DNA of 64,000 nucleotides from assembly GCA_047967505.1 (NCBI GenBank), contig CM106538.1. One strand, given 5' to 3'. Origin of the DNA: Dipteris shenzhenensis (lineage: Eukaryota). This document shows, one piece after another, positions 1-64,000 of this stretch (the stretch's first letter is position 1; each line of letters opens with the position of its first letter). A program made the translations under genes and the position numbers. The notes under the pieces are model-generated. The model was given only the letters and a program-made list of their open reading frames with translations, was not told the DNA's origin and ran no database searches.

Positions 1-38
1 AGGATTAACATGGTTCTTGCCTCTTAACATGCTAGCGA

Positions 39-450
39 TGTAAGAAATCCTAGATTTACTATACTTAGAAATGTGCTAAGGAACAGAATGGAGACTGAAA
101 TAGTAGAGAACAAGGAATAATTGTATTGCTTGAATGTCTGTAGGGTATCCGTTGTGTCATCCATATAATTTTGCCTCTCTTATATAGAGAGTGAAGAGTC
201 ACACATGAAAAGGTGTGTACTCCAAAGTGTGTGTGCATGAAGAGGTGTGTACCCCTTGTGAAGGGTGTGACCCTTGATGAGAGGGTACATTACAATAGAA
301 ATGTCTCTTCAATAGAGTGTCTCTTGTGCCTCATAGGAAGTGTCCCGTCGAAAGGGCAAGTCGAAAGGGCATACCCTTCCACAAGTGTCCATTCATCAAA
401 CCATCCATAAGTCTAGAAATAGAGAAAGGAATACGTCACAAATCGTGACA
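39..450 (-). repeat. 3' LTR of outer chromovirus
   Basis: Begins TGTAAGAAATCC, ends ATCGTGACA. Adjacent to the PPT. Similar to the other three LTRs. Confidence 0.95.
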
Positions 451-550
451 TCCCCTCCCACTCAAAATAAGACCCTAGTGGAGATAATGAAACCCTAGTG
501 GAGATAATGAATTGATGTAGAAAATATCACTGTAAATTCTAAAAATACTG

Positions 551-1185
551 CTATAAAATGTCAGGGTACTGCTGTAAGTCTTCATCAGATTGCCAAGTAG
601 CGTCGGAATCGTCCAGATCTTGCCAAAGAACAAGGAATTCCGTGATAAGTCGATGTCGAGTCTCTCGCTGTCGATGGTCTAGAATACGCTCAAGAATAAG
701 GAGAACATAATCGTCTTCGATTTTTGGGACATAATCACCTGCAGGAGGAACTACTTCATCGCCTGGAATGTACGTCTTTAGCCAAGAAACATGAAATGTT
801 GGATGGATTTGACCCCATGATGGTGGTAATTTCAATTTGTAACTTAAAGGTGAATTTTTCTTGACGATTCGGAAAGGTCCATAGTATCTTGTTCGCAACT
901 TAGGAAACATAGACTTAACCGTCTTATAGCGATGTGGGGCTACAAATAATAGCACCATGTCACCAGTGTCAAATTCCAGGTGACGTCTATGTTTGTTGGC
1001 AGACCGTTGATACCGCTCTTGCGCTTTTCGCATATGATCCCTGACTTGGAGTAGAATGTTATGCATTTCTTGAACCAGTTGATCAGCTAGGGCCACTCGA
1101 TGTTGAAGTACAAAATTCGTTGGTACAATCGAAGTGTGTCCATAAGCTGCTTGGAATGGAGTCATGCTGATGGCACTATGGAAAG
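551..1185 (-). pseudogene. C-terminal integrase/GPF/chromodomain portion of outer element pol
   Basis: ORF 551-1165 is nearly identical to the C-terminus of the 1542-aa polyprotein ([21 protein letters not shown]). It is cut off from the rest of pol by the nested insertion. Confidence 0.9.
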
Positions 1186-1614
1186 TGTAAGAAATCCTAG
1201 ATTTACTATATTTAGAACTGTGCTAAGGAACAGAAAAGAGACTGAGATAGCAGAGAACAAGGAATAACTGTATTGCTTGAATGTCTGTAGGGTGGATGTG
1301 ATTGTCATCCATACAATTTGGCCTCTCTTATATAGAGAGTGAAGAGTCACACATGAAAAGGTGTGTACTCCAAAGGGTATGTGCATGAAGAGGTGTGTAC
1401 CCCTTGTGAAGGGTGTGACCCTTGATGAGAGGGTACATTACAATAGGAATGTCTCTTCATTAGAATGTCTCTTGTGAAGGGTTATGCCTCATTAGGAAGT
1501 GTCCCATCGAAAGGGCAAGTGTCCCGTCGAAAGGTCATACCCTTCCACAAGTGTCCATTCATTAAACCATCCATAAGTCTAGAAAGAGAAAGGAATACGT
1601 CACAGATCGTGACA
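1186..1614 (-). repeat. 3' LTR of inner chromovirus
   Basis: TG...CA termini, adjacent PPT, near-identical to 8383-8800. Confidence 0.95.
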
Positions 1615-1694
1615 TCCCCTCCCACTCAAAAGAAGACCCTGGTGGAGATAATGAACTGATGTAGAAAATATCATGGTAGATGCTGAAAATACTG

Positions 1695-4600
1695 CTATAA
1701 AAGATCAGGGTACTGCTGTAAGTCTTCATCGGACTGCCAAGTAGCGTCGGAGTCGTCCAGATCTCGCCAAAGAACAAGGAATTCCGTGATAAGTTGATGT
1801 CGAGTCTCTCGCTGTCGATGGTCCAGAATACGCTCAGGAATAAGGAGAACATAATCGTCTTCGATTTCAGGGACATAATCACCTGCAGGAGGAACTGCTT
1901 CATCGCCTGGAATGTACATCTTTAGCCAAGAAATATGAAATGTTGGATGGACTTTACCCCATGATGGTGGTAATTCCAATTTATAACTTAAAGGTGAATT
2001 TTTCTTGACAATCCGGAAAGGTCCATAGTATCTTGGTCGCAACTTAGGAAACACAGACTTAACCGTCTTATAGCGATGTGGGGCTACGAATAATAGCACC
2101 ATGTCACCAGTGTTAAATTCCAGGTGACGTCTATGTTTGTTGGCAGACCGTTGATACCGCTCTTGCGCTTTTCGCATATGATCCCTGACTTGCAGTAGAA
2201 TGTCTTGCATTTCTTGAACCAGTTGATCAGCTAGGGCCACACGATGTTGAAGTACAAAATTTGTTGGTACAATCGGAGTGTGTCCATAGGCTGCTTGGAA
2301 TGGAGTCATGCTGATGGCACTATGGAAAGAGTTATTATAAGCAAACTCGAGGAGTGGTAGATGCTCTTCCCAGGCTGCGAGGCGTGACTGAACATAATGT
2401 CGAAGCATTTCTTCCAGAACTTGGTTGACTCTTTCAGTCTGGCCATCTGATTCTGGGTGGTAAGCTGAACTGAACAGTAGAGTAGTACCCAAAGATTCGA
2501 ACAGTGAAATCCAAAAGTGACTGGTAAACTTAGGATCTCTGTCGGATATGATATTCTTGGGTAATCCATGGTATCGGAAACTGTGTTGTATAAAGAGTTT
2601 GGCTATGTCCGGGGCCTGTGCACTGCTTTTGCAAGCAACAAAGTGTGCCATTTTGGACAAGCGATCAACAATTACCATAATCTGAGTGTTACCTCGGGAA
2701 GATCGTGGTAGTGTTGTAATGAAATCCATGGAAATACTTTCCCACCTTTCAGTTGGAACTGGAAGAGGCTGAAGAAGTCCTGTTGGAAGTCGTCGACTTG
2801 CTTTCATTTGTTGACATGATAAGCAAGATGTAACCATGTTGATGACATCTCTTTTCATCTGAGGCCAGTAGTATGTTGCACTGATTAACCGATAAGTCTT
2901 ATTGATGCCTGGATGGGCAGCATAAGGAACTACATGATGCTCTTTTAACAAAAGACGGCGAACATCCTTGTCATGTGGTACACAGACGCGATCTTGATAA
3001 TACAGAAGGTCGTCCGTATAAGAATAGGATGAGAAAATCTTTTGTTCGGAAGTCGAAGGTTGATCTTTGGAAAGAACCTGTACTGCTGTGCCGAAGTCTT
3101 TATCATTGAAATACTTTCCTTTGAATGAATTCGGAACATCCACAGATAATGTAGAGATTACCATGGCTGATGCTAGAGGTAACCTGCTGAGAGCATCTGC
3201 AACTACATTGCGTAGTCCTGGAATGTACTCAATGGTCATGTGAAAGTTGGCCAGAAACTCAACCCAGCGTGCTTGTCGAGCGTTCATGACTGGCTGAGTA
3301 AAGATATACTTGAGAGAGTGATGGTCTGTCTTGACCACAGAGTCGGCACCCATGAGATAATGTTTCCAAGAGCGATAAGCATGTACAACAGCAAGAAACT
3401 CCTTATCATAGACTGGATATCGGGTTTGGATATCAGAATGTTTATGGCTGTCAAAAGCAATAACTCTGCCTTCTTGCATCAAGACTGCTCCTGTAGCGAT
3501 GTCGGAAGCGTCGGTCATGACCTCAAACGGAAGGTTTGGGTCAGTAATAGCCATAACTGGTGTGGTAGTGAGTGCTTGCTTGAGTTGTTGCAAACTATAC
3601 TCTGTTTCGGGAAGCCACTGAAAAATTGCTGTGCTTTTCAATAATTCGGACATAGGAGCTGCGATTTCGGAAAATTGATAGACCTTTGTATGGTAGAAGT
3701 TTGCCAATCCGAGAAAAGAGCGGACATCATGAACATTCTTAGGAGTAGGCCAGTTTCGGATTACCTCGACCTTCTTGGGATCCACAGAGATACCTTGAGC
3801 GGAAATAACATGTCCCAAATATTCAAGTTGGGTCTTGAAGAACTCACTCTTCTCAATGTTGATGTAGAGAGAATTTGTGCGGAGAACTTCAAAAACTTGG
3901 TGAAGATGTTGTTTGTGCTCATGTAGGGATCTGCTGAAAACGAGGATGTCATCGAGGTAAACGATGACGAACTTATCGAGGAAAGGCCTGAAGATGTCGT
4001 TCATTAATGTCATGAATGTGGCCGGGGCATTGTTTAACCCAAAAGACATGACCAAACATTCATAGTGTCCATACTTTGTTCGAAAAGCTGTCTTGTACTC
4101 ATCGCCTTCTCGTATACGAATTTGATGATAACCTGAACGAAGATCAATCTTGGAGAAGTGTGTTGCATGTAGAAGTTGATCGAAAAGGTCATCAATGCGA
4201 GGCAATGGATACTTGTTTTTGATAGTGAGCTTGTTGAGGGCTCGGTAGTCGATGCAGAGGCGCATAGACTTGTTCTTTTTTTCCACAAGTAGTACAGGAG
4301 ATCCGAAAGGGCTGCGACTGGGCCGAATGTGACCTTTGTCAAGTAGCTCGGTGACCTGTCTTTGGATTTCTTCATTTTGAGTGTGAGAAACCCGATAAGG
4401 AGGCTTCGACGGTGGATTACTGCCGGGAATAAGTTCGATTGGGTGATCCATTGGTCGTCGAGGTGGCAACTGCTTTGGCAATTCCTGTGGAAAAAGGTCT
4501 AGGTAGGGCTGGAAAAAAGGTTGGTTGAGGTATTCAGGAGGACCCTTAGCTGGTGTCTCCTCTACTGTCGTAACCAACAGAAGTGAAGTCTTTGCTTGGC

Positions 4601-6323
4601 GTTTACGAACCCACTTCTTTACTTGTAGGGCAGAGGCAACTGGGGTTGAAGGAGAGTCCCTAGAACCAGTTAGCTCAATAAGTTTTCCCTGGTGGACAAA
4701 CTGGATAGTATGGCTGCGAAAACTGATTGATGGATCATAGTCGTAGAGCCATTGTTGTCCGAGTATGACATCGTACCGAGAAAGAGGCATAATGTCGAAG
4801 TTCAACTTGTCGGTATAATGTTGGATGCGAAAAGACAAGTTTTTGATCGTGGTGTTGCCCAAGAAAGTTGTTCCATTTGCGAGTTCAATTTGATAGTCCA
4901 TGAGGCTAGGACTGGTGGTCAACCGAAGTTTATCGACCACAGAACTGGCTAGGAAATTATGAGAACAGCCACTGTCGATGAGGATGGTGATCGTTGTTCC
5001 ACGAATCGATCCTTGAACACAAAGTACTTGAGTGGCCAGGGAAGGTTCGGGGTTGCTGGCAAGGCTCAGGTGGATGGTATTCGCCATTCGAACAGCTTTG
5101 CCTTTCTTGTCTTGTGCTGAGGTAGCATCTTCTTTTGGGGAAGTGCTAGGTTCCATATTAGAATTTTGCTTTGGTCGCTTGGGACAATCGAACCATCTAT
5201 GGTCGCCTGTACAGATGGTACAAAGTTCTTTTGAGCTGGAGTTGTTCTTCTTGTCAGTGGCCGCACCTTTATGTTGGGGATGTCGGTAATGACTTTGTGA
5301 AGAAGAAGAAGCGCGATCCTTGGGAGAGTGCTTCTGTTGGAATCCAGCAAATGATTTCTGAGGCTTCTGGGGATCTTGAGACTGTCGCTGACCTTGATTA
5401 CCGAAGTTTTTTCGAAACCTGGTGTTATCTTGAGGGCGAGCACCTTTGGCCATAGGAGAGTTTTGTGTGCGATTAGCACTCTGCTTCCCTGTGTTTAGGA
5501 AATCTGTAATGCGCTCTGCGTAAGCAATAGCGCCATCTGTGGTGGTGATGTTTGCTTTAAGAACATCAATGCGTAATGACGGATGTAGGCCTGAGATGAA
5601 AGCATGAAGGCGATCATCCTCAGTTAAACCATCAATCTCCAGCACCAATGTGGTGAACTGAGAGATATAGGAAGACAGGGAACCCGTTTGCTCCAACTGT
5701 CGGAGTTTTGACCGTGCTTGGAAGTCCACATTGGCAGGTACAAACTGCTTACGGAGCACGTGTTCAAAACGTTCCCATGTTAACACACTTTTTCTGTCCT
5801 TTAAGCGTCTTTGCCACCATAGAAATGCTGTATCCTTCAGGAGGGAGGCTGCCAAGGCGATCTTTTTGCCTTCCGTGAGGTCAACAGTGTCAAAATACAT
5901 GCGCATTTTAGCGAGCCATTGGTCAACTGTTCGGCGATTTCGTTGACCAGTGTAGGCTTCCGGAAGTTTGACGTCAAGTCGTTTTGTTTTGGAAGCTTGA
6001 AGTAATCGGTAGAGAGCACGCAGTTCAGTGTTTTCTACCTCTGGTGGGAAAGAGTCCGCATTGTCGTCGGGTTGCGTCACGTCGTCCTCTGTATGTGCTG
6101 GACTTCGAGAATCTTGGAGTTGTTGAACTTTTTGAACCAGGTCGGAGATGCTGTCCTGAAGCTGAGATATTTGAAGTTGTAATAGAGATTCACTGTGGAC
6201 ATTGCCTTCAGGGGTCTTTTTGGGACTTGATTCTTTAATCTCGGGAGAGGCTTCACGCGAGCGGTGTGACATGTTGGAAATCCCTGTGAGAAAAGCGCGA
6301 ACTTGCGCTCTAGTTTGTACCAT
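1695..6323 (-). CDS. Gag-Pol polyprotein (gag, Zn knuckle, aspartic protease, RT, RNase H, integrase, chromodomain)
   Basis: 1542-aa ORF with [13 protein letters not shown] knuckle, [10 protein letters not shown] protease, YLDD RT, TDASD RNase H, H..H..CLSC integrase Zn finger, [19 protein letters not shown] core, YYGPF and a C-terminal chromodomain. Confidence 0.97.
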
Positions 6324-6954
6324 CCCTGAAAGAGGATTCGGGCTGCTCCCTGAGGTTGCTCATATTGGAGGGGGCAGGCGAGGTAGGATGGAACCACCCG
6401 TGGAAATCTGGTAAGGGAGGTCCTGTCGGAGGTAACACTGGAGATTCTGAAAAAGGTGTTACTGCTCGTGATAAGACAGGGGTAGGTAGCAGAGTCCACG
6501 GATCTGAAAAAGGGTAAGGAGCTGCTGTCGGAAGAGGAGGATATCTAGGAGAGGGAGTGCCTTCAGAATGTAAATACTGACTTGGAGAAGGTACAACCTG
6601 TAGAGGAGGATATCGGGGAGCTGAAGGAGGTGGAGAGTACCCTGGGGATGCCGAAGGTGAAGGGTAAAACTCTCTCCAAAAATGAACAGCAAATTCCTGA
6701 GGAATATCGTGTTCCGGATATCTTCGTGTCTCGTGGAACACAACCTGTACTGTGCTGAGGAAATAATGTAACTGAGGTGCCTCACGCAGAAGGTAGAGGA
6801 TGTGATCCAAGTCACTCGGAGGGCACGTGACACAGAAGACCCAAGATGCAAAGGCTCCAAAATGGGCTGGCTGTGCAATTTGAACACGATATTGTGTAGT
6901 AGCAGGTGCCTGAGGTGTCCTTGAATGGCCGGGTGAATTACCAGGGGTTTCCAT
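6310..6954 (-). CDS. Additional 214-aa ORF upstream of gag, unknown function (conserved N-terminal domain + Pro-rich tail)
   Basis: Same length and position in the second copy (12769-13413). Residues 19-80 are identical between copies despite about 16 nucleotide substitutions, all synonymous. Confidence 0.8.
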
Positions 6955-7379
6955 GCCTTAATGTGGATTCTTTCATTTGCTGTAATTTGTTAAAGAGAAT
7001 CCGTAAAAAGCAGATTGGAAAGACTCCACCTGGCAATACTTTAATCTGCCAAGTGATTGCGTAGAAGAAGGCTGCAAATCGTTGTCCGGAGGTCCATGTT
7101 GCAGTGTTTTGCGAGGAGTGCTCGAGGCTTATCTGGTCCGGCTGTCAACGGGCTGTCTTCATCGCGAGAATAGTTGCAACTGGTGCTGAAATTGCAGGGT
7201 AAAAATGGCGAAACAAGGAGAGGGCAGCAGGCTGTCAGGAAAAGGCAGGTTTCCAGGGCTGCAATGGCAAGGCCAGGGCTGCAAATAGCGAGGGGGGCTG
7301 TCAGCGAAAGTGGCGAAACAGTGACTGGCAGCGCAGGGAACAGGGGCTGGCAGCGCAGGCTGATGAAGATCTGCGCTGA

Positions 7380-7675
7380 CCGTACGGCTTGTACGGTGCA
7401 GGCTGGCTGACCGTACGGCTGTACGGTACAGGCTGTACGGCCTGTACGGCAGGCTGGCTGGAGTACCGTACGGACTGTACGGTTGAATTTTGCAGGCAGA
7501 AAATGACGAGGAAAGGCGCAGGCTGGTGGCTGGCTGCGCAGGTGGGTACCGAAGGATGGCGCAAGGCTGTACGGCTGCTGCGCAGAAGGGTACGGAAGAG
7601 ATGGCGCAAGGCTGTACGGCTGCTGCGCAGGCTGTACGGAAGAGATGGCGCAGGAGGGTACGGAAGTCCGTACAG
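7380..7675. repeat. Degenerate tandem array of GCTGTACGG-type units in the inner element leader
   Basis: About 17 GTAC cores, about 14 of them as GTACGG/CCGTAC, in ~300 bp. Confidence 0.85.
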
Positions 7676-8369
7676 ATTTTGTCTTGCGTTGAAAGAGAAG
7701 GTGCGACTTTTCGCTAGGGCTGCCAAAAGGGTTAGTTGCCCCAAAAATTTAAATGGGGGTTTAGTTTAACCCTAGGGTAGTTAGGGTAAACCTAGGGGTA
7801 GGGGATGGGTTTAATTTTTGTCCCTTTTTACCCCTCTAGGTACCCTTTTGTAGGTACTTGGGGCCTAGGAGGTGTGCCTATTCGAAGGGGTGTGACCCTT
7901 GGAATAGGTGCACCTGTTCATGAGGGGATATGTCCCTATTGTTAAAAGGGGTGCGACCCAGCATGAATAGGTATGTCCCTTTGCCCACGATGGGGTATGT
8001 CCCATGAGTGAGGAGTCGAGACTCGTCACCAAAAGGTGTGTCCCATGGTGGAGCTAACTGGTTCTAGGGACTCTCCTTCAACCCCAGTTGCCTCTGTCCT
8101 ACAAGTAAAGAAGGCGTGTCCCTTGGTTTTGGGACAGCCCAAGCACCTGAAAGGACACGATTTTGGTCGTGTCCATTCACATCAACTTGTGATGTGAGGG
8201 AGATGGAGAGGCCAGGATGACTTTAGGCCGGGTAGGCGTTTAAAAATTTTACGCTCATCCTCTCCATCTCTTCCATGCACAATGTGCACGGACGTCCTTC
8301 TAGCGGCAAAAATGTATCAGATCAGCGCTAGAAGGTGGGGGGCATTTCCTACAGGCAGGAGCGAATTTT

Positions 8370-8381
8370 GCTCTGATACCA
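8370..8381 (-). promoter_or_regulatory. Primer-binding site (tRNA-iMet) of inner element
   Basis: GCTCTGATACCA on +, i.e. TGGTATCAGAGC, next to the LTR edge at 8383. Confidence 0.95.
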
Positions 8382-8382
8382 C

Positions 8383-8800
8383 TGTAAGAAATCCTAGATT
8401 TACTATATTTAGAACTGTGCTAAGGAATAGAAAAGATACTGAGATAGCAGAGAACAAGGAATAACTGTATTGCTTGAATGTCTGTAGGGTGGATGTGATT
8501 GTCATCCATACAATTTGGCCTCTCTTATATAGAGAGTGAAGAGTCACACATGAAAAGGTGTGTACTCCAAAGGGTATGGTGTGTACCCCTTGTGAAGGGT
8601 GTGACCCTTGATGAGAGGGTACATTACAATAGGAATGTCTCTTCATTAGAATGTCTCTTGTGAAGGGTTATGCCTCATTAGGAAGTGTCCCGTCGAAAGG
8701 GCAAGTGTCCCGTCGAAAGGTCATACCCTTCCACAATTGTCCATTCATTAAACCATCCATAAGTCTAGAAAGAGAAAGGAATACGTCACAGATCGTGACA
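8383..8800 (-). repeat. 5' LTR of inner chromovirus
   Basis: Differs from 1186-1614 by about 4 substitutions and one 11-bp deletion (by eye). Confidence 0.95.
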
Positions 8801-8805
8801 GAAAG

Positions 8806-11800
8806 AGTTATTATAAGCAAACTCAAGGAGTGGTAGATACTCTTCCCAAGCTGCTAGGCGTGACTGAATATAATGTCGAAGCATTTCTTCCAGAACTTGG
8901 TTGACTCTTTTAGTCTGGCCATCTGATTCTGGGTGGTAGGCTGAACTGAACAGTAAAGTTGTGCCCAAAGATTCGAACAGTGAAATCCAAAAGTGACTGG
9001 TAAACTTAGGATCTCTGTCGGATATGATATTCTTGGGCAATCCATGGTGTCGGAAGATGTGTTGTATGAAGAGTTTGGCTATGTCCGGAGCCTGTGCACT
9101 GCTTTTGCAAGCAACAAAGTGTGCCATTTTGGACAATCGATCAACAATTACCATAATCTGAGTGTTACCTCTGGAGGATCGTGGTAGTGTTGTAATGAAA
9201 TCCATGGAAATACTTTCCCACCTTCCAGTTGGAACTGGAAGAGGCTAAAGAAGTCCTGTTGGAAGTCGTCGGCTTGCTTTCATTTGTTGACAAGAAAAGC
9301 AAGATGTAACCATTTTGATGACGTCACTTTTCATCTGAGGCTAGTAGTATGTTGCACTGAGTAACCTACAAGTCTTGTTGATGCCTGGATGGGCAGCATA
9401 AGGAACTACATGATGCTCTTTTAACAAAAGACGTCGAACATCCTTGTCATGTGGTACACAGACGCGATCTTGATAATACAGAAGGTCGTCTGTATAAGAA
9501 TAGGATGATAAAATCTTCTGTTCGGAAGTCGAAGGTTGATCTTTTGAAAGAACTTGTACTGCTATGCCGAAGTCTTTATCATTGAAGTACTTCCCTTTGA
9601 ATGAATTCGGAACATTCACAGATAATGTAGAGATTACCATAGCTGATGCTAGAGGTAACCTGCTGAGAGCATCTGCAACTACATTGCGTAGTCCTGGAAT
9701 GTACTCAATGGTCATGTGAAAGTTGGCCAGAAACTCAACCCAGCGTGCTTGTCGAGCGTTCATGACTGGCTGAGTAAAGATATACTTTAAAGAGTGATGG
9801 TTTGTCTTGACCACAGAGTCGGCTCCCATGAGATAATGTTTCCAAGAGCGATAAGCATGTACAACAGCAAGAAACTCCTTATCATAAACCGGGTATCGGG
9901 TTTGGATGTCAGAATGTTTATGGCTGTCAAAAGCAATAACTCTGCCTTCTTGTATCAAGACTGCTCCTGTAGCGATGTCGGAAGCGTCGGTCATGACCTC
10001 AAATGGAAGGTTTGGGTCAGCAATAGCCATAACTGGTGTGGTGAGTGCTTGCTCGAGTTGTTGGAAACTATACTCTGTTTCGGGAAGCCACTGAAAAACT
10101 GCTGTGCTTTTCAATAATTCGGACATAGGAGCTGCGATTTCGGAAAACTGATAGACCTTGGTATAGTAGAAGTTTGCCAATCCGAGAAAAGAGCGGACAT
10201 CATGAACATTCTTAGGAGTAGGCTAGTTTCGGATTACCTTGACCTTCTTGGGATCCACAGAGATGCCTTGAGCTGAAATAACATGTTCCAAATATTCGAG
10301 TTGGGTTTTGAAGAACTCACTCTTCTCAATGTTGATGTAGAGAGAATTTGCGCGGAGAACTTCAAAAACTTGGTGAAGATGTTGTTTGTGCTCATGTAGG
10401 GATCTGCTGAAAACGAGGATGTCATCGAGGTAAACGATGACGAACTTATCGAGGAAAGGCCTGAAGATGTCGTTCATTAGTGTCATGAATGTGGCCGGGG
10501 CATTGTTTAACCCAAAGGGCATGACCAAACATTCATAGTGTCCATACTTTGTTCGAAAAGCTGTCTTGTACTCATCGCCTTCTCGTATGTGAATTTGATG
10601 ATAACCTGAACGAAGATCAATCTTTGAGAATTGTGTTGCATGTAGAAGTTGATCGAAGAGGTTACGATGCGAGGCAATGGATACTTGTTTTTGATAGTGA
10701 GCTTGTTGAGGGATCGGTAGTCGATGCAGAGGCGCATTGACTTATTCTTTTTTTCCACAAGTAGTACAGGAGATCCGAAAGGGCTGCGACTGGGCAGAAT
10801 GTGACCTTTGTCGAGTAGTTCGGTGACCTATCTTTGGATTTCTTCATTTTGAGTGTAAGAAACCCGATAAGGAGGTTTCGACGGTGGATTATTGCCGGGA
10901 ATAAGTTCGATTGGGTGATCCACTGGTCGTCGAGGTGGTAACTGCTTTGGCAATTCCTGTGGAAAAATATCCAGGTAAGGCTGGAAAAAAGGTTGGTTGA
11001 GGTATTCAGGAGGATCCTTTGTTGGTGTCCTGTCGACTGCTGTAACCAATAGAAGTGAAGTCTTTACTTGACGTTTACGAACCCACTTCTTTACTTGTAG
11101 GGCAGAGGCAACTGGGGTTGAAGGAGAGTCCTTAGAACGAGTTAGCTCAATAAGTTTTCCCTGGTGGACAAACTGGATAGTATGGCTGCGAAAACTGATT
11201 GATGGATCATAGTCGTAGAGCCACTGTTGTCCGAGTATGACATCGTACCGAGAAAGAGGCATGATGTCGAAGTTCAACTTGTCCGTATAATGTTGGATGC
11301 GAAAAGACAAGTTTTTGATCGCGGTGTTGCACAAGAAAGTAGTTCCATTTGCGAGTTCAATCTGATAGTCCATGAGACTAGGACTGGTGGTCAACCGAAG
11401 TTTGTCGACCATAGAACTAGCTAGGAAGTTATGAGAGCAGCCATTGTCAATGAGGATAGTGACCGTTGTTCCACGAATCGATCCTTGAAAACAAAGTACT
11501 TGAGTGGCCAGGGAAGGTTCGGGGTTGCTGGCAAGGCTTAGGTGGATGGTATTTGCCATTCGAACAGCTTTGCCTTTCTTGTCTTGTGCTGGGGTAGCAT
11601 CTTCTATTTGAGAAGTGCTAGGTTGCATATTGGAATTTTGCTTTGGTCGCTTGGGACAATCGAACCATCTATGGTCGCCTATACAGATGGTACAAAGTCC
11701 TTTTGTGCTGGAGTTGTTCTTCTTGTCAGTGGCCGCACCTTTATGTTGGGGATGTCGGTAATGACTTTGTGAAGAAGAAGAGGCACGATCCTTGGAGGAG

Positions 11801-12782
11801 TGCTTCTATTGGAATCCAGCATATGATATCTGAGTCTTCGGGGGATCTTGAGACTGTCGTTGGAGTTTTTTTGAAACCTGGTGTTATCTTGAGGGCGAGC
11901 ACCTTTGGCCATAGTAGAGTTCTGTGTGCGATTAGCACTCTGCTTCCTTGTGTTTTGGAAATCTGTAATGCGCTCTGCGTAAGCAATAGCGCCAGCTGTG
12001 GTGGTGATGTTTGCTTTAAGGACATCAATGCGTAACGAGGGATTTAGGCCTGAGATGAAAGCATGAAGGCGATCATCCTCAGTTAAACCATCAATCTCCA
12101 GCACCAATGTGGTGAACTGAGAGATGTAGGAAGACAGGGAGCCCGTTTGCTCCAACTGTCGGAGTTTTGAACGTGCTTGGAAGTCTGCATTGGCAGGTAT
12201 GAACTGCTTATGGAGCACGTGTTCAAAACGTTCCCATGTTAACACACTTTTGTCGTCCTTTAAGCGTCTTTGCCACCATAGAAAAGCTGTATCCTTGAGG
12301 AGGGAGGCTGCCAAGGCGATCTTTTTGCCTTCAGTGAGGTCAACAGTATCAAAATACATGCGCATTTTTGCGAGCCATTGGCCAACTGTTCGGCGATTGC
12401 GTTGACCAATGTAGGCTTCTGGAAGTTTGATGTCAAGTCTTTTAGTTTTAGAAGCTTGAAGTAAACGGTAGAGGGCACGTAGTTTAGTGTTTTCTATCTC
12501 TGGCGGGAATGAATCCGCATAGTCGTCTGGTTGCGTCACGTCATCCTCTGTATGTGTGGTACTGCGAGAATCTTGAAGTTGTTGAACTTTCTGGACCAAG
12601 TCGGAGATGCTGTCGTGAAGCTGGGAAATTTGAAGTTGCAGTAGTGTTTCGCCTTGTACGTTGACTTCAGGGGTCTTTTTTGGACTTGAGTCTTCGATCT
12701 CTGGAGAGGTTTCACGCGAGCGTTGCGACATATCGGAGATCCCTGTGAGAAAAGTGCGAACTTGCGCTCTAGTTTGTACCAT
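8806..12782 (-). pseudogene. Degenerate gag-pol of outer chromovirus
   Basis: Fragment ORFs (11679-12782, 10828-11628, 10223-10528, 9341-10180, 8786-9205) are colinear with the intact polyprotein but broken by stops and frameshifts. Confidence 0.93.
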
Positions 12783-13413
12783 TCCTGGAAGAAGATTCGA
12801 GCTGCTCCCTGAGGTTGCTCATGTTGGGGGGGGCAGGCGAGGCAGGATGGAACCACCCGTGGAAGTCTGGTAAAGGAGGTCCTGTCTGGGGTAACACTGG
12901 TGATGCCGAAAGTGGTGTTACTGCTCGTGAGAGGACAGGAGTAGGTTGCAGAGTCCACGGATCTGAGAAGGGATAAGGAGCTGCTGTTGGAAGTGGAGGA
13001 TATCCAGGAGAAGGAGTGCCTTTGGAGTGTAAATACTGTCTTGGGGAAGATACAACCTGTATAGGAGGATATCTGGGAGCTGAAGGAGGTGGAGAGTACC
13101 CTGGAGATGCTGAAGGTGAGGGGTAAAATTCTCTCCAAAGATGGACAGCAAACTCTTGAGGAATATCGGGTTGTGGGTATCTTCGTGTCTCGTGGAACAC
13201 AACCTGGACTGTGCTGAGGAAGTAATGTAATTGAGGTGCCTCACGCAGAAGATATAGGATGTGGTCCAAATCACTAGGAGGGCACGTGACACAGAAGACC
13301 CACGATGCAAAAGCTCCGAAATGGGCTGGTTGTGCAATCTGAACACGATATTGTGTGGTAGATGATGCGTGAGGTGTCCTTGAAATGCCGGGTGAATTAC
13401 CAGGGGTTTCCAT
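12769..13413 (-). CDS. Additional 214-aa upstream ORF, outer copy
   Basis: Intact paralog of 6310-6954 with the same 14-nt overlap with the gag ATG. Confidence 0.75.
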   Translation of the reverse strand: METPGNSPGISRTPHASSTTQYRVQIAQPAHFGAFASWVFCVTCPPSDLDHILYLLREAPQLHYFLSTVQVVFHETRRYPQPDIPQEFAVHLWREFYPSPSASPGYSPPPSAPRYPPIQVVSSPRQYLHSKGTPSPGYPPLPTAAPYPFSDPWTLQPTPVLSRAVTPLSASPVLPQTGPPLPDFHGWFHPASPAPPNMSNLREQLESSSRNGTN

Positions 13414-13804
13414 GCTTTAAGGAAACGTCTTTCATTTGCTGTAATTTGATAATGACAAGAGAATCCTTAGAAGTAGAATGGAAAGACTCCACCTGGCAAT
13501 GATTTAATCTGCCAAATTGTTGCGTAGAAGAGGCCTGCAGATTTCTGTCCGGAGGTCCATGTTGCAATGGGTGGCGAGGAGCAGATCTGGGCCTGGCATT
13601 TAATAGGCTGTCTTCATCGCGATAGGAGGCTGAAACTGCTGCTGATCTGGCAGGAAAAAGGTAGCGAACCAAGGAGAGCAGGCTATCAATGGCGCAAACT
13701 GGTTGCAGGCTGATTTGCGACAGAATGGCTGGCTGGCGCTGTGCTCACGCTGCAGGCTGGCAAGGAACAGGGCCGAAAAACCAGCGGGGCTGCAAATGGC
13801 AAGG

Positions 13805-13965
13805 TGGCTGGCAGCGAAATGGCGAGGCAGGGCTGGCAGCGAAATGGCGCAAACAGGGGCTGGCAGCGAGATGGCGCAAACAGGGCTGGCAGCGAAATGG
13901 CGCAAGCAGGGCTGGCAGCGAGCAGGGGCTGGCAGCGAGATGGCGCAAGCAGGGGCTGGCTGCGA
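13805..13965. repeat. Tandem array of ~26-bp GGGCTGGCAGCGARATGGCGCAARCA units in the outer element leader
   Basis: About 5-6 imperfect copies directly visible. Confidence 0.85.
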
Positions 13966-14632
13966 AACCAACCTGATTTGATGAAAAACCTGTAGGCGTT
14001 GAAAAGGTACGTCCCTTTTTTTTTTTGGTTTGGGCTGCCTACATGTAGTGGTTGCCCAAAAATTAAAGGGTGGGTTTAGGGTAACCCTAAGGTAGCTAGG
14101 GTAACCCTAAGGTTGGGGGCTGGGTTTTCCATTTTAACCACTCTAGGTACCCTTTTATAAGTGCTTGGTGCCTAAAAGGTGTGCCTATTCGAAGGGGTGT
14201 GACCCTTGGAATAGGTGCACCTTTTCATGAAGGGGTGTGTCCCTGTTTTTAAAAGGGGTGTCCCTACATGAATAGGTGTGTCCTTTTGTCCACGATGGGG
14301 TGTATCCCTTGGGTGAGGAGTCGTGACTCTTCATCAAAAGGTGTGTCCGATGGTGGAAAATGTGCGTCCCTTGGTTTTAGGACAGGCCAAGCACCTGAAA
14401 AGACACGATTTTTGTCGTGTCCATTCACATCAACTCGTGATGTGTGGGAGATGGAGAGGCCATAGATGACTTTAGGCAGGGTTGGCGCGAAAAATTTTTA
14501 CGCTCATCCTCTCCATCTCTTCCATGCACAATGTGCACGGATATCCTTCTAGTGGAAAAGATGTATCAGATCGGCGCTAGAAGGTGGGGGGCATTTCCTT
14601 ACAGTGGCATCAGAGCAAAATTCGCTCCTACC

Positions 14633-15079
14633 TGTAGAAATCCTAGATTTACTATATTTAGAAATGTGCTAAGGAACAGAAAGGAGACTGAAATAGCAGA
14701 GAACAAGGAATAATTGTATTGCTTGAATGTCTGTAGGGTATCCGTTGTGTCATCCATAGAATTGGGCCTCTCTTATATAGAGAGTGAAGAGTCACACATG
14801 AAAAGGTGTGTACTCCAAAGTGTGTGTGCATGAAGAGGTGTGTACCCCTTGTGAAGGGTGTGACCCTTGATGAGAGGGTACATTACAATAGAAATGTCTC
14901 TTCAATAGAGTGTCTCTTGTGAAGGGTTGTGCCTCATAGGAAGTGTCGCGTCGAAAGGGCAAGGGTTGTGCCTCATAGGAAGTGTCCCGTCGAAAGGGCA
15001 TACCCTTCCACAAGTGTCCATTCATCAAAGCATCCATAAGTCTAGAAATAGAGAAAGGAATACGTCACAGATCGTGACA
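14633..15079 (-). repeat. 5' LTR of outer chromovirus
   Basis: Homologous to 39-450, contains an internal duplication, and is followed by TSD AGCGA. Confidence 0.93.
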
Positions 15080-15483
15080 AGCGACACCTTTTTGTAGAAG
15101 GATTAGCCACAACTAACACCTCTTATTAGCACGTACTGAAGAAGCACCATCTGGATATTGCCTATGTGCTGTTTTTTGACCAGCTACAAGTTGGAGAAAA
15201 GCTCTTCTTGCTCGATTATGGGAAGCAGTTCCAATAGTTTCTCAAAGATAGGTAGAGTTACAACAAATTTTGTGAGTTTTCTCGAAAGTTTGGCACCTGT
15301 TCGAGATTAAAAAATGAAAGATTGCTTCTATGTAAATTGTGTTTGACAAGAATAGGCCCTTGATCAATCATGATTTGATCTTGAGCTTGTTCTAGGTTTT
15401 GAATGAATTTTGGCATAGTTTGGAACTTTGATTGGAGTTTTCCTCCTTCCTAGTGGATGTTTTTTCACATTTGGGAATAGATT

Positions 15484-15730
15484 TCTACTCTAGAATTGGC
15501 AATTTCATGCTAGACCATTCAAGAAGAGTACATGCAGAATTCAAAGACTGCAGCCGTATTTTCAGAATTGCAGGAGCCCTCATGCCAGGATCATCTTGAT
15601 TAAGTTGCATAACAGGTTGTTGTGGTTCTACTCTAGAATTGACAATTTCATGCTAGACCATTCAAGAAGAGTACATGCAGAATTCAAAGACTGCAGCCGT
15701 ATTTTCAGAATTAGGATCATCTTGATTTTA
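15484..15730. repeat. Two-copy direct repeat (~85-bp core, ~143-bp spacing)
   Basis: TCTACTCTAGAATTGRCAATTTCATGCTAGACCATTCAAGAAGAGTACATGCAGAATTC... occurs twice. Confidence 0.85.
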
Positions 15731-16200
15731 AGTTGCATAACGGGATGTTGTGGTTTCGGAACAAAATCTACTTGGTTCTAGACTCACAATATAGACAGCT
15801 AGTGTTGAGAGAAATGCATTCTTCTCCTATGGTTACATGTGCCACAAAAACATATGACAGGGTAAGGCAAAGTGTCTTCTAGGAAAGTCTATGCATCAAT
15901 GTAAGGGGTACTTTTAGTGGACTTTGGCACCAGCTGGCCTCTTTTGGCTGATGAATTCATTGCTGGTCATTAATTGAGGCTATTAGAATAGTTTTTATTG
16001 GGGTGCATGAAGATTTCTTAGTGTTATTATACTAGGATTCAATCGTCGGTTCAAGTTTCTGACTCAACGAACGTGGAAGATGATTGTGAGTGCCTTCATG
16101 GAAGAAGGATGAACAAAGCATGAGGACTTCGTTTTCATCCTGCTCCATTAGATGAGTTTTGGACACTTGAGATCCACGGTACTCACATCTTGGCTAGATG

Positions 16201-16687
16201 CATAGTGCCCAGAAATGGTGTTTCTTGGCATTCGAAATGGTTCGTCGTTGCGTCAAAGGAAATTAATAATAAATATAGTGGGGCATTGGGGCCTAGGCAG
16301 GGGTCGAACTCATGAACCCTAGCACACACACACCTGCCTCAACCACTGAGCTAGAACCCCATTGGCCGGTAGTGCAGTTTTTGCCCCAAACCCTGCGACC
16401 CCTTCCCGTGCTGCCACGGCCGTTTTTTTGCGCAGCTCCGCTCCACCCTCTCAGCCCTCTCACCCTTACAACCCTCTCAGCCCTCTCACCCTTACAACCC
16501 TCTCAACCCTCTCAGCCTACAACTCTTTCCCTCTCCAGCCTCTCTCCTTGCTCTCCTCAGCCCTTGCCCTCTCCTCTCCTCCTTGTCCTCCTCTCAGCCC
16601 TTATATAATTATCTGGTGGCCGAAACTCTGAAACACCGTTTCCCGCTTGTTTCCGTTTCCCTGTTTCTGAAACTCGTGGGAACTATG
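16201..16687. mobile_element. hAT-type non-autonomous element (MITE), copy 1
   Basis: Imperfect TIRs CATAGTGCCCA / TGGGAACTATG. 8-bp TSD GCTAGATG at 16193-16200 and 16688-16695. Subterminal GAAAC/GTTTC repeats. Confidence 0.8.
16288..16360 (-). other. tRNA-like (SINE-head-like) cassette with Pol III A/B boxes inside the MITE
   Basis: Minus strand reads GGGGTTCTAGCTCAGTGGTTGAGGC...GAGTTCGACCCCTGCCTAGGCCCC. The anticodon region is replaced by (GT)n. Confidence 0.6.
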
Positions 16688-16965
16688 GCTAGATGGGCTT
16701 GATCTATTGTTTTTGTCTTGTTTATTGAAGCATTGTGTCCCTTGGTTTTTAGTTTTATTTTCTCTTAGGGTTTTAGAGATTTTGTCCTATTTTCTAGCAT
16801 GCGTTTTGTATTAAGATTCGGCATATTTGAATGCATAAACATGCCAGGTGCTTGAGCTTTGGGTGCCAGAAGGTTGAACAAAGCATGAGGAGTTCGTTTT
16901 CAGCCTGTTCCGTTAGATGAGTTTTGGACACTTGAGATCCACGGTTCTCACATCTTGGCTAGATG

Positions 16966-17493
16966 CATAGTGCCCAGAAACGGCGTTTCTTGGCACCCGA
17001 AACGGTTCGTCGTTGCGGCGCCGTTTCTGAAACCCAAAACGGCGTTTCGGGTAGGCCATTAAAAGAAAATAAATAATAAATATAGTGGGGCATGGGGCCT
17101 AGGCAGGGGTCGAACTCACGCACCCTAGCACACACACACCTGCCTCAACCACCGAGCTAGAACCCCATTGGCTGGTAGTGTGGTTTTTGCCCCAAACCCT
17201 ACGACCCCTTCTCGCACCTCCACGGCCGTTTCTTTGCGGAGCTCCGCTCCACCGTCTCCTCCTCGCTCTCTCGCAGCCCTGTCAGCCATCGCAACCCTCT
17301 CAACCTACAATTCTTTCCCTCTCCAACGTCTCTCCTTGCTCTCCTCAGCCCTTGCTCTCTCCTTTGCTCCTTGTCCTCCTCTCAGCCCTTATATAATTAA
17401 GCTTAAAAAGCGGGACTCCATTTCCACTGTTTCTTCTGGTGGCCGAAACTCTGAAACATCGTTTCCCTGTTTCTGAAACTCGTGGGAACTATG
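16966..17493. mobile_element. hAT-type MITE, copy 2
   Basis: Same TIRs and the same TSD GCTAGATG (16958-16965, 17494-17501), so it was duplicated with its flank. tRNA-like cassette at 17094-17166. Confidence 0.8.
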
Positions 17494-17902
17494 GCTAGAT
17501 GGGCTTAATCTATTGTTTTTGTCTTGTTTATTGAAGCATTGTAATTCCCTCCTATAGTTGTAAACGAGTGGTTTTTAGTTTTATTTTCTCTTAGGGTTTT
17601 AGAGATTTTGTCCTATATTCTAGCATACGTTTTGTATTAAGATTCAGCATATCTGAATGCAGAAGCTAGGTGCTTGAGCTTTGGGAGGGAGGAATCATTT
17701 TGGCACCTAATGCTGGCTCACTTTTTTTGCATTCTATTTTCTTCAACCCTGCGTGTTTGATTTCACAATTCAAATCTTTATGCACTATGCTCAACAAAGT
17801 CTCATTTGATATTTTGATTCGATACGACTCCGTGTGTCGGTCCACAACCCAACACGATCGAACCTCACATGAAATAGCCTTCATTACATTCGAATGCCTT
17901 GG

Positions 17903-19481
17903 TGTTAGAAATATTCATATTTCCTATGTAATAAGGGGCTAAGGGCACTTTTTAAAACCTTTCATTAGATTTTCTCCCCCTAGGGCCTAACCTCAATTAG
18001 CGGTTGAGTTTGTGGGTGCGTTAGTCAGCACACATGTTTTGACCCTAATTAGGGTCCATCCTAGGGTTTTGTCTCTATGACTATCCTATTCTTGTACTTC
18101 ATTCTCGTTGCTGCAATTGCACTTTAGCTTCCTTCAGCTTCATTCTCTCACACTCTCTCGCTTCCATTTCCAACATCTGGTATCAGAGCCAAGCTCCCCT
18201 TGCTCCCCATCATCTCTTGTACACATGTGGAGTTGTTCAAGTCTCGTTTTCGTCTCAAAGATTGCAGCCTCCATTTCGTTTTTTAGGGCAGGCTGTAGTT
18301 GAGAGCCGTCCAAGGTAAAGCGAGTTGATAGGAGGCTGGTTCCAGCCTGGGCAACTTATCTGCAACAACTTTTGTCAGGCTTTGGAGCGTTTTTTTAGCA
18401 TTTTGTCCTATTTTCAGGCTGGAAATTCAAATCTGCTGCTGTGCCCTTGCTTCTGAATCCTTCTAGAGCTGGGTGACTGATTCTGAGTAGTTTTTCTTTC
18501 TCTAGAGCCATAGTTCCTGTCGGCCGGCTATTTTATGCACTATTTTTGGGCTATTTTTGCTAGCCTTGTTACCGAAAGCCACTCCCAACCCTTACTTTGT
18601 TGCGCATCGGGTCGGGTCTTGTCTTCATTCGTCGCACGTTTATCTCCTTCAGAGGAGATTGGGCTCTGCAATTGGCTATTTGGTTCAGGACTGAGGTGAT
18701 TTTCAGTGGGTTTATGCCTTGTTGTGCCAAGCATTGGATCAGATTGTGAGATTGTAGTACATATCGCAGCAAGGAAATTTTTTGGCAGTTTCAAGGTGCA
18801 TCCTCGAGCAAAGTATTAGCTTTGAAAGTGTTTTCTTGCTCAAGCAGGGCGTTTGGAGCACCTAAGCTTTTCTAAGTTTTCTTGCCTCCTCTAACTTTGC
18901 TCAATGGCACATAATAATCTAAATGAGCTCTTTCGGATGCTTTCCCAGGAGCATAGGTTGGATGACACCAACTATTTGTTGGAAAGGTCACCTCCCCATC
19001 TGTCGTGGGGGAGGGAGACCTAGGGCAGGATGTGCCCAAAGACAGATTACCTAGATGTGTGGATCTGGGACAGATCTGGAGCATTCATGGTTGGTGGGGT
19101 ATCCCAAGGATGAAAGGCTGCATTAGGAGTAGCCCATGTGCAGGAAGATGGCGGGGACACATTGTCTTGGATCAGGCCTGGCATGAGGCACTCAGAGGAC
19201 AGCTTCAGGATGTCACAAAGGCGCGGTGCAGGCGGGTCAGGAGCGAGCTTGATGATAAGGTGCAAAAGTGCATTTTTGTTGGCTACAACAGTGAAAGCAA
19301 GGGATGCAAGATTTATAATCCTGTGACCAAGGTGGTCTTAATGAGTTGGGATGTTATTTTTGCAGAAAATGCTGATCTGCCCCTTGTTGTTTTTGATGGG
19401 AATCAGAGTTCTTCTGATGCCTTTGATGGGCTGCTGGCCATCTCATTTGATGCTGCACCTAACATGCCTATGGAAAATTAA
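17903..19481 (+). mobile_element. Decayed Ty1/copia remnant (putative LTR 17903-18175, PBS, post-integrase fragment)
   Basis: ...CAACA followed by PBS TGGTATCAGAGCC (18178-18190). Peptide LDDKVQKCIFVGYNSESKGCKIYNP...SWDVIFAE at ~19245-19370. Confidence 0.7.
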
Positions 19482-21933
19482 AATTTGTGGCAAGGTACTC
19501 CAATGGTTGATGCCTCAGTTCAGCCTATGGTTGATCCAGTCAATCAGCAAGGGATTGAAGATGCAGTGGCACGTGAAAGTACAGCTATGCAGGAAGGAAA
19601 GACAGTTCCTCTTTGCTGCTCTGCTGTAACAATAGTGAAATGTAGGTTTGTTGACAGCTAGATAATAGGCTCTGTTAGCCAATTAAGAGCCCTACTAATT
19701 GTAGTTGCTGTAGTATTTTTCTTGTATTTTTGTTTTCAGGATTGATTGTTGGCTTGCCACATGGCAAACCTATTGTATTATCCCATAAGCAATGGTGTGC
19801 TGGTCCACATTTCTGAATCTATATAAGGGGCTTCAGCTGTACTTTCAGATTCATTCAAATCTAATGCAAGTACTGTTAGAGGTCAACATCTCCTGATGTC
19901 ACCTAGAGAGAGGGGCCCCTGCTTGTCGGTGTGCCCACCCAATGAGTGAGGCTAGTATAGCTGAGTGAGGGCCCGTGGGTATGCCCGTCCCTGTGAGAGT
20001 AGGACTGTGGCCAGTGCGCTTTGCTGGTCCATGTGTTGCCACGATGGCCATGGAGGTTCCAGGGAGGGGTTTGGGGTTGTATGGGCAGATCTGCCCTGTT
20101 GTGCTGCCACAGGTCTGCCCTTATAGGTGCCTCCTATGGGCCGTATATGAGGGCTGTGGAGCAGGGGGTGGGCTGACCTGCAGTTCGGCCACCTTGGCTA
20201 TTGGCAGCCTCCCATAGGCTGGGGGATGAGCCCCCTTTATATGGCTGTGTGCAGCCCTAGTGGTGGGTCTGCCCGCCTAGGCTGGTCAGCCCTGCATGAG
20301 GAGGTTGGCCCCCTTCTAGATCAGCCAACTAGGCAGGGGGGCTGCCTATAAATATAGGCCCCCCTTTCTCCTCTATGTCCATCACTTGGAGCAGGTGTGT
20401 GGAGCAGTACTTCGCACTCTAGAGTGCAGCAGTTGAGCACCTCTTGTACCTCTCTTGTGCATTGCCGTGGAACCTAGACTGAACACAACAACCTCACCTC
20501 ATGAGCTATCTTTACATCAAGTCACTCCAAAAGCACTTTGAGCTTATAGGGTTGATCTTTACCTTACTCTTTCAAACTGTGTACCCCAGAAACCACTTTT
20601 CTTGGAACTAATGAACAATTGATGCTCCTTCAACAAGTTGAGCACAATTTTCAGATGCCTCTTGTGCTCTTTCTCACCTTTGCTGAAAAATATACTGTTA
20701 GGAAAGATCTATGTGCTTGGAAGATGCAACTTACCAGTTGATTTAAAATGACTGGAGCTTTGCTTAACCCAAATGAGACCTCGAAATACTCAGAAAGACT
20801 AGTGCTGTCCAAAAATGCAGCTTTGTGTATGTCTTGTCATACTATTCTCATTTGACAATAACAAATCTTATGGTCTAATTTTAGCCCCTATCAAGGTGTC
20901 CAATGTCTCACCAATTCACGGAATCGGGAATCTATTCTTTAGTCATCTTGTTCAAAGCTTTTTAATCCAACTAAAGGTCACCTCCTCCAGTGAGAGAAGC
21001 ACGGGCAAACAAAACAGCGATCAACGTAGTCAGATTAAACCTCGCTCAAGCAATTCTTAAACTTGGCTTTGAATTTTTTTCTATTGTAGCTTACTTGCTC
21101 TATAAGGAGGTCGATAAAGTACGTCTCTGCTTAGAAAGCTAGACTATCCCCCAAGTGAACTCTTGTTGGATGCGCCTCACTCGCAGAAGGATCTTGAGTG
21201 CCAGAGCCCTTGTTGTGAAGGGCAATTCCATAAGTATTGGTTATAGGGTTCATTGTCCCACGTGTAAGCCCCCAACGAGGAGAGCACAGGACCTGTGTAG
21301 AATGGGGGAAAGCGAGCTCGGGTGAAGCCCCACGCAATGAGATTTTCCTAGAGGGCTGCTGCTGATGGACTATGGGCCATGCCACCTGGATTTTGAGTCA
21401 CTCTTAATATCCTTTTATATCCTATTGTTGAATTTTTTAAATAATGTAATGTTTGAACAATGTTTGTGCTTGCAACCTGAGATTGGGGAACTTCTATTTG
21501 TGCCCCTTTTTATAAAAGGGCTCGATCTTGTTACCTCATCTAAATATAGTGTCGATTTGTGAATTGAAAACCATATTTATAATGTATCTTTCACTTGTCT
21601 TTGTATCCCAATGATAGATGCTAGCCTGTAGAAAATCATAATCTTTTTCTTCGCATTTATCCAATTCATTTTCTGACAGGTGACGTGGCATTGTGGACAC
21701 GCATGTGCGTGTGAATATGTGTCATAGTGAACTGTACGGAGCAGCGGGAAAGCTCTCCGTACAGTTTCTTCCTGCTGTTCCGTACAGCCTATCCCGCGCA
21801 GGCCTTCCGTACAGCCTCTCCGTACAGCTTCTGCCGTACTGTTTTTGCACCTTCTCCCGGTGCCTTTCCGTACAGTTACTCTGTCTGCTTTGTCTTTCGC
21901 TCTATTTCTTCCTTGCTTTGCCATATCTCAATC

Positions 21934-23143
21934 ATGGCTTCAGGTTCAGATGTCTGTACATATGCTAGAAAAGAAAGATCTGCAGATGCCAAGCGTCGTC
22001 CTTCTCAGCCTGCATCTCAGGATGATGAGCTTACTATGGAAGCTCAATATGTGTTTGATACACTCAAGGATGACTTTCAGCAGTCACGACAGGAATGGGG
22101 CAAACCAGTTCCGGAGGTCACATACAAATTGAAATTGCCCTCCCTTGTGAATCCCCTCAGGAAGCTATCTCAAACCACGGTAATTATTTTCTTTCCAGGA
22201 AGTCCCAGCCGCTAGTGATGTTGCGCAATGGATCAAGTCTATCCTTGGAGGATGTTTTGTAGAGGGTGTATATTTTGCCTCCAGAGGCTTTTATGAGGTG
22301 CATTTATCAGATGCTTTGTGCAAGCAGAGGCTCCTTGAGCTTTCTCCCCTCTTTTATGGGAAGCAGAGGGTACATGCCATGCCTTGGTCCCCAAACAAGG
22401 ACTACCAAAGTCTTATACGTCATCATTGTCCTGTATGGGTTGAGATTGTTAACTTCCCGGACTATATGCATGAAGAATTGCTTGGCCTGGCCGCTTCATT
22501 GGGACAGGTCATTTGCCCTCCACGCCCCATGGGAAATCGTAACAGATTTTGCATCCTCTGGGACACTGACATACCTAACCCTCCTTCTATTGCAGTGGAA
22601 GTTGAGGGTGTGCAATTGGGGAAAAAGTTTTTTGACTTGAAATGGGGTGTATTTGCAGGTGCTTGCTTTGCCTGCCACAAGTTTGGGCATCTAGCCTCTG
22701 AATGCCCAATGGTTCTGCATCAACCCCCTCCTAATGCCTTGCCACCTCTGACAAGGGAAAAGAATGAGAATTTGCAAGCCAAGGCAGCAAATCGAAATGA
22801 AGCAAAGAATGCTAAACCAGTTAATCAGGTGCAATCACTTGTTGGAAAAGGGAAAGAAAAAGAAAAAGAGAAGATGAAGGAATCTGTGGGGACAGATCGG
22901 GATGGGTTTCAACAGCCTAAGAAGGTGGTTGTATTGAAGCAACGCCCCTTTCAATCTCGGCAATGGGATGCTTCCTCTCCTTTACCAGGACAGGCTTCTA
23001 CTTCAGCTCCTGTCCTTCAAAATTGGGTGGGGGTTTTGAAGAAGGGTATCCCCATATGTGATTCTGAAGAAGGGGAGAATGCCATATCTTTTATGGATCA
23101 TGAAAGCCTGCAACCCATGCAGGCAGAGGCTTTGCCTCTCTGA
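21934..23143 (+). pseudogene. LINE ORF1 (DUF4283-like region + CCHC zinc knuckle), frameshifted near 22200
   Basis: ATG at 21934. PVWVEIVNFP motif and CFACHKFGHLASEC knuckle in ORF 22298-23143. Confidence 0.85.
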
Positions 23144-23839
23144 TATCTTGTTTCATATTTACATTTATATATCTCTTTTATGCATCAAACACTTAAGTGC
23201 TTTACATACAATGTACAGAGCCTCTGCAATGTCTCAAAGTGGAGGCTTTTCTGGAATTATGTACATAAAATGCAGCCAGATATTGTTTGTTTGCAAGAGC
23301 ATAATCAACACTCTAAGGCTGGTCATCATGATCACTTTGGCGGCTATGATATTTATTATGCTGGTACCACTACCTATTCAGGTGTATGCATAATGGTCAG
23401 ACATGAGCTGGAGCCTCAGTTAGCATTCAATGACAGCAGTGGCCGACGGATAGTCATACAATGTAATGTCAACGGTGACATTCTTGAGCTTGCATCAGTT
23501 TATGCCTCCCAGACCTCTGCCGTGAGGGCTTCTCTATGGGAATCTTTAAGCAAATATCCATGGAGATCAAATGCCTTTATCTGTGGAGATTTTAACAATT
23601 CTCCTCTGCTGAGAGATAACACCACTTCAAGATCTCATATGCTTTATCGGAAAGACAGAAATGGGATAGCATGCTTCTCTCTGTGCAGGCTGAAGATTTA
23701 TGGCTGCTTCTACAAGGGTCAGTGCCCGGATATACTTTCCATCATAATGCATGTACCACATACTGGGCAAGGCTTGACAGATGGTATCTGTTCTATCCAC
23801 AACAATATGCAGATTTTAGCCTTCATCTCCAAATTCTTC

Positions 23840-24059
23840 TTGTGCCCACTCCAGTAGTGGCTGTAAGAGCACTTAGCTCATACAGGTTGTTTCTCCTTAA
23901 TCCTGTGCCAACAAGATTGCCAGCACTATCCATAGTTTTTGCTCTTGTCTTGTTGAACCTCACCTCATGGTTAAGGTCAGTTGTGGAAGCAACTGATTGC
24001 AAATTTCTCTTGATTTGTGGAACATACAGCACATTAGATAGTTTCAGTAATATGTGCAA
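23840..24059 (-). pseudogene. Ty1/copia pol fragment inverted inside the LINE
   Basis: LSNVLYVPQIKRNLQSVA...GLRRNNLYEL resembles the copia region between protease and integrase. Confidence 0.75.
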
Positions 24060-24762
24060 ACTGCAGAGGACGGCATGACAAGCCCATAGAAGAAAGTGTC
24101 CAGTCTTGAAGACGATCCTGTATGCAATGGAGGAACCAGCTGAAAAGGTTGGAGCATGAAAGTAATCTTATGCCAAAGTGGACGATAATGCATTCCAAGG
24201 CCAAATTTGGCAGCGGCCAAAGGAAAAGTAAGGGAAAATCCAGCATCATCATTAACATCCTGAACCAAACGAATCCCCTTGAGACTCAAAAAATACGAAC
24301 GTCGAGGCTCCTACAATGCCAAAGGAAGGGCGAACACTCTAGACCAATGTATACTCCAATCCATTAACAAATGGGAAACCAAAGGACAGCCAGGGATTTT
24401 GCCTGTCACAGAATCAAAAAGAAACTCCCAGTGGGAAAGCTGCCAATGAATTAAAGCTGGAGATTCAACATGCAAGAGTGAATGATGAATCATGGCGGCC
24501 CATGGTTGAGAATCTTGCAAAAACTGCAGCATGAGTTTCCCCTTATGGGCAAGAATGTGCGGATGGATATTGAGAATATTAAGACCTCCATGCATCTTTG
24601 GAGAACAAAGCTGCTGTACCTGAAACAAACACAAGATTTTTTTGCCATGGCAAGAATACTAGAAGATTTCCAAAACCTCAGACATAAAAGAGGCAAGATC
24701 AGCCTTGCTAAACATAATAAGAGGCAAGTAGAATTGAATATACACCATCAAAATAGATATCA
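24060..24762 (-). pseudogene. Inverted fragment of a related LINE ORF2
   Basis: CSPKMHGGLNILNI...GKIPGCP...SIHWSRVFALPLA is paralogous to the + strand CSPRMHGGLNVLNI...GKIPGCP...SIHWSAIFATPLA. Confidence 0.85.
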
Positions 24763-26692
24763 TTGTATGGATTAGCAGCGGGATTGCATATCAACTTTGA
24801 CAAATCCAAATTACTTCCCCTGAAACAATGTGACTGGCATTCTATTCTCTGGCTTGGTCAGATAGTGCATTCCAAAGATGTTGTCAGGCATTTGGGATAT
24901 CCTATAGGATGGCATATCACTAGGAAGCAGCAGCTAAAATGGATCTTCCAAAGACTTCAAACAACATAAATTGGAATATTGGAAAATTTCTACTTGGCCA
25001 CTTCATGTCAGGCTCAGAATAGTCCAGTCTATTGTAATGTCTTATGTTCAGTTCTTCTTGCCTTTACTACATTGGTCCTCTAGAGATATCTCAGCTTTTA
25101 TGTCTCAAGCTATGGAGCTGTTATGGAAGACAAAAACTGCTGTGAAAGCATTGAGACTGATGAAGATGGAAATGGTGTGCTCCCCTAGGATGCATGGAGG
25201 ACTTAATGTTCTAAATATCAGATATCATGTACTTGCAAGGAAGGCGACTATGCTCCATACTTTTTTCCGTCAAAAACAGCCATGGACTTGTATGATAGCA
25301 TCCATGTGTGTCAACATGAGGACAAATGCTTATGGCCATTGGACTATTGATCATTGGGAGGTTGTCATTGGGAGATTTGTAGGGAAGATTCCTGGATGCC
25401 CTTTCTCTACTGCTCTGATACTGGACTGTAAACAAGTGCTTTCTAAAGTCAAATGGGCTCCTGATAATCATTCGGGGACAAACTCAATGAGGAAAGAAAG
25501 TATTCATTGGAGTGCCATCTTTGCCACTCCACTTGCTTCACAGGAACCGGTTAGGGCATACAATCTCATGAAATTGGGAATCAGATACATCAATGACGTG
25601 GTAGATGATCATGGTCATGTGTTATCTTTTCCTCAGGCCACTGCCACTTATGCATTGGGAATGCATCACAGATTGATATGGAAGAAAATTGCTGATCTCT
25701 GCACCCTTTTCTACCTATTCCCCCTGTGGCTGACACAGATAGGCTTATGGAATGGCAATTGTATCCCTCTGCTACATGCTCTCGTCCTATTCCTCTGCCT
25801 GTTTTGACCTCCATCAAAGTCTACAAGCTTCTTCAGCCTGCCCCTTGGATTCATCAATATGCTAATACTCTATGGCATATCAGGCGGCCCCTTTCATGGT
25901 GGCGGAAAAATCTCCGACTAATATGGAGGTGTAAAATGCCTTTGAAACAAAGACTTTTTCTTTGGAGATGCATGACCGGCACACTGTCAGTGGGAATAAC
26001 ACTTGCCAAACGTCACATTGCTTCACCCACTTGCTTACGGTGTCACGCTCCTTCAGAGACTGTCCCTCATTTGCTTTGGCATTGCCAGTCTACTCGGAAC
26101 CTCCTGGGGAAAATTTCGGATCATCTTCGCCTCCGTTTCCCGAGTCACATATATTTGGAAAACACTTTTGGTTATTTGGCAGATTTAGGATGCCTTTATC
26201 TCAATACTCACTCTTTTTCTCATGGGTGAGATATTGGGCTCTTTGGACAATTTGGGAAGAGCATAACCTGGCATACTTGGGCCGTCAGTTTCAAAAGTCA
26301 TATGAATCTTTTAGAGCCTCATCGCGGCAATCTTTATATGATGCCTGCCATGAGGGTGATATACATGCATCTTGCATTGAGCTTTTCTTTTTATGTTTCT
26401 GATCTGTAGAATACTCTCCATCTTGGAGACTTTCCCTCTTGTAAAGTTATGACAATATAAATACACTGCACTGGATTTTACTTTAAAAAAAAAAGAATAT
26501 GTGTCATAGTGGGAACTGATGATGTAGTGCTTGTTATATATCATGGGGTTCATAATTGGTGACCGTGTGGATGACTTATCGTGAAATTATAACTGCACTA
26601 TTTGTTTTTCTTCTATATGGGATAGGTCTGGTTATGGTTGTAGATTTGTCGGGATATACATATTTTGTCTGACAGGTTGAATGCCTTTATAG

Positions 26693-28908
26693 GATTGCAA
26701 AGCGACCACACTGTCCATCTAGTGCGGGCAGCTCCTGCATCTGCTACACCTGCAGTTTCTGCTGCCAGTGGACTTTCCACGAATACTCCAGTGGCACCTT
26801 CTGCAGGTAGTACCGGAGGTTCTTCTGGAATGAATGGAATTGGGTCTTTTGCTTTTCCTGGATTTGGTGGCAGTGAAGGTGGTTTAGGCACAGGTCTTCC
26901 AGAATTCCAACAGGCTCAGCAGCAACTGATGCAGAATCCAAATCTGATGCATGAAATGCTGAACATGCCAGCAGTGCAAAGTCTTATGAACAACCCTGAT
27001 CTTATGCGGAATTTAATTATGAGCAACCCACAGATGAGGGACATCCTTGACAGAAATCCAGACTTGGCCCACATTTTGAATGATCCAGGTACGCTGCGTC
27101 AAACACTCGATGCAGCCAGAAATCCTGAGCTCATGCGAGAGATGATGAGAAACACAGATCGTGCTATGAGCAATATTGAAGCATCTCCAGAAGGCTTTAA
27201 CATGCTCAGGCGCATGTATGAGACAGTGGAAGAGCCGTTTCTCAATGCAGCTACAGTTGGACCTGATGGTGGAAATGACTCGGCATCAAATCCATTTGCA
27301 GCATTACTGGGAGCACAGGGGCTTGGACAAGCACAAGCTCGGAATCCTACTGCTGGAGCAGCAACCACCATTGCAGGGTCTGGGGCTGTAGCACCAAACA
27401 CAGTCCCGCTTCCAAATCCCTGGAACCCTAATCGTAAGTTGTCAATATCCAAATATTATCAGCAATTCAGAAAGACCATATTTTTCCTATGGGTCACATA
27501 TATATAGTCATCCTTATTTTTGGCAGAAAATGCTACCAATGCTGGGACTGGCAGTGCAGTCGGGCAGACAGCTGCAGGTGCTCAAACCACTATGGGTCTA
27601 GGTTTGCCAGATTTTGGACCACTGGGTGGAATGGGGCTCATGGATCCATCATCAATGCAGCAAATGCTGCAGAATCCAGCAATCTTACAGATGATGCAGA
27701 GTCTCCTCTCTAATCCCCAGTACATCAATCAGGTGGTTTTCTGGGCTTTTCATGTTAAGTGGGATCGTGATAAGATGGGAGCAAATGAAGTGCTTTCAAG
27801 TAATGTTCTGCTTACTCCTTGCTCTCCTTGGTTCAGATACTGGGTATGCAGCCACATTTGCGCTCTATGCTGGATGCAAACCCACAATTTAGAGAAATGA
27901 TGCAGAACCCAGATTTTCTGAGACAAATTAGTATTCCTGAGAGCTTGCAGGTTCATAGTCAAATACTGGTCTTTTTTTGTGTGGAAATTGGCTTGTGCCA
28001 CAAAATGCTTTTACATTGTCTATTTTTTGCAGCAAATGTTTCCATCACCGCCAGCCACCATGGATCAGCAAATGGGTGAACAGCTGCCAGGCCAGTAAGT
28101 GTACTATTGTCTAATTGAGTTCAAGTTGTAGCAGTCATGTTGGAACCATTTACATGAACCGGAATTCAAATGGCAATGGGGTGACAAATATGGAATGGGG
28201 AATGGGGATGAAAATATACCGGATTACACATATTTGCTTGCTGAAGACCATTATAAGTTTTGACAAATGCACCCAGCTGTCGTGCTTAAGTGTGAAATGG
28301 GGCAGAATGCATGAACAATATCAGAGGGATTGTTCCATGTATGAAATCTGTTTAGATTTTACTGGTTTACAGGGCATCTGTGATTGTGTGTCAATTGTTT
28401 TGGGTGTGGACATTAATTTGCATGCCTTTTGAAATTGGGTTCTACATGCTTAAACCTGTTAATTTTCATGGCGTTTCAGAATGCCTGGAGTTAATGGAGC
28501 TAGTGCTGGGGCTAGGCCGATTGACGTCGATTCTTTGCTCAGTTTATTTGGAGCTCTTGGTGGTTTATCCACCAACATTCCACAAGGTTGGAACGTGGCT
28601 GTGGCATTCCTATCCCCTAGTCACGCTGCAAGTGCACAGATTTTTACTTACTGGGACATTTCCTTATTGAAAATTGAATATTCTCCAAGGGGATTTTGGT
28701 GTGGTTAGTTTCACCCTTACTTTTTCCTCACTTGGTATTGTTTGCAGTTCACACCATTCCACCAGAGCAGCTTTATGCCTCCCAGTTGTCACAGCTGCAA
28801 GATATGGGATTTGTTGATACTCAAGCTAATATACAGGCTTTGAATGCAACTGGAGGGAATGTTCATGCTGCTGTGGAGCGTTTGCTTGGAGATCCTATGG
28901 ACATGTGA
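26693..28908 (+). CDS. DSK2: Ubiquilin/DSK2 ubiquitin receptor (end of UBL, STI1 repeats, UBA); exons 26693-27433, 27527-27732, 27837-27950, 28033-28094, 28480-28586, 28748-28908; 5' exon not seen
   Basis: [12 protein letters not shown] (UBL end), [34 protein letters not shown] (STI1), [18 protein letters not shown]...[11 protein letters not shown] (UBA). All introns are GT-AG with compatible phases. Confidence 0.93.
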
Positions 28909-29805
28909 CACATTTTTAGTGATTTTGATTGGTATGGATCATAATTCATTTCTACAGTATTTCAGCCAGATGGAAGGAGAAGAAACAGGTGCTGGCATCA
29001 CTTTCTTGCGGCGTCTGCCCAGACACCACTAAAGTTTTGGCAAGTTATTTAGCTCTCAGGTCCTTGCCGGCAAGGAGAGGACAAGCCTGCTGCATAGCAT
29101 CTCTTAATGCAACATGTGGACTCCTTTGACGCACCTCTGATGTATGGTTGGTAGACCAAACAACTTGTCAGGGCTGGGCCTACTTTTTATAAGCTTCACC
29201 GAAGCCGAAGCATTTAAACAGAATATTTTTTGTTTGGCAAGATCAGATCCTGAAGATCATTTGTAATGACAGAAAACAAAATGTTGATGGTTTTGGAATG
29301 ATTTCTTTAAGCTGCACGAACTTCAGTTTGGTCTTTTCCATGTGTTCTAAGGTGTTTTGTAAGTGAGCATGGTGATACATTCATTCCATTAATTCATTCT
29401 AGTCTGGTCTCTTTAAGCAGCTCCCTCAACTTCAACAAAAGAAATTTGAAAGCACTGCACCATGCGGCAGTGAATAACTGATTGGTTTTGCGGGAGGTTG
29501 TGTTTCCATCTTACATGTGCCATTGTATGAACGCAAGCGTGAGCCGTCTAGAGCTCTACAATGCTTAGATGAGAGTTAACAACTATTGTGTACATTGGAG
29601 TCTTAAGATTGCTGTGGTGGAAGCTGTGTTGTTGAATGGGGATCGTCAAGATATTTTGAATGCTGAAAGAATTCTTGGTGGGGGAGGTTAAACATGAGGA
29701 TAAGTTTTGGTGGGAGAGGTTAAACATGAGAGGATAATTTTTGAGATGTTTTGAGTATACCGAAGCTTAACGGGCCGGAGGGACTATTAGTGACATGAGA
29801 GGAGC

Positions 29806-30119
29806 TTTCATCTCTAGAGGATTTAAGTATGTGAAGGTGGGACTCCTCTCAATTGAGCACTCTTATCCCCGACTGGATAGAAGGCGTGCTTGTGTTGTCT
29901 CCAGTGTCATTTTTTATGAAGACTTCATATCAAGTTTCCTTCTTAGGGGACAATTTTCTCCAATATTACAAGCATCCCTTGTATCCTTGCTCCCTCCATA
30001 TGAGGTCTCTTCTTCTTAGCTAGATCTCATGACTTGGTGCATACTTCGTGCCCATTGTCACCACTTTGGAGTCCTTTTTAGGCATTTATTTAGAAGCTAT
30101 TTTTTTTGATTGTCCCATC
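29806..30119 (+). repeat. Left arm of ~310-bp inverted repeat
   Basis: Reverse-complement match to 34495-34811. Confidence 0.88.
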
Positions 30120-30139
30120 GTTCCCCTCTAACATGCACA

Positions 30140-30245
30140 CATTTTCTACACTTACACACATTTTTGACACGCACACATTCTACACTTACACACATTTTTG
30201 ACACGCACACACATTTTCTACACTCTTACACACATTTGTACACAC
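30140..30245. repeat. Three ~35-bp CA-rich tandem repeats
   Basis: TTCTACACTTACACACATTTTTGACACGCACACA repeated. Confidence 0.75.
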
Positions 30246-30508
30246 TTTTTTTGTGAGAAGAAATATTTTATTGCTGTGAAATAATTACATTCATAGTTAC
30301 TTCCAAAGTGGAGTAACTACTACTCAACTGAAAATCTCAGTATAAGCTATATATACATCATGATCAATCAAATGAGTTTGTAAGCAATCATAGAACGATT
30401 GCCGCAGAGATCGTTTGAAAAAAACAAAAGATGGAAAAGTAGGATCACCATAGACTCTATGATTTTTGTCCATCGATAGAGTCCACAATGCCCAGTAGCG
30501 AAATAAAT
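30246..30508 (-). mobile_element. 5'-truncated LINE 3' end
   Basis: FRYWALWTL...KRSLRQSFYDC is homologous to the end of ORF2 of the 21730-26494 LINE (VRYWALWTI...SRQSLYDAC). A poly(T) on + lies at its 3' end. Confidence 0.75.
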
Positions 30509-32761
30509 CACACACTCACACTCACACACTCACACATACATACCCCCCCTCCCCCCCCCTAAATACACACACACACAATTTTCCTCTCTTGGAGAATATG
30601 TACCTCTTTGGTATTCGCCTTCCTTCCCCTCCCAATACACACACCACCACCCTTCCCGTCCCCTGCTGCTTCTTTGTAGCTTGTAGCCCCCTTGTATATG
30701 TGTATGTGTATATATATATACATACATACATATATGTGTGTGTGCACGCACACGCACACACACATATATATTTGGCCTTTCACTATCTATATACTTAGTC
30801 TATTCAATTAATATTATATCTTTCTATTTAAACATTATTACCTCTTCTTTTTTCTATGTATTTTTCTTAGCATTATTGTGCTTCGTATGGCTTTATTTAA
30901 GGTCTTTTTAGAGGCTATATTTTGCATTAAGAAACCACACAATTTTTTTAATGGTGAAATTAAGGAACCACACACACACACACACACACAATATTAAAAA
31001 TTTCTTTTTCCCTTTAGATGTTCCCTTGGCATGAGACTTTGGAGGCATAGGTCTTACTTAGCTTTTGCTATACTCAATGTTATTTATCCCCTTGCTCCCT
31101 CAAGTAGCTTTTTTTGATAAATAATTTATATGTTGATGGCTTTTTTTCATTAATTTAATTGTTGAGGATCATTTTAACAACCTACCCCCCCGCTTCCTTT
31201 TGAAGTTAGCTTCACTATTCACCCTACCAACCTGAGCCCCCTTTAGCCTAACCTAGACTCCAATGTGACCGCCTTTTCTTGGTTATTGTTATAACAACGC
31301 CTGCACGGGTCTTTTGGCTTTACTTAAAGGAGGCAAAGGGAAGTGTTTTCCTTTCCTTACGTTTCAAGCTACCCTAAGCTCCTTGGCAAACCTGCTTCAT
31401 GGCAACCTCTCAAGTGTTCTTTCGACACCTTCTCCTGGTAATTGTGCCTCTTACTACCCTTTGGGTCGCTCACCTTTAGCACCTCCTGGTTACTCCTTCC
31501 TCTCGTCTTGATCTCGTGCCTTGCTACTCCTGATAGCCTCCATTCGCGGTTCATGCTCCTTTTCATGCACCTACTCTACTTCACGTGTCTGCTCGCCTCG
31601 ACTTTTCTCTGTCTTGTCTCAGTTGGCAAGACCTTTGAGCTCAGCGCCATGACCGCATGCTGCTTCGCTGCCACCACTCGGCTCAGTGGAGAACTTGGGG
31701 TGTTGACCTTGCACCTCATTACTACACGACTCTGCTTGATCCACGACGGCTTCCCATTCCCTCGTATTCTGCTGCATATCTCGTACTTGGTCACTATGGA
31801 AAGTGCTGATCGTCGCCATTGATTATTGCCATCACCTTGCGATCCTTCTTGTGTTGGCTCTCTTATCTGCTAACTGTCAACGACCCTTTCACTTTTCCCA
31901 TGTCCTCGTGTCTTCACTATGGATCTCCTCTGTCTTGAGCCTTCGTTGTTCTTTGCTACCTCTTACCGTCGGTATAATTTCCTGTTATGACGGCTTACTT
32001 GGTCTCCCTCCTCCGACAATCTCTCTCTCATCCATAGTATGGATGCAATGGCTTGGCAGCTCTACTTACCTTGTTAATCGAAGGCGTGCCTGAGTGAACG
32101 ACCATTTCATAGTACGTGCTTTGTCGGGCCAACAACCTATATTCACCAAACCGTATATATAGGCCAGTCTCTTCATGGGACATGATCACTCCCTTTGGAG
32201 TCTACCTGCCCTTTGTGGTGCTAAACACCCACACCCCGGCATACGACTGTTTCTACACGTCTCTGCTCATGGCGGTGTCCCTTTTTATATCCGGCTCCAT
32301 GGTGATCACTTGAGTTTACGGAGTCTCGACATCGGTCCTCTTGTTCAATGTTCTTCCACTGGTGCTTCACGAGCTGGGCATGATCTTTAGTCCATTATGT
32401 TTGAGGCTCTTCACTCTAGAACCGCTGCCTACTGAACAATTCCCTTCTCCACTACGTCGACCGCCATGCATTTTTCTTACGGCCACATGGCTTTTTTCCA
32501 TGCTACATGTGCTTGTACACTTTTATTTATATGTACGGGGCTTTTGAGCCTTTTATTTATCGTGCCTCTTTTGTAAATTGGTTTCATTTCCTCAATGTCT
32601 TTTAGTGCTTTTTTCCTTGTAAGTTATATATATATATATAATCTCTCACTTATGGCTAGGCCCATTTGCTTAACCTTGTTTTTTTAAAAAAGCATTCATT
32701 TTTTCTTTTACTCTTAAAAGTTGTTTATAGATTGTTTTGCCTCTCTTAAGTTTGTACATAC

Positions 32762-32807
<46 letters not shown>

Positions 32808-34494
32808 GTAACTCACTCATATGTTCTTTCCAAACTTTTTTCCTCATATATATATATAAATATAACAACTCAAGTAGAGCTCAAGTATATGCTCTTTCGA
32901 CTAGATTGTGTTTACATATAAGGATTCATTTAATGATTGATCCGTTAGCTATATAAGAACATTAATTTGCTTTATTCTAAATAATTTTTTATTGTATCTA
33001 GTTTTAAAAAAAACATTTAGTGTAATTCAAAAACTTTTTAAAGTATATTTTTACTTTATGTGTGTTAAGAATTTGGCTTGTTAAAGAGGATGTGAAGTAT
33101 CCCCTCCTTTAAATCATTTAACTTTGTGGCCTTTTTCCAAGTATTAGGAGTGGATTACCCCCCATTTCTAATTTAATAAAAAAAAGGATTGGCTCTTAAT
33201 TCTTGTTCACGGATGTGGATTACCCCCTCCCACACACACACACACACACTCATTTAGTTTCTTATCCTTGGTCATAAACTAACCCCCTCTTTTAAGAATC
33301 TTTTATACATTAGTGGTGGCGGACCACCCACCTGATTGTGTTTATAATGGAATTTGATACGAAACCCAGATGATGAATTCATGCAAGTTTCGTAGGCTGC
33401 TAGGATGTCTACAATCACAGATCTTGCCAAAATGGCTAGTATTTCTCAAAAGATGGAGGATGCACGAAAGGAAATGGAAACAAATGGAAAAGCGCATAGA
33501 ACTAGACCATTTTTTCCTCGTGAAGCAAAATGCAATAAATGATTTATTACTTATGGCATACGATTCTTTTTTTGTATATATTTAGAATATGTCTCTATAG
33601 TTCTAAGTCTCTTTGGCATAAGTGATAACAAGCTGGGGAACACAAGCGTTACTTGTCTTTCCACATGATGTCAAATTTGTTCTAACAATGGTTTTGTATG
33701 GATGGTCATAGGTAAGTGGACCCCAACCTCAGAGCCTCGACTACCTGAGGGAGTAGACACTTTTGCATCAACTTTCATTTCCATAAAATAAAAAAAATTA
33801 TCCACCCTTATTTGAGCTTCATGTGTCGTGTTATTAAAAGTTTTTATTTTTAAACACACACACACACAATCCTTTCGTCCCTTTTGCGTTTACGCAATGA
33901 ATGTTTAACCTTCTTAAAAAATTCTTTTTGATCTTTTTCCTATCCTCTCTTTTACTTCCTCTCTCTACTTGAAACCTCCCCAATTCCCTTTTTTCCCAAA
34001 ATTGTCCCTAATTTTTACCTAATTTTTTTCTAATTCTCTCCTAATTTTTTGTACATGAAGTGGTAATGAATTTTACTTGCCAAACTCCCCTATCCATTAT
34101 CACATGTTAGTGCAAAAATGTTTCAGCATGATCATATTATGTCATCCATGGAACAAGTATAGTTCTTGACATAAATATAGTGTCTCAAATAATTTCATCA
34201 TATTCATGGAGCACATTATATTAGTGTCTTTGGAACAGTTTCAAGATCATATCCACATAAAGATCATATACCTTAGTTTGGAACATTTGTAGCACATGTG
34301 ATTGTGGAAGACTTTTCCTACTGGACCCATGTCATAATCATCTCTGTATCCAAATCATTGTACAACTCAAAGGTATCAATGTTTCACATCAGTTGTACCT
34401 TCTTTGGAACATATATAGCACATGTGAGTGTGCATGTACCAATCACCACACAATGATAACACAAACTCTGTGTATGTGTGTATAAGAGAGGGAG

Positions 34495-34811
34495 GATGGG
34501 ACAATTAAAAAAATTGCCTTCTAAATCAATGCCTAAAAACGACTCCAAAGTGGCTACAATGGGCACGAAGTGTGCACCGAGTCATGAGATCTAGCTAAGA
34601 AGAAGAGACCTTATGAGTAAGGAGGGAGCAAGGATACAAGGGATGCTTTTAATATTTGGGGAAATTGTCCCTTAAGAAGGAAACTTGATATGAAGTCTTC
34701 ATAAAAAATGACAATGGAGACACACAAGCATGCCTTCTCACCGATTGGGGATAAGAGTGCTCGATTGAATGAAGTCCCACCTTCACATACTTGGATCCTC
34801 TAGAGACGAAA
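34495..34811 (-). repeat. Right arm of ~310-bp inverted repeat
   Basis: Reverse-complement match to 29806-30119. Confidence 0.88.
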
Positions 34812-36452
34812 ATATAGCGGAGAATGAAAACAATATGAAGGGTATCCATACACTTGGTAATATTACTCTACCATGATACAATTGCTGATGCTGTGTCTAG
34901 CTTTGAGTGCATGCCATTGATTAATTGACCAAGTCTTGCCTTTGATAACATTGAGCCTCACTCCTCTAAGTAGAAATGCATATTCTCGATGGTTAACCAT
35001 TTTCACTGCCCAAGCATAGTGATTGGCCCCACAGAAAAAGCCTCAAACATAGATGTTTAGACATGGTAGGCACAAATTGTGCCAAATTCTCATGGTTCGT
35101 CGACAAGACCATCATTTACACTCGTTGAGTTTTATTGGCACTGCCACAAGCTGTGGATGATCGGCCTCCTTCATTAGAGACATAATTAGTATAGTGAAAT
35201 TGCTAGTGCTCCTTGAATGATCTAATCCAAATGGTAACGCTTTTGAAAGCCTACAGGTAGGTAGATTTAGAGCTATTTGAATACTCGTGGTGGGGGATAA
35301 TATCTTAGCACATATACGCTTCAATGCTCCCTATCTCAAGCAAACTACAAAAGGGTAAGGCGCTCTTTTGAATACTTGTCATTTTGGCTTCTGATAGAAG
35401 GAGGTTTTGAGCTTAACAGTGGCCAAAATAAAGCTAGAGAGGAGCTTCAGTGTTGACACATGCAAAATAGAGAAGGATGGCCAGTAGAAACTCTGTGAAA
35501 AAAATTACACCATCATGTTGCTATTTAAGGGCATATGGGTGAGCCCATATACTGAAAGCAAAATGACTTCACTAGTTTATAATTTCACCATTAAGGATTG
35601 ATGGGATGCTCATACTATTGGTCATATAACCACATATATGTTGATGCTCATACAAAGCTTTTGGTAGGTCTGGATGACTTCATGGAATGCTGGCTTCTTT
35701 TGGAACATGTCAATAATGGTGACTCAAACATTGAGTTTTCCTAAAACATTGGTGAAACAAACATTATGTGGGTAGAAAAATATGTTATTGGAATGACTTG
35801 ATACATATCATTGAGTACTTATGGATTACATGATGTGACATTGATCGGCCCAATAAGAATAAGGATGCATATATTGAAGATAGTCAGTGATTGGCTTGGG
35901 ATTTCTACCTTGTACTGAAGGCTCAAGACACTGAAAGGAACATGTGGGTAGGTAGCTCAAACACTGAGTAGCCCCATGATGACTCTTATAATAGCATCAA
36001 GGTGTGAAACATTCTTATGGAACATTCAAAGAGTGATGACTCAAACACTGAGTTACCTCATAAAGTACCTATTGCTAAGGATACATATTTGATTTACTTT
36101 GTATTTGCATTTGATATTGTGACATCGATAACAAGTGGAGTTCTCCATTGAAGCCTGCAGTCCCACAATAAAAGATTTTTGTGCTAACATATCTCTTTTG
36201 TGGATGGATGTAGGTGAGTGGGGCTCCTTCGATATCATTTGCTTTGTACAATGCTGGTTAGATTAACTATTCCTTAGCTATCGTAAGTTGACCCATCTGG
36301 TTATACACAAACCTTACTTTGACCAAGTATTTCGTGCCTTGTATAGTGGAAATCATGTACCTTCTTGTAATGAATTTTTAAAGTTTTCTCGAGCTTGTCT
36401 TTTTATGACATGTCCTGAATGGATTGAGATAGATTGCGTTGGTATTGAAATG

Positions 36453-36603
<151 letters not shown>

Positions 36604-36742
36604 GAGAAAGAGATCTACACACTTTTTTTGGGGTGAAAATTTTGATGCTTTATATTACATAGTAGCTTCCCTTGAATGGGGAGCTTAAGAGTACATCAAC
36701 AATAATATTTTTGACTATATGACAAGTATACATTGTAGTCTC

Positions 36743-37110
36743 TGTTGGATAAATTGATGTTTAGGGGACACACTTATGGACATGGTCATGTGGTGTGTGT
36801 GTGCCAGTGTGCTAGTGCCATGGTGTGAGTGCTAGTGAGCACCATGGTAGGTGTGTCAGGTAACTCATCAGTTAGGTGTCACCCATCTAGGTGTGATTGA
36901 AATAAGTTAGGGACTTGGTGGCCAGTCTGATGGAGGACTTGGGGGTGTTACTGATGGAGACAATCAGGGAGATAATCATGGATTTGGAGCCACCTACTCA
37001 GGGGCATTCCACTATATGTAACTCTACTCATGAATGAAATCATACGTGCTATTGGTCTCATTTGCTCACTTGCTCTTGCTCATGCTCCATTTATAACATG
37101 GTATCAGAGC
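36743..37110 (+). mobile_element. Putative LTR (36743-37098) plus tRNA-iMet PBS
   Basis: TGTTGG...ATAACA immediately followed by TGGTATCAGAGC. No partner LTR was found in the window. Confidence 0.6.
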
Positions 37111-38042
37111 TTGGTTGACTGAGGCTTGACTTTGCTGCCACGTGGTCATGCCTACCAAGCTCCATTCTTGCTTCCATGGTGTCTTTCCCTTTACCCATGA
37201 TTTTGCAAGAGCCAATTCTCCACATCCAACCGATGGATTGAAACATCCTCCTAGTTGAAGCTTCCTCATGTTTGGGCAACCTCACTAACTGAAGGGATCT
37301 CCCCAAATTGTCATCGATTTTGTGTGCCGCCTCCTCTTCTTCATGGAGGAATTTCTGCAATGCTGGCTGCATACCTAAACCATTCTCAAATTCCTCTTAT
37401 AGGAGGCTGGGCAACCCCAAGGGCTACCACCTGATGGAATTTTGTCTCTATTGATAAAGTAGTCGGGCCACACTCATTGATTTTATAGTCGAGATTCGCT
37501 GTGTAATTTGACACAACTATGCGGACCACATCCTGGAAGTTGTTCCAACACTGTGAGAGGAAAGAGGATGAAAAGAGTCCGATGAATTCTAGTATGCACC
37601 TCTTCCCAAAATGGAATTTTCTTAGAACTGGATGCACATCCTACCCAACATTGATGTTCTAGAGAGAATAGGGTTCTAAATCACAACCCCTGAGCTCGAG
37701 AGAATGACCCTGGTGGTTGCCCTTAAAATGTTTAACATGTTCAAACCCTGTGAGGTGAGAAAAGGGATAGTAAGGGTCAAATCAGACCTCCACTGGCTAG
37801 CATACGTTGGCGCCATGACTGCTCACCATGAGTTCTCTTCCAGTTGGGGAGCCAGGGTGAGCAAGGTAACCTACCCAATTGGCTCTATAAGTGCAATGAA
37901 AGAGCCGGGCCCTTCATTTCCAAAACTCCCTTTATCCAAAATCTCAGCTAAGGCCAAAAGGACCACTTCTCCTGCAGAAATAGAGGAGGAAGTTGAAGAG
38001 AAGGAAGGCCTACGATAGGTACCAACCCACTACAAGGCCTAC

Positions 38043-40020
38043 ATGATCGAGGATCACATGATCTTATATCAACAGGCCCAGAGATCTTGGGAAGATGGGT
38101 GCTCCCAAGGATATGACGGTCCAGCCCCAGTTAAGGAGGTAAATCTCCGGAAGGGCAGGACCCCCAACCTATATTCTTTGTCGGATGATCTCACCCCCAA
38201 CAAGGAGAATGCTCTAATAGCTCTCCTATGAGAATACAAGGACTGCATGACCTGAAAATACACCGATATGAAAGGGGTGCCCGTTGAAGTGGTGTAGCAC
38301 ATGATACCCATGTTGGTTGGACAATGCCAAGCCGATACGTCAACATCCCTACCCTATGAATCCCAAGTACATGCTCATAGTGAGGGAGGAAATCCAAAAA
38401 CTCATAAATGCGGGATTCATCTATGAGATCGAGCATACGGATTGGGTGTCACCCATCATGATAGTCTTGAAGAAGAATGGAAAAATAAGAGTATGCGTGG
38501 ACTTAAAAAAAGTTAACGCCGCCATCAGGCGTGACCACTACCCCTTGCCATTCACGGAACATGTCCTAGAAAGGGTAGCCAAAAAGGAAGCCTATAGCTT
38601 CCTAGATGGATTCTTTTGATACAACCAAGTGTCCATCACCCCGTAGGATCAACATAAAATAGCCTTTGCAATCGAGTGGGGTGTGTATGTGGCTACAGTA
38701 ATGACATTTGGATTGACCAATGCACCTACCACCTTCCAACAGATGATGATCATGGTCTTCAAGGAGTACTTAGAAGACTTTGTGGAAGTCTTCTTGGATG
38801 ATATATGCGTGAGCTCGACGTGGGATGATCACTTGAAATACCTAAGACTCGTCCTAAAAAAGTGTTGGTTGTACCACATATCCCTAAATCCTCTTAAGTG
38901 CCAATTCTAGGTCAAACATGGCATAAAATTCTCAGCCACATAGTGTCCCAGAATGGAATCTCCACGGACCACAATAAAATCAAACTCATCTTGGAATTAC
39001 CAAGCCAAGCGAGTACAATGATTTATTGGCCACATGGGATACTATAGAAGGTTCATCTTGTTCTACGAGAACATAGCCTGCCCATTATACATGCTGCTAG
39101 TATCCTTTGAGTGGACTGAGGAATGCCAAAAATCCTTCGAAACCCTCAATCTAGCCCTAGTTATTGCACCGGTGTTGAGAGCACCTGACTGGGATCTAAT
39201 ATTCCACGTTCATATGGATGCTTCTAACTTTGCTATCAGGTGTGTGCTAGCCCAACCAGGGGAGCATAACTTGGACTACCTGATGGACTTTGTGAGTCGT
39301 ACTAAATGAGACTAGGGTAAAAAATAACGAGGGAATAAGATTATGATAGTGTAGGTCAATGGGCAAATCTTTCCCCATATAGAGTTATAAATATTAGCTT
39401 TGCTACCACTTTTGGGGCGAATTTATCAAATTTTAGGTCTAAAAATTAGCCCACCTTTATTTTTGGGCTAATTTATCAAATTTAAAGCTCTAAATATTAG
39501 CCCAACCAACTTGGTAAAGCCTCTAAATTAGCCCTTGTGCTGAAGTTCGCCCCTAATTTTTTCCTTGAATGAGACCGAGGTCAACTATACAACAATCGAT
39601 AGGGAGGGTCTGCCCATGGTCTATGCAGTCAAGACGTTCATGAATTACTTGTTGGCCAAGAAGTTTTTCTTTGTGGACAACCAAGAATTGTTATACTTGG
39701 TCAACAAGCCATGCATGATGGGACACATCACTAGGTGGATGCTAATCCTCTTAGAGTTCAACTTCACCTTCGTTGTACGTAAGGGGAAGACCCATGTCCT
39801 AGCCGACCACCTATCGAGAATCCCATACGGTGAAGCCCTGACGGGAGTCAAAGATGGCCTCCCTGGCCCTTCCGTCTTCCTCATCGACATCATACCTGAA
39901 TAGGCTGTTGAGATCAGTCACTACCTAGCCAACGGCCTACTCCTGGGCCAAGCTCTCAAGAAAGATAGAGCCCGTAAACTCATTAAGGATGTAGCTTTAC
40001 ATAAGTCCTTGGTTTTTGTG
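38043..40020 (+). pseudogene. Degenerate Ty3/gypsy pol (RT, RNase H), non-chromovirus-like
   Basis: PIRQHPYPMNP, WVSPIMIVLKKNGKIRVCVD, YSFLDGF, MTFGLTNAP, FLDD, HMDASNFA, NYTTIDREGL, HVLADHLSR. Many stops and frameshifts. Confidence 0.9.
39313..39567. mobile_element. hAT-type MITE inserted into gypsy RNase H
   Basis: 8-bp TSD AATGAGAC (39305-39312, 39568-39575). Imperfect TIRs TAGGGTAAAAAAT / ATTTTTTCCTTG. Internal ATTAGCCC/GGGCTAAT repeats. Confidence 0.75.
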
Positions 40021-43000
40021 AACTTATGTCGAACAGTTGTTCGCTAGGTAGTGGAAATACACTTTTATGTTCTCCCCATAGAAGCAACTGATGAACAGAT
40101 CATATTGGGAAGGACCTGGTGTTGAGCTGGTGTTACGCCGTGAACTGTCAAATCGACCCTCTGAAGAAAGTCCGAAAGGAGCAGAAAACCAATCGTGGTG
40201 GCAATTGGGTGCAACTCCCATTATGCTACCACCATTGTTGTCCCCCACTCAAGAAAGCTATGAATAGCAAGTACAAGAGGCTATTCTCTGTGCTCAATGC
40301 CACTTCAACAGGAACTGACGACTAGGAAGGATCCAAGCAGGGTAGGAGTCCCTAATCACTCCAAAGACATCTCTGTTGAAGGCATCCTTACCAAGAAGAA
40401 GGATGCGATGCCATCTCATGCTTCAACTTCTAGCAGGCTCTAATCCACCTCCTCAACTGCAGCATCCCCCAAGTGCTAGGGCATCATCAAGCTCTTGAAA
40501 GACTGAGACAGTTACAACGGCAAGCAGGTCATCTGGGTGCCTAAGTTTAAGTCACAAGCCGCAAGGGTTTTGAAGGTAGTTACACAAGAACTTGTGTCGA
40601 TCTTGGATGTAGAACCATAAGAACCTACCATCAAACCAACCACAACAAACAAGCCCCAGAGTCCCAAACGTGCCCTAGTGCCACGAATCGTATAACTCAA
40701 CACGAAGATCAACCCAAGGCAGTGAGGGAACAACACAAGAACCGACCCCTACAATGAGGGGAGTTACACAAGAACCTCCCTCCAATCCCAAAGGCAAATA
40801 GTCAAAGGTAATTGCGATCATACCATCACCAACGGTGCTGCCTGACTCAGGGGAGCAAGTATCTGAGTCGAAGGTGGTTACACAAGAACCTGCTTATCCC
40901 ACGATAAAGGACAATCCTGCAAGGACTCATCACAATGCCAGTGTACCTCTGGCATCCAAGGTAAGACACAAGCTCGACAAATGCACTACATGGGTTTCAA
41001 CACGCTATGCGGCAGCATGACGTCCACCAACATGGCATTCCACATGATCATCAAGTCCAAGTCTAGGTGAGTTAGTATGGTAGGTATATCACCCGATGCA
41101 CCTGCAGCCCACAAGTCATTGCCTTGCACAGACACCCCACTCCTCACTTGTACACCCCACCCTTTCCTCTCTCTCTCCCACCTTCCCACTTTCCCCCTTC
41201 TTTCCCTTTCCTTACTCTCCTCAGACAATATCCCGTTGGTCGTTGTTGCTATAGTGCTATCCTGTCGACCATGGCCATAGCTTTATCTCGTCGACCATCG
41301 CCATAGCTCTATCCCACCGACCATCGTTATAGCACTATCTCACCGATCGTCGCCATCTGATTATCACGCCGATCACGACCATAACAGTACCACATCGACG
41401 GTCGCCATCCATAGATTGCACCCACCACCACCATCCAATTATCACCCCGGTCGCTACCATAACAATACCCTACCGACCGTCACCTTATGCCATCATGCCG
41501 ACCGCGGGGATAGCAAAATCTATAAAAAGGAGCCCTATCTTGCCGTATCTTCGCCATAGCACTTGCCCCCAAACTTTGTTAAAATTTTGTCAAAAATCTT
41601 TCAGCCCCCTGTCCTCTTCCACACAACTATCCAGCAATTAGTATATGTCCTCAAACTCCTCCTCTTCGCTGATTCCCTCATCACTCAGTTGCCTTCATTC
41701 TTCCCAATGGATCTAGAGAATGAATTCTTTGAGTTTGAGATGGAGCTTGGACTCCACCCCAATTGGTCCCTCTGACTCTCAAAGTATGCCTTTGGCCACG
41801 ATCCGCATGATCTCCAAATTTCTAGTTGAACATTTACGAGTGGATGAGGAAGTATCTATGCAACAGGCCACCTAGGAGGGTCCGACAACAGTAAGAATGC
41901 CCCCCTTAAAGACGTCAAGAAAGTGCACCCCGGCTCCCACACAAGGGGAGTACAAAATCATGCACTCACAAATGCACTCGCCGCTTGGGGAGGCATGGCT
42001 CCAATAATTAGATGCATGTGCCATCCACTCTCACTATGCATAGAAGGGGCATGATTATACCCTCCAGTACCACACTGCAGTAGCTTATGCAGCACTAAAG
42101 GAGCTGATAGTGCAAGACGCACTAGCAATGACGCCTGGGATCAGTCGTGGCCGATCACCTTCCTTGCCACTTGGATATGAGGCTCTTGGGAGAGTTCCTC
42201 CTCCAAGTCTACAACTCCAACACAAATGTGGGTGTTCTTCAAGACACAACAGGCAATCCCCACTTCTACCACCTCAACTAGGACGTGGTGCGAGCCGCCC
42301 TCAGCTAGCCGATCATCAGCAACAAGTATGCAATGAAGAAGAAGGTGCCCGAGGCCCTTAGAAAAATCTGCCACTATGACCATAAGAAAAGAAAAGGGCA
42401 CATCCACTTCACAGATATCATCATCAAGCCGGAGGTGGAAAGACAAACAAGGGCCCTGTAGTGGTTGACGCAAGTCAGGCACATCGATCACCACCAGTCA
42501 ATCATGCCAAATATTTTGTTGCAGCCGGTAGAACCCCAGGTCACAAATTGGGCTGATTACTTATGTAATCAAATGAGGGAGGACCTCAAAACACATGCTA
42601 TACATGCTAGTTCTCTACCACATGCTGCACCAGCATCAACCTATCGGCTATGGGTTGGCCAAAAAGTCAGCCACCACGGGACTAGCACCAGCAAAGCAAG
42701 AAGAAGCCGAGGTCAAGCCAAAGCAAGCAAGAACAGAGTCTAGCACCACCCGGCCAACCGTCTTGTGCAACCAGACCCAAGTTAGTTGCTCGGACAGTGC
42801 GAGGATCGCCAAACGTAGGCATTCCTACACTGTCAACTATGCCTCAAGAAAGCATATCCTTAGGACAAGGGAAAAAGGGTACAACAAGAGTCCATCTTGG
42901 TGGATGACCTCCAAAGTGATGAGACAGTCACGATTGGCCTCCACCCAGGAGCCCAAGCTATTTCGGCAACCCCTGCTATGCCCCAGGTCTCAGCCTCAGC

Positions 43001-45978
43001 AATGGCCCATCCTCAAGAGACCACCTCCTTCATCACCACACCTCCTTCTCTCCATGGGCAGGCTAAGGCTCTTGGAAGAGACCTGCTGGAGAGGCATCTT
43101 CATCGACTTGGCATTGGGCCGAAAAAGTAAGTTCACTTGTGGGTGGACATTGAGGGGAGGTGTTAGATATCAATGCTCCACTCTCATGTAACTATGTAGA
43201 AACCAGCTAACTCTACTTGTAAGCCCCCCATATGAGGAGAAGGCATTTGAGTAGCTCGGTTATCCAGTAGGTCCTGGTTTGGACACTAGATGGGGGCCAT
43301 GTGTGGCCTGATGGCTGGACGACTTCAGATAGAGTTGGTACACTGCCAACTAGGTTACATGCAAGTGCGGGAAGGCATCCCATGACTGACCGCACTGAGG
43401 GTAGCCAGAGCTTTTCCCGAGGCAGCCCACTCTCAGGTTGCGGGGCCCATTTGGAGCCTTAGATGATCCCGGATGGCTCTGGGCTGAACGAAAACTGTAG
43501 GTAACTTGCTCTGTTTTGCGCACCTGTTCTATCGTATGGTCAGTGGCCTATTTCGGGACCCCAGTCGACCGTTTTGGGCAGACTGAATCAGTCCGCCCAA
43601 AACGGTGGCTATATAAGAGCAAGCCCGTGAAGCCCATTTCATCACTGGCTTCAGCAACCCTGATTCCTTAGCCTCTACTGTTTCCAACTCGCCATCGAAG
43701 CTTCTTTCACAGGAGCGCACGGTTGGGAGGCAGCGCCATCTATTGTATCAGTTCTACAGTAATCAAATTTTTTATTCTCCATACTATCTGGTTTTCTTTC
43801 TTGCGTACGAGATCCTATTATTTGTTGAGCACTGATGTTGTATTATTTTCTTACATAAAGCGAGCTTACCAGTAGAAAATCAATGACACACCAAGTTTTG
43901 CATGTAGTTCTTGCGGGTGCCTGACTTTCAAGTCGAAACTGATAGCAACAAACATTGAGATGCCGATAGAGGGACAATGCCACCTCCAGCCCGGTGGCAA
44001 ATCAAACAAGCTGGTTTGCTTGTTGTGTTATGGCCAGCTTCACGACAACAAGAAGCCCAGGTTCTCAAAAAACAACAAGCAAATGGCTGAGCCACAAAAA
44101 AACACTAGGACTCTCAATAAATTCGAAGAGCGGCTTATTTCAATTAGAATACCTTTAGCGCAGATCTAGCAATTGATGTATGAAGGGCAACTGGGATTGC
44201 ACGGCAGCATCGTTAATGTTTTCGCAGATGTTGATAGGGCCCAACAAGTCCTTCCTCGCTTCATTGCTAATAGTGCGACAGTCACAATCGCAATCAAATG
44301 GCGTATGCAATATAAACACAACTACATCAGCCGTTTGGTGCATCCAACCTTGATAATGCGTGCACTGTAAGAAATTCTACACACGCCTCTTTACTTGTTG
44401 CAAAACAATGTTTAAAAAAACCAAGCATGGCTCGAGCACATTTATAGTCTCCAATTTGATGGAGAGGATCCCCAACTAGTGACGGCAAACACCTATGATA
44501 GCCCAACGCATATAGATGACGTAACGGACACTCTTATTCATGGCATTTACACAACCCAACAAGTTATTGATTTTGAGAATGGCCCAATAGTCGTGCGACT
44601 TCGGAGGGGTTCTCCCCACTCAGCCTCTTCAAAGACGAACATTGTGAATAACTAGCTTTCCCAACTCTCATTTTTGGGTGCCCTCATGGGTATAACATAC
44701 CTACAAGAACAAATTATTAGGATATAGTCAAATGGGAATTGCAAAATGAGGATTGGCATTTCGCGATGTCGATCGAGAACTTGTTCTTTGAGACAATGAA
44801 AGGACTGGGGTGCGGCATGTCTTGTCATCTATGTGGTACGCATGAGGAAAGGGCAGCCATAGGGAAGGAGACTTGAGGCAAGAACTGGCATGGTGGACAC
44901 AAACATCAAGAGACTATTACAATCCAGAATAGGTTTTCATGACTTCGTCTGCCTTAGGACATCTGTCGACTACAAGCTATGATTCAAGCGAAATCTTTTT
45001 ACCATGGTGCGATAGCTTGGGCCACCAACGTTCTTTGTCACTTTGTCTGCGGCAAACGATGGGAGCCAGTGCTACGGTGCCTTCAAAAGTTGAAAAATAG
45101 TAGCTTCCGCGCAGGCATCAATCAAGACGGTTGCAATGTACAGGAGCTAGCCAGGTCTCTGTCATGACAGCACAATACTATACACAAGTTCAAAGCTTTG
45201 AAGACATTGTTACGACATGATGATACCATTCTGGGCATAATATTGGATTTCTTCTTTGTGACAGAGTTGCAAAGTAGAGATAGCCAGTATGATCATGGTT
45301 TAATATGGGTTGACGATGCACCCAATTGTAAAAATTGTAGTGACAGCAGCATAGAACAATTCATCGGCAAATACATCGCAACAAACAACAACAAACTCAA
45401 CATTGACCAAAAGGATCTGCAAACCCATAAGCATAGGCAAACTTGCAGGAGAAAAAAAAGAGAATGCAGATTTGGGTTTCCACGACCGCCTATGCGGCAA
45501 ACAAATATCCTTAGGCCCCTACCCAGCGAAGTGGACAAGACCTTGCACAGACTAAACTACATAAAAGTTAAGATGGCTTTGCGGAACACGTCAAGCACTG
45601 CACTCACAATCGATGCTTTCCTTCAAACAATACCAATGTCTGAACCAGAATACAAACTCATTATTAGAAGCAGTCTTTTCCAAGCCAAAGTCTTCATCAA
45701 AAGAGAGCTACAGGACATTTACACAAATAATTTCAATCCCTCTTTGACAAAACTCTTGGGAGCGAACACTGACATCTAGTTCATTTTGAACCCCCACAGC
45801 GTAGCATCTTACTGCACATCCTACATGACAAAGATTGACAAAGAGACAAGTGAGGCTGTAAAGTCAGTGATGGGCCAAAGATTTAGAGAAAATGTTCCCG
45901 CAGATGAACGTGTTTGCAAAAGTTAAGGGGGGGAGTAAATGCCCCAGGAGGTGGTGGGGAAAGAGGAGGCAAGTGGGG

Positions 45979-48900
45979 TGTGGGGTTAAAGGTCACTGTG
46001 CCTTAACCCCAGTTATGTACAATACTCAAACACATATATAAATGAATGAAAAAGAAGATTAGGGTGGTTCTGCACCCACCAAACTTGTGTTGCTCTCTGT
46101 CTCTCTCTCTCTCCTTCTTCCATTCTTGCTTCCGTTGAGAGCACTCTCAACTGGTATCAGAGCTCGGGTGATCTAGCTGAGCGTGCGTGAATGCTTGGAA
46201 GCTCAGCAGCTCTATGGGAGGAAGGAGAAGCTTTGTGGGAAGCTTTGTGGGTGACTTACTTGCATCCAAGTGTGCAGAGACCTTGGAGGAACCTTTGGAA
46301 AAGTCACTTTGGCTTTACGAAGTGGTTTTGAGAGCCTGTTAAGAGCTTTCAAAGAAAAAGTCGTTTTTTGAGCTTTTCCTTGTTCTGTTCGATAACAGAG
46401 ACTCCATATTGACTTGTAGAGGCAACTATTGCTTGCTTTTGGTGTCCACTTCACTTCAGGAGCTTGGAAACACCTTCATTCTTGAATCTGGGATCATTTA
46501 AGTGGATTCCTGAGTCACTGTATCAGTTCCTGCGTTTTTTGCCTGGGTGTTGGAACTCAAGTTTGGAGCAACCATTTGCAGATCTGTCAGTTCCGGTGGA
46601 CTCAGGAGGTCCTAAAACTTCTATGTTGCTCATCATTCGCACTCCGGTGGAGTTTACAGATAGCTCTGTTTCCAAAAACGTTTTTCAGTCCGTGTGTTGG
46701 ACCCAGTGATTGAGGCCACGGTTTCCAAAACCGTCTGTCCCATTGCGTTCCGGATGCCCAAAAACCCCTACCTATCAGTTCTTGCATGATTCGCTGGAGG
46801 ATTTTCAGAGTTATAGATCTCTGTGTATTCGATTTCGTCTCTCTGTTATGCATTTTTCATACTAAGGTTTTGAAACCTTAGATTTATGCCACATGGCAGT
46901 TAAACCCTTGGCAGGTATTGAAGCTAAGCCTGCGGATATGTCTGAGGATGATTGGAATGAGTTGGATGCATTAGCAAAGTCTACTATTAGACTTCATCTT
47001 GTAGAGTCAGTTTATTTCATAGTAGTAACTACGGAAGATTTGTGGAAGAAACTGTGTGCCACCTATGAGAAGGAAACTGCCTCTAATAAAGTTTACCTCA
47101 TGAAGAGGTTGTTTGAGCTGCAGATGAAGGAAGGGGTCTCCATTGCTTCTCATTTGAATGAATTCAATATTATTTTCAGCCAGCTTCAGGCTCAGAAAAT
47201 GAATTTTGATGCGGAGACTAAGGCAATATTTCTCTTATGTTCATTGCCATCCTCATGGGATACCTTCCGTACAGCTGTCAGTAACTCTGCACCTGGTGGA
47301 GTACTGAAATTTGATGATGTTGTGGGTAGCTTGTTGGCCGAGGAGATTAGACGGAAGTCTATGGATGGCAACAAGCAGGATGCAGCCTTAAATGTGCAAA
47401 GGGGCAGATCACAGTTCAGGGGGAAGTCCCAAGAAAGAGGGAAGTCTCGTAGCAAATCCAGGGCACGGAACATTGAGTGTTACCATTGTGGCAAGAAGGG
47501 CCATATGAAAAAGGATTGCTACAAGCTGAAAAGAGAGCAAAAGGATAAGAAAAAGAATGCAAATTGGGGTGCAAATCAAAAGGAAGAGAGTCCAAGGGAG
47601 GACAAAGGAAAAGTGAAGATCAAGGAGATCAATGTAGTCACACATGATAGTGACAATGATGTTCTCTTCATGTCTAGTTTATCTGCAGAGTTGCTTAGCA
47701 CTTCAGATGATGCATATTCCCAGGATTGGATTTTGGATTCTGGTGCTTCATTCCATGTTACTCCCCATAGGGAATGGTTCTCCACTTATGATAGTGGAAA
47801 GACAGGTTGTGTGCATCTTGGAAATGACTATGCATGTGACATAGTGGGAGCAGGTGACATAAAGTTTTCTTTTGCAAATGGGTCTGCATTTGTTTTGAAA
47901 CATGTGAGACATGTGCCTAAGCTGACCAAGAGTCTTCTTTCAGTGGGTCAGCTAGATGATGCTGGTTTTCACACTACTTTTGGCTTTCAGAGTTGGAAAA
48001 TTCAGAAGGGCTCTATGCTTTTGGCCAGGGGTGCCAAGTGTGGGACTTTGTATCCCTTACATGTATCAGGGGTATTTGATCATGTTGTTGCAATAACCGA
48101 GCAGCCAAGCACTTCTTTGTGGCATTGCAGGTTGGGGCACATGAGCCAGAATGGAATGAAACTCTTATGCCATTTGGGTTATGTACCGCATTTGAGTTTC
48201 TCTGATTTTGAATTTTGTGAGCACTGTCTCTATGGGAAGCAGACTAAATCAGCCCATAAAAGAAGGGGAAAGAAAGAGTTTGAAATGCTTGATTTGGTGC
48301 ATTCAGACGTATGTGGTCCCATGCCTACACGGTCATTAGGCAGGGCTGAATACTATGTGACATTCATTGATGATGCAACTAGGAAAGTGTGGGCTTATGC
48401 TATAGCTCGGAAGAGTGATGTGTTCCAGGTATTTCAGAAATGGCTGGCCTTGGTTGAGAATCATTCAGGTAGAACGCTTAAATGCCTACGGACTGACAAT
48501 GGTGGAGAGTATCTCTCTCATGACTTTCAGCATTTCTGTGATACACGTGGGATTAAGAGGGAGCTCACATCCCCTCGTACTCTAGAGCAAAATCCAGTCG
48601 TAGAAAGGATGAACCGTACCATTCAAGAAAGGTTACAATGCATGCTTTCCAATGCAAGTCTTTCTGGTGGTTTTTGGGCTGAGGCAATGAAGACTGTAGT
48701 GCATGTGATCAATAGATCACCTAGTAAGAGTTTGGATGGTGGTATTCTTGAAGAGGCATGGAGTGGCAAGAAGCCCTCTTACTCTCATTTGCGTATATTT
48801 GGGTGTGAGGCATATGCACATGTGCCAAAAGAGCTTCGAAAGAAGCTAGATCCTAAGTCTAGGAAATGCATCTTTCTGGGTTATGGTGAAAGTGGAGAGA

Positions 48901-50266
48901 TGGGCTATCGTCTCTGGGATCCAGAAGCAAAGAAGATCATATGCAGCCATGATGTGATCTTCAATGAGAAGAAGATGCATAAGGCACCCATGAGGGATGT
49001 AGAAATGAGGAGAATCACTTTCCAGGATGTGAATCCACCTACATATGTTGATAGACAGCAAGCTGTCCATGCACCAAATGTGCAAGAAGTGGCACTATAT
49101 GTGGATGATATGCTATTGGCTAGCAAGAATACTTATGAGCTAGATGCATTAAAGGCCAAGCTGCATGAGGCCTTTGATATGAAGGATTTGGGACTTGCAG
49201 GTCATATTCTTGGTATGCGCATCATGCGTGATCGGAGTAGGAAACTCCTTTGGCTTTCACAAAAAGAGTATGTTACAAAAGTATTGCAGCGTTTCAATAT
49301 GGAGGGGGGGAAGTCAGTGAGTACTCCATTGCCTCCATATGTGAAACTGAGTCATACAGATAGTCCCAAATCAGATGAGGAAAGGGCCATGATGGCCAAG
49401 GTTCCTTATGCATCAGCAGTTGGGAGTCTTATGTATGCTATGATAGCTACTAGACTAGACATTGCATTTGCAGTGGGAGTTGTTAGCCGATATATGGCTA
49501 ATCCAGGAAAGAGGCATTGGGAGGCAGTTACGTGCATCATGAGGTACATGAAGGGTACCAAGGAGATGTGCATCTACTTTGGTAAAGGAGACATGCATGT
49601 TCTTGGGTACACAGATTCAAACTATGCAGGGCATGTGGATAGTAGGAGATCCACTTCTGGTTATGTGTTCACCTTTGCAGGTGGTGCAGTGTCGTGGATG
49701 TCTCGTGCACAGAAGTGCGTGGCTTTGTCTACCATAGAGGCTGAGTATGTTGCAGCCACAGAGGGTTGCAAGGAGGCTATATGGCTTGATCGGCTAGTGG
49801 GAGATTTGGGGATTCATACAGGTGTACCGACATTGCATAGTGATTCCATGAGTGCTATTCAGCTAGCACGGAATCTGGTCTTTCATGCAAAGACCAAACA
49901 CATTGAGGTCAGGTACCATTTCATCAGGGAGGTACTTGAGGACAAGCGCATAGAGCTTGTCAAGGTTCATACAGATGATAACCCTGCAGATATGCTGACG
50001 AAGAGTCTGCCTAGTCAGCGGTTTGAGTATTGTCGTGTATTGATGGGCATTGGATAGTATGTTCACTGGTTGTTCTCCCTTAAAGGCACATTGTCCTTTA
50101 AGTGGGAGGTTGTGGGGTTAAAGGTCACTGTGCCTTAACCCCAGTTATGTACAATACTCAAACACATATATAAATGAAGGGTGGTTCTGCACCCACCAAA
50201 CTTGTGTTGCTCTCTATCTCTCTCTCTTTCCTTCTTCCATTCTTGCTTCCGTTGAGAGCACTCTCA
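45979..50266 (+). mobile_element. Ty1/copia LTR retrotransposon (Tnt1/Tork-like) with internal RT deletion
   Basis: LTRs 45979-46149 and 50111-50266, TSD TGGGG (45974-45978, 50267-50271), PBS TGGTATCAGAGC 46152-46163, PPT before 50111. Confidence 0.95.
46893..50057 (+). CDS. Copia gag-pol, 1054 aa, lacking the N-terminal part of RT
   Basis: CYHCGKKGHMKKDC, WILDSGAS, WHCRLGH...CEHC, LVHSDVCGP, LRTDNGGEY. The linker then jumps directly to ALYVDDMLL. RNase H YTDSNYAG and NPADMLTK. Confidence 0.9.
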   Translation: MAVKPLAGIEAKPADMSEDDWNELDALAKSTIRLHLVESVYFIVVTTEDLWKKLCATYEKETASNKVYLMKRLFELQMKEGVSIASHLNEFNIIFSQLQAQKMNFDAETKAIFLLCSLPSSWDTFRTAVSNSAPGGVLKFDDVVGSLLAEEIRRKSMDGNKQDAALNVQRGRSQFRGKSQERGKSRSKSRARNIECYHCGKKGHMKKDCYKLKREQKDKKKNANWGANQKEESPREDKGKVKIKEINVVTHDSDNDVLFMSSLSAELLSTSDDAYSQDWILDSGASFHVTPHREWFSTYDSGKTGCVHLGNDYACDIVGAGDIKFSFANGSAFVLKHVRHVPKLTKSLLSVGQLDDAGFHTTFGFQSWKIQKGSMLLARGAKCGTLYPLHVSGVFDHVVAITEQPSTSLWHCRLGHMSQNGMKLLCHLGYVPHLSFSDFEFCEHCLYGKQTKSAHKRRGKKEFEMLDLVHSDVCGPMPTRSLGRAEYYVTFIDDATRKVWAYAIARKSDVFQVFQKWLALVENHSGRTLKCLRTDNGGEYLSHDFQHFCDTRGIKRELTSPRTLEQNPVVERMNRTIQERLQCMLSNASLSGGFWAEAMKTVVHVINRSPSKSLDGGILEEAWSGKKPSYSHLRIFGCEAYAHVPKELRKKLDPKSRKCIFLGYGESGEMGYRLWDPEAKKIICSHDVIFNEKKMHKAPMRDVEMRRITFQDVNPPTYVDRQQAVHAPNVQEVALYVDDMLLASKNTYELDALKAKLHEAFDMKDLGLAGHILGMRIMRDRSRKLLWLSQKEYVTKVLQRFNMEGGKSVSTPLPPYVKLSHTDSPKSDEERAMMAKVPYASAVGSLMYAMIATRLDIAFAVGVVSRYMANPGKRHWEAVTCIMRYMKGTKEMCIYFGKGDMHVLGYTDSNYAGHVDSRRSTSGYVFTFAGGAVSWMSRAQKCVALSTIEAEYVAATEGCKEAIWLDRLVGDLGIHTGVPTLHSDSMSAIQLARNLVFHAKTKHIEVRYHFIREVLEDKRIELVKVHTDDNPADMLTKSLPSQRFEYCRVLMGIG

Positions 50267-53200
50267 TGGGGACCAAGGGGCAATGCAATTCTCAACACGC
50301 AACACATAAGTGCACAACCGACTGTCTACTTATGCCTTTCACTTCCACCGACAACTTCGTTGAGTGAATTCGTGTACATAAATACAAAGCTGATCGAGAA
50401 CAAGATGCTCCTGCTAAAGCACCGCGCTCAACTAGAGATGCTACACCTAGATGACATCATCAAAAAATACACCACCAAGCAAACAACCTTACGCGATGTA
50501 TGCTTGGCTTCATTTGCGAGCGGCTACATGGTAAAAAATGGAAGCACTAAGAAAAGAAAAAGATATAGAATAATACGCTTCAATATTATAACAAAGTGAA
50601 AGAACCTGAAAACCATCATAGGGAACTTTGCTTGTTGTACTTACCATTTCAAATGAACATGCATTGGACAACACATTCCAAACTTGGAAAGACATGTACG
50701 AACAACACTGACAGCTTATTGATTTTGATCGAGCGATGTCCAATAAGTTTGCTATTGTTCCAACAACATTAAGCACCTCCTCCAGATCCACGAGCAAAAA
50801 CCAAACTAAACTTTCTGGTGATAAATATGACTTTGGGCTTGACATGGACTCTTGAAAGAAGACGAAAGACAAGAACATGCTTCAACATTTCAAACAAATA
50901 GCTTTAGCGAATGACAGATACTATGAACAACTGAGAAAAATGAACCCTAATCAACGAATCATTTTGGACGACATCATGCTAAGGAAAAGAACAGATCCAA
51001 GTGAGCAGGTGCACCTGTTCATATCAGGCAACACAGGAGGAGGGAAAACATTTGTTGCGACATCAGTAGCGGAGGCATTACGGCCTCACTACTCGCACAA
51101 ATCTACCTCGGATGTTGACTTGCCAAAAATCTTGTTTTTGCTGGCCTACACTGGCAAAGCAGCGTGAGCAATTAATGGAAGCACAATACACGTAACACTC
51201 CATCTACCTTTGTTAACAAGTTCGTATACAAGTCTTTCTACAAAGAAGCTACAAATATTGGCTACACAATACAAAGACGTCGAGGCGATCTTAATAGACG
51301 AGATATCTTTGGTTGGAATAAATACATTCCTTGCAGGGGGCATGCGAATGAGAGAGATAAAAAAATACCATTGCAAGCCCTTCGGTGGAGAGGATGTCCT
51401 GCTATGTGGCGACCTTTGCCAAGCAAGCCTAATCAAAATCCCTACATTTTCGTTGAACAAGCGGCAAGCACACCAATGCTGGGATCATTTTGGAGAACCC
51501 ACGTCAAATTCTACGAACTGCAGTAACCAATGAGCCAAGAAAATTTAGTGTTCTTAGCAGTATTCAACAAAATAAGGACTGGAACACAAATAGAAGAAGA
51601 CATCTAGAAAGTGATCGTCACTTCCAAAGCCTTGCACAAAAGAATGACGTCCCACACTTGTTTTCACCAACAATGCGAAGGACAAACACAATGTAGCCGT
51701 CTTTGAAAGCCTGGATGCCTTTCCACACATTCTCGAGGCAACTGATGTCAGGCATAGGACTTGTAGCAAAACAGCTAGTCTATACAGCCAACTGCCTGGA
51801 ATGATCATGAAATATGCTCAGGAAACCTTGATATCAATGATGGTATCGTGAATGGGGCTGATGGCATTTTCAAGAACTCGAACATGTCATGAAATCATCT
51901 ATTGTCTAGATAGAATTGAATGACAAAAAGGCAGGTGCAAGAGCGCGTTACGAATACAAAAAAATATACGATAACAATAAGCCAACATCATGGACACTAA
52001 TACTATGCATTGCTTGCGAAGTCCAGATTGGCAACAACCAACTAAACACAATTACTAGGAAACAATTTCTGATCCAACCTGCAGAAGCTAGAAGAACAAT
52101 TCACCGATCACAGGGCCTGACATTGGAATCCCTTGCACTCAACCCAACAATAATAAGCACACATGGTCTGGTGTACATAGCAATGTCGAGAGTTCGCAAC
52201 CCAATAAATCTGTACGTCATTTCAAAACTAGAGAGCAAGCATTTAAAAGTAGACGCACAGGTCCTACAAGAACTTTTGAGATTACGAGCAAAGAGCACTT
52301 GGCAATTCAAACAATTGGATTTTGCCAAAAACGACCACCACGAAAAAACATTGCAAAGCTTGAACACATGATCATTTCAACTTCATCAGGAGGACATAAT
52401 GGGCTCCAGAAGCATCCTTGCGGCGACGACCATCTTGCGCTTGCCAGAAACACATATGCAAATACATCCCACAATGGATTTGTCATTTTTCAACATATGC
52501 TCGACATCAAAAGGACTAGGCCTAGCAACTTTTTACCGAGATGACCTGATATCGATCAAACACAAAGAAAGCTTCGAAGAAGGGTGTGAATGCATGCTTC
52601 TGGTCTTCTTGACAAATACAAAAGATAAGTTGGCGGTTCTAAACACATACATATCACCAAAAACAAAAACAGAAGCATTGCTTCAAAGTATTGTCAAAAT
52701 GCTAAGGGAAATTCTGCAAGGGGCAACGGCATATGTTGTGGTTGACTTCAACATCGACTACAATTCAGACAGAACCCCAGCAATGAGATTGAAAGAACTG
52801 TTACAAAACCACGAGATGCGACAATGGATTTTCAAAAGCACAACAATACACAGGTCTATCATTGATCACATATGGACAAACTCGAAACAAGAGAACTCAA
52901 TAAATGGAACTAGTCTGACCATTCACTACTCTATACAACAAGATTGAACCAGGTTCAATTGGCCTGCCCTGTAGTTTTTCTGTCAGGACATGATGTTCTC
53001 TCAGGTACGGAGCACTAGTGGGGGTTTTGTTACTGGAAATGTCTCACATGCATGCACAAGCGAGAGGCGGATCGGGCGACATGTGGAACGGTGCATGTGA
53101 GAGTTATCCCGCAAAAGGGAACTCAAAAATAAAGCCCCTAAAAATAAAATTTTCTCTTTGGTTGGAGTCCTTCACTAAAAGACCTGCAAACGGAAGGCCA

Positions 53201-53540
53201 ACAATACAAGCATAAAATAAAACAAGAGGCATAGGGTGTCGGGCGCACTGCCCTCAGAAAAATAGGTTTTTCTGCTCGCATCTCTCTAAAGAGGGAGATG
53301 GGGCAAGAAGGGAGAGGAGAGGGAGACAAGGGGCGAGGCGAGACCGAGTGGAGGGAGAGAGGGTGGGACTCGAGGGAGGAAATTCTACTTTTCTAAGGTT
53401 AAAACTTAAAATCAATTTAATTAACGACAAAACAATGCTTTCCTCGAGAGAAAGAAAACTCCAACTTGGGAGATTAACAACAAACGATCGACCAATTCCC
53501 CAAACAAAGGACCAAACAACAACTACATATACCCAAATCA

Positions 53541-55784
53541 ATGGCAGGCCCATTCACGAACCTTGCAGGTTTCGTTGTGGAACTAGCACACCTCCTAGTC
53601 TGTGGAGGAGCGTGGGAATGTTCTCTAAAACAAGATGTCGTCTTCCTACGCACATGCCCCCTGCCCATTTGTCTCCCCATGAAGAGAAAATGGGCTCTCG
53701 CACCCGACCGTTGCATGATTCTGAGGAACTTCTCATCGGCAGGGCTGTTTCTTGCTCCCGCCATCAACGATCATGGCAAACTGGGAGGCCCAGTGCCAGA
53801 ATTCCCACATCCTGACTGCTTATCATGTATGCCTGACGAGTTGCGTAAAGGGCAGGATTGGATGCCCACGGAATCGCCCAGTATGCTGCTTAGCGATCTT
53901 GATACCAGAAGGGTTGATAGAGTTCCCGATCATGTGAACAAAGAGCTTTACGTCGGCGACTTCGAAAAGGATTGGATCAAGCAACCATGGAAGCTGATCC
54001 TCGATAGATTAGATCGAGCGTGTGCCAAGGGTGACGTTTCGGTCTTTGCCTTTCTTTTACGGAAGTGTGGAGATGCGAAGGCTCTTGCGGAGGGCAAGAG
54101 AGTCCATGCGCACATTATCAACGGTGGCCAGGCTCACGACAGATTTTTGGGGAACCTTCTTATACAGATGTATGGCAAGTGTGGAGCTGTGAAAGATGCT
54201 TGTCGGGTGTTCGCAAACTTACATCACCGGAATGTGTTCTCTTGGGCTCTCATGATCGGAGCTTGTCTCCAAAATGGGCAGGGCAAGGAGGCGCTGAAGT
54301 TCTTTGAGCAGATGGAAATGGAGGGAGTCGAGCCAGACAAGGTAACATGCGTTCACATTCTCACCGCATGCGCGAGCCAGGCGGCTCTAGCTGAAGGTAA
54401 GAGGCTACATGCTAGCATAGCAGGCAAAGCAATTGAGTCCAATGTTGCTGTGAGTAATGCCCTTCTAAATATGTATGGAAAGTGCGGCTCTTTGGATATG
54501 GCACTGAATTTTTTTGAAAGAATGCCTGAATTGGATATAGTGTCTTGGAATACCTTACTTGCACTATATGCACAGCATGGGCAAGCTGAAAAGGCTCTCA
54601 ACCTATTTCAGCGAACGCATCTAGAAGATGCGATACCGAACAAGTTTTCTTATGTCAGTGCTCTTGATGCTTGTAGTAGACAGGTAGACCTAGCTGAAAG
54701 TAAGCGGATGCATGCCCGCATTGTCGTGAGTCAAATGGAGTCAGATGTTGTTGTTGCGACTGCCCTAGTCAATGTTTATGGAAAGAGTGGTCATTTAGAA
54801 TATGCATGGAGGGTGTTTGATAAGATGGGTGAGCGGAGTGTGGTCTCATGGTCGGTCATGATTGCAGCGTATGCCCAGCATGGGCACCTTGGCAAGGCTT
54901 ATCACCTTTTCCAACAGATGCGGTGGGAAGGTGTATTGCCAAACAAGGTCACTTGTCTCACTATTCTTGATACATGTGCCAACCAAGTAGCTTTGGCTGA
55001 AGGTAAGAGGATGCACAGCTACATTGGAAGCAGTGGGTTTGAATTGGACGATGTTGTGGCAACTTCCCTTATCAATATGTATTCCAAATGCGGCAGTCTA
55101 GTTGATGCAAGGACAGAATTCGACAACATGCCTCAAAGGGACGTAGTCTTATGGAGTGCCATGATTGTGGCGTCTGCCCAGCATGGGCAGGTGAATCAAG
55201 CCATGCAACTTTTCCAACAAATGCAGCTTGAAGGTATAACACCAAATAGGGTCACTTTTTTTGGTATTCTTTCTGCCTGTAGCCATGCTGGCCTGGTTGA
55301 TGAATGCTGGTACTATCTTAACGCAATGACGCAAGTTCATAGTATTACACCAGACGTTGAACATTATAACTGTGTAGTTGACTTATTTGGACGGTGTGGC
55401 CGGCTTGATGAGGGAGAGTCACTGATTAAAAACATGCCAGTTCAGCCTACTGCCATGTCTTGGATGACCCTGCTTGCTGCCTGCAAAATGCACGTAGATA
55501 TCGTACGTGCAGAACGAGCCACAGAAAATGTTATTCGATTGGATCCAGAGGATGCTGCCGCTTATGTGTTGCTATCAAATATCTATGCTGATGTTGGTAA
55601 GTGGAATGATGCAGCAAAACTGGCAAATAATGGAGGACAAGGCTATGAAAAGTATTGTGGTTGCGTTCAAAGCAAGGTTGAAGAGCCAGTGCATGGGGCT
55701 TCTCTAAAGGTTGAGTTATTCACACAATGGGGAAATATTGACGGACTTGCAGAGGGGGGTGGTATCAATGTTAGTGGGCTTTAG
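53541..55784 (+). CDS. PLS-class pentatricopeptide repeat protein with E domain, no DYW (putative organellar RNA-editing factor); start codon uncertain
   Basis: Repeated LIxMYGKCG..A..VF....RNVxSW triplets, LSACSHAGLVDE, HYNCVVDLFGRCGRLDE, WMTLLAAC, YVLLSNIYA. Single exon. Confidence 0.92.
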   Translation: MAGPFTNLAGFVVELAHLLVCGGAWECSLKQDVVFLRTCPLPICLPMKRKWALAPDRCMILRNFSSAGLFLAPAINDHGKLGGPVPEFPHPDCLSCMPDELRKGQDWMPTESPSMLLSDLDTRRVDRVPDHVNKELYVGDFEKDWIKQPWKLILDRLDRACAKGDVSVFAFLLRKCGDAKALAEGKRVHAHIINGGQAHDRFLGNLLIQMYGKCGAVKDACRVFANLHHRNVFSWALMIGACLQNGQGKEALKFFEQMEMEGVEPDKVTCVHILTACASQAALAEGKRLHASIAGKAIESNVAVSNALLNMYGKCGSLDMALNFFERMPELDIVSWNTLLALYAQHGQAEKALNLFQRTHLEDAIPNKFSYVSALDACSRQVDLAESKRMHARIVVSQMESDVVVATALVNVYGKSGHLEYAWRVFDKMGERSVVSWSVMIAAYAQHGHLGKAYHLFQQMRWEGVLPNKVTCLTILDTCANQVALAEGKRMHSYIGSSGFELDDVVATSLINMYSKCGSLVDARTEFDNMPQRDVVLWSAMIVASAQHGQVNQAMQLFQQMQLEGITPNRVTFFGILSACSHAGLVDECWYYLNAMTQVHSITPDVEHYNCVVDLFGRCGRLDEGESLIKNMPVQPTAMSWMTLLAACKMHVDIVRAERATENVIRLDPEDAAAYVLLSNIYADVGKWNDAAKLANNGGQGYEKYCGCVQSKVEEPVHGASLKVELFTQWGNIDGLAEGGGINVSGL

Positions 55785-56451
55785 TAGAGTGGCCAAGAAC
55801 TGGATCATTTTAGAGGTTGAGCCATATAAAATTAAGCAGCCATTTGCACAGGGATACGTTTACAATGCTCCTTCTATCTTGATAGCAAGTGTCAGAATTA
55901 GAGACTTCAGTGACCTTCTAGCTAGTTAGCCTTGCACCTTGCCTGGCTCATCCATCAACCTTGGGCTTCATTGATTGGCCTTCTGCAATGCGTCCTTTTA
56001 CTTTTTGCGAACAGAACCAAAGAAGCGTTTCTTAGATCATTCGAATCAGTCTAAGAAAAGAAGCTGCCTCTAGATTCTTATAGAGGAGCTCACAAGAGAG
56101 ATGATGCTTACTCATCACCATATTGGAGCATGTGGTTTATCTGAAAATCCTTGTAATTTATGTAATTTCAGAACTTGCCTTTTGAGGCTAAGTATGCTGC
56201 AGTCCTCTCCGTGCCATAACCTGCATGAGAGATGAAATAACATGCTAAATTGGGGTATCCGCCAACAGCTCTGCCATAAAAGATTTGAGCTAGCCGCTCA
56301 TCACCCAGCCATACTTGAGGTTGGGAGGTAGTTCCTCTGTCAATGAGAATCGAGATAACACCCTCCCATATTACGGGAGTTCTTTGCTAGAAGCTAAACT
56401 ATGCTTAAGGCACATCAGGCCTATGCTTGGTAGGATCCCTACCCAGAACAG

Positions 56452-56597
56452 TGAACAATGAGAGCTGAGCTTATATTTATAAGCATGCAGCCCTAAATAT
56501 GGAGGTAATGTGCTAATTTCTAAACATGAACAATGAGAGCTCAGCTTATATTTATGAGCATGCAGCCCTAAATATGGGGGTAATGTGCTATTTCTAA
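56452..56597. repeat. Two ~75-bp tandem repeats
   Basis: TGAACAATGAGAGCTSAGCTTATATTTATRAGCATGCAGCCCTAAATATGG.. occurs twice. Confidence 0.8.
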
Positions 56598-56739
56598 AGA
56601 GCATACTATTCCCACAACAGTCATGCTATTCTAAGAAGCAGCCTTCTGTATTCCTAGATCAATACGGATCTTGGATACTGAAGGTCCACCTTTAGGGCAG
56701 ACCTGTCCCACGGATGATACCAGAAGGCTGGAGAAGAAA

Positions 56740-56800
56740 CAAAGAAAGTGCTTCTATTGTGATAAGCCTGGACACATAGCAAAGGATTGCAGGCTGAAGA
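56740..56800 (+). pseudogene. Retroelement gag zinc-knuckle remnant
   Basis: Translates KCFYCDKPGHIAKDC. Confidence 0.6.
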
Positions 56801-57885
56801 CAGCTGATCAACAGGAGGACCAGTCCTAAAGGAAGAACCAACAATCAATGAAAGAGGAGCTATTTTTGGTGGTTCCCCCAAGCATCCCTAAGACGGTATT
56901 TGTAGACAGTGAGTTGACTGTCAGGATGTCAGACATTGAGGAAGAAGATACATGTGTACACATTAATTGGAGACTTCAAGATCAGAAGGACTGAGATCAT
57001 TGCAAGGCTCACTTTGATTTTATGTATTTGGTTTGCTTGGACTTCTCAACAGGAAGAGACCTGTGGGACAGGTAGAGGGGGCAGCTTTAGAACAGGGGCA
57101 TACAAAGCCTTATGCATGATGATTGAGAGTTTTGTGAAGTGGATTTCTTGGAGGATACAGAGCTGACAAGATCGGTTAACAGAGAAAGAGTTTCAGCTGC
57201 ACAAAGCTGGAGATTTAGAAGGAGACTCTCTACGACGTCGTGTTGGAGACGGGAGAGCCGCAAGTGGAGTACGGATGGGACCTTGGAAGACTCAGCCAAA
57301 CCTGAGGATTGCTCAGAGAAGCTTCCAGATGACATGGACCACGCCTCGAGAGAGCAGATACTGGAGTTTGATCTATGGGTGTTTGAACTAGACATAGAAG
57401 ACATCTTTGATGTGTTCCTCGGACCTCAGCACTCTTCCCAAGGAGCGGATGGAGTGCATTCTTCAAGGGAATTGACATCTGTAGGAAATAGGGGCAGCGA
57501 AAGGGATGGAGAGGCTGCCATGTGGGCAACACGTGGGCAGCACACCATTGCCCTTGTATTAAATAAAGGTCCACACTTTAGGGCAGACCTGGCAGTAGAT
57601 AGCCATTGCTGTGGCCATCCCTTGGGCCACACATGGGCATTGTTAGGGCTTGATTACAGCTAGTATATGGCCCCTTTGGAGGAGTAGATAAGGCTGTACA
57701 CAGGTCTGTATAGAGCAAGGCAGAATATGGTGAAAAATTGGAGGCCTGGGGGGTTTTTTATAGCCTGCCCTGGTCAGCCAGTCCACAGATTGGGTTGGTC
57801 AGGTTTACAGGCCAGTTGGTTTGTTACAGACTGGTCGGCCAGTCTGTGGGTGCGTTCCAGTCCTATTAAAAGCCCAGATACAAGG

Positions 57886-60800
57886 TGTTGCATCCCCACT
57901 AGGATCTAACTGTAAGGACGGTCCAAACATAATCATCAAAGATCAGCAGGCGACTAACCTCCTAGCCACCCCCGAGTACGTGGGCTAGAGTTCACAGACT
58001 CCCACTCCCACATAGCTCTGGCATCCCATACTACTAGAACCCGGCCACAATAGTATCCCATGATCTGCCATGTATAAGGCATGAGTCTAGGCTCAATTTG
58101 GCTAAGTATAGCAAATTGGCCCTTTGCTAATGTTCCAAGTTCTCTAGGGCCACGTTAGCCTGCTTCCCTTAATCCCAAGGTCCCCTAACCCTGTTGGATT
58201 AAGTCGACTAATTTGAGGATTAGCATTTAGGTACATAACATTCTTTCCCTCTTTTAAGAGTTTACTCTTAGACGAAATTCGGAAGGTTCTTCTGTGAACT
58301 AGCAATTGACTCCCAAGTTGAGTCCTTAGGCCTATCCTTCCACTTAACTTTGAACTCCGGAATTAACTTATTCCTAAGTTTCCTTTCCCTGAAATTGATA
58401 ATCTTGTAGGGTTCATGTGGAACGTAGGTCAAACCCTCAACTTCTATAAGTTCTTGGGGCGAAACAAGACTGTCTCCAGCCCCCAGTACCTCTTTCAGCA
58501 AGTTGATGTGAAAGAATGGTGTAAGTTTTACATGCGGAGGCAATTCTAGATATTTCTTTAAACACTTCCTGCCAGAAGTGCCCATAGAGCTTCGAATCTC
58601 CGTCACTAACTATATCACAAGGCTGCCCATACAACCTGAACCAAACTGATGAGCCAGTTTAGTCCTTACAGTGTCTTTGTAGGTAAAAATTTAGTAGCCC
58701 TTACAGTTGTCTTTGTAGGTAAAAATTTAGCCATCTTCATCACTCTATCCACCAAACCCACATATGCCCCTGCTTGTGGTAATCCCACAATGAAGTCCAT
58801 GGGAATGCTCTCCCATTTACTTCCAAGGATGTCTAGCGGGTGCAACAATTTATTTATGTGACACTGCCAGCATTTACCACATAGTTAATAATCTTGGCTT
58901 CAACCTAGGCGAGTAAAACGTCCATTTACTAAGTCCTAGGCTCGCTGGATTCCCGGAGGACCTGCGATTGGAGCGTCATGACATTCATAAGCTAACCTTT
59001 ATGTCATTAGGAATGCAAGCCATTCCATTTCGGAACAGCAAGCCATTTTGAATGTAGAACTGACCCCCTGCCACCTGAATAGATTGTATGACCCCTCGGT
59101 CTTAGTCTATTTGTGTGGAGCTTCTTGTCTGCTAATACCGATTGAGATAACTGTGGGTTCTACATAGCCCTCTCAGGGAATCATAAAGGTCAGCTCCTAT
59201 CTTGGTAAAACTCAAAGAGTTTACCTCACCAATGGAACTCAAAACATGGTCAATCTTGTTCAAGCTACCCTTCCAATATCTAGTTTCCATATTAAAACCT
59301 TGCAGCTATTCAGCCGGCGGTGCCTTCTTTCTCCTCCACTCAGGCCTATCACATATGTATTTGATAGACTCATTGTCTGTCAATACAACAGATTTGGCTC
59401 CATATAGGTCCTGTCTCCAAGTTCTGAATGCATAAATGACTGTTATAATTCTTCTCCTGAGTCAGCCACTGGAGCTGAGTATCATCTAGCTTTTTATTCT
59501 CAAAAGCTGTGGGAGAGGAAGAGATGGACTCTGTAGAGGATAACCCTGTCCAATAGATGCGAATCTCTGTTGTATCTCCGAGCAAGATGGCAGCAACAAT
59601 TCACTATTCAATAGGTTTCAACCCGATCTGCTCCTTGTCACTTGCCAAAGGTTTGCTGGTCTCCAGGGCCTAGCTCTCAAAGTCACAATTGTTCGTTGAT
59701 GATGGAGAGGGGCAGCACTTAATGTGCAAGTCAGTTGCTTATGGCAGTATCAAAATGTTCGCACGGTTTAATGGTGCTCTAGACGCTTTGCTTTTTTGGA
59801 AAGGAGGCTTCAAAAGCTTCTAAAATTATTCCTGATCTTTCTCAAAAGCTCTGCAAGCTTTTCTCCTGGGTTTTGGCCTTCAGGCCACGCTGCTGCGAAT
59901 TGTCATTGGCCTATGAGGAATTTCGACTGGTTTCCCTCCCTGTTTCACCCATTTTCCAGCTATACAGTCAATCAATTTCTGCTGCACCTAATGATGATCA
60001 TTCAACAACTAATCGAACCCACCCTAACCACAGCTAATCTACTTGGTAAGTTTGCATCACTTGCAACAGTTAATTCGCATGGAATCTGGGCAGTAACGGT
60101 CCTGGCCATGACCTTAGGGGGTTCTACAGCAGACTGCACTGGCTTTTTATCGTTCTAATCATCATTGTGAATTGCAGTTCATCCAGGCAGGTTCTAGCTT
60201 CAACAATCAATTGTTTTGGCAGCAAGGCACCTTCCCAAAAGCCTGCGAATTGATATTTGAGGTCTAGTTTTTACCAGTTCACGGACCTCCTATGCCAACA
60301 AACTTACTACAGCAGTACGCCCCTCCATTCTCAAACAACTAACAGCTCTATTTCATTCACAATCCGTCGTACAATCCCCCCTTTGCAGGTTCATCACCCC
60401 TTTTGGGTTCTTGTACAGAATTCTACTGCGAACTGTTCCCTACACCATACTTCATCAATTGCAATGAGTCCTATCTCAAAATACTGCGTCAACTTGCAGA
60501 AATACGGCAACTGCCAAACATATACTTGGCACCATTCGAACTGCATACCTTGCATCGATTCACTGTGCTGATACCAACTGTTGCAACTTGCATCCCCGCT
60601 AGGATCTAACCCTAAACACAGTCCCAACACAATCATCAAAGATTAGCAAACAACTCACCTCCCAGCCACCCCCGAGCACGTGGGCTAGAGTTTAGACTCC
60701 CACAAGGCTATGCCTATAGCTATGGTGTCCCATACCCAAAACTTGTCCACAAGGTGTACCGTGTCCCATACCCAAAACTAGTAAGGTTTAAGATCTAGAC

Positions 60801-61034
60801 CAGACCATCCAGTGGTGTGTACATATTGAATGCCAACACAATATCCTTGGCCACTCTTATATAGAAGAGCATCCCGCTTTATGGAAAGCGTCCTTGCTCA
60901 ATATAGCCAATTGGCTCTTTACTAATGTACCAAGTCCACTATCCACCCATTAGTGTCCTTTTCTTAATTCCAAGGCTTCCTAACTCTATTGGTTTAAGTC
61001 ACTAATTAGTGGATTAGCGTCTAGGTACATAACA
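57886..61034 (-). mobile_element. Old, internally deleted Ty3/gypsy chromovirus
   Basis: Diverged LTRs 57886-58240 and 60579-61034. TSD CAAGG (57881-57885, 61035-61039). PBS-like GCTGATACCA (on +) before 60579. Integrase (WESIPMDFIVGLP) and chromodomain (EFKVKWKDRPKDSTWE) fragments. Confidence 0.88.
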
Positions 61035-61339
61035 CAAGGCATTTAGTGAAGGCATTTACAGACTGTAGATGTGGCCTTTGGAAGTGCACAAAGCTACTAG
61101 AGAACGTAGAGAAAGGCAACATTATACTGCTAGCAGATCTAGCCCTCAAAAGTGCACCAATGCGCTGTAGAAGCTAGGGAGGCACTTTTGTAGTGTGCCT
61201 TGGTGCACTTCTGTAGTGCCTTGATGAACTTTTGGTCTCCATAAGTGCACAAAGGCACAACATACAGCCAAGAGATCCAGCTAGCAGAAATGCACCAAGG
61301 CAAGGGCGAGCGGAATTGCAGAAGAAAGGCAAAGGCAAA

Positions 61340-63239
61340 GGAGAAGTTGCGGGTAGAGAGTGTGGCTACTTCCCAGGCAAAGGGTGGGCATCCAGGGAGT
61401 GCCCCCTATGCACGCCCACAAACGCTAGAGGACGAGACCTTCTTCGATCTTCCGGAGGACCCACAGGGGACTGGGGCCTAGGACACATCCACAGGCTCAG
61501 TAGCAGGATGTGGGATCCTTCGATGTTCTGTTGTGAGCCGCCCCACCTACCAGGCCCCCTCCGCCTCCGGAGGTAGAGGCCTTGGGACCACAGCAACCGG
61601 TTCAGCAAAGGTGCTCTGGAGTTGCAGTAGCTTCAGGGTCAGCCTCTTCTTCGTCTAGCTGCCCTCCCCCACTTGTCCTTCTCCCGCCTCCTCCCCCTCC
61701 CTTGCATTCATCTTCCCTCTTGCCTCTGCCTCCCGCTGCTGCAGCTTCGTCGCCACCCGCCCTTCCCTCTCCCTTGCTCTACCCCCTCTTCTTCCCGTGC
61801 AGTCCCTTCCCCCTACCCCGCCTCCTCCACCCCTAGCTCCTTATCCAAGCCGGAGGTGGCCCCCCACCCCCCGGGTTGGGGGAAAGTAGGGGCCTCTCTC
61901 CGTAGCCTACCCTCCTAGGTTTAGACTCCCCACCCCCAGCAACAGACCAGATCTACCCAAGACGAAACTTCTTCGACCACCTTTGGAACATGTGGTTGCT
62001 TCTTTCAGCCACCGGGTCCTAGACCGCACCCTGGACAGCCATTGCTTAGGGAGTTCTGGAGATTGGGACCTTGGAATTATCTTGAGGTCCCTGATGCGTA
62101 TCCTCTGTTGCTGGAGATGACTGTGCTGGTTTTACATCCCCTCGAACGAGGGTCTATCGGCTTGGTTGGCTCCCGTACCCGTCCTTTTTGGGGGTGCATT
62201 TTGCCTCCACTAGAGAGGACGAGTGGACCCCGTCCTTGTTTGACTGTATGATGGGTGAGCAGATGTATCGCATGATGGAGCAGTGGATGGGTCCATAGGG
62301 GATTGACTTATGGCTCAACCATGGGGACTCTGTCATTTATTAGCTTGGCTTTCCTGCATCGTGTCCGCGAGAGGGTTTGGCAGCTGTCGTGATCTGTCTG
62401 CCCCCGGAGGTGGGGATCACGCATTTGACCTACTGGACGCTTCAGCTGCAGACTTGGGCAGATGGTAGATGGCTGGGACACTTCTCTAGGACAGCTATCC
62501 CTCTACGGGTCATGATGCGGCATGATAGTGGTTGAGTCAATTTCTTCAGAGTAGGGACGGGGCGACTTCTCGAGTCACTGTTAGAGGGAGACCCAACGGT
62601 GGATGGAAGCCTTGACTCATTACATTGGTAGTTGATCAGGATAGTGGGCCTTTTAGGCAAGTCATGGTTTATCGACCCCCCAACATCCTAGATCAGGAGA
62701 CCCCTCGGTGGCGACTGGCTTTGGGAAGATCCTGAGGATGGTGTGTGGGAGATAGTGGCCAGCATCATGGCATGGAACATCTGGGTTGCACGATGCAGCC
62801 TAGTATGGGAGGTCTTCAGGTTCCACTGGCAGCCACTCTGGTTGCTATTTAGCAGGATATCATCTATACTCAGCGCGCCATCTATTAGCGTGGGCCATCA
62901 CATTCTATTTGGCAGGATATCATCTATACTCTGCGTGCCATCTAGGAGCTTGGGGCATCAGACTCTAGAGCTACCGCCGAAAGGTGGAAGAGTTTCTGCA
63001 AGGCATAGCCTGCAGGTATTTTTTACATTCTCACGCCACGAGGGATTCACTGGTGTATAGTCTCCCCCCCAAGGTTGCTAGTCCCTACCCTAGAGATACC
63101 CTAGGCAGTGAGTTTGGTTTTTAGGATGCAAGCTGGCTTGTGCCAAGCTTGAGGGTCTTTCGGTCGGCGCGTTTGGGATAGCTGACTTGTATTGTTTTTC
63201 AAGCATTGATAGAAAGCTATTTTTTCATGTTTAAAAAAA
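61340..63239 (+). mobile_element. Heavily decayed LINE remnant
   Basis: Degenerate knuckle (ECGYFPGKGWASRECP), LINE ORF2 C-terminal motif WEIVASIMAWNIWVARC, and a short poly(A) at 63233-63239. Confidence 0.5.
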
Positions 63240-64000
63240 GGTGTGCTTTGGCATACACCCACCATAAGAAAGGGATGTAAGTGCTCACTACCTACTCATA
63301 GGTTCCTATATGAGAACGATTCTCAAGTTTGAGGTCTAGATGAACACATGAGAATTATCTTAATTGTGAGCTATCTGCATTTCATACCATAAGAACCCTT
63401 GCCAGAAGTCAAAGACAAGATCCATCTTATGTGGGACATCAAGGAAAAGCAACCCAATTTACCCCTAGTTGTACATCAGGTCTACTCTTTGGAGAATTGC
63501 CACCCAAGAACACTAAACAATGAGCCCTTTGCTTAGATTCTTAGAATAGCCTTGCTTTGTAAAGAGTGCCCTTTTGATGGATCTAGACCTTATCCAATGC
63601 TAGCTGGCCCTAGGCTATTGCCAACACCCGGTCAGGGTACACTCCTACCCCCAATACAGAAATGATATTGAATATATCCGGCCTCTCTGTGGGGGCTCAC
63701 TTAGTGAGCATGTTTTCAGTAAGCAGAGACCCCAAAAGGTGCACTGCATTTATTATCATTGAAGATGCTAATTGAAGATGGGATACTAAGCGTCACATTA
63801 CTTGGTAGGAGTTGAAGTCCCCTCACTACTGATTTCTTACATTTTTCCAACTCCGATTGGGTAAGGTTTGCAAGAGTAGCCCTACACTCTAGGTCCATAG
63901 TTTTACACAGATATCAAGAATTTGAGGGGAGGATAAGGGAATTTGAGAGAGAAGTTCATTTTGTAGAGGGATAGTTAAAACTTTCAAAAGGCTTGAAGCT

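Follow-up and report, generated by a model that had tools for sequence, protein, structure and literature searches.

In our study, a 214-residue open reading frame (ORF0), situated between the long leader and gag of a chromovirus, was found to conserve its amino-acid sequence between two copies of the element. It is probably a translated protein of the element, a 5' additional ORF (5' aORF) of a plant chromovirus, which has been kept by selection. The whole stretch of DNA that was analysed (the window) was 64,000 nucleotides long. An earlier note on the same DNA had reported a sense ORF of 214 amino acids 5' of gag in both copies, and both were found at those positions (Table 1). ORF0 lay in sense orientation between the primer-binding site (8381..8370) and the ATG of gag (6323), the three sharing the minus strand, and was intact in 2/2 full copies within the window.

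The inner element had inserted into an older member, now broken, of its own family. Its gag-pol contained Retrotrans_gag, Ty3_capsid, protease, RVT_1 (E = 3.5e-39), RNase H (RT_RNaseH, E = 1.6e-30), integrase (rve, E = 8.9e-8) and Chromo (E = 6.1e-10, residues 1495-1541) domains of Pfam. This Ty3/gypsy domain order, followed by a C-terminal chromodomain, identifies the host element as a chromovirus. The LTR pair differed by 4 mismatches in 418 aligned positions and one 11-bp indel (identity 99%, divergence ~1%). Judged from its sequence, the inner element is complete and young. We take its primer-binding site to be of the tRNA-Met type. A tRNA-Met primer is used by most chromoviruses, according to the available part of Neumann et al. 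(PMC6317226).

Table 1. Features of the inner element, of ORF0 and of the outer copy in the window.
Feature	Position	Strand	Details
Inner chromovirus LTR retrotransposon	1186..8800	(-)	structurally intact; LTRs, TSD, PBS, PPT located
Target-site duplication (TSD)	1181-1185 and 8801-8805		CTTTC, 5 bp
5' LTR, inner element	8383..8800	(-)	418 bp, TG..CA
Primer-binding site (PBS)	8370..8381	(-)	TGGTATCAGAGC; one base past 5' LTR
Long leader	6955..8369	(-)	~1.4 kb; 13 ATGs, tandem-repeat arrays
12-codon upstream ORF (uORF)	6938..6976	(-)	ATG 22 nt upstream of ORF0 ATG, stop 14 nt downstream of ORF0 ATG
ORF0, additional ORF	6310..6954	(-)	214 aa, between leader and gag-pol
ORF0 residues 19-97	6664..6900	(-)	conserved domain, predicted folded; beta-beta-alpha-beta-beta model
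ORF0 residues 98-214	6313..6663	(-)	Pro/Ser-rich tail (27% P, 15% S), predicted disordered
AUG-poor stretch, ORF0 ATG to gag ATG	6324..6951	(-)	1 ATG in 628 nt, at 6363, in ORF0 frame
Overlap of ORF0 end and gag-pol start	6310..6323	(-)	14 nt; ..AAC TAG vs ATG GTA..; gag in +1 frame relative to ORF0
gag-pol polyprotein ORF	1695..6323	(-)	1542 aa, uninterrupted
Polypurine tract (PPT)	1615-1627	(-)	GAGTGGGAGGGGA; directly before 3' LTR
3' LTR, inner element	1186..1614	(-)	429 bp
Upstream part of outer copy	8801..15059	(-)	5' LTR ~14632-15059, leader, ORF0, broken gag-pol; remainder ~39-1185
ORF0 of outer, older copy	12769..13413	(-)	214 aa, 90% protein identity to inner ORF0

Selection on ORF0

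The inner and outer ORF0 differed at 67 of 645 nucleotides, with 15, 7 and 45 differences at the 1st, 2nd and 3rd codon positions, respectively (binomial P = 1.6e-8), and at 21 amino acids, without indels. Residues 19-80, for which about 16 synonymous differences had previously been counted, were identical in the two proteins; exactly 16 codons differed there, 16/16 synonymously and all at the third position. When the same 67 substitutions were re-placed at random (20,000 runs), the mean number of amino-acid changes was 42.9, a value of 21 or fewer was reached in 0/20,000 runs and a stop was introduced in 90% of them.

The dN/dS ratio was estimated from the inner/outer pair by three methods, the selection estimates resting on two full-length copies. 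The ratio was 0.13-0.19 for ORF0 overall and 0.03-0.05 for residues 19-97, where synonymous divergence was 0.35-0.55 over 79 codons, followed by 0.20-0.27 for the tail (residues 98-214); gag codons 1-306 gave 0.17-0.22. The two other frames of the ORF0 stretch had ratios of 1.1-4.5, 2-5 stops and 51 and 56 amino-acid differences; the earlier note had likewise observed many residue differences in an alternative frame. As proposed in the earlier note, ORF0 is under purifying selection, of a strength about equal to that on gag in this two-copy comparison. That ORF0 stays open in the outer copy, whose gag-pol is broken, had also been put forward; the frame is open, but this is no evidence on its own, because the outer gag-pol was interrupted by 6 in-frame stops and changed frame at least twice across ~4.6 kb, and with such a number of lesions a stretch of 645 nucleotides would stay untouched with a chance of ~1/3.

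The conserved block began at the start of ORF0, and the adjoining leader was full of indels. Mismatches numbered 67/645 in ORF0, 39/191 in the 200 nucleotides upstream and 232/990 in the remaining leader, and gap columns numbered 0, 14 and 270, respectively. Variant letters were taken from contigs of four public runs (X1-X4; contigs of at most 456 nucleotides), and these variants are not independent of the inner/outer pair. No RNA run was listed as carrying this sequence, X1 being RNA at most by conjecture. Among the variants listed (40 of 149), 18/18 letters within ORF0 were found to be the outer-copy state, so both variants of ORF0 are multi-copy. No indel was found in 5700-6954 among the same 40 of 149 variants, and three were listed upstream, at 7005, 7139 and 7174. 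The differences between the inner and outer ORF0 are, on the sequence evidence, of lineage level and not the result of decay after insertion. Since ORF0 was kept by selection during the divergence of two sub-lineages, the element would need its amino-acid sequence, chiefly that of residues 19-97.

Signals of the packaging or dimerisation type are common in the 5' regions of retroelement RNAs. The ORF0 stretch could be non-coding and conserved as such a cis-acting RNA, the ORF being incidental. RNA structure gives no periodicity of three nucleotides, whereas 45/67 differences lay at third codon positions and nine in ten random placements created a stop; Rfam had 0 matches in the window. The substitution pattern, dN/dS and randomisation come near to refuting this explanation, which is scarcely credible.

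Predicted protein and searches for relatives

The compact domain and the disordered, Pro/Ser-rich tail that had been proposed agreed with the models. Strands and one helix were predicted across residues 20-94 with modest confidence (pLDDT 64.8, single sequence), and the tail had a pLDDT of <50. The core of ORF0 may form a beta-beta-alpha-beta-beta domain, which is a low-confidence prediction. The tail contained the short motifs PSAP (110), YPPL (115, 138) and PPLP (139, 179) and no PPxY; the outer copy read YPPI where the inner copy had YPPL-115. Chance occurrence of such short motifs is expected in a sequence with 27% proline. ORF0 contained 0 lysines and, by inspection, no arginine cluster beyond RR at 77-78. 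The absence of lysine had a naive P of 1.4e-6, but when the base composition at each codon position was allowed for, 3.3 lysines were expected and the absence was marginal (P = 0.035).

ORF0 had not been recognised in the earlier note, and no match to a described domain survived in our Pfam, sequence, PDB and fold searches. Pfam gave 0 families at E <= 1 for ORF0 of either copy, the PDB sequences gave 0 matches at E <= 10, and word-index protein searches with near, longer and shorter lengths gave no match. The ESM Atlas gave no usable match, no ORF0-like locus was found in the metagenome and viral contigs scanned, and the window contained no homologue outside the two element copies. A degenerate 9-residue motif of ORF0 was found at 2 loci of the metagenome contigs; both were rejected as chance 9-mers, since each lay in another frame of an unrelated gene and no gag-pol was near. 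A HMMER scan of 1.84 billion representative proteins had P0001 as its sole match (E = 6.4e-7, 9 stretches), which was rejected as a relative. P0001 consists of 9-10 near-identical repeats of 66 amino acids, each alignment being weak (25% identity, pairwise E = 1e-4), and it also matched 21 unrelated Pfam families, mostly without any stretch that passed alone, which shows that its scores are inflated by the repeats. The searched protein sets also missed the window's own protein, so the host plant is probably absent from them. Foldseek with the 84-residue model of ORF0 gave 0 matches in the PDB at E <= 0.001. VIA-align (wide) with the same model gave a de novo designed protein as its best match (Z = 6.8, rmsd 1.9 over 58 residues), followed by T4 Dmd (Z = 5.3); no fold was assigned, the best Z being below the noise guide of 7-8.

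The conserved domain could also be a piece of a host gene, captured by transduction in an ancestor of the family and carried with or without use to the element. Gene capture by LTR retrotransposons, usually in sense orientation, is documented in the available text of PMC7264820, and the folded domain of ORF0 sits between a non-coding leader and gag. According to the same text, transduced genes occur in one or few copies, whereas ORF0 was present in two diverged, multi-copy sub-lineages and its strong constraint persisted through transposition. No cellular homologue was found among the 1.84 billion representative proteins, in the word-index searches or elsewhere in the window, the host plant being probably absent from these sets. 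Capture is unlikely; it concerns the origin of ORF0 and does not exclude the reading as a selected, translated 5' aORF.

With regard to function, a weak suggestion is that the ORF0 protein might possibly be an adaptor, in which the small folded domain holds a component of the element and the Pro-rich, lysine-free tail offers PSAP, YPPL and PPLP to host factors. The late-domain segments of retroviral Gag (p6, p12, p9) carry P(T/S)AP and YPxL motifs; a late domain of this type has a P(T/S)AP, YPxnL or PPxY motif in a disordered segment linked to Gag, which binds ESCRT factors. ORF0 resembles them in having a Pro-rich, disordered PSAP/YPPL stretch just upstream of the capsid-coding region, but it lies in a separate frame, its motifs are expected by chance and PPxY is absent. 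It is improbable that ORF0 is the functional counterpart, encoded on its own, of the matrix/late-domain region of retroviruses. Its domain would then dock on Gag or RNA, the lysine-free tail would recruit host ESCRT, WW or SH3 factors while remaining un-ubiquitylated itself, and its dose relative to Gag-Pol would be set by a uORF sorting switch. If this were true, a plant chromovirus would gain a trafficking or particle-release function that is not expected of LTR retrotransposons. A role of ORF0 in anti-silencing, assembly or targeting is speculation.

Start codons of ORF0 and gag

The start of ORF0 was overlapped by a short uORF (Table 1). In the outer copy, a uORF of the same length and position (13397-13435) encoded a different peptide, and the start context of the uORF was CAAATGA in both copies. 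Between the ATG of ORF0 and that of gag, 4.2-6.7 ATGs were expected and 1 was found (P = 0.001-0.01), the outer copy being likewise depleted; the first 631 nucleotides of gag contained 9 ATGs. The AUG-poor body of ORF0 together with the conserved overlapping uORF is, as read from the two copies, a new observation. Simple leaky scanning is made less likely by the favourable surroundings of the ORF0 AUG (G at -3, G at +4). The outer leader contained 17 ATGs, and the leaders were highly divergent between the copies; the 13-17 upstream ATGs, which ribosomes would have to get past to reach the ORF0 region, also speak against its translation.

Given that ORF0 is translated, there is about an even chance that the full-length RNA serves both cistrons through uORF-based sorting. 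Ribosomes that pass the short overlapping uORF would initiate at the ORF0 AUG. Those that translate the uORF would terminate past the ORF0 AUG, rescan the AUG-poor body of ORF0 and initiate at the gag AUG; leaky scanning may also contribute to gag initiation to some extent. To date, uORF sorting switches are known from herpes-, lenti- and pararetroviruses. In the available part of PMC5902531, a short uORF overlaps the start of the first long ORF and sorts ribosomes in KSHV ORF35/36 and SIV rev/env, and leaky scanning runs through ~900 nucleotides of AUG-free ORFs in RTBV and badnaviruses. As far as described there, these systems (RTBV/badnavirus ORFs I-III, KSHV ORF35/36 and SIV rev/env) share with ORF0-gag a leader that is long and rich in short uORFs, an initial long ORF nearly free of AUGs, a uORF spanning the start of this ORF and a next ORF at the first AUG in another frame, which is an analogy of layout only. 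The start context of ORF0 was strong, whereas RTBV ORFs I and II have weak or non-AUG starts.

The junction with gag also bears on whether ORF0 is a separate protein. A domain, a proline-rich linker with PSAP/YPxL and then capsid is a layout resembling that of retroviral Gag. ORF0 could accordingly be an N-terminal extension of Gag(-Pol), a matrix/linker-capsid polyprotein joined by a programmed +1 frameshift or RNA processing within 36 nucleotides, from the last stop in the gag frame to the ORF0 stop. In favour of this, the ORF0 stop lay 14 nucleotides inside gag with gag in the +1 frame, the gag frame was open for 12 codons upstream of its own ATG, and CUC AGG G, conserved in both copies, was present inside the 36-nucleotide stretch; we take this motif to be only loosely like the Ty1 frameshift site. 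However, both copies kept a separate ATG of gag in good context, and the N-terminal part of gag ahead of the capsid match (residues 118-284) was complete. The junction held no recognised +1 shift heptamer, and UUC AGG G beside the ATG was UCC AGG A in the outer copy. A hairpin 12 nucleotides past the gag AUG was not significant (z = -1.09) and was lost in the outer copy. The depletion of AUGs in ORF0 is predicted by scanning to an independent gag start and not by fusion, and such an extension is unlikely.

The same arrangement, in which ORF0 precedes gag-pol on one RNA, begins in a strong context and runs into the start of gag, would also suit a translated upstream ORF that throttles gag-pol, the act of translation mattering and not the product. 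Pure regulation, however, would not keep dN/dS as low as it is over the 79 codons of the core at the synonymous divergence seen there, and the conserved part of ORF0 was the N-terminal domain, the last 117 residues being looser. Conserved-peptide uORFs are short, and their conserved part, which stalls ribosomes, is the C-terminal end. ORF0 had 214 codons and was most strongly conserved in residues 19-97 and least in its C-terminal half. A throttle of this kind is very unlikely, and a translated protein kept by selection is preferred.

Comparison with described upstream ORFs

The kind of ORF to which ORF0 belongs, the 5' aORF of plant chromoviruses, is already known; the ORF0 protein itself is new, the comparison with described 5' aORFs being by description only. 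The claim of the earlier note that chromoviruses usually encode only gag-pol is outdated, since 5' additional ORFs are described for chromoviruses of the Tekay clade (PMC11728184, available part). In that part, 5' aORFs are a feature of chromovirus/Tekay elements of Arabidopsis, sunflower, rice RIRE3, RIRE8A/B, Retrosat-2, maize and sorghum; they show no amino-acid similarity to one another and are all predicted to be nuclear, with basic NLSs. The 5' aORF of sunflower Tekay group 2 has 402 amino acids, 15.9% Pro and 92.5% disorder, and is present in 500/523 copies (PMC11728184).

As in the Tekay elements described there (sunflower Tekay 13-2, RIRE3/RIRE8/Retrosat-2, maize Tekay, sorghum Sb7, Arabidopsis), ORF0 is a sense ORF between the leader and gag of a Ty3/gypsy element with a chromodomain. 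A Pro-rich, biased composition, long disorder and the lack of a Pfam domain and of a known function are likewise shared with the 5' aORFs as that text presents them. Conservation across family copies is described there for the Tekay 5' aORFs, and ORF0 was seen in two full copies. ORF0 differed in having half the length of the sunflower 5' aORF (214 vs 402 amino acids), a predicted compact beta/alpha domain with very low dN/dS in place of the isolated helices described, and, by inspection, no lysine or basic cluster in place of the basic NLSs. The chromodomain of the element kept F-L-V-x-W, by eye nearer to the Galadriel-like than to the Tekay-like motif in the available part of Novikov et al. 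(PMC3350952), which is a lead only.

The Ogre/Tat elements, which are likewise plant Ty3/gypsy elements, also have an additional sense ORF preceding gag, and these upstream eORFs carry a plant mobile domain (PMD) or a transposase-28 domain in the available text of PMC4408406. ORF0, in contrast, had no match to either domain (Pfam, E <= 1), and its host element has a chromodomain, whereas Tat/Ogre elements are non-chromoviruses.

Additional ORFs are widespread in plant LTR retrotransposons, with no 5' one having an assigned function. The primary survey of extra ORFs is reportedly that of Steinbauerova et al. 2011. At least 250 codons were required in the survey of Neumann et al. 2019, according to its available part (PMC6317226), and surveys with this requirement would miss a 214-codon ORF such as ORF0. 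ORF0 alone leaves the current picture of retrotransposon biology unchanged. The case is unusually clean, with an intact young element, a diverged second sub-lineage for the test of selection and a delimited core with near-zero dN/dS. The layout of its start codons leads to a specific prediction, cheap to test, on how a single retroelement RNA may serve two cistrons. The known range of 5' aORFs would become wider if the host were a non-seed plant or the element did not belong to the Tekay clade.

Host element and window features

The opening 15 kb of the window contained two minus-strand copies of one Ty3/gypsy chromovirus family, one nested in the other. Both contained ORF0, an open reading frame located 5' of gag. 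The gag-pol of the outer, older copy possessed 6 in-frame stops and at least 2 frame changes. The chromodomain of the inner element retained an F-L-V-x-W box, which by eye, and as a lead only, appears nearer to the Galadriel-like than to the Tekay-like chromodomain motif in the available text of Novikov et al. (PMC3350952). None of the three degenerate Ty3/gypsy pol fragments of the window contained ORF0-like sequence.

Features of the window and of the ORF0 protein
Feature	Position	Strand	Description
Inner chromovirus copy	1186-8800	-	structurally complete
LTRs, inner copy		-	418 and 429 bp, TG..CA; aligned over 418 positions with 4 mismatches, plus a single indel of 11 bp
Target-site duplication, inner copy	1181-1185 and 8801-8805		CTTTC, 5 bp
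Primer-binding site, inner copy			TGGTATCAGAGC, one base past the 5' LTR
Polypurine tract, inner copy			directly ahead of the 3' LTR
gag-pol, inner copy	6323..1695	-	1542 aa, uninterrupted; capsid, protease, reverse transcriptase, RNase H, integrase, C-terminal chromodomain
ORF0, inner copy	6954..6310	-	214 aa
Outer copy	about 39-15059	-	integrase-coding region holds inner copy; pol resumes 554-1186
ORF0, outer copy	13413..12769	-	214 aa
ORF0 tail motifs	residues 110 (PSAP); 115 and 138 (YPPL); 139 and 179 (PPLP)		YPPL at 115 reads YPPI in outer copy
Two further short uORFs near the ORF0 5' side	7097-7162 / 13560-13617		5 and 18 codons; length and order kept, leader divergent
Leader tandem-repeat arrays	7317-7652 and 13806-13965		periods 22-44 nt, many CCGTACAGCC-like units; unit and length differ between copies
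ORFs in leader repeat zone	7301..7744; 7389..7769	-; +	zone open on both strands
Degenerate distant Ty3/gypsy pol fragments	20571-21113, 38323-39840, 58551-59455		24-43% identity to chromovirus pol
LINE-like ORFs with DUF4283 and endonuclease/exonuclease/phosphatase domain; ORF with ubiquilin-1-like domain	22298-23857 and 26665-27507
Ty1/copia element ORF	46893-50057		1054 aa; gag, zinc knuckle, integrase, part of RVT_2
PLS-class pentatricopeptide-repeat (PPR) gene with E motif	53541-55784		single exon, 747 aa; indicates a land-plant host

Selection on ORF0

The coordinates and lengths of the two ORF0 copies were as the earlier note had described, and the copies were collinear without any indel. 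They differed at 67 of 645 nucleotides (15, 7, and 45 at codon positions 1, 2, and 3, respectively) and at 21 residues. In residues 19-80, where about 16 nucleotide differences, all synonymous, had been counted, we found 16 changed codons, every one synonymous. In this two-copy comparison, dN/dS was 0.13-0.19 over the whole ORF0, falling to 0.03-0.05 in residues 19-97 and reaching 0.20-0.27 in the tail; it was thus not near 1, and the proposed purifying selection was borne out. Read in either of its two other frames, this DNA did differ widely, as had been claimed, with 51 and 56 amino-acid differences, dN/dS of 1.1-4.5, and 2-5 stops. Codons 1-306 of gag showed a dN/dS of 0.17-0.22 with a dS similar to that of ORF0. 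When the 67 substitutions were re-placed at random in 20,000 runs, the mean number of amino-acid changes was 42.9, never 21 or fewer, and a stop was present in 90% of the runs. The constraint started at the ORF0 start codon; the 200 nt upstream contained 39 mismatches in 191 positions and 14 gap columns, and the remainder of the leader contained 232 mismatches in 990 positions and 270 gap columns. ORF0 is real and its selection signal is strong. The open ORF0 of the broken outer copy, previously taken as support, is a weak argument, since at the disruption density of the outer gag-pol a stretch of 645 nt would escape by chance about one time in three.

Short contigs of the ORF0 region, at 80-100% identity, were present in four public runs, three sharing one organism label and one labelled 'algae metagenome' (242, 35, 21, and 5 contig pieces per run; the longest contig, 456 nt, is shorter than ORF0). 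Among the 40 of 149 variants listed, 18 were in ORF0 (13 third-position, 12 synonymous) and 18 in gag (13 third-position, 13 synonymous); no indel was listed within 5700-6954, and the three listed indels, at 7005, 7139, and 7174, all fell in the leader. All 18 listed ORF0 variants matched the outer-copy state; therefore, the read variants are not independent of the pairwise test, and both variants are multi-copy sub-lineages. The data show that the ORF0 substitutions arose in lineages still transposing and not by post-insertion decay, which is a precondition of the selection argument.

In one contig of run X1, an in-frame stretch of exactly 72 nt (24 codons) is skipped, from 6750 to 6823, inside the conserved domain; this contig may, with weak support (depth 6.5, shorter side 25 letters), represent a deletion variant of ORF0.

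The ORF0 protein and its relatives

Single-sequence AlphaFold models were weak for the full-length protein (pLDDT 49.7) and for residues 17-100 (pLDDT 64.8, pTM 0.53). Both concur in a predicted beta-hairpin, helix, and second beta-hairpin over residues 20-94, followed by a tail with pLDDT below 50, in agreement with the suggested compact domain of about 80 aa and Pro/Ser-rich disordered tail (27% Pro, 15% Ser). The inner ORF0 (6313-6954) contained no lysine vs. 11 arginines, and the outer ORF0 one lysine. Against the 6.1% lysine of gag-pol this scarcity has P = 1.4e-6; corrected for A-poor codon positions, 3.3 lysines are expected (P = 0.035), and the 'lysine desert' becomes marginal. From composition and analogy only, we would guess that the ORF0 protein is an adaptor, its domain serving for docking and its disordered tail bearing motifs.

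No described transposable-element domain was matched, as no Pfam family was found at E <= 1 and Foldseek with the domain model gave nothing at E <= 0.001. An independent fold search gave a top Z of 6.8 to a designed mini-protein, within the stated noise range of the tool. Word-index protein searches, the ESM Atlas, PDB sequences, and metagenome and viral locus scans yielded no relative. Two matches of a motif scan were rejected as chance 9-mers. The only match of an exhaustive HMMER scan, the database protein P0001 (675 aa, about ten near-identical 66-aa repeats), gave inflated scores against many unrelated profiles; it was rejected as a repeat-inflation artefact and is a caution against repeat-driven E-values. 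Nor did the databases yield the window's own ORF0 protein, so the host plant is probably absent from them, and the result means no relatives outside the close kin of the host.

The earlier statement that chromoviruses usually encode only gag-pol was not upheld, because additional upstream ORFs (5' aORFs) are described in Tekay elements (PMC11728184). The 5' aORF of sunflower Tekay group 2 is 402 aa long, with 15.9% proline and 92.5% disorder, and occurs in 500 of 523 elements; compared there with those of rice RIRE3, RIRE8A/B, and Retrosat-2, O. brachyantha FRetro3, maize, and sorghum, the available text reports no mutual amino-acid similarity, compositional bias and predicted nuclear localisation being common to them (PMC11728184). 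Reviews, as far as their available text goes, describe extra ORFs up- or downstream of gag-pol, mostly without known domains (PMC7264820, PMC9289625). The REXdb survey, in its available text, counted eORFs only from 250 codons upwards, so that one of 214 codons would have been missed (PMC6317226). The upstream eORFs of Ogre/Tat bear PMD or Tr28 domains (PMC4408406), whereas by Pfam ORF0 has neither. In position, host element, and composition ORF0 agrees with the chromovirus 5' aORFs, and its protein is of this already known kind. Unlike those described in the available text of PMC11728184, it is smaller, has a compact, strongly constrained domain, and lacks both lysine and a basic cluster.

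Translation layout

ORF0 stops 14 nt inside gag. The gag ORF lies in the +1 frame, and its separate ATG stands in good context; a +1 frameshift fusion joining the two is unlikely and was without positive signal. Between the two start codons, both copies contained one ATG in 628 nt, in the ORF0 frame and 40 nt ahead of the gag ATG, where 4.2-6.7 are expected (codon shuffles, base shuffles, synonymous resampling; P = 0.001-0.01); gag had 9 in its first 631 nt. A uORF of 12 codons straddles the ORF0 ATG, opening 22 nt ahead of it and ending 14 nt past it; the length and position of this uORF are the same in both copies, although peptide and flanking leader differ. No other part of the element diverged as much as the leader repeat zone, with 36-38% mismatches and many gaps.

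According to the available text of Pooggin and Ryabova (PMC5902531), leaky scanning through AUG-free long ORFs occurs in RTBV and badnaviruses, and 'ribosomal sorting' by a short uORF overlapping the first long ORF in KSHV ORF35/36 and SIV rev/env. The ORF0 region resembles the former in its AUG-poor long first ORF and the latter in the short uORF across the start of that ORF (PMC5902531). By this analogy of layout, two cistrons may well be expressed through uORF sorting: ribosomes bypassing the 12-codon uORF would produce the ORF0 protein, and those translating it would miss the ORF0 AUG, keep scanning, and initiate at gag. Two points count against this reading: the 13-17 leader ATGs, which bear on ribosome arrival at the ORF0 region, and the strong ORF0 start context, with which plain leaky scanning would be inefficient.

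The most useful novelties of ORF0 are a clean test of selection, a domain with clear limits, and an AUG-poor coding body with an overlapping uORF; the last provides a concrete, testable model of two-cistron translation in an LTR retrotransposon.
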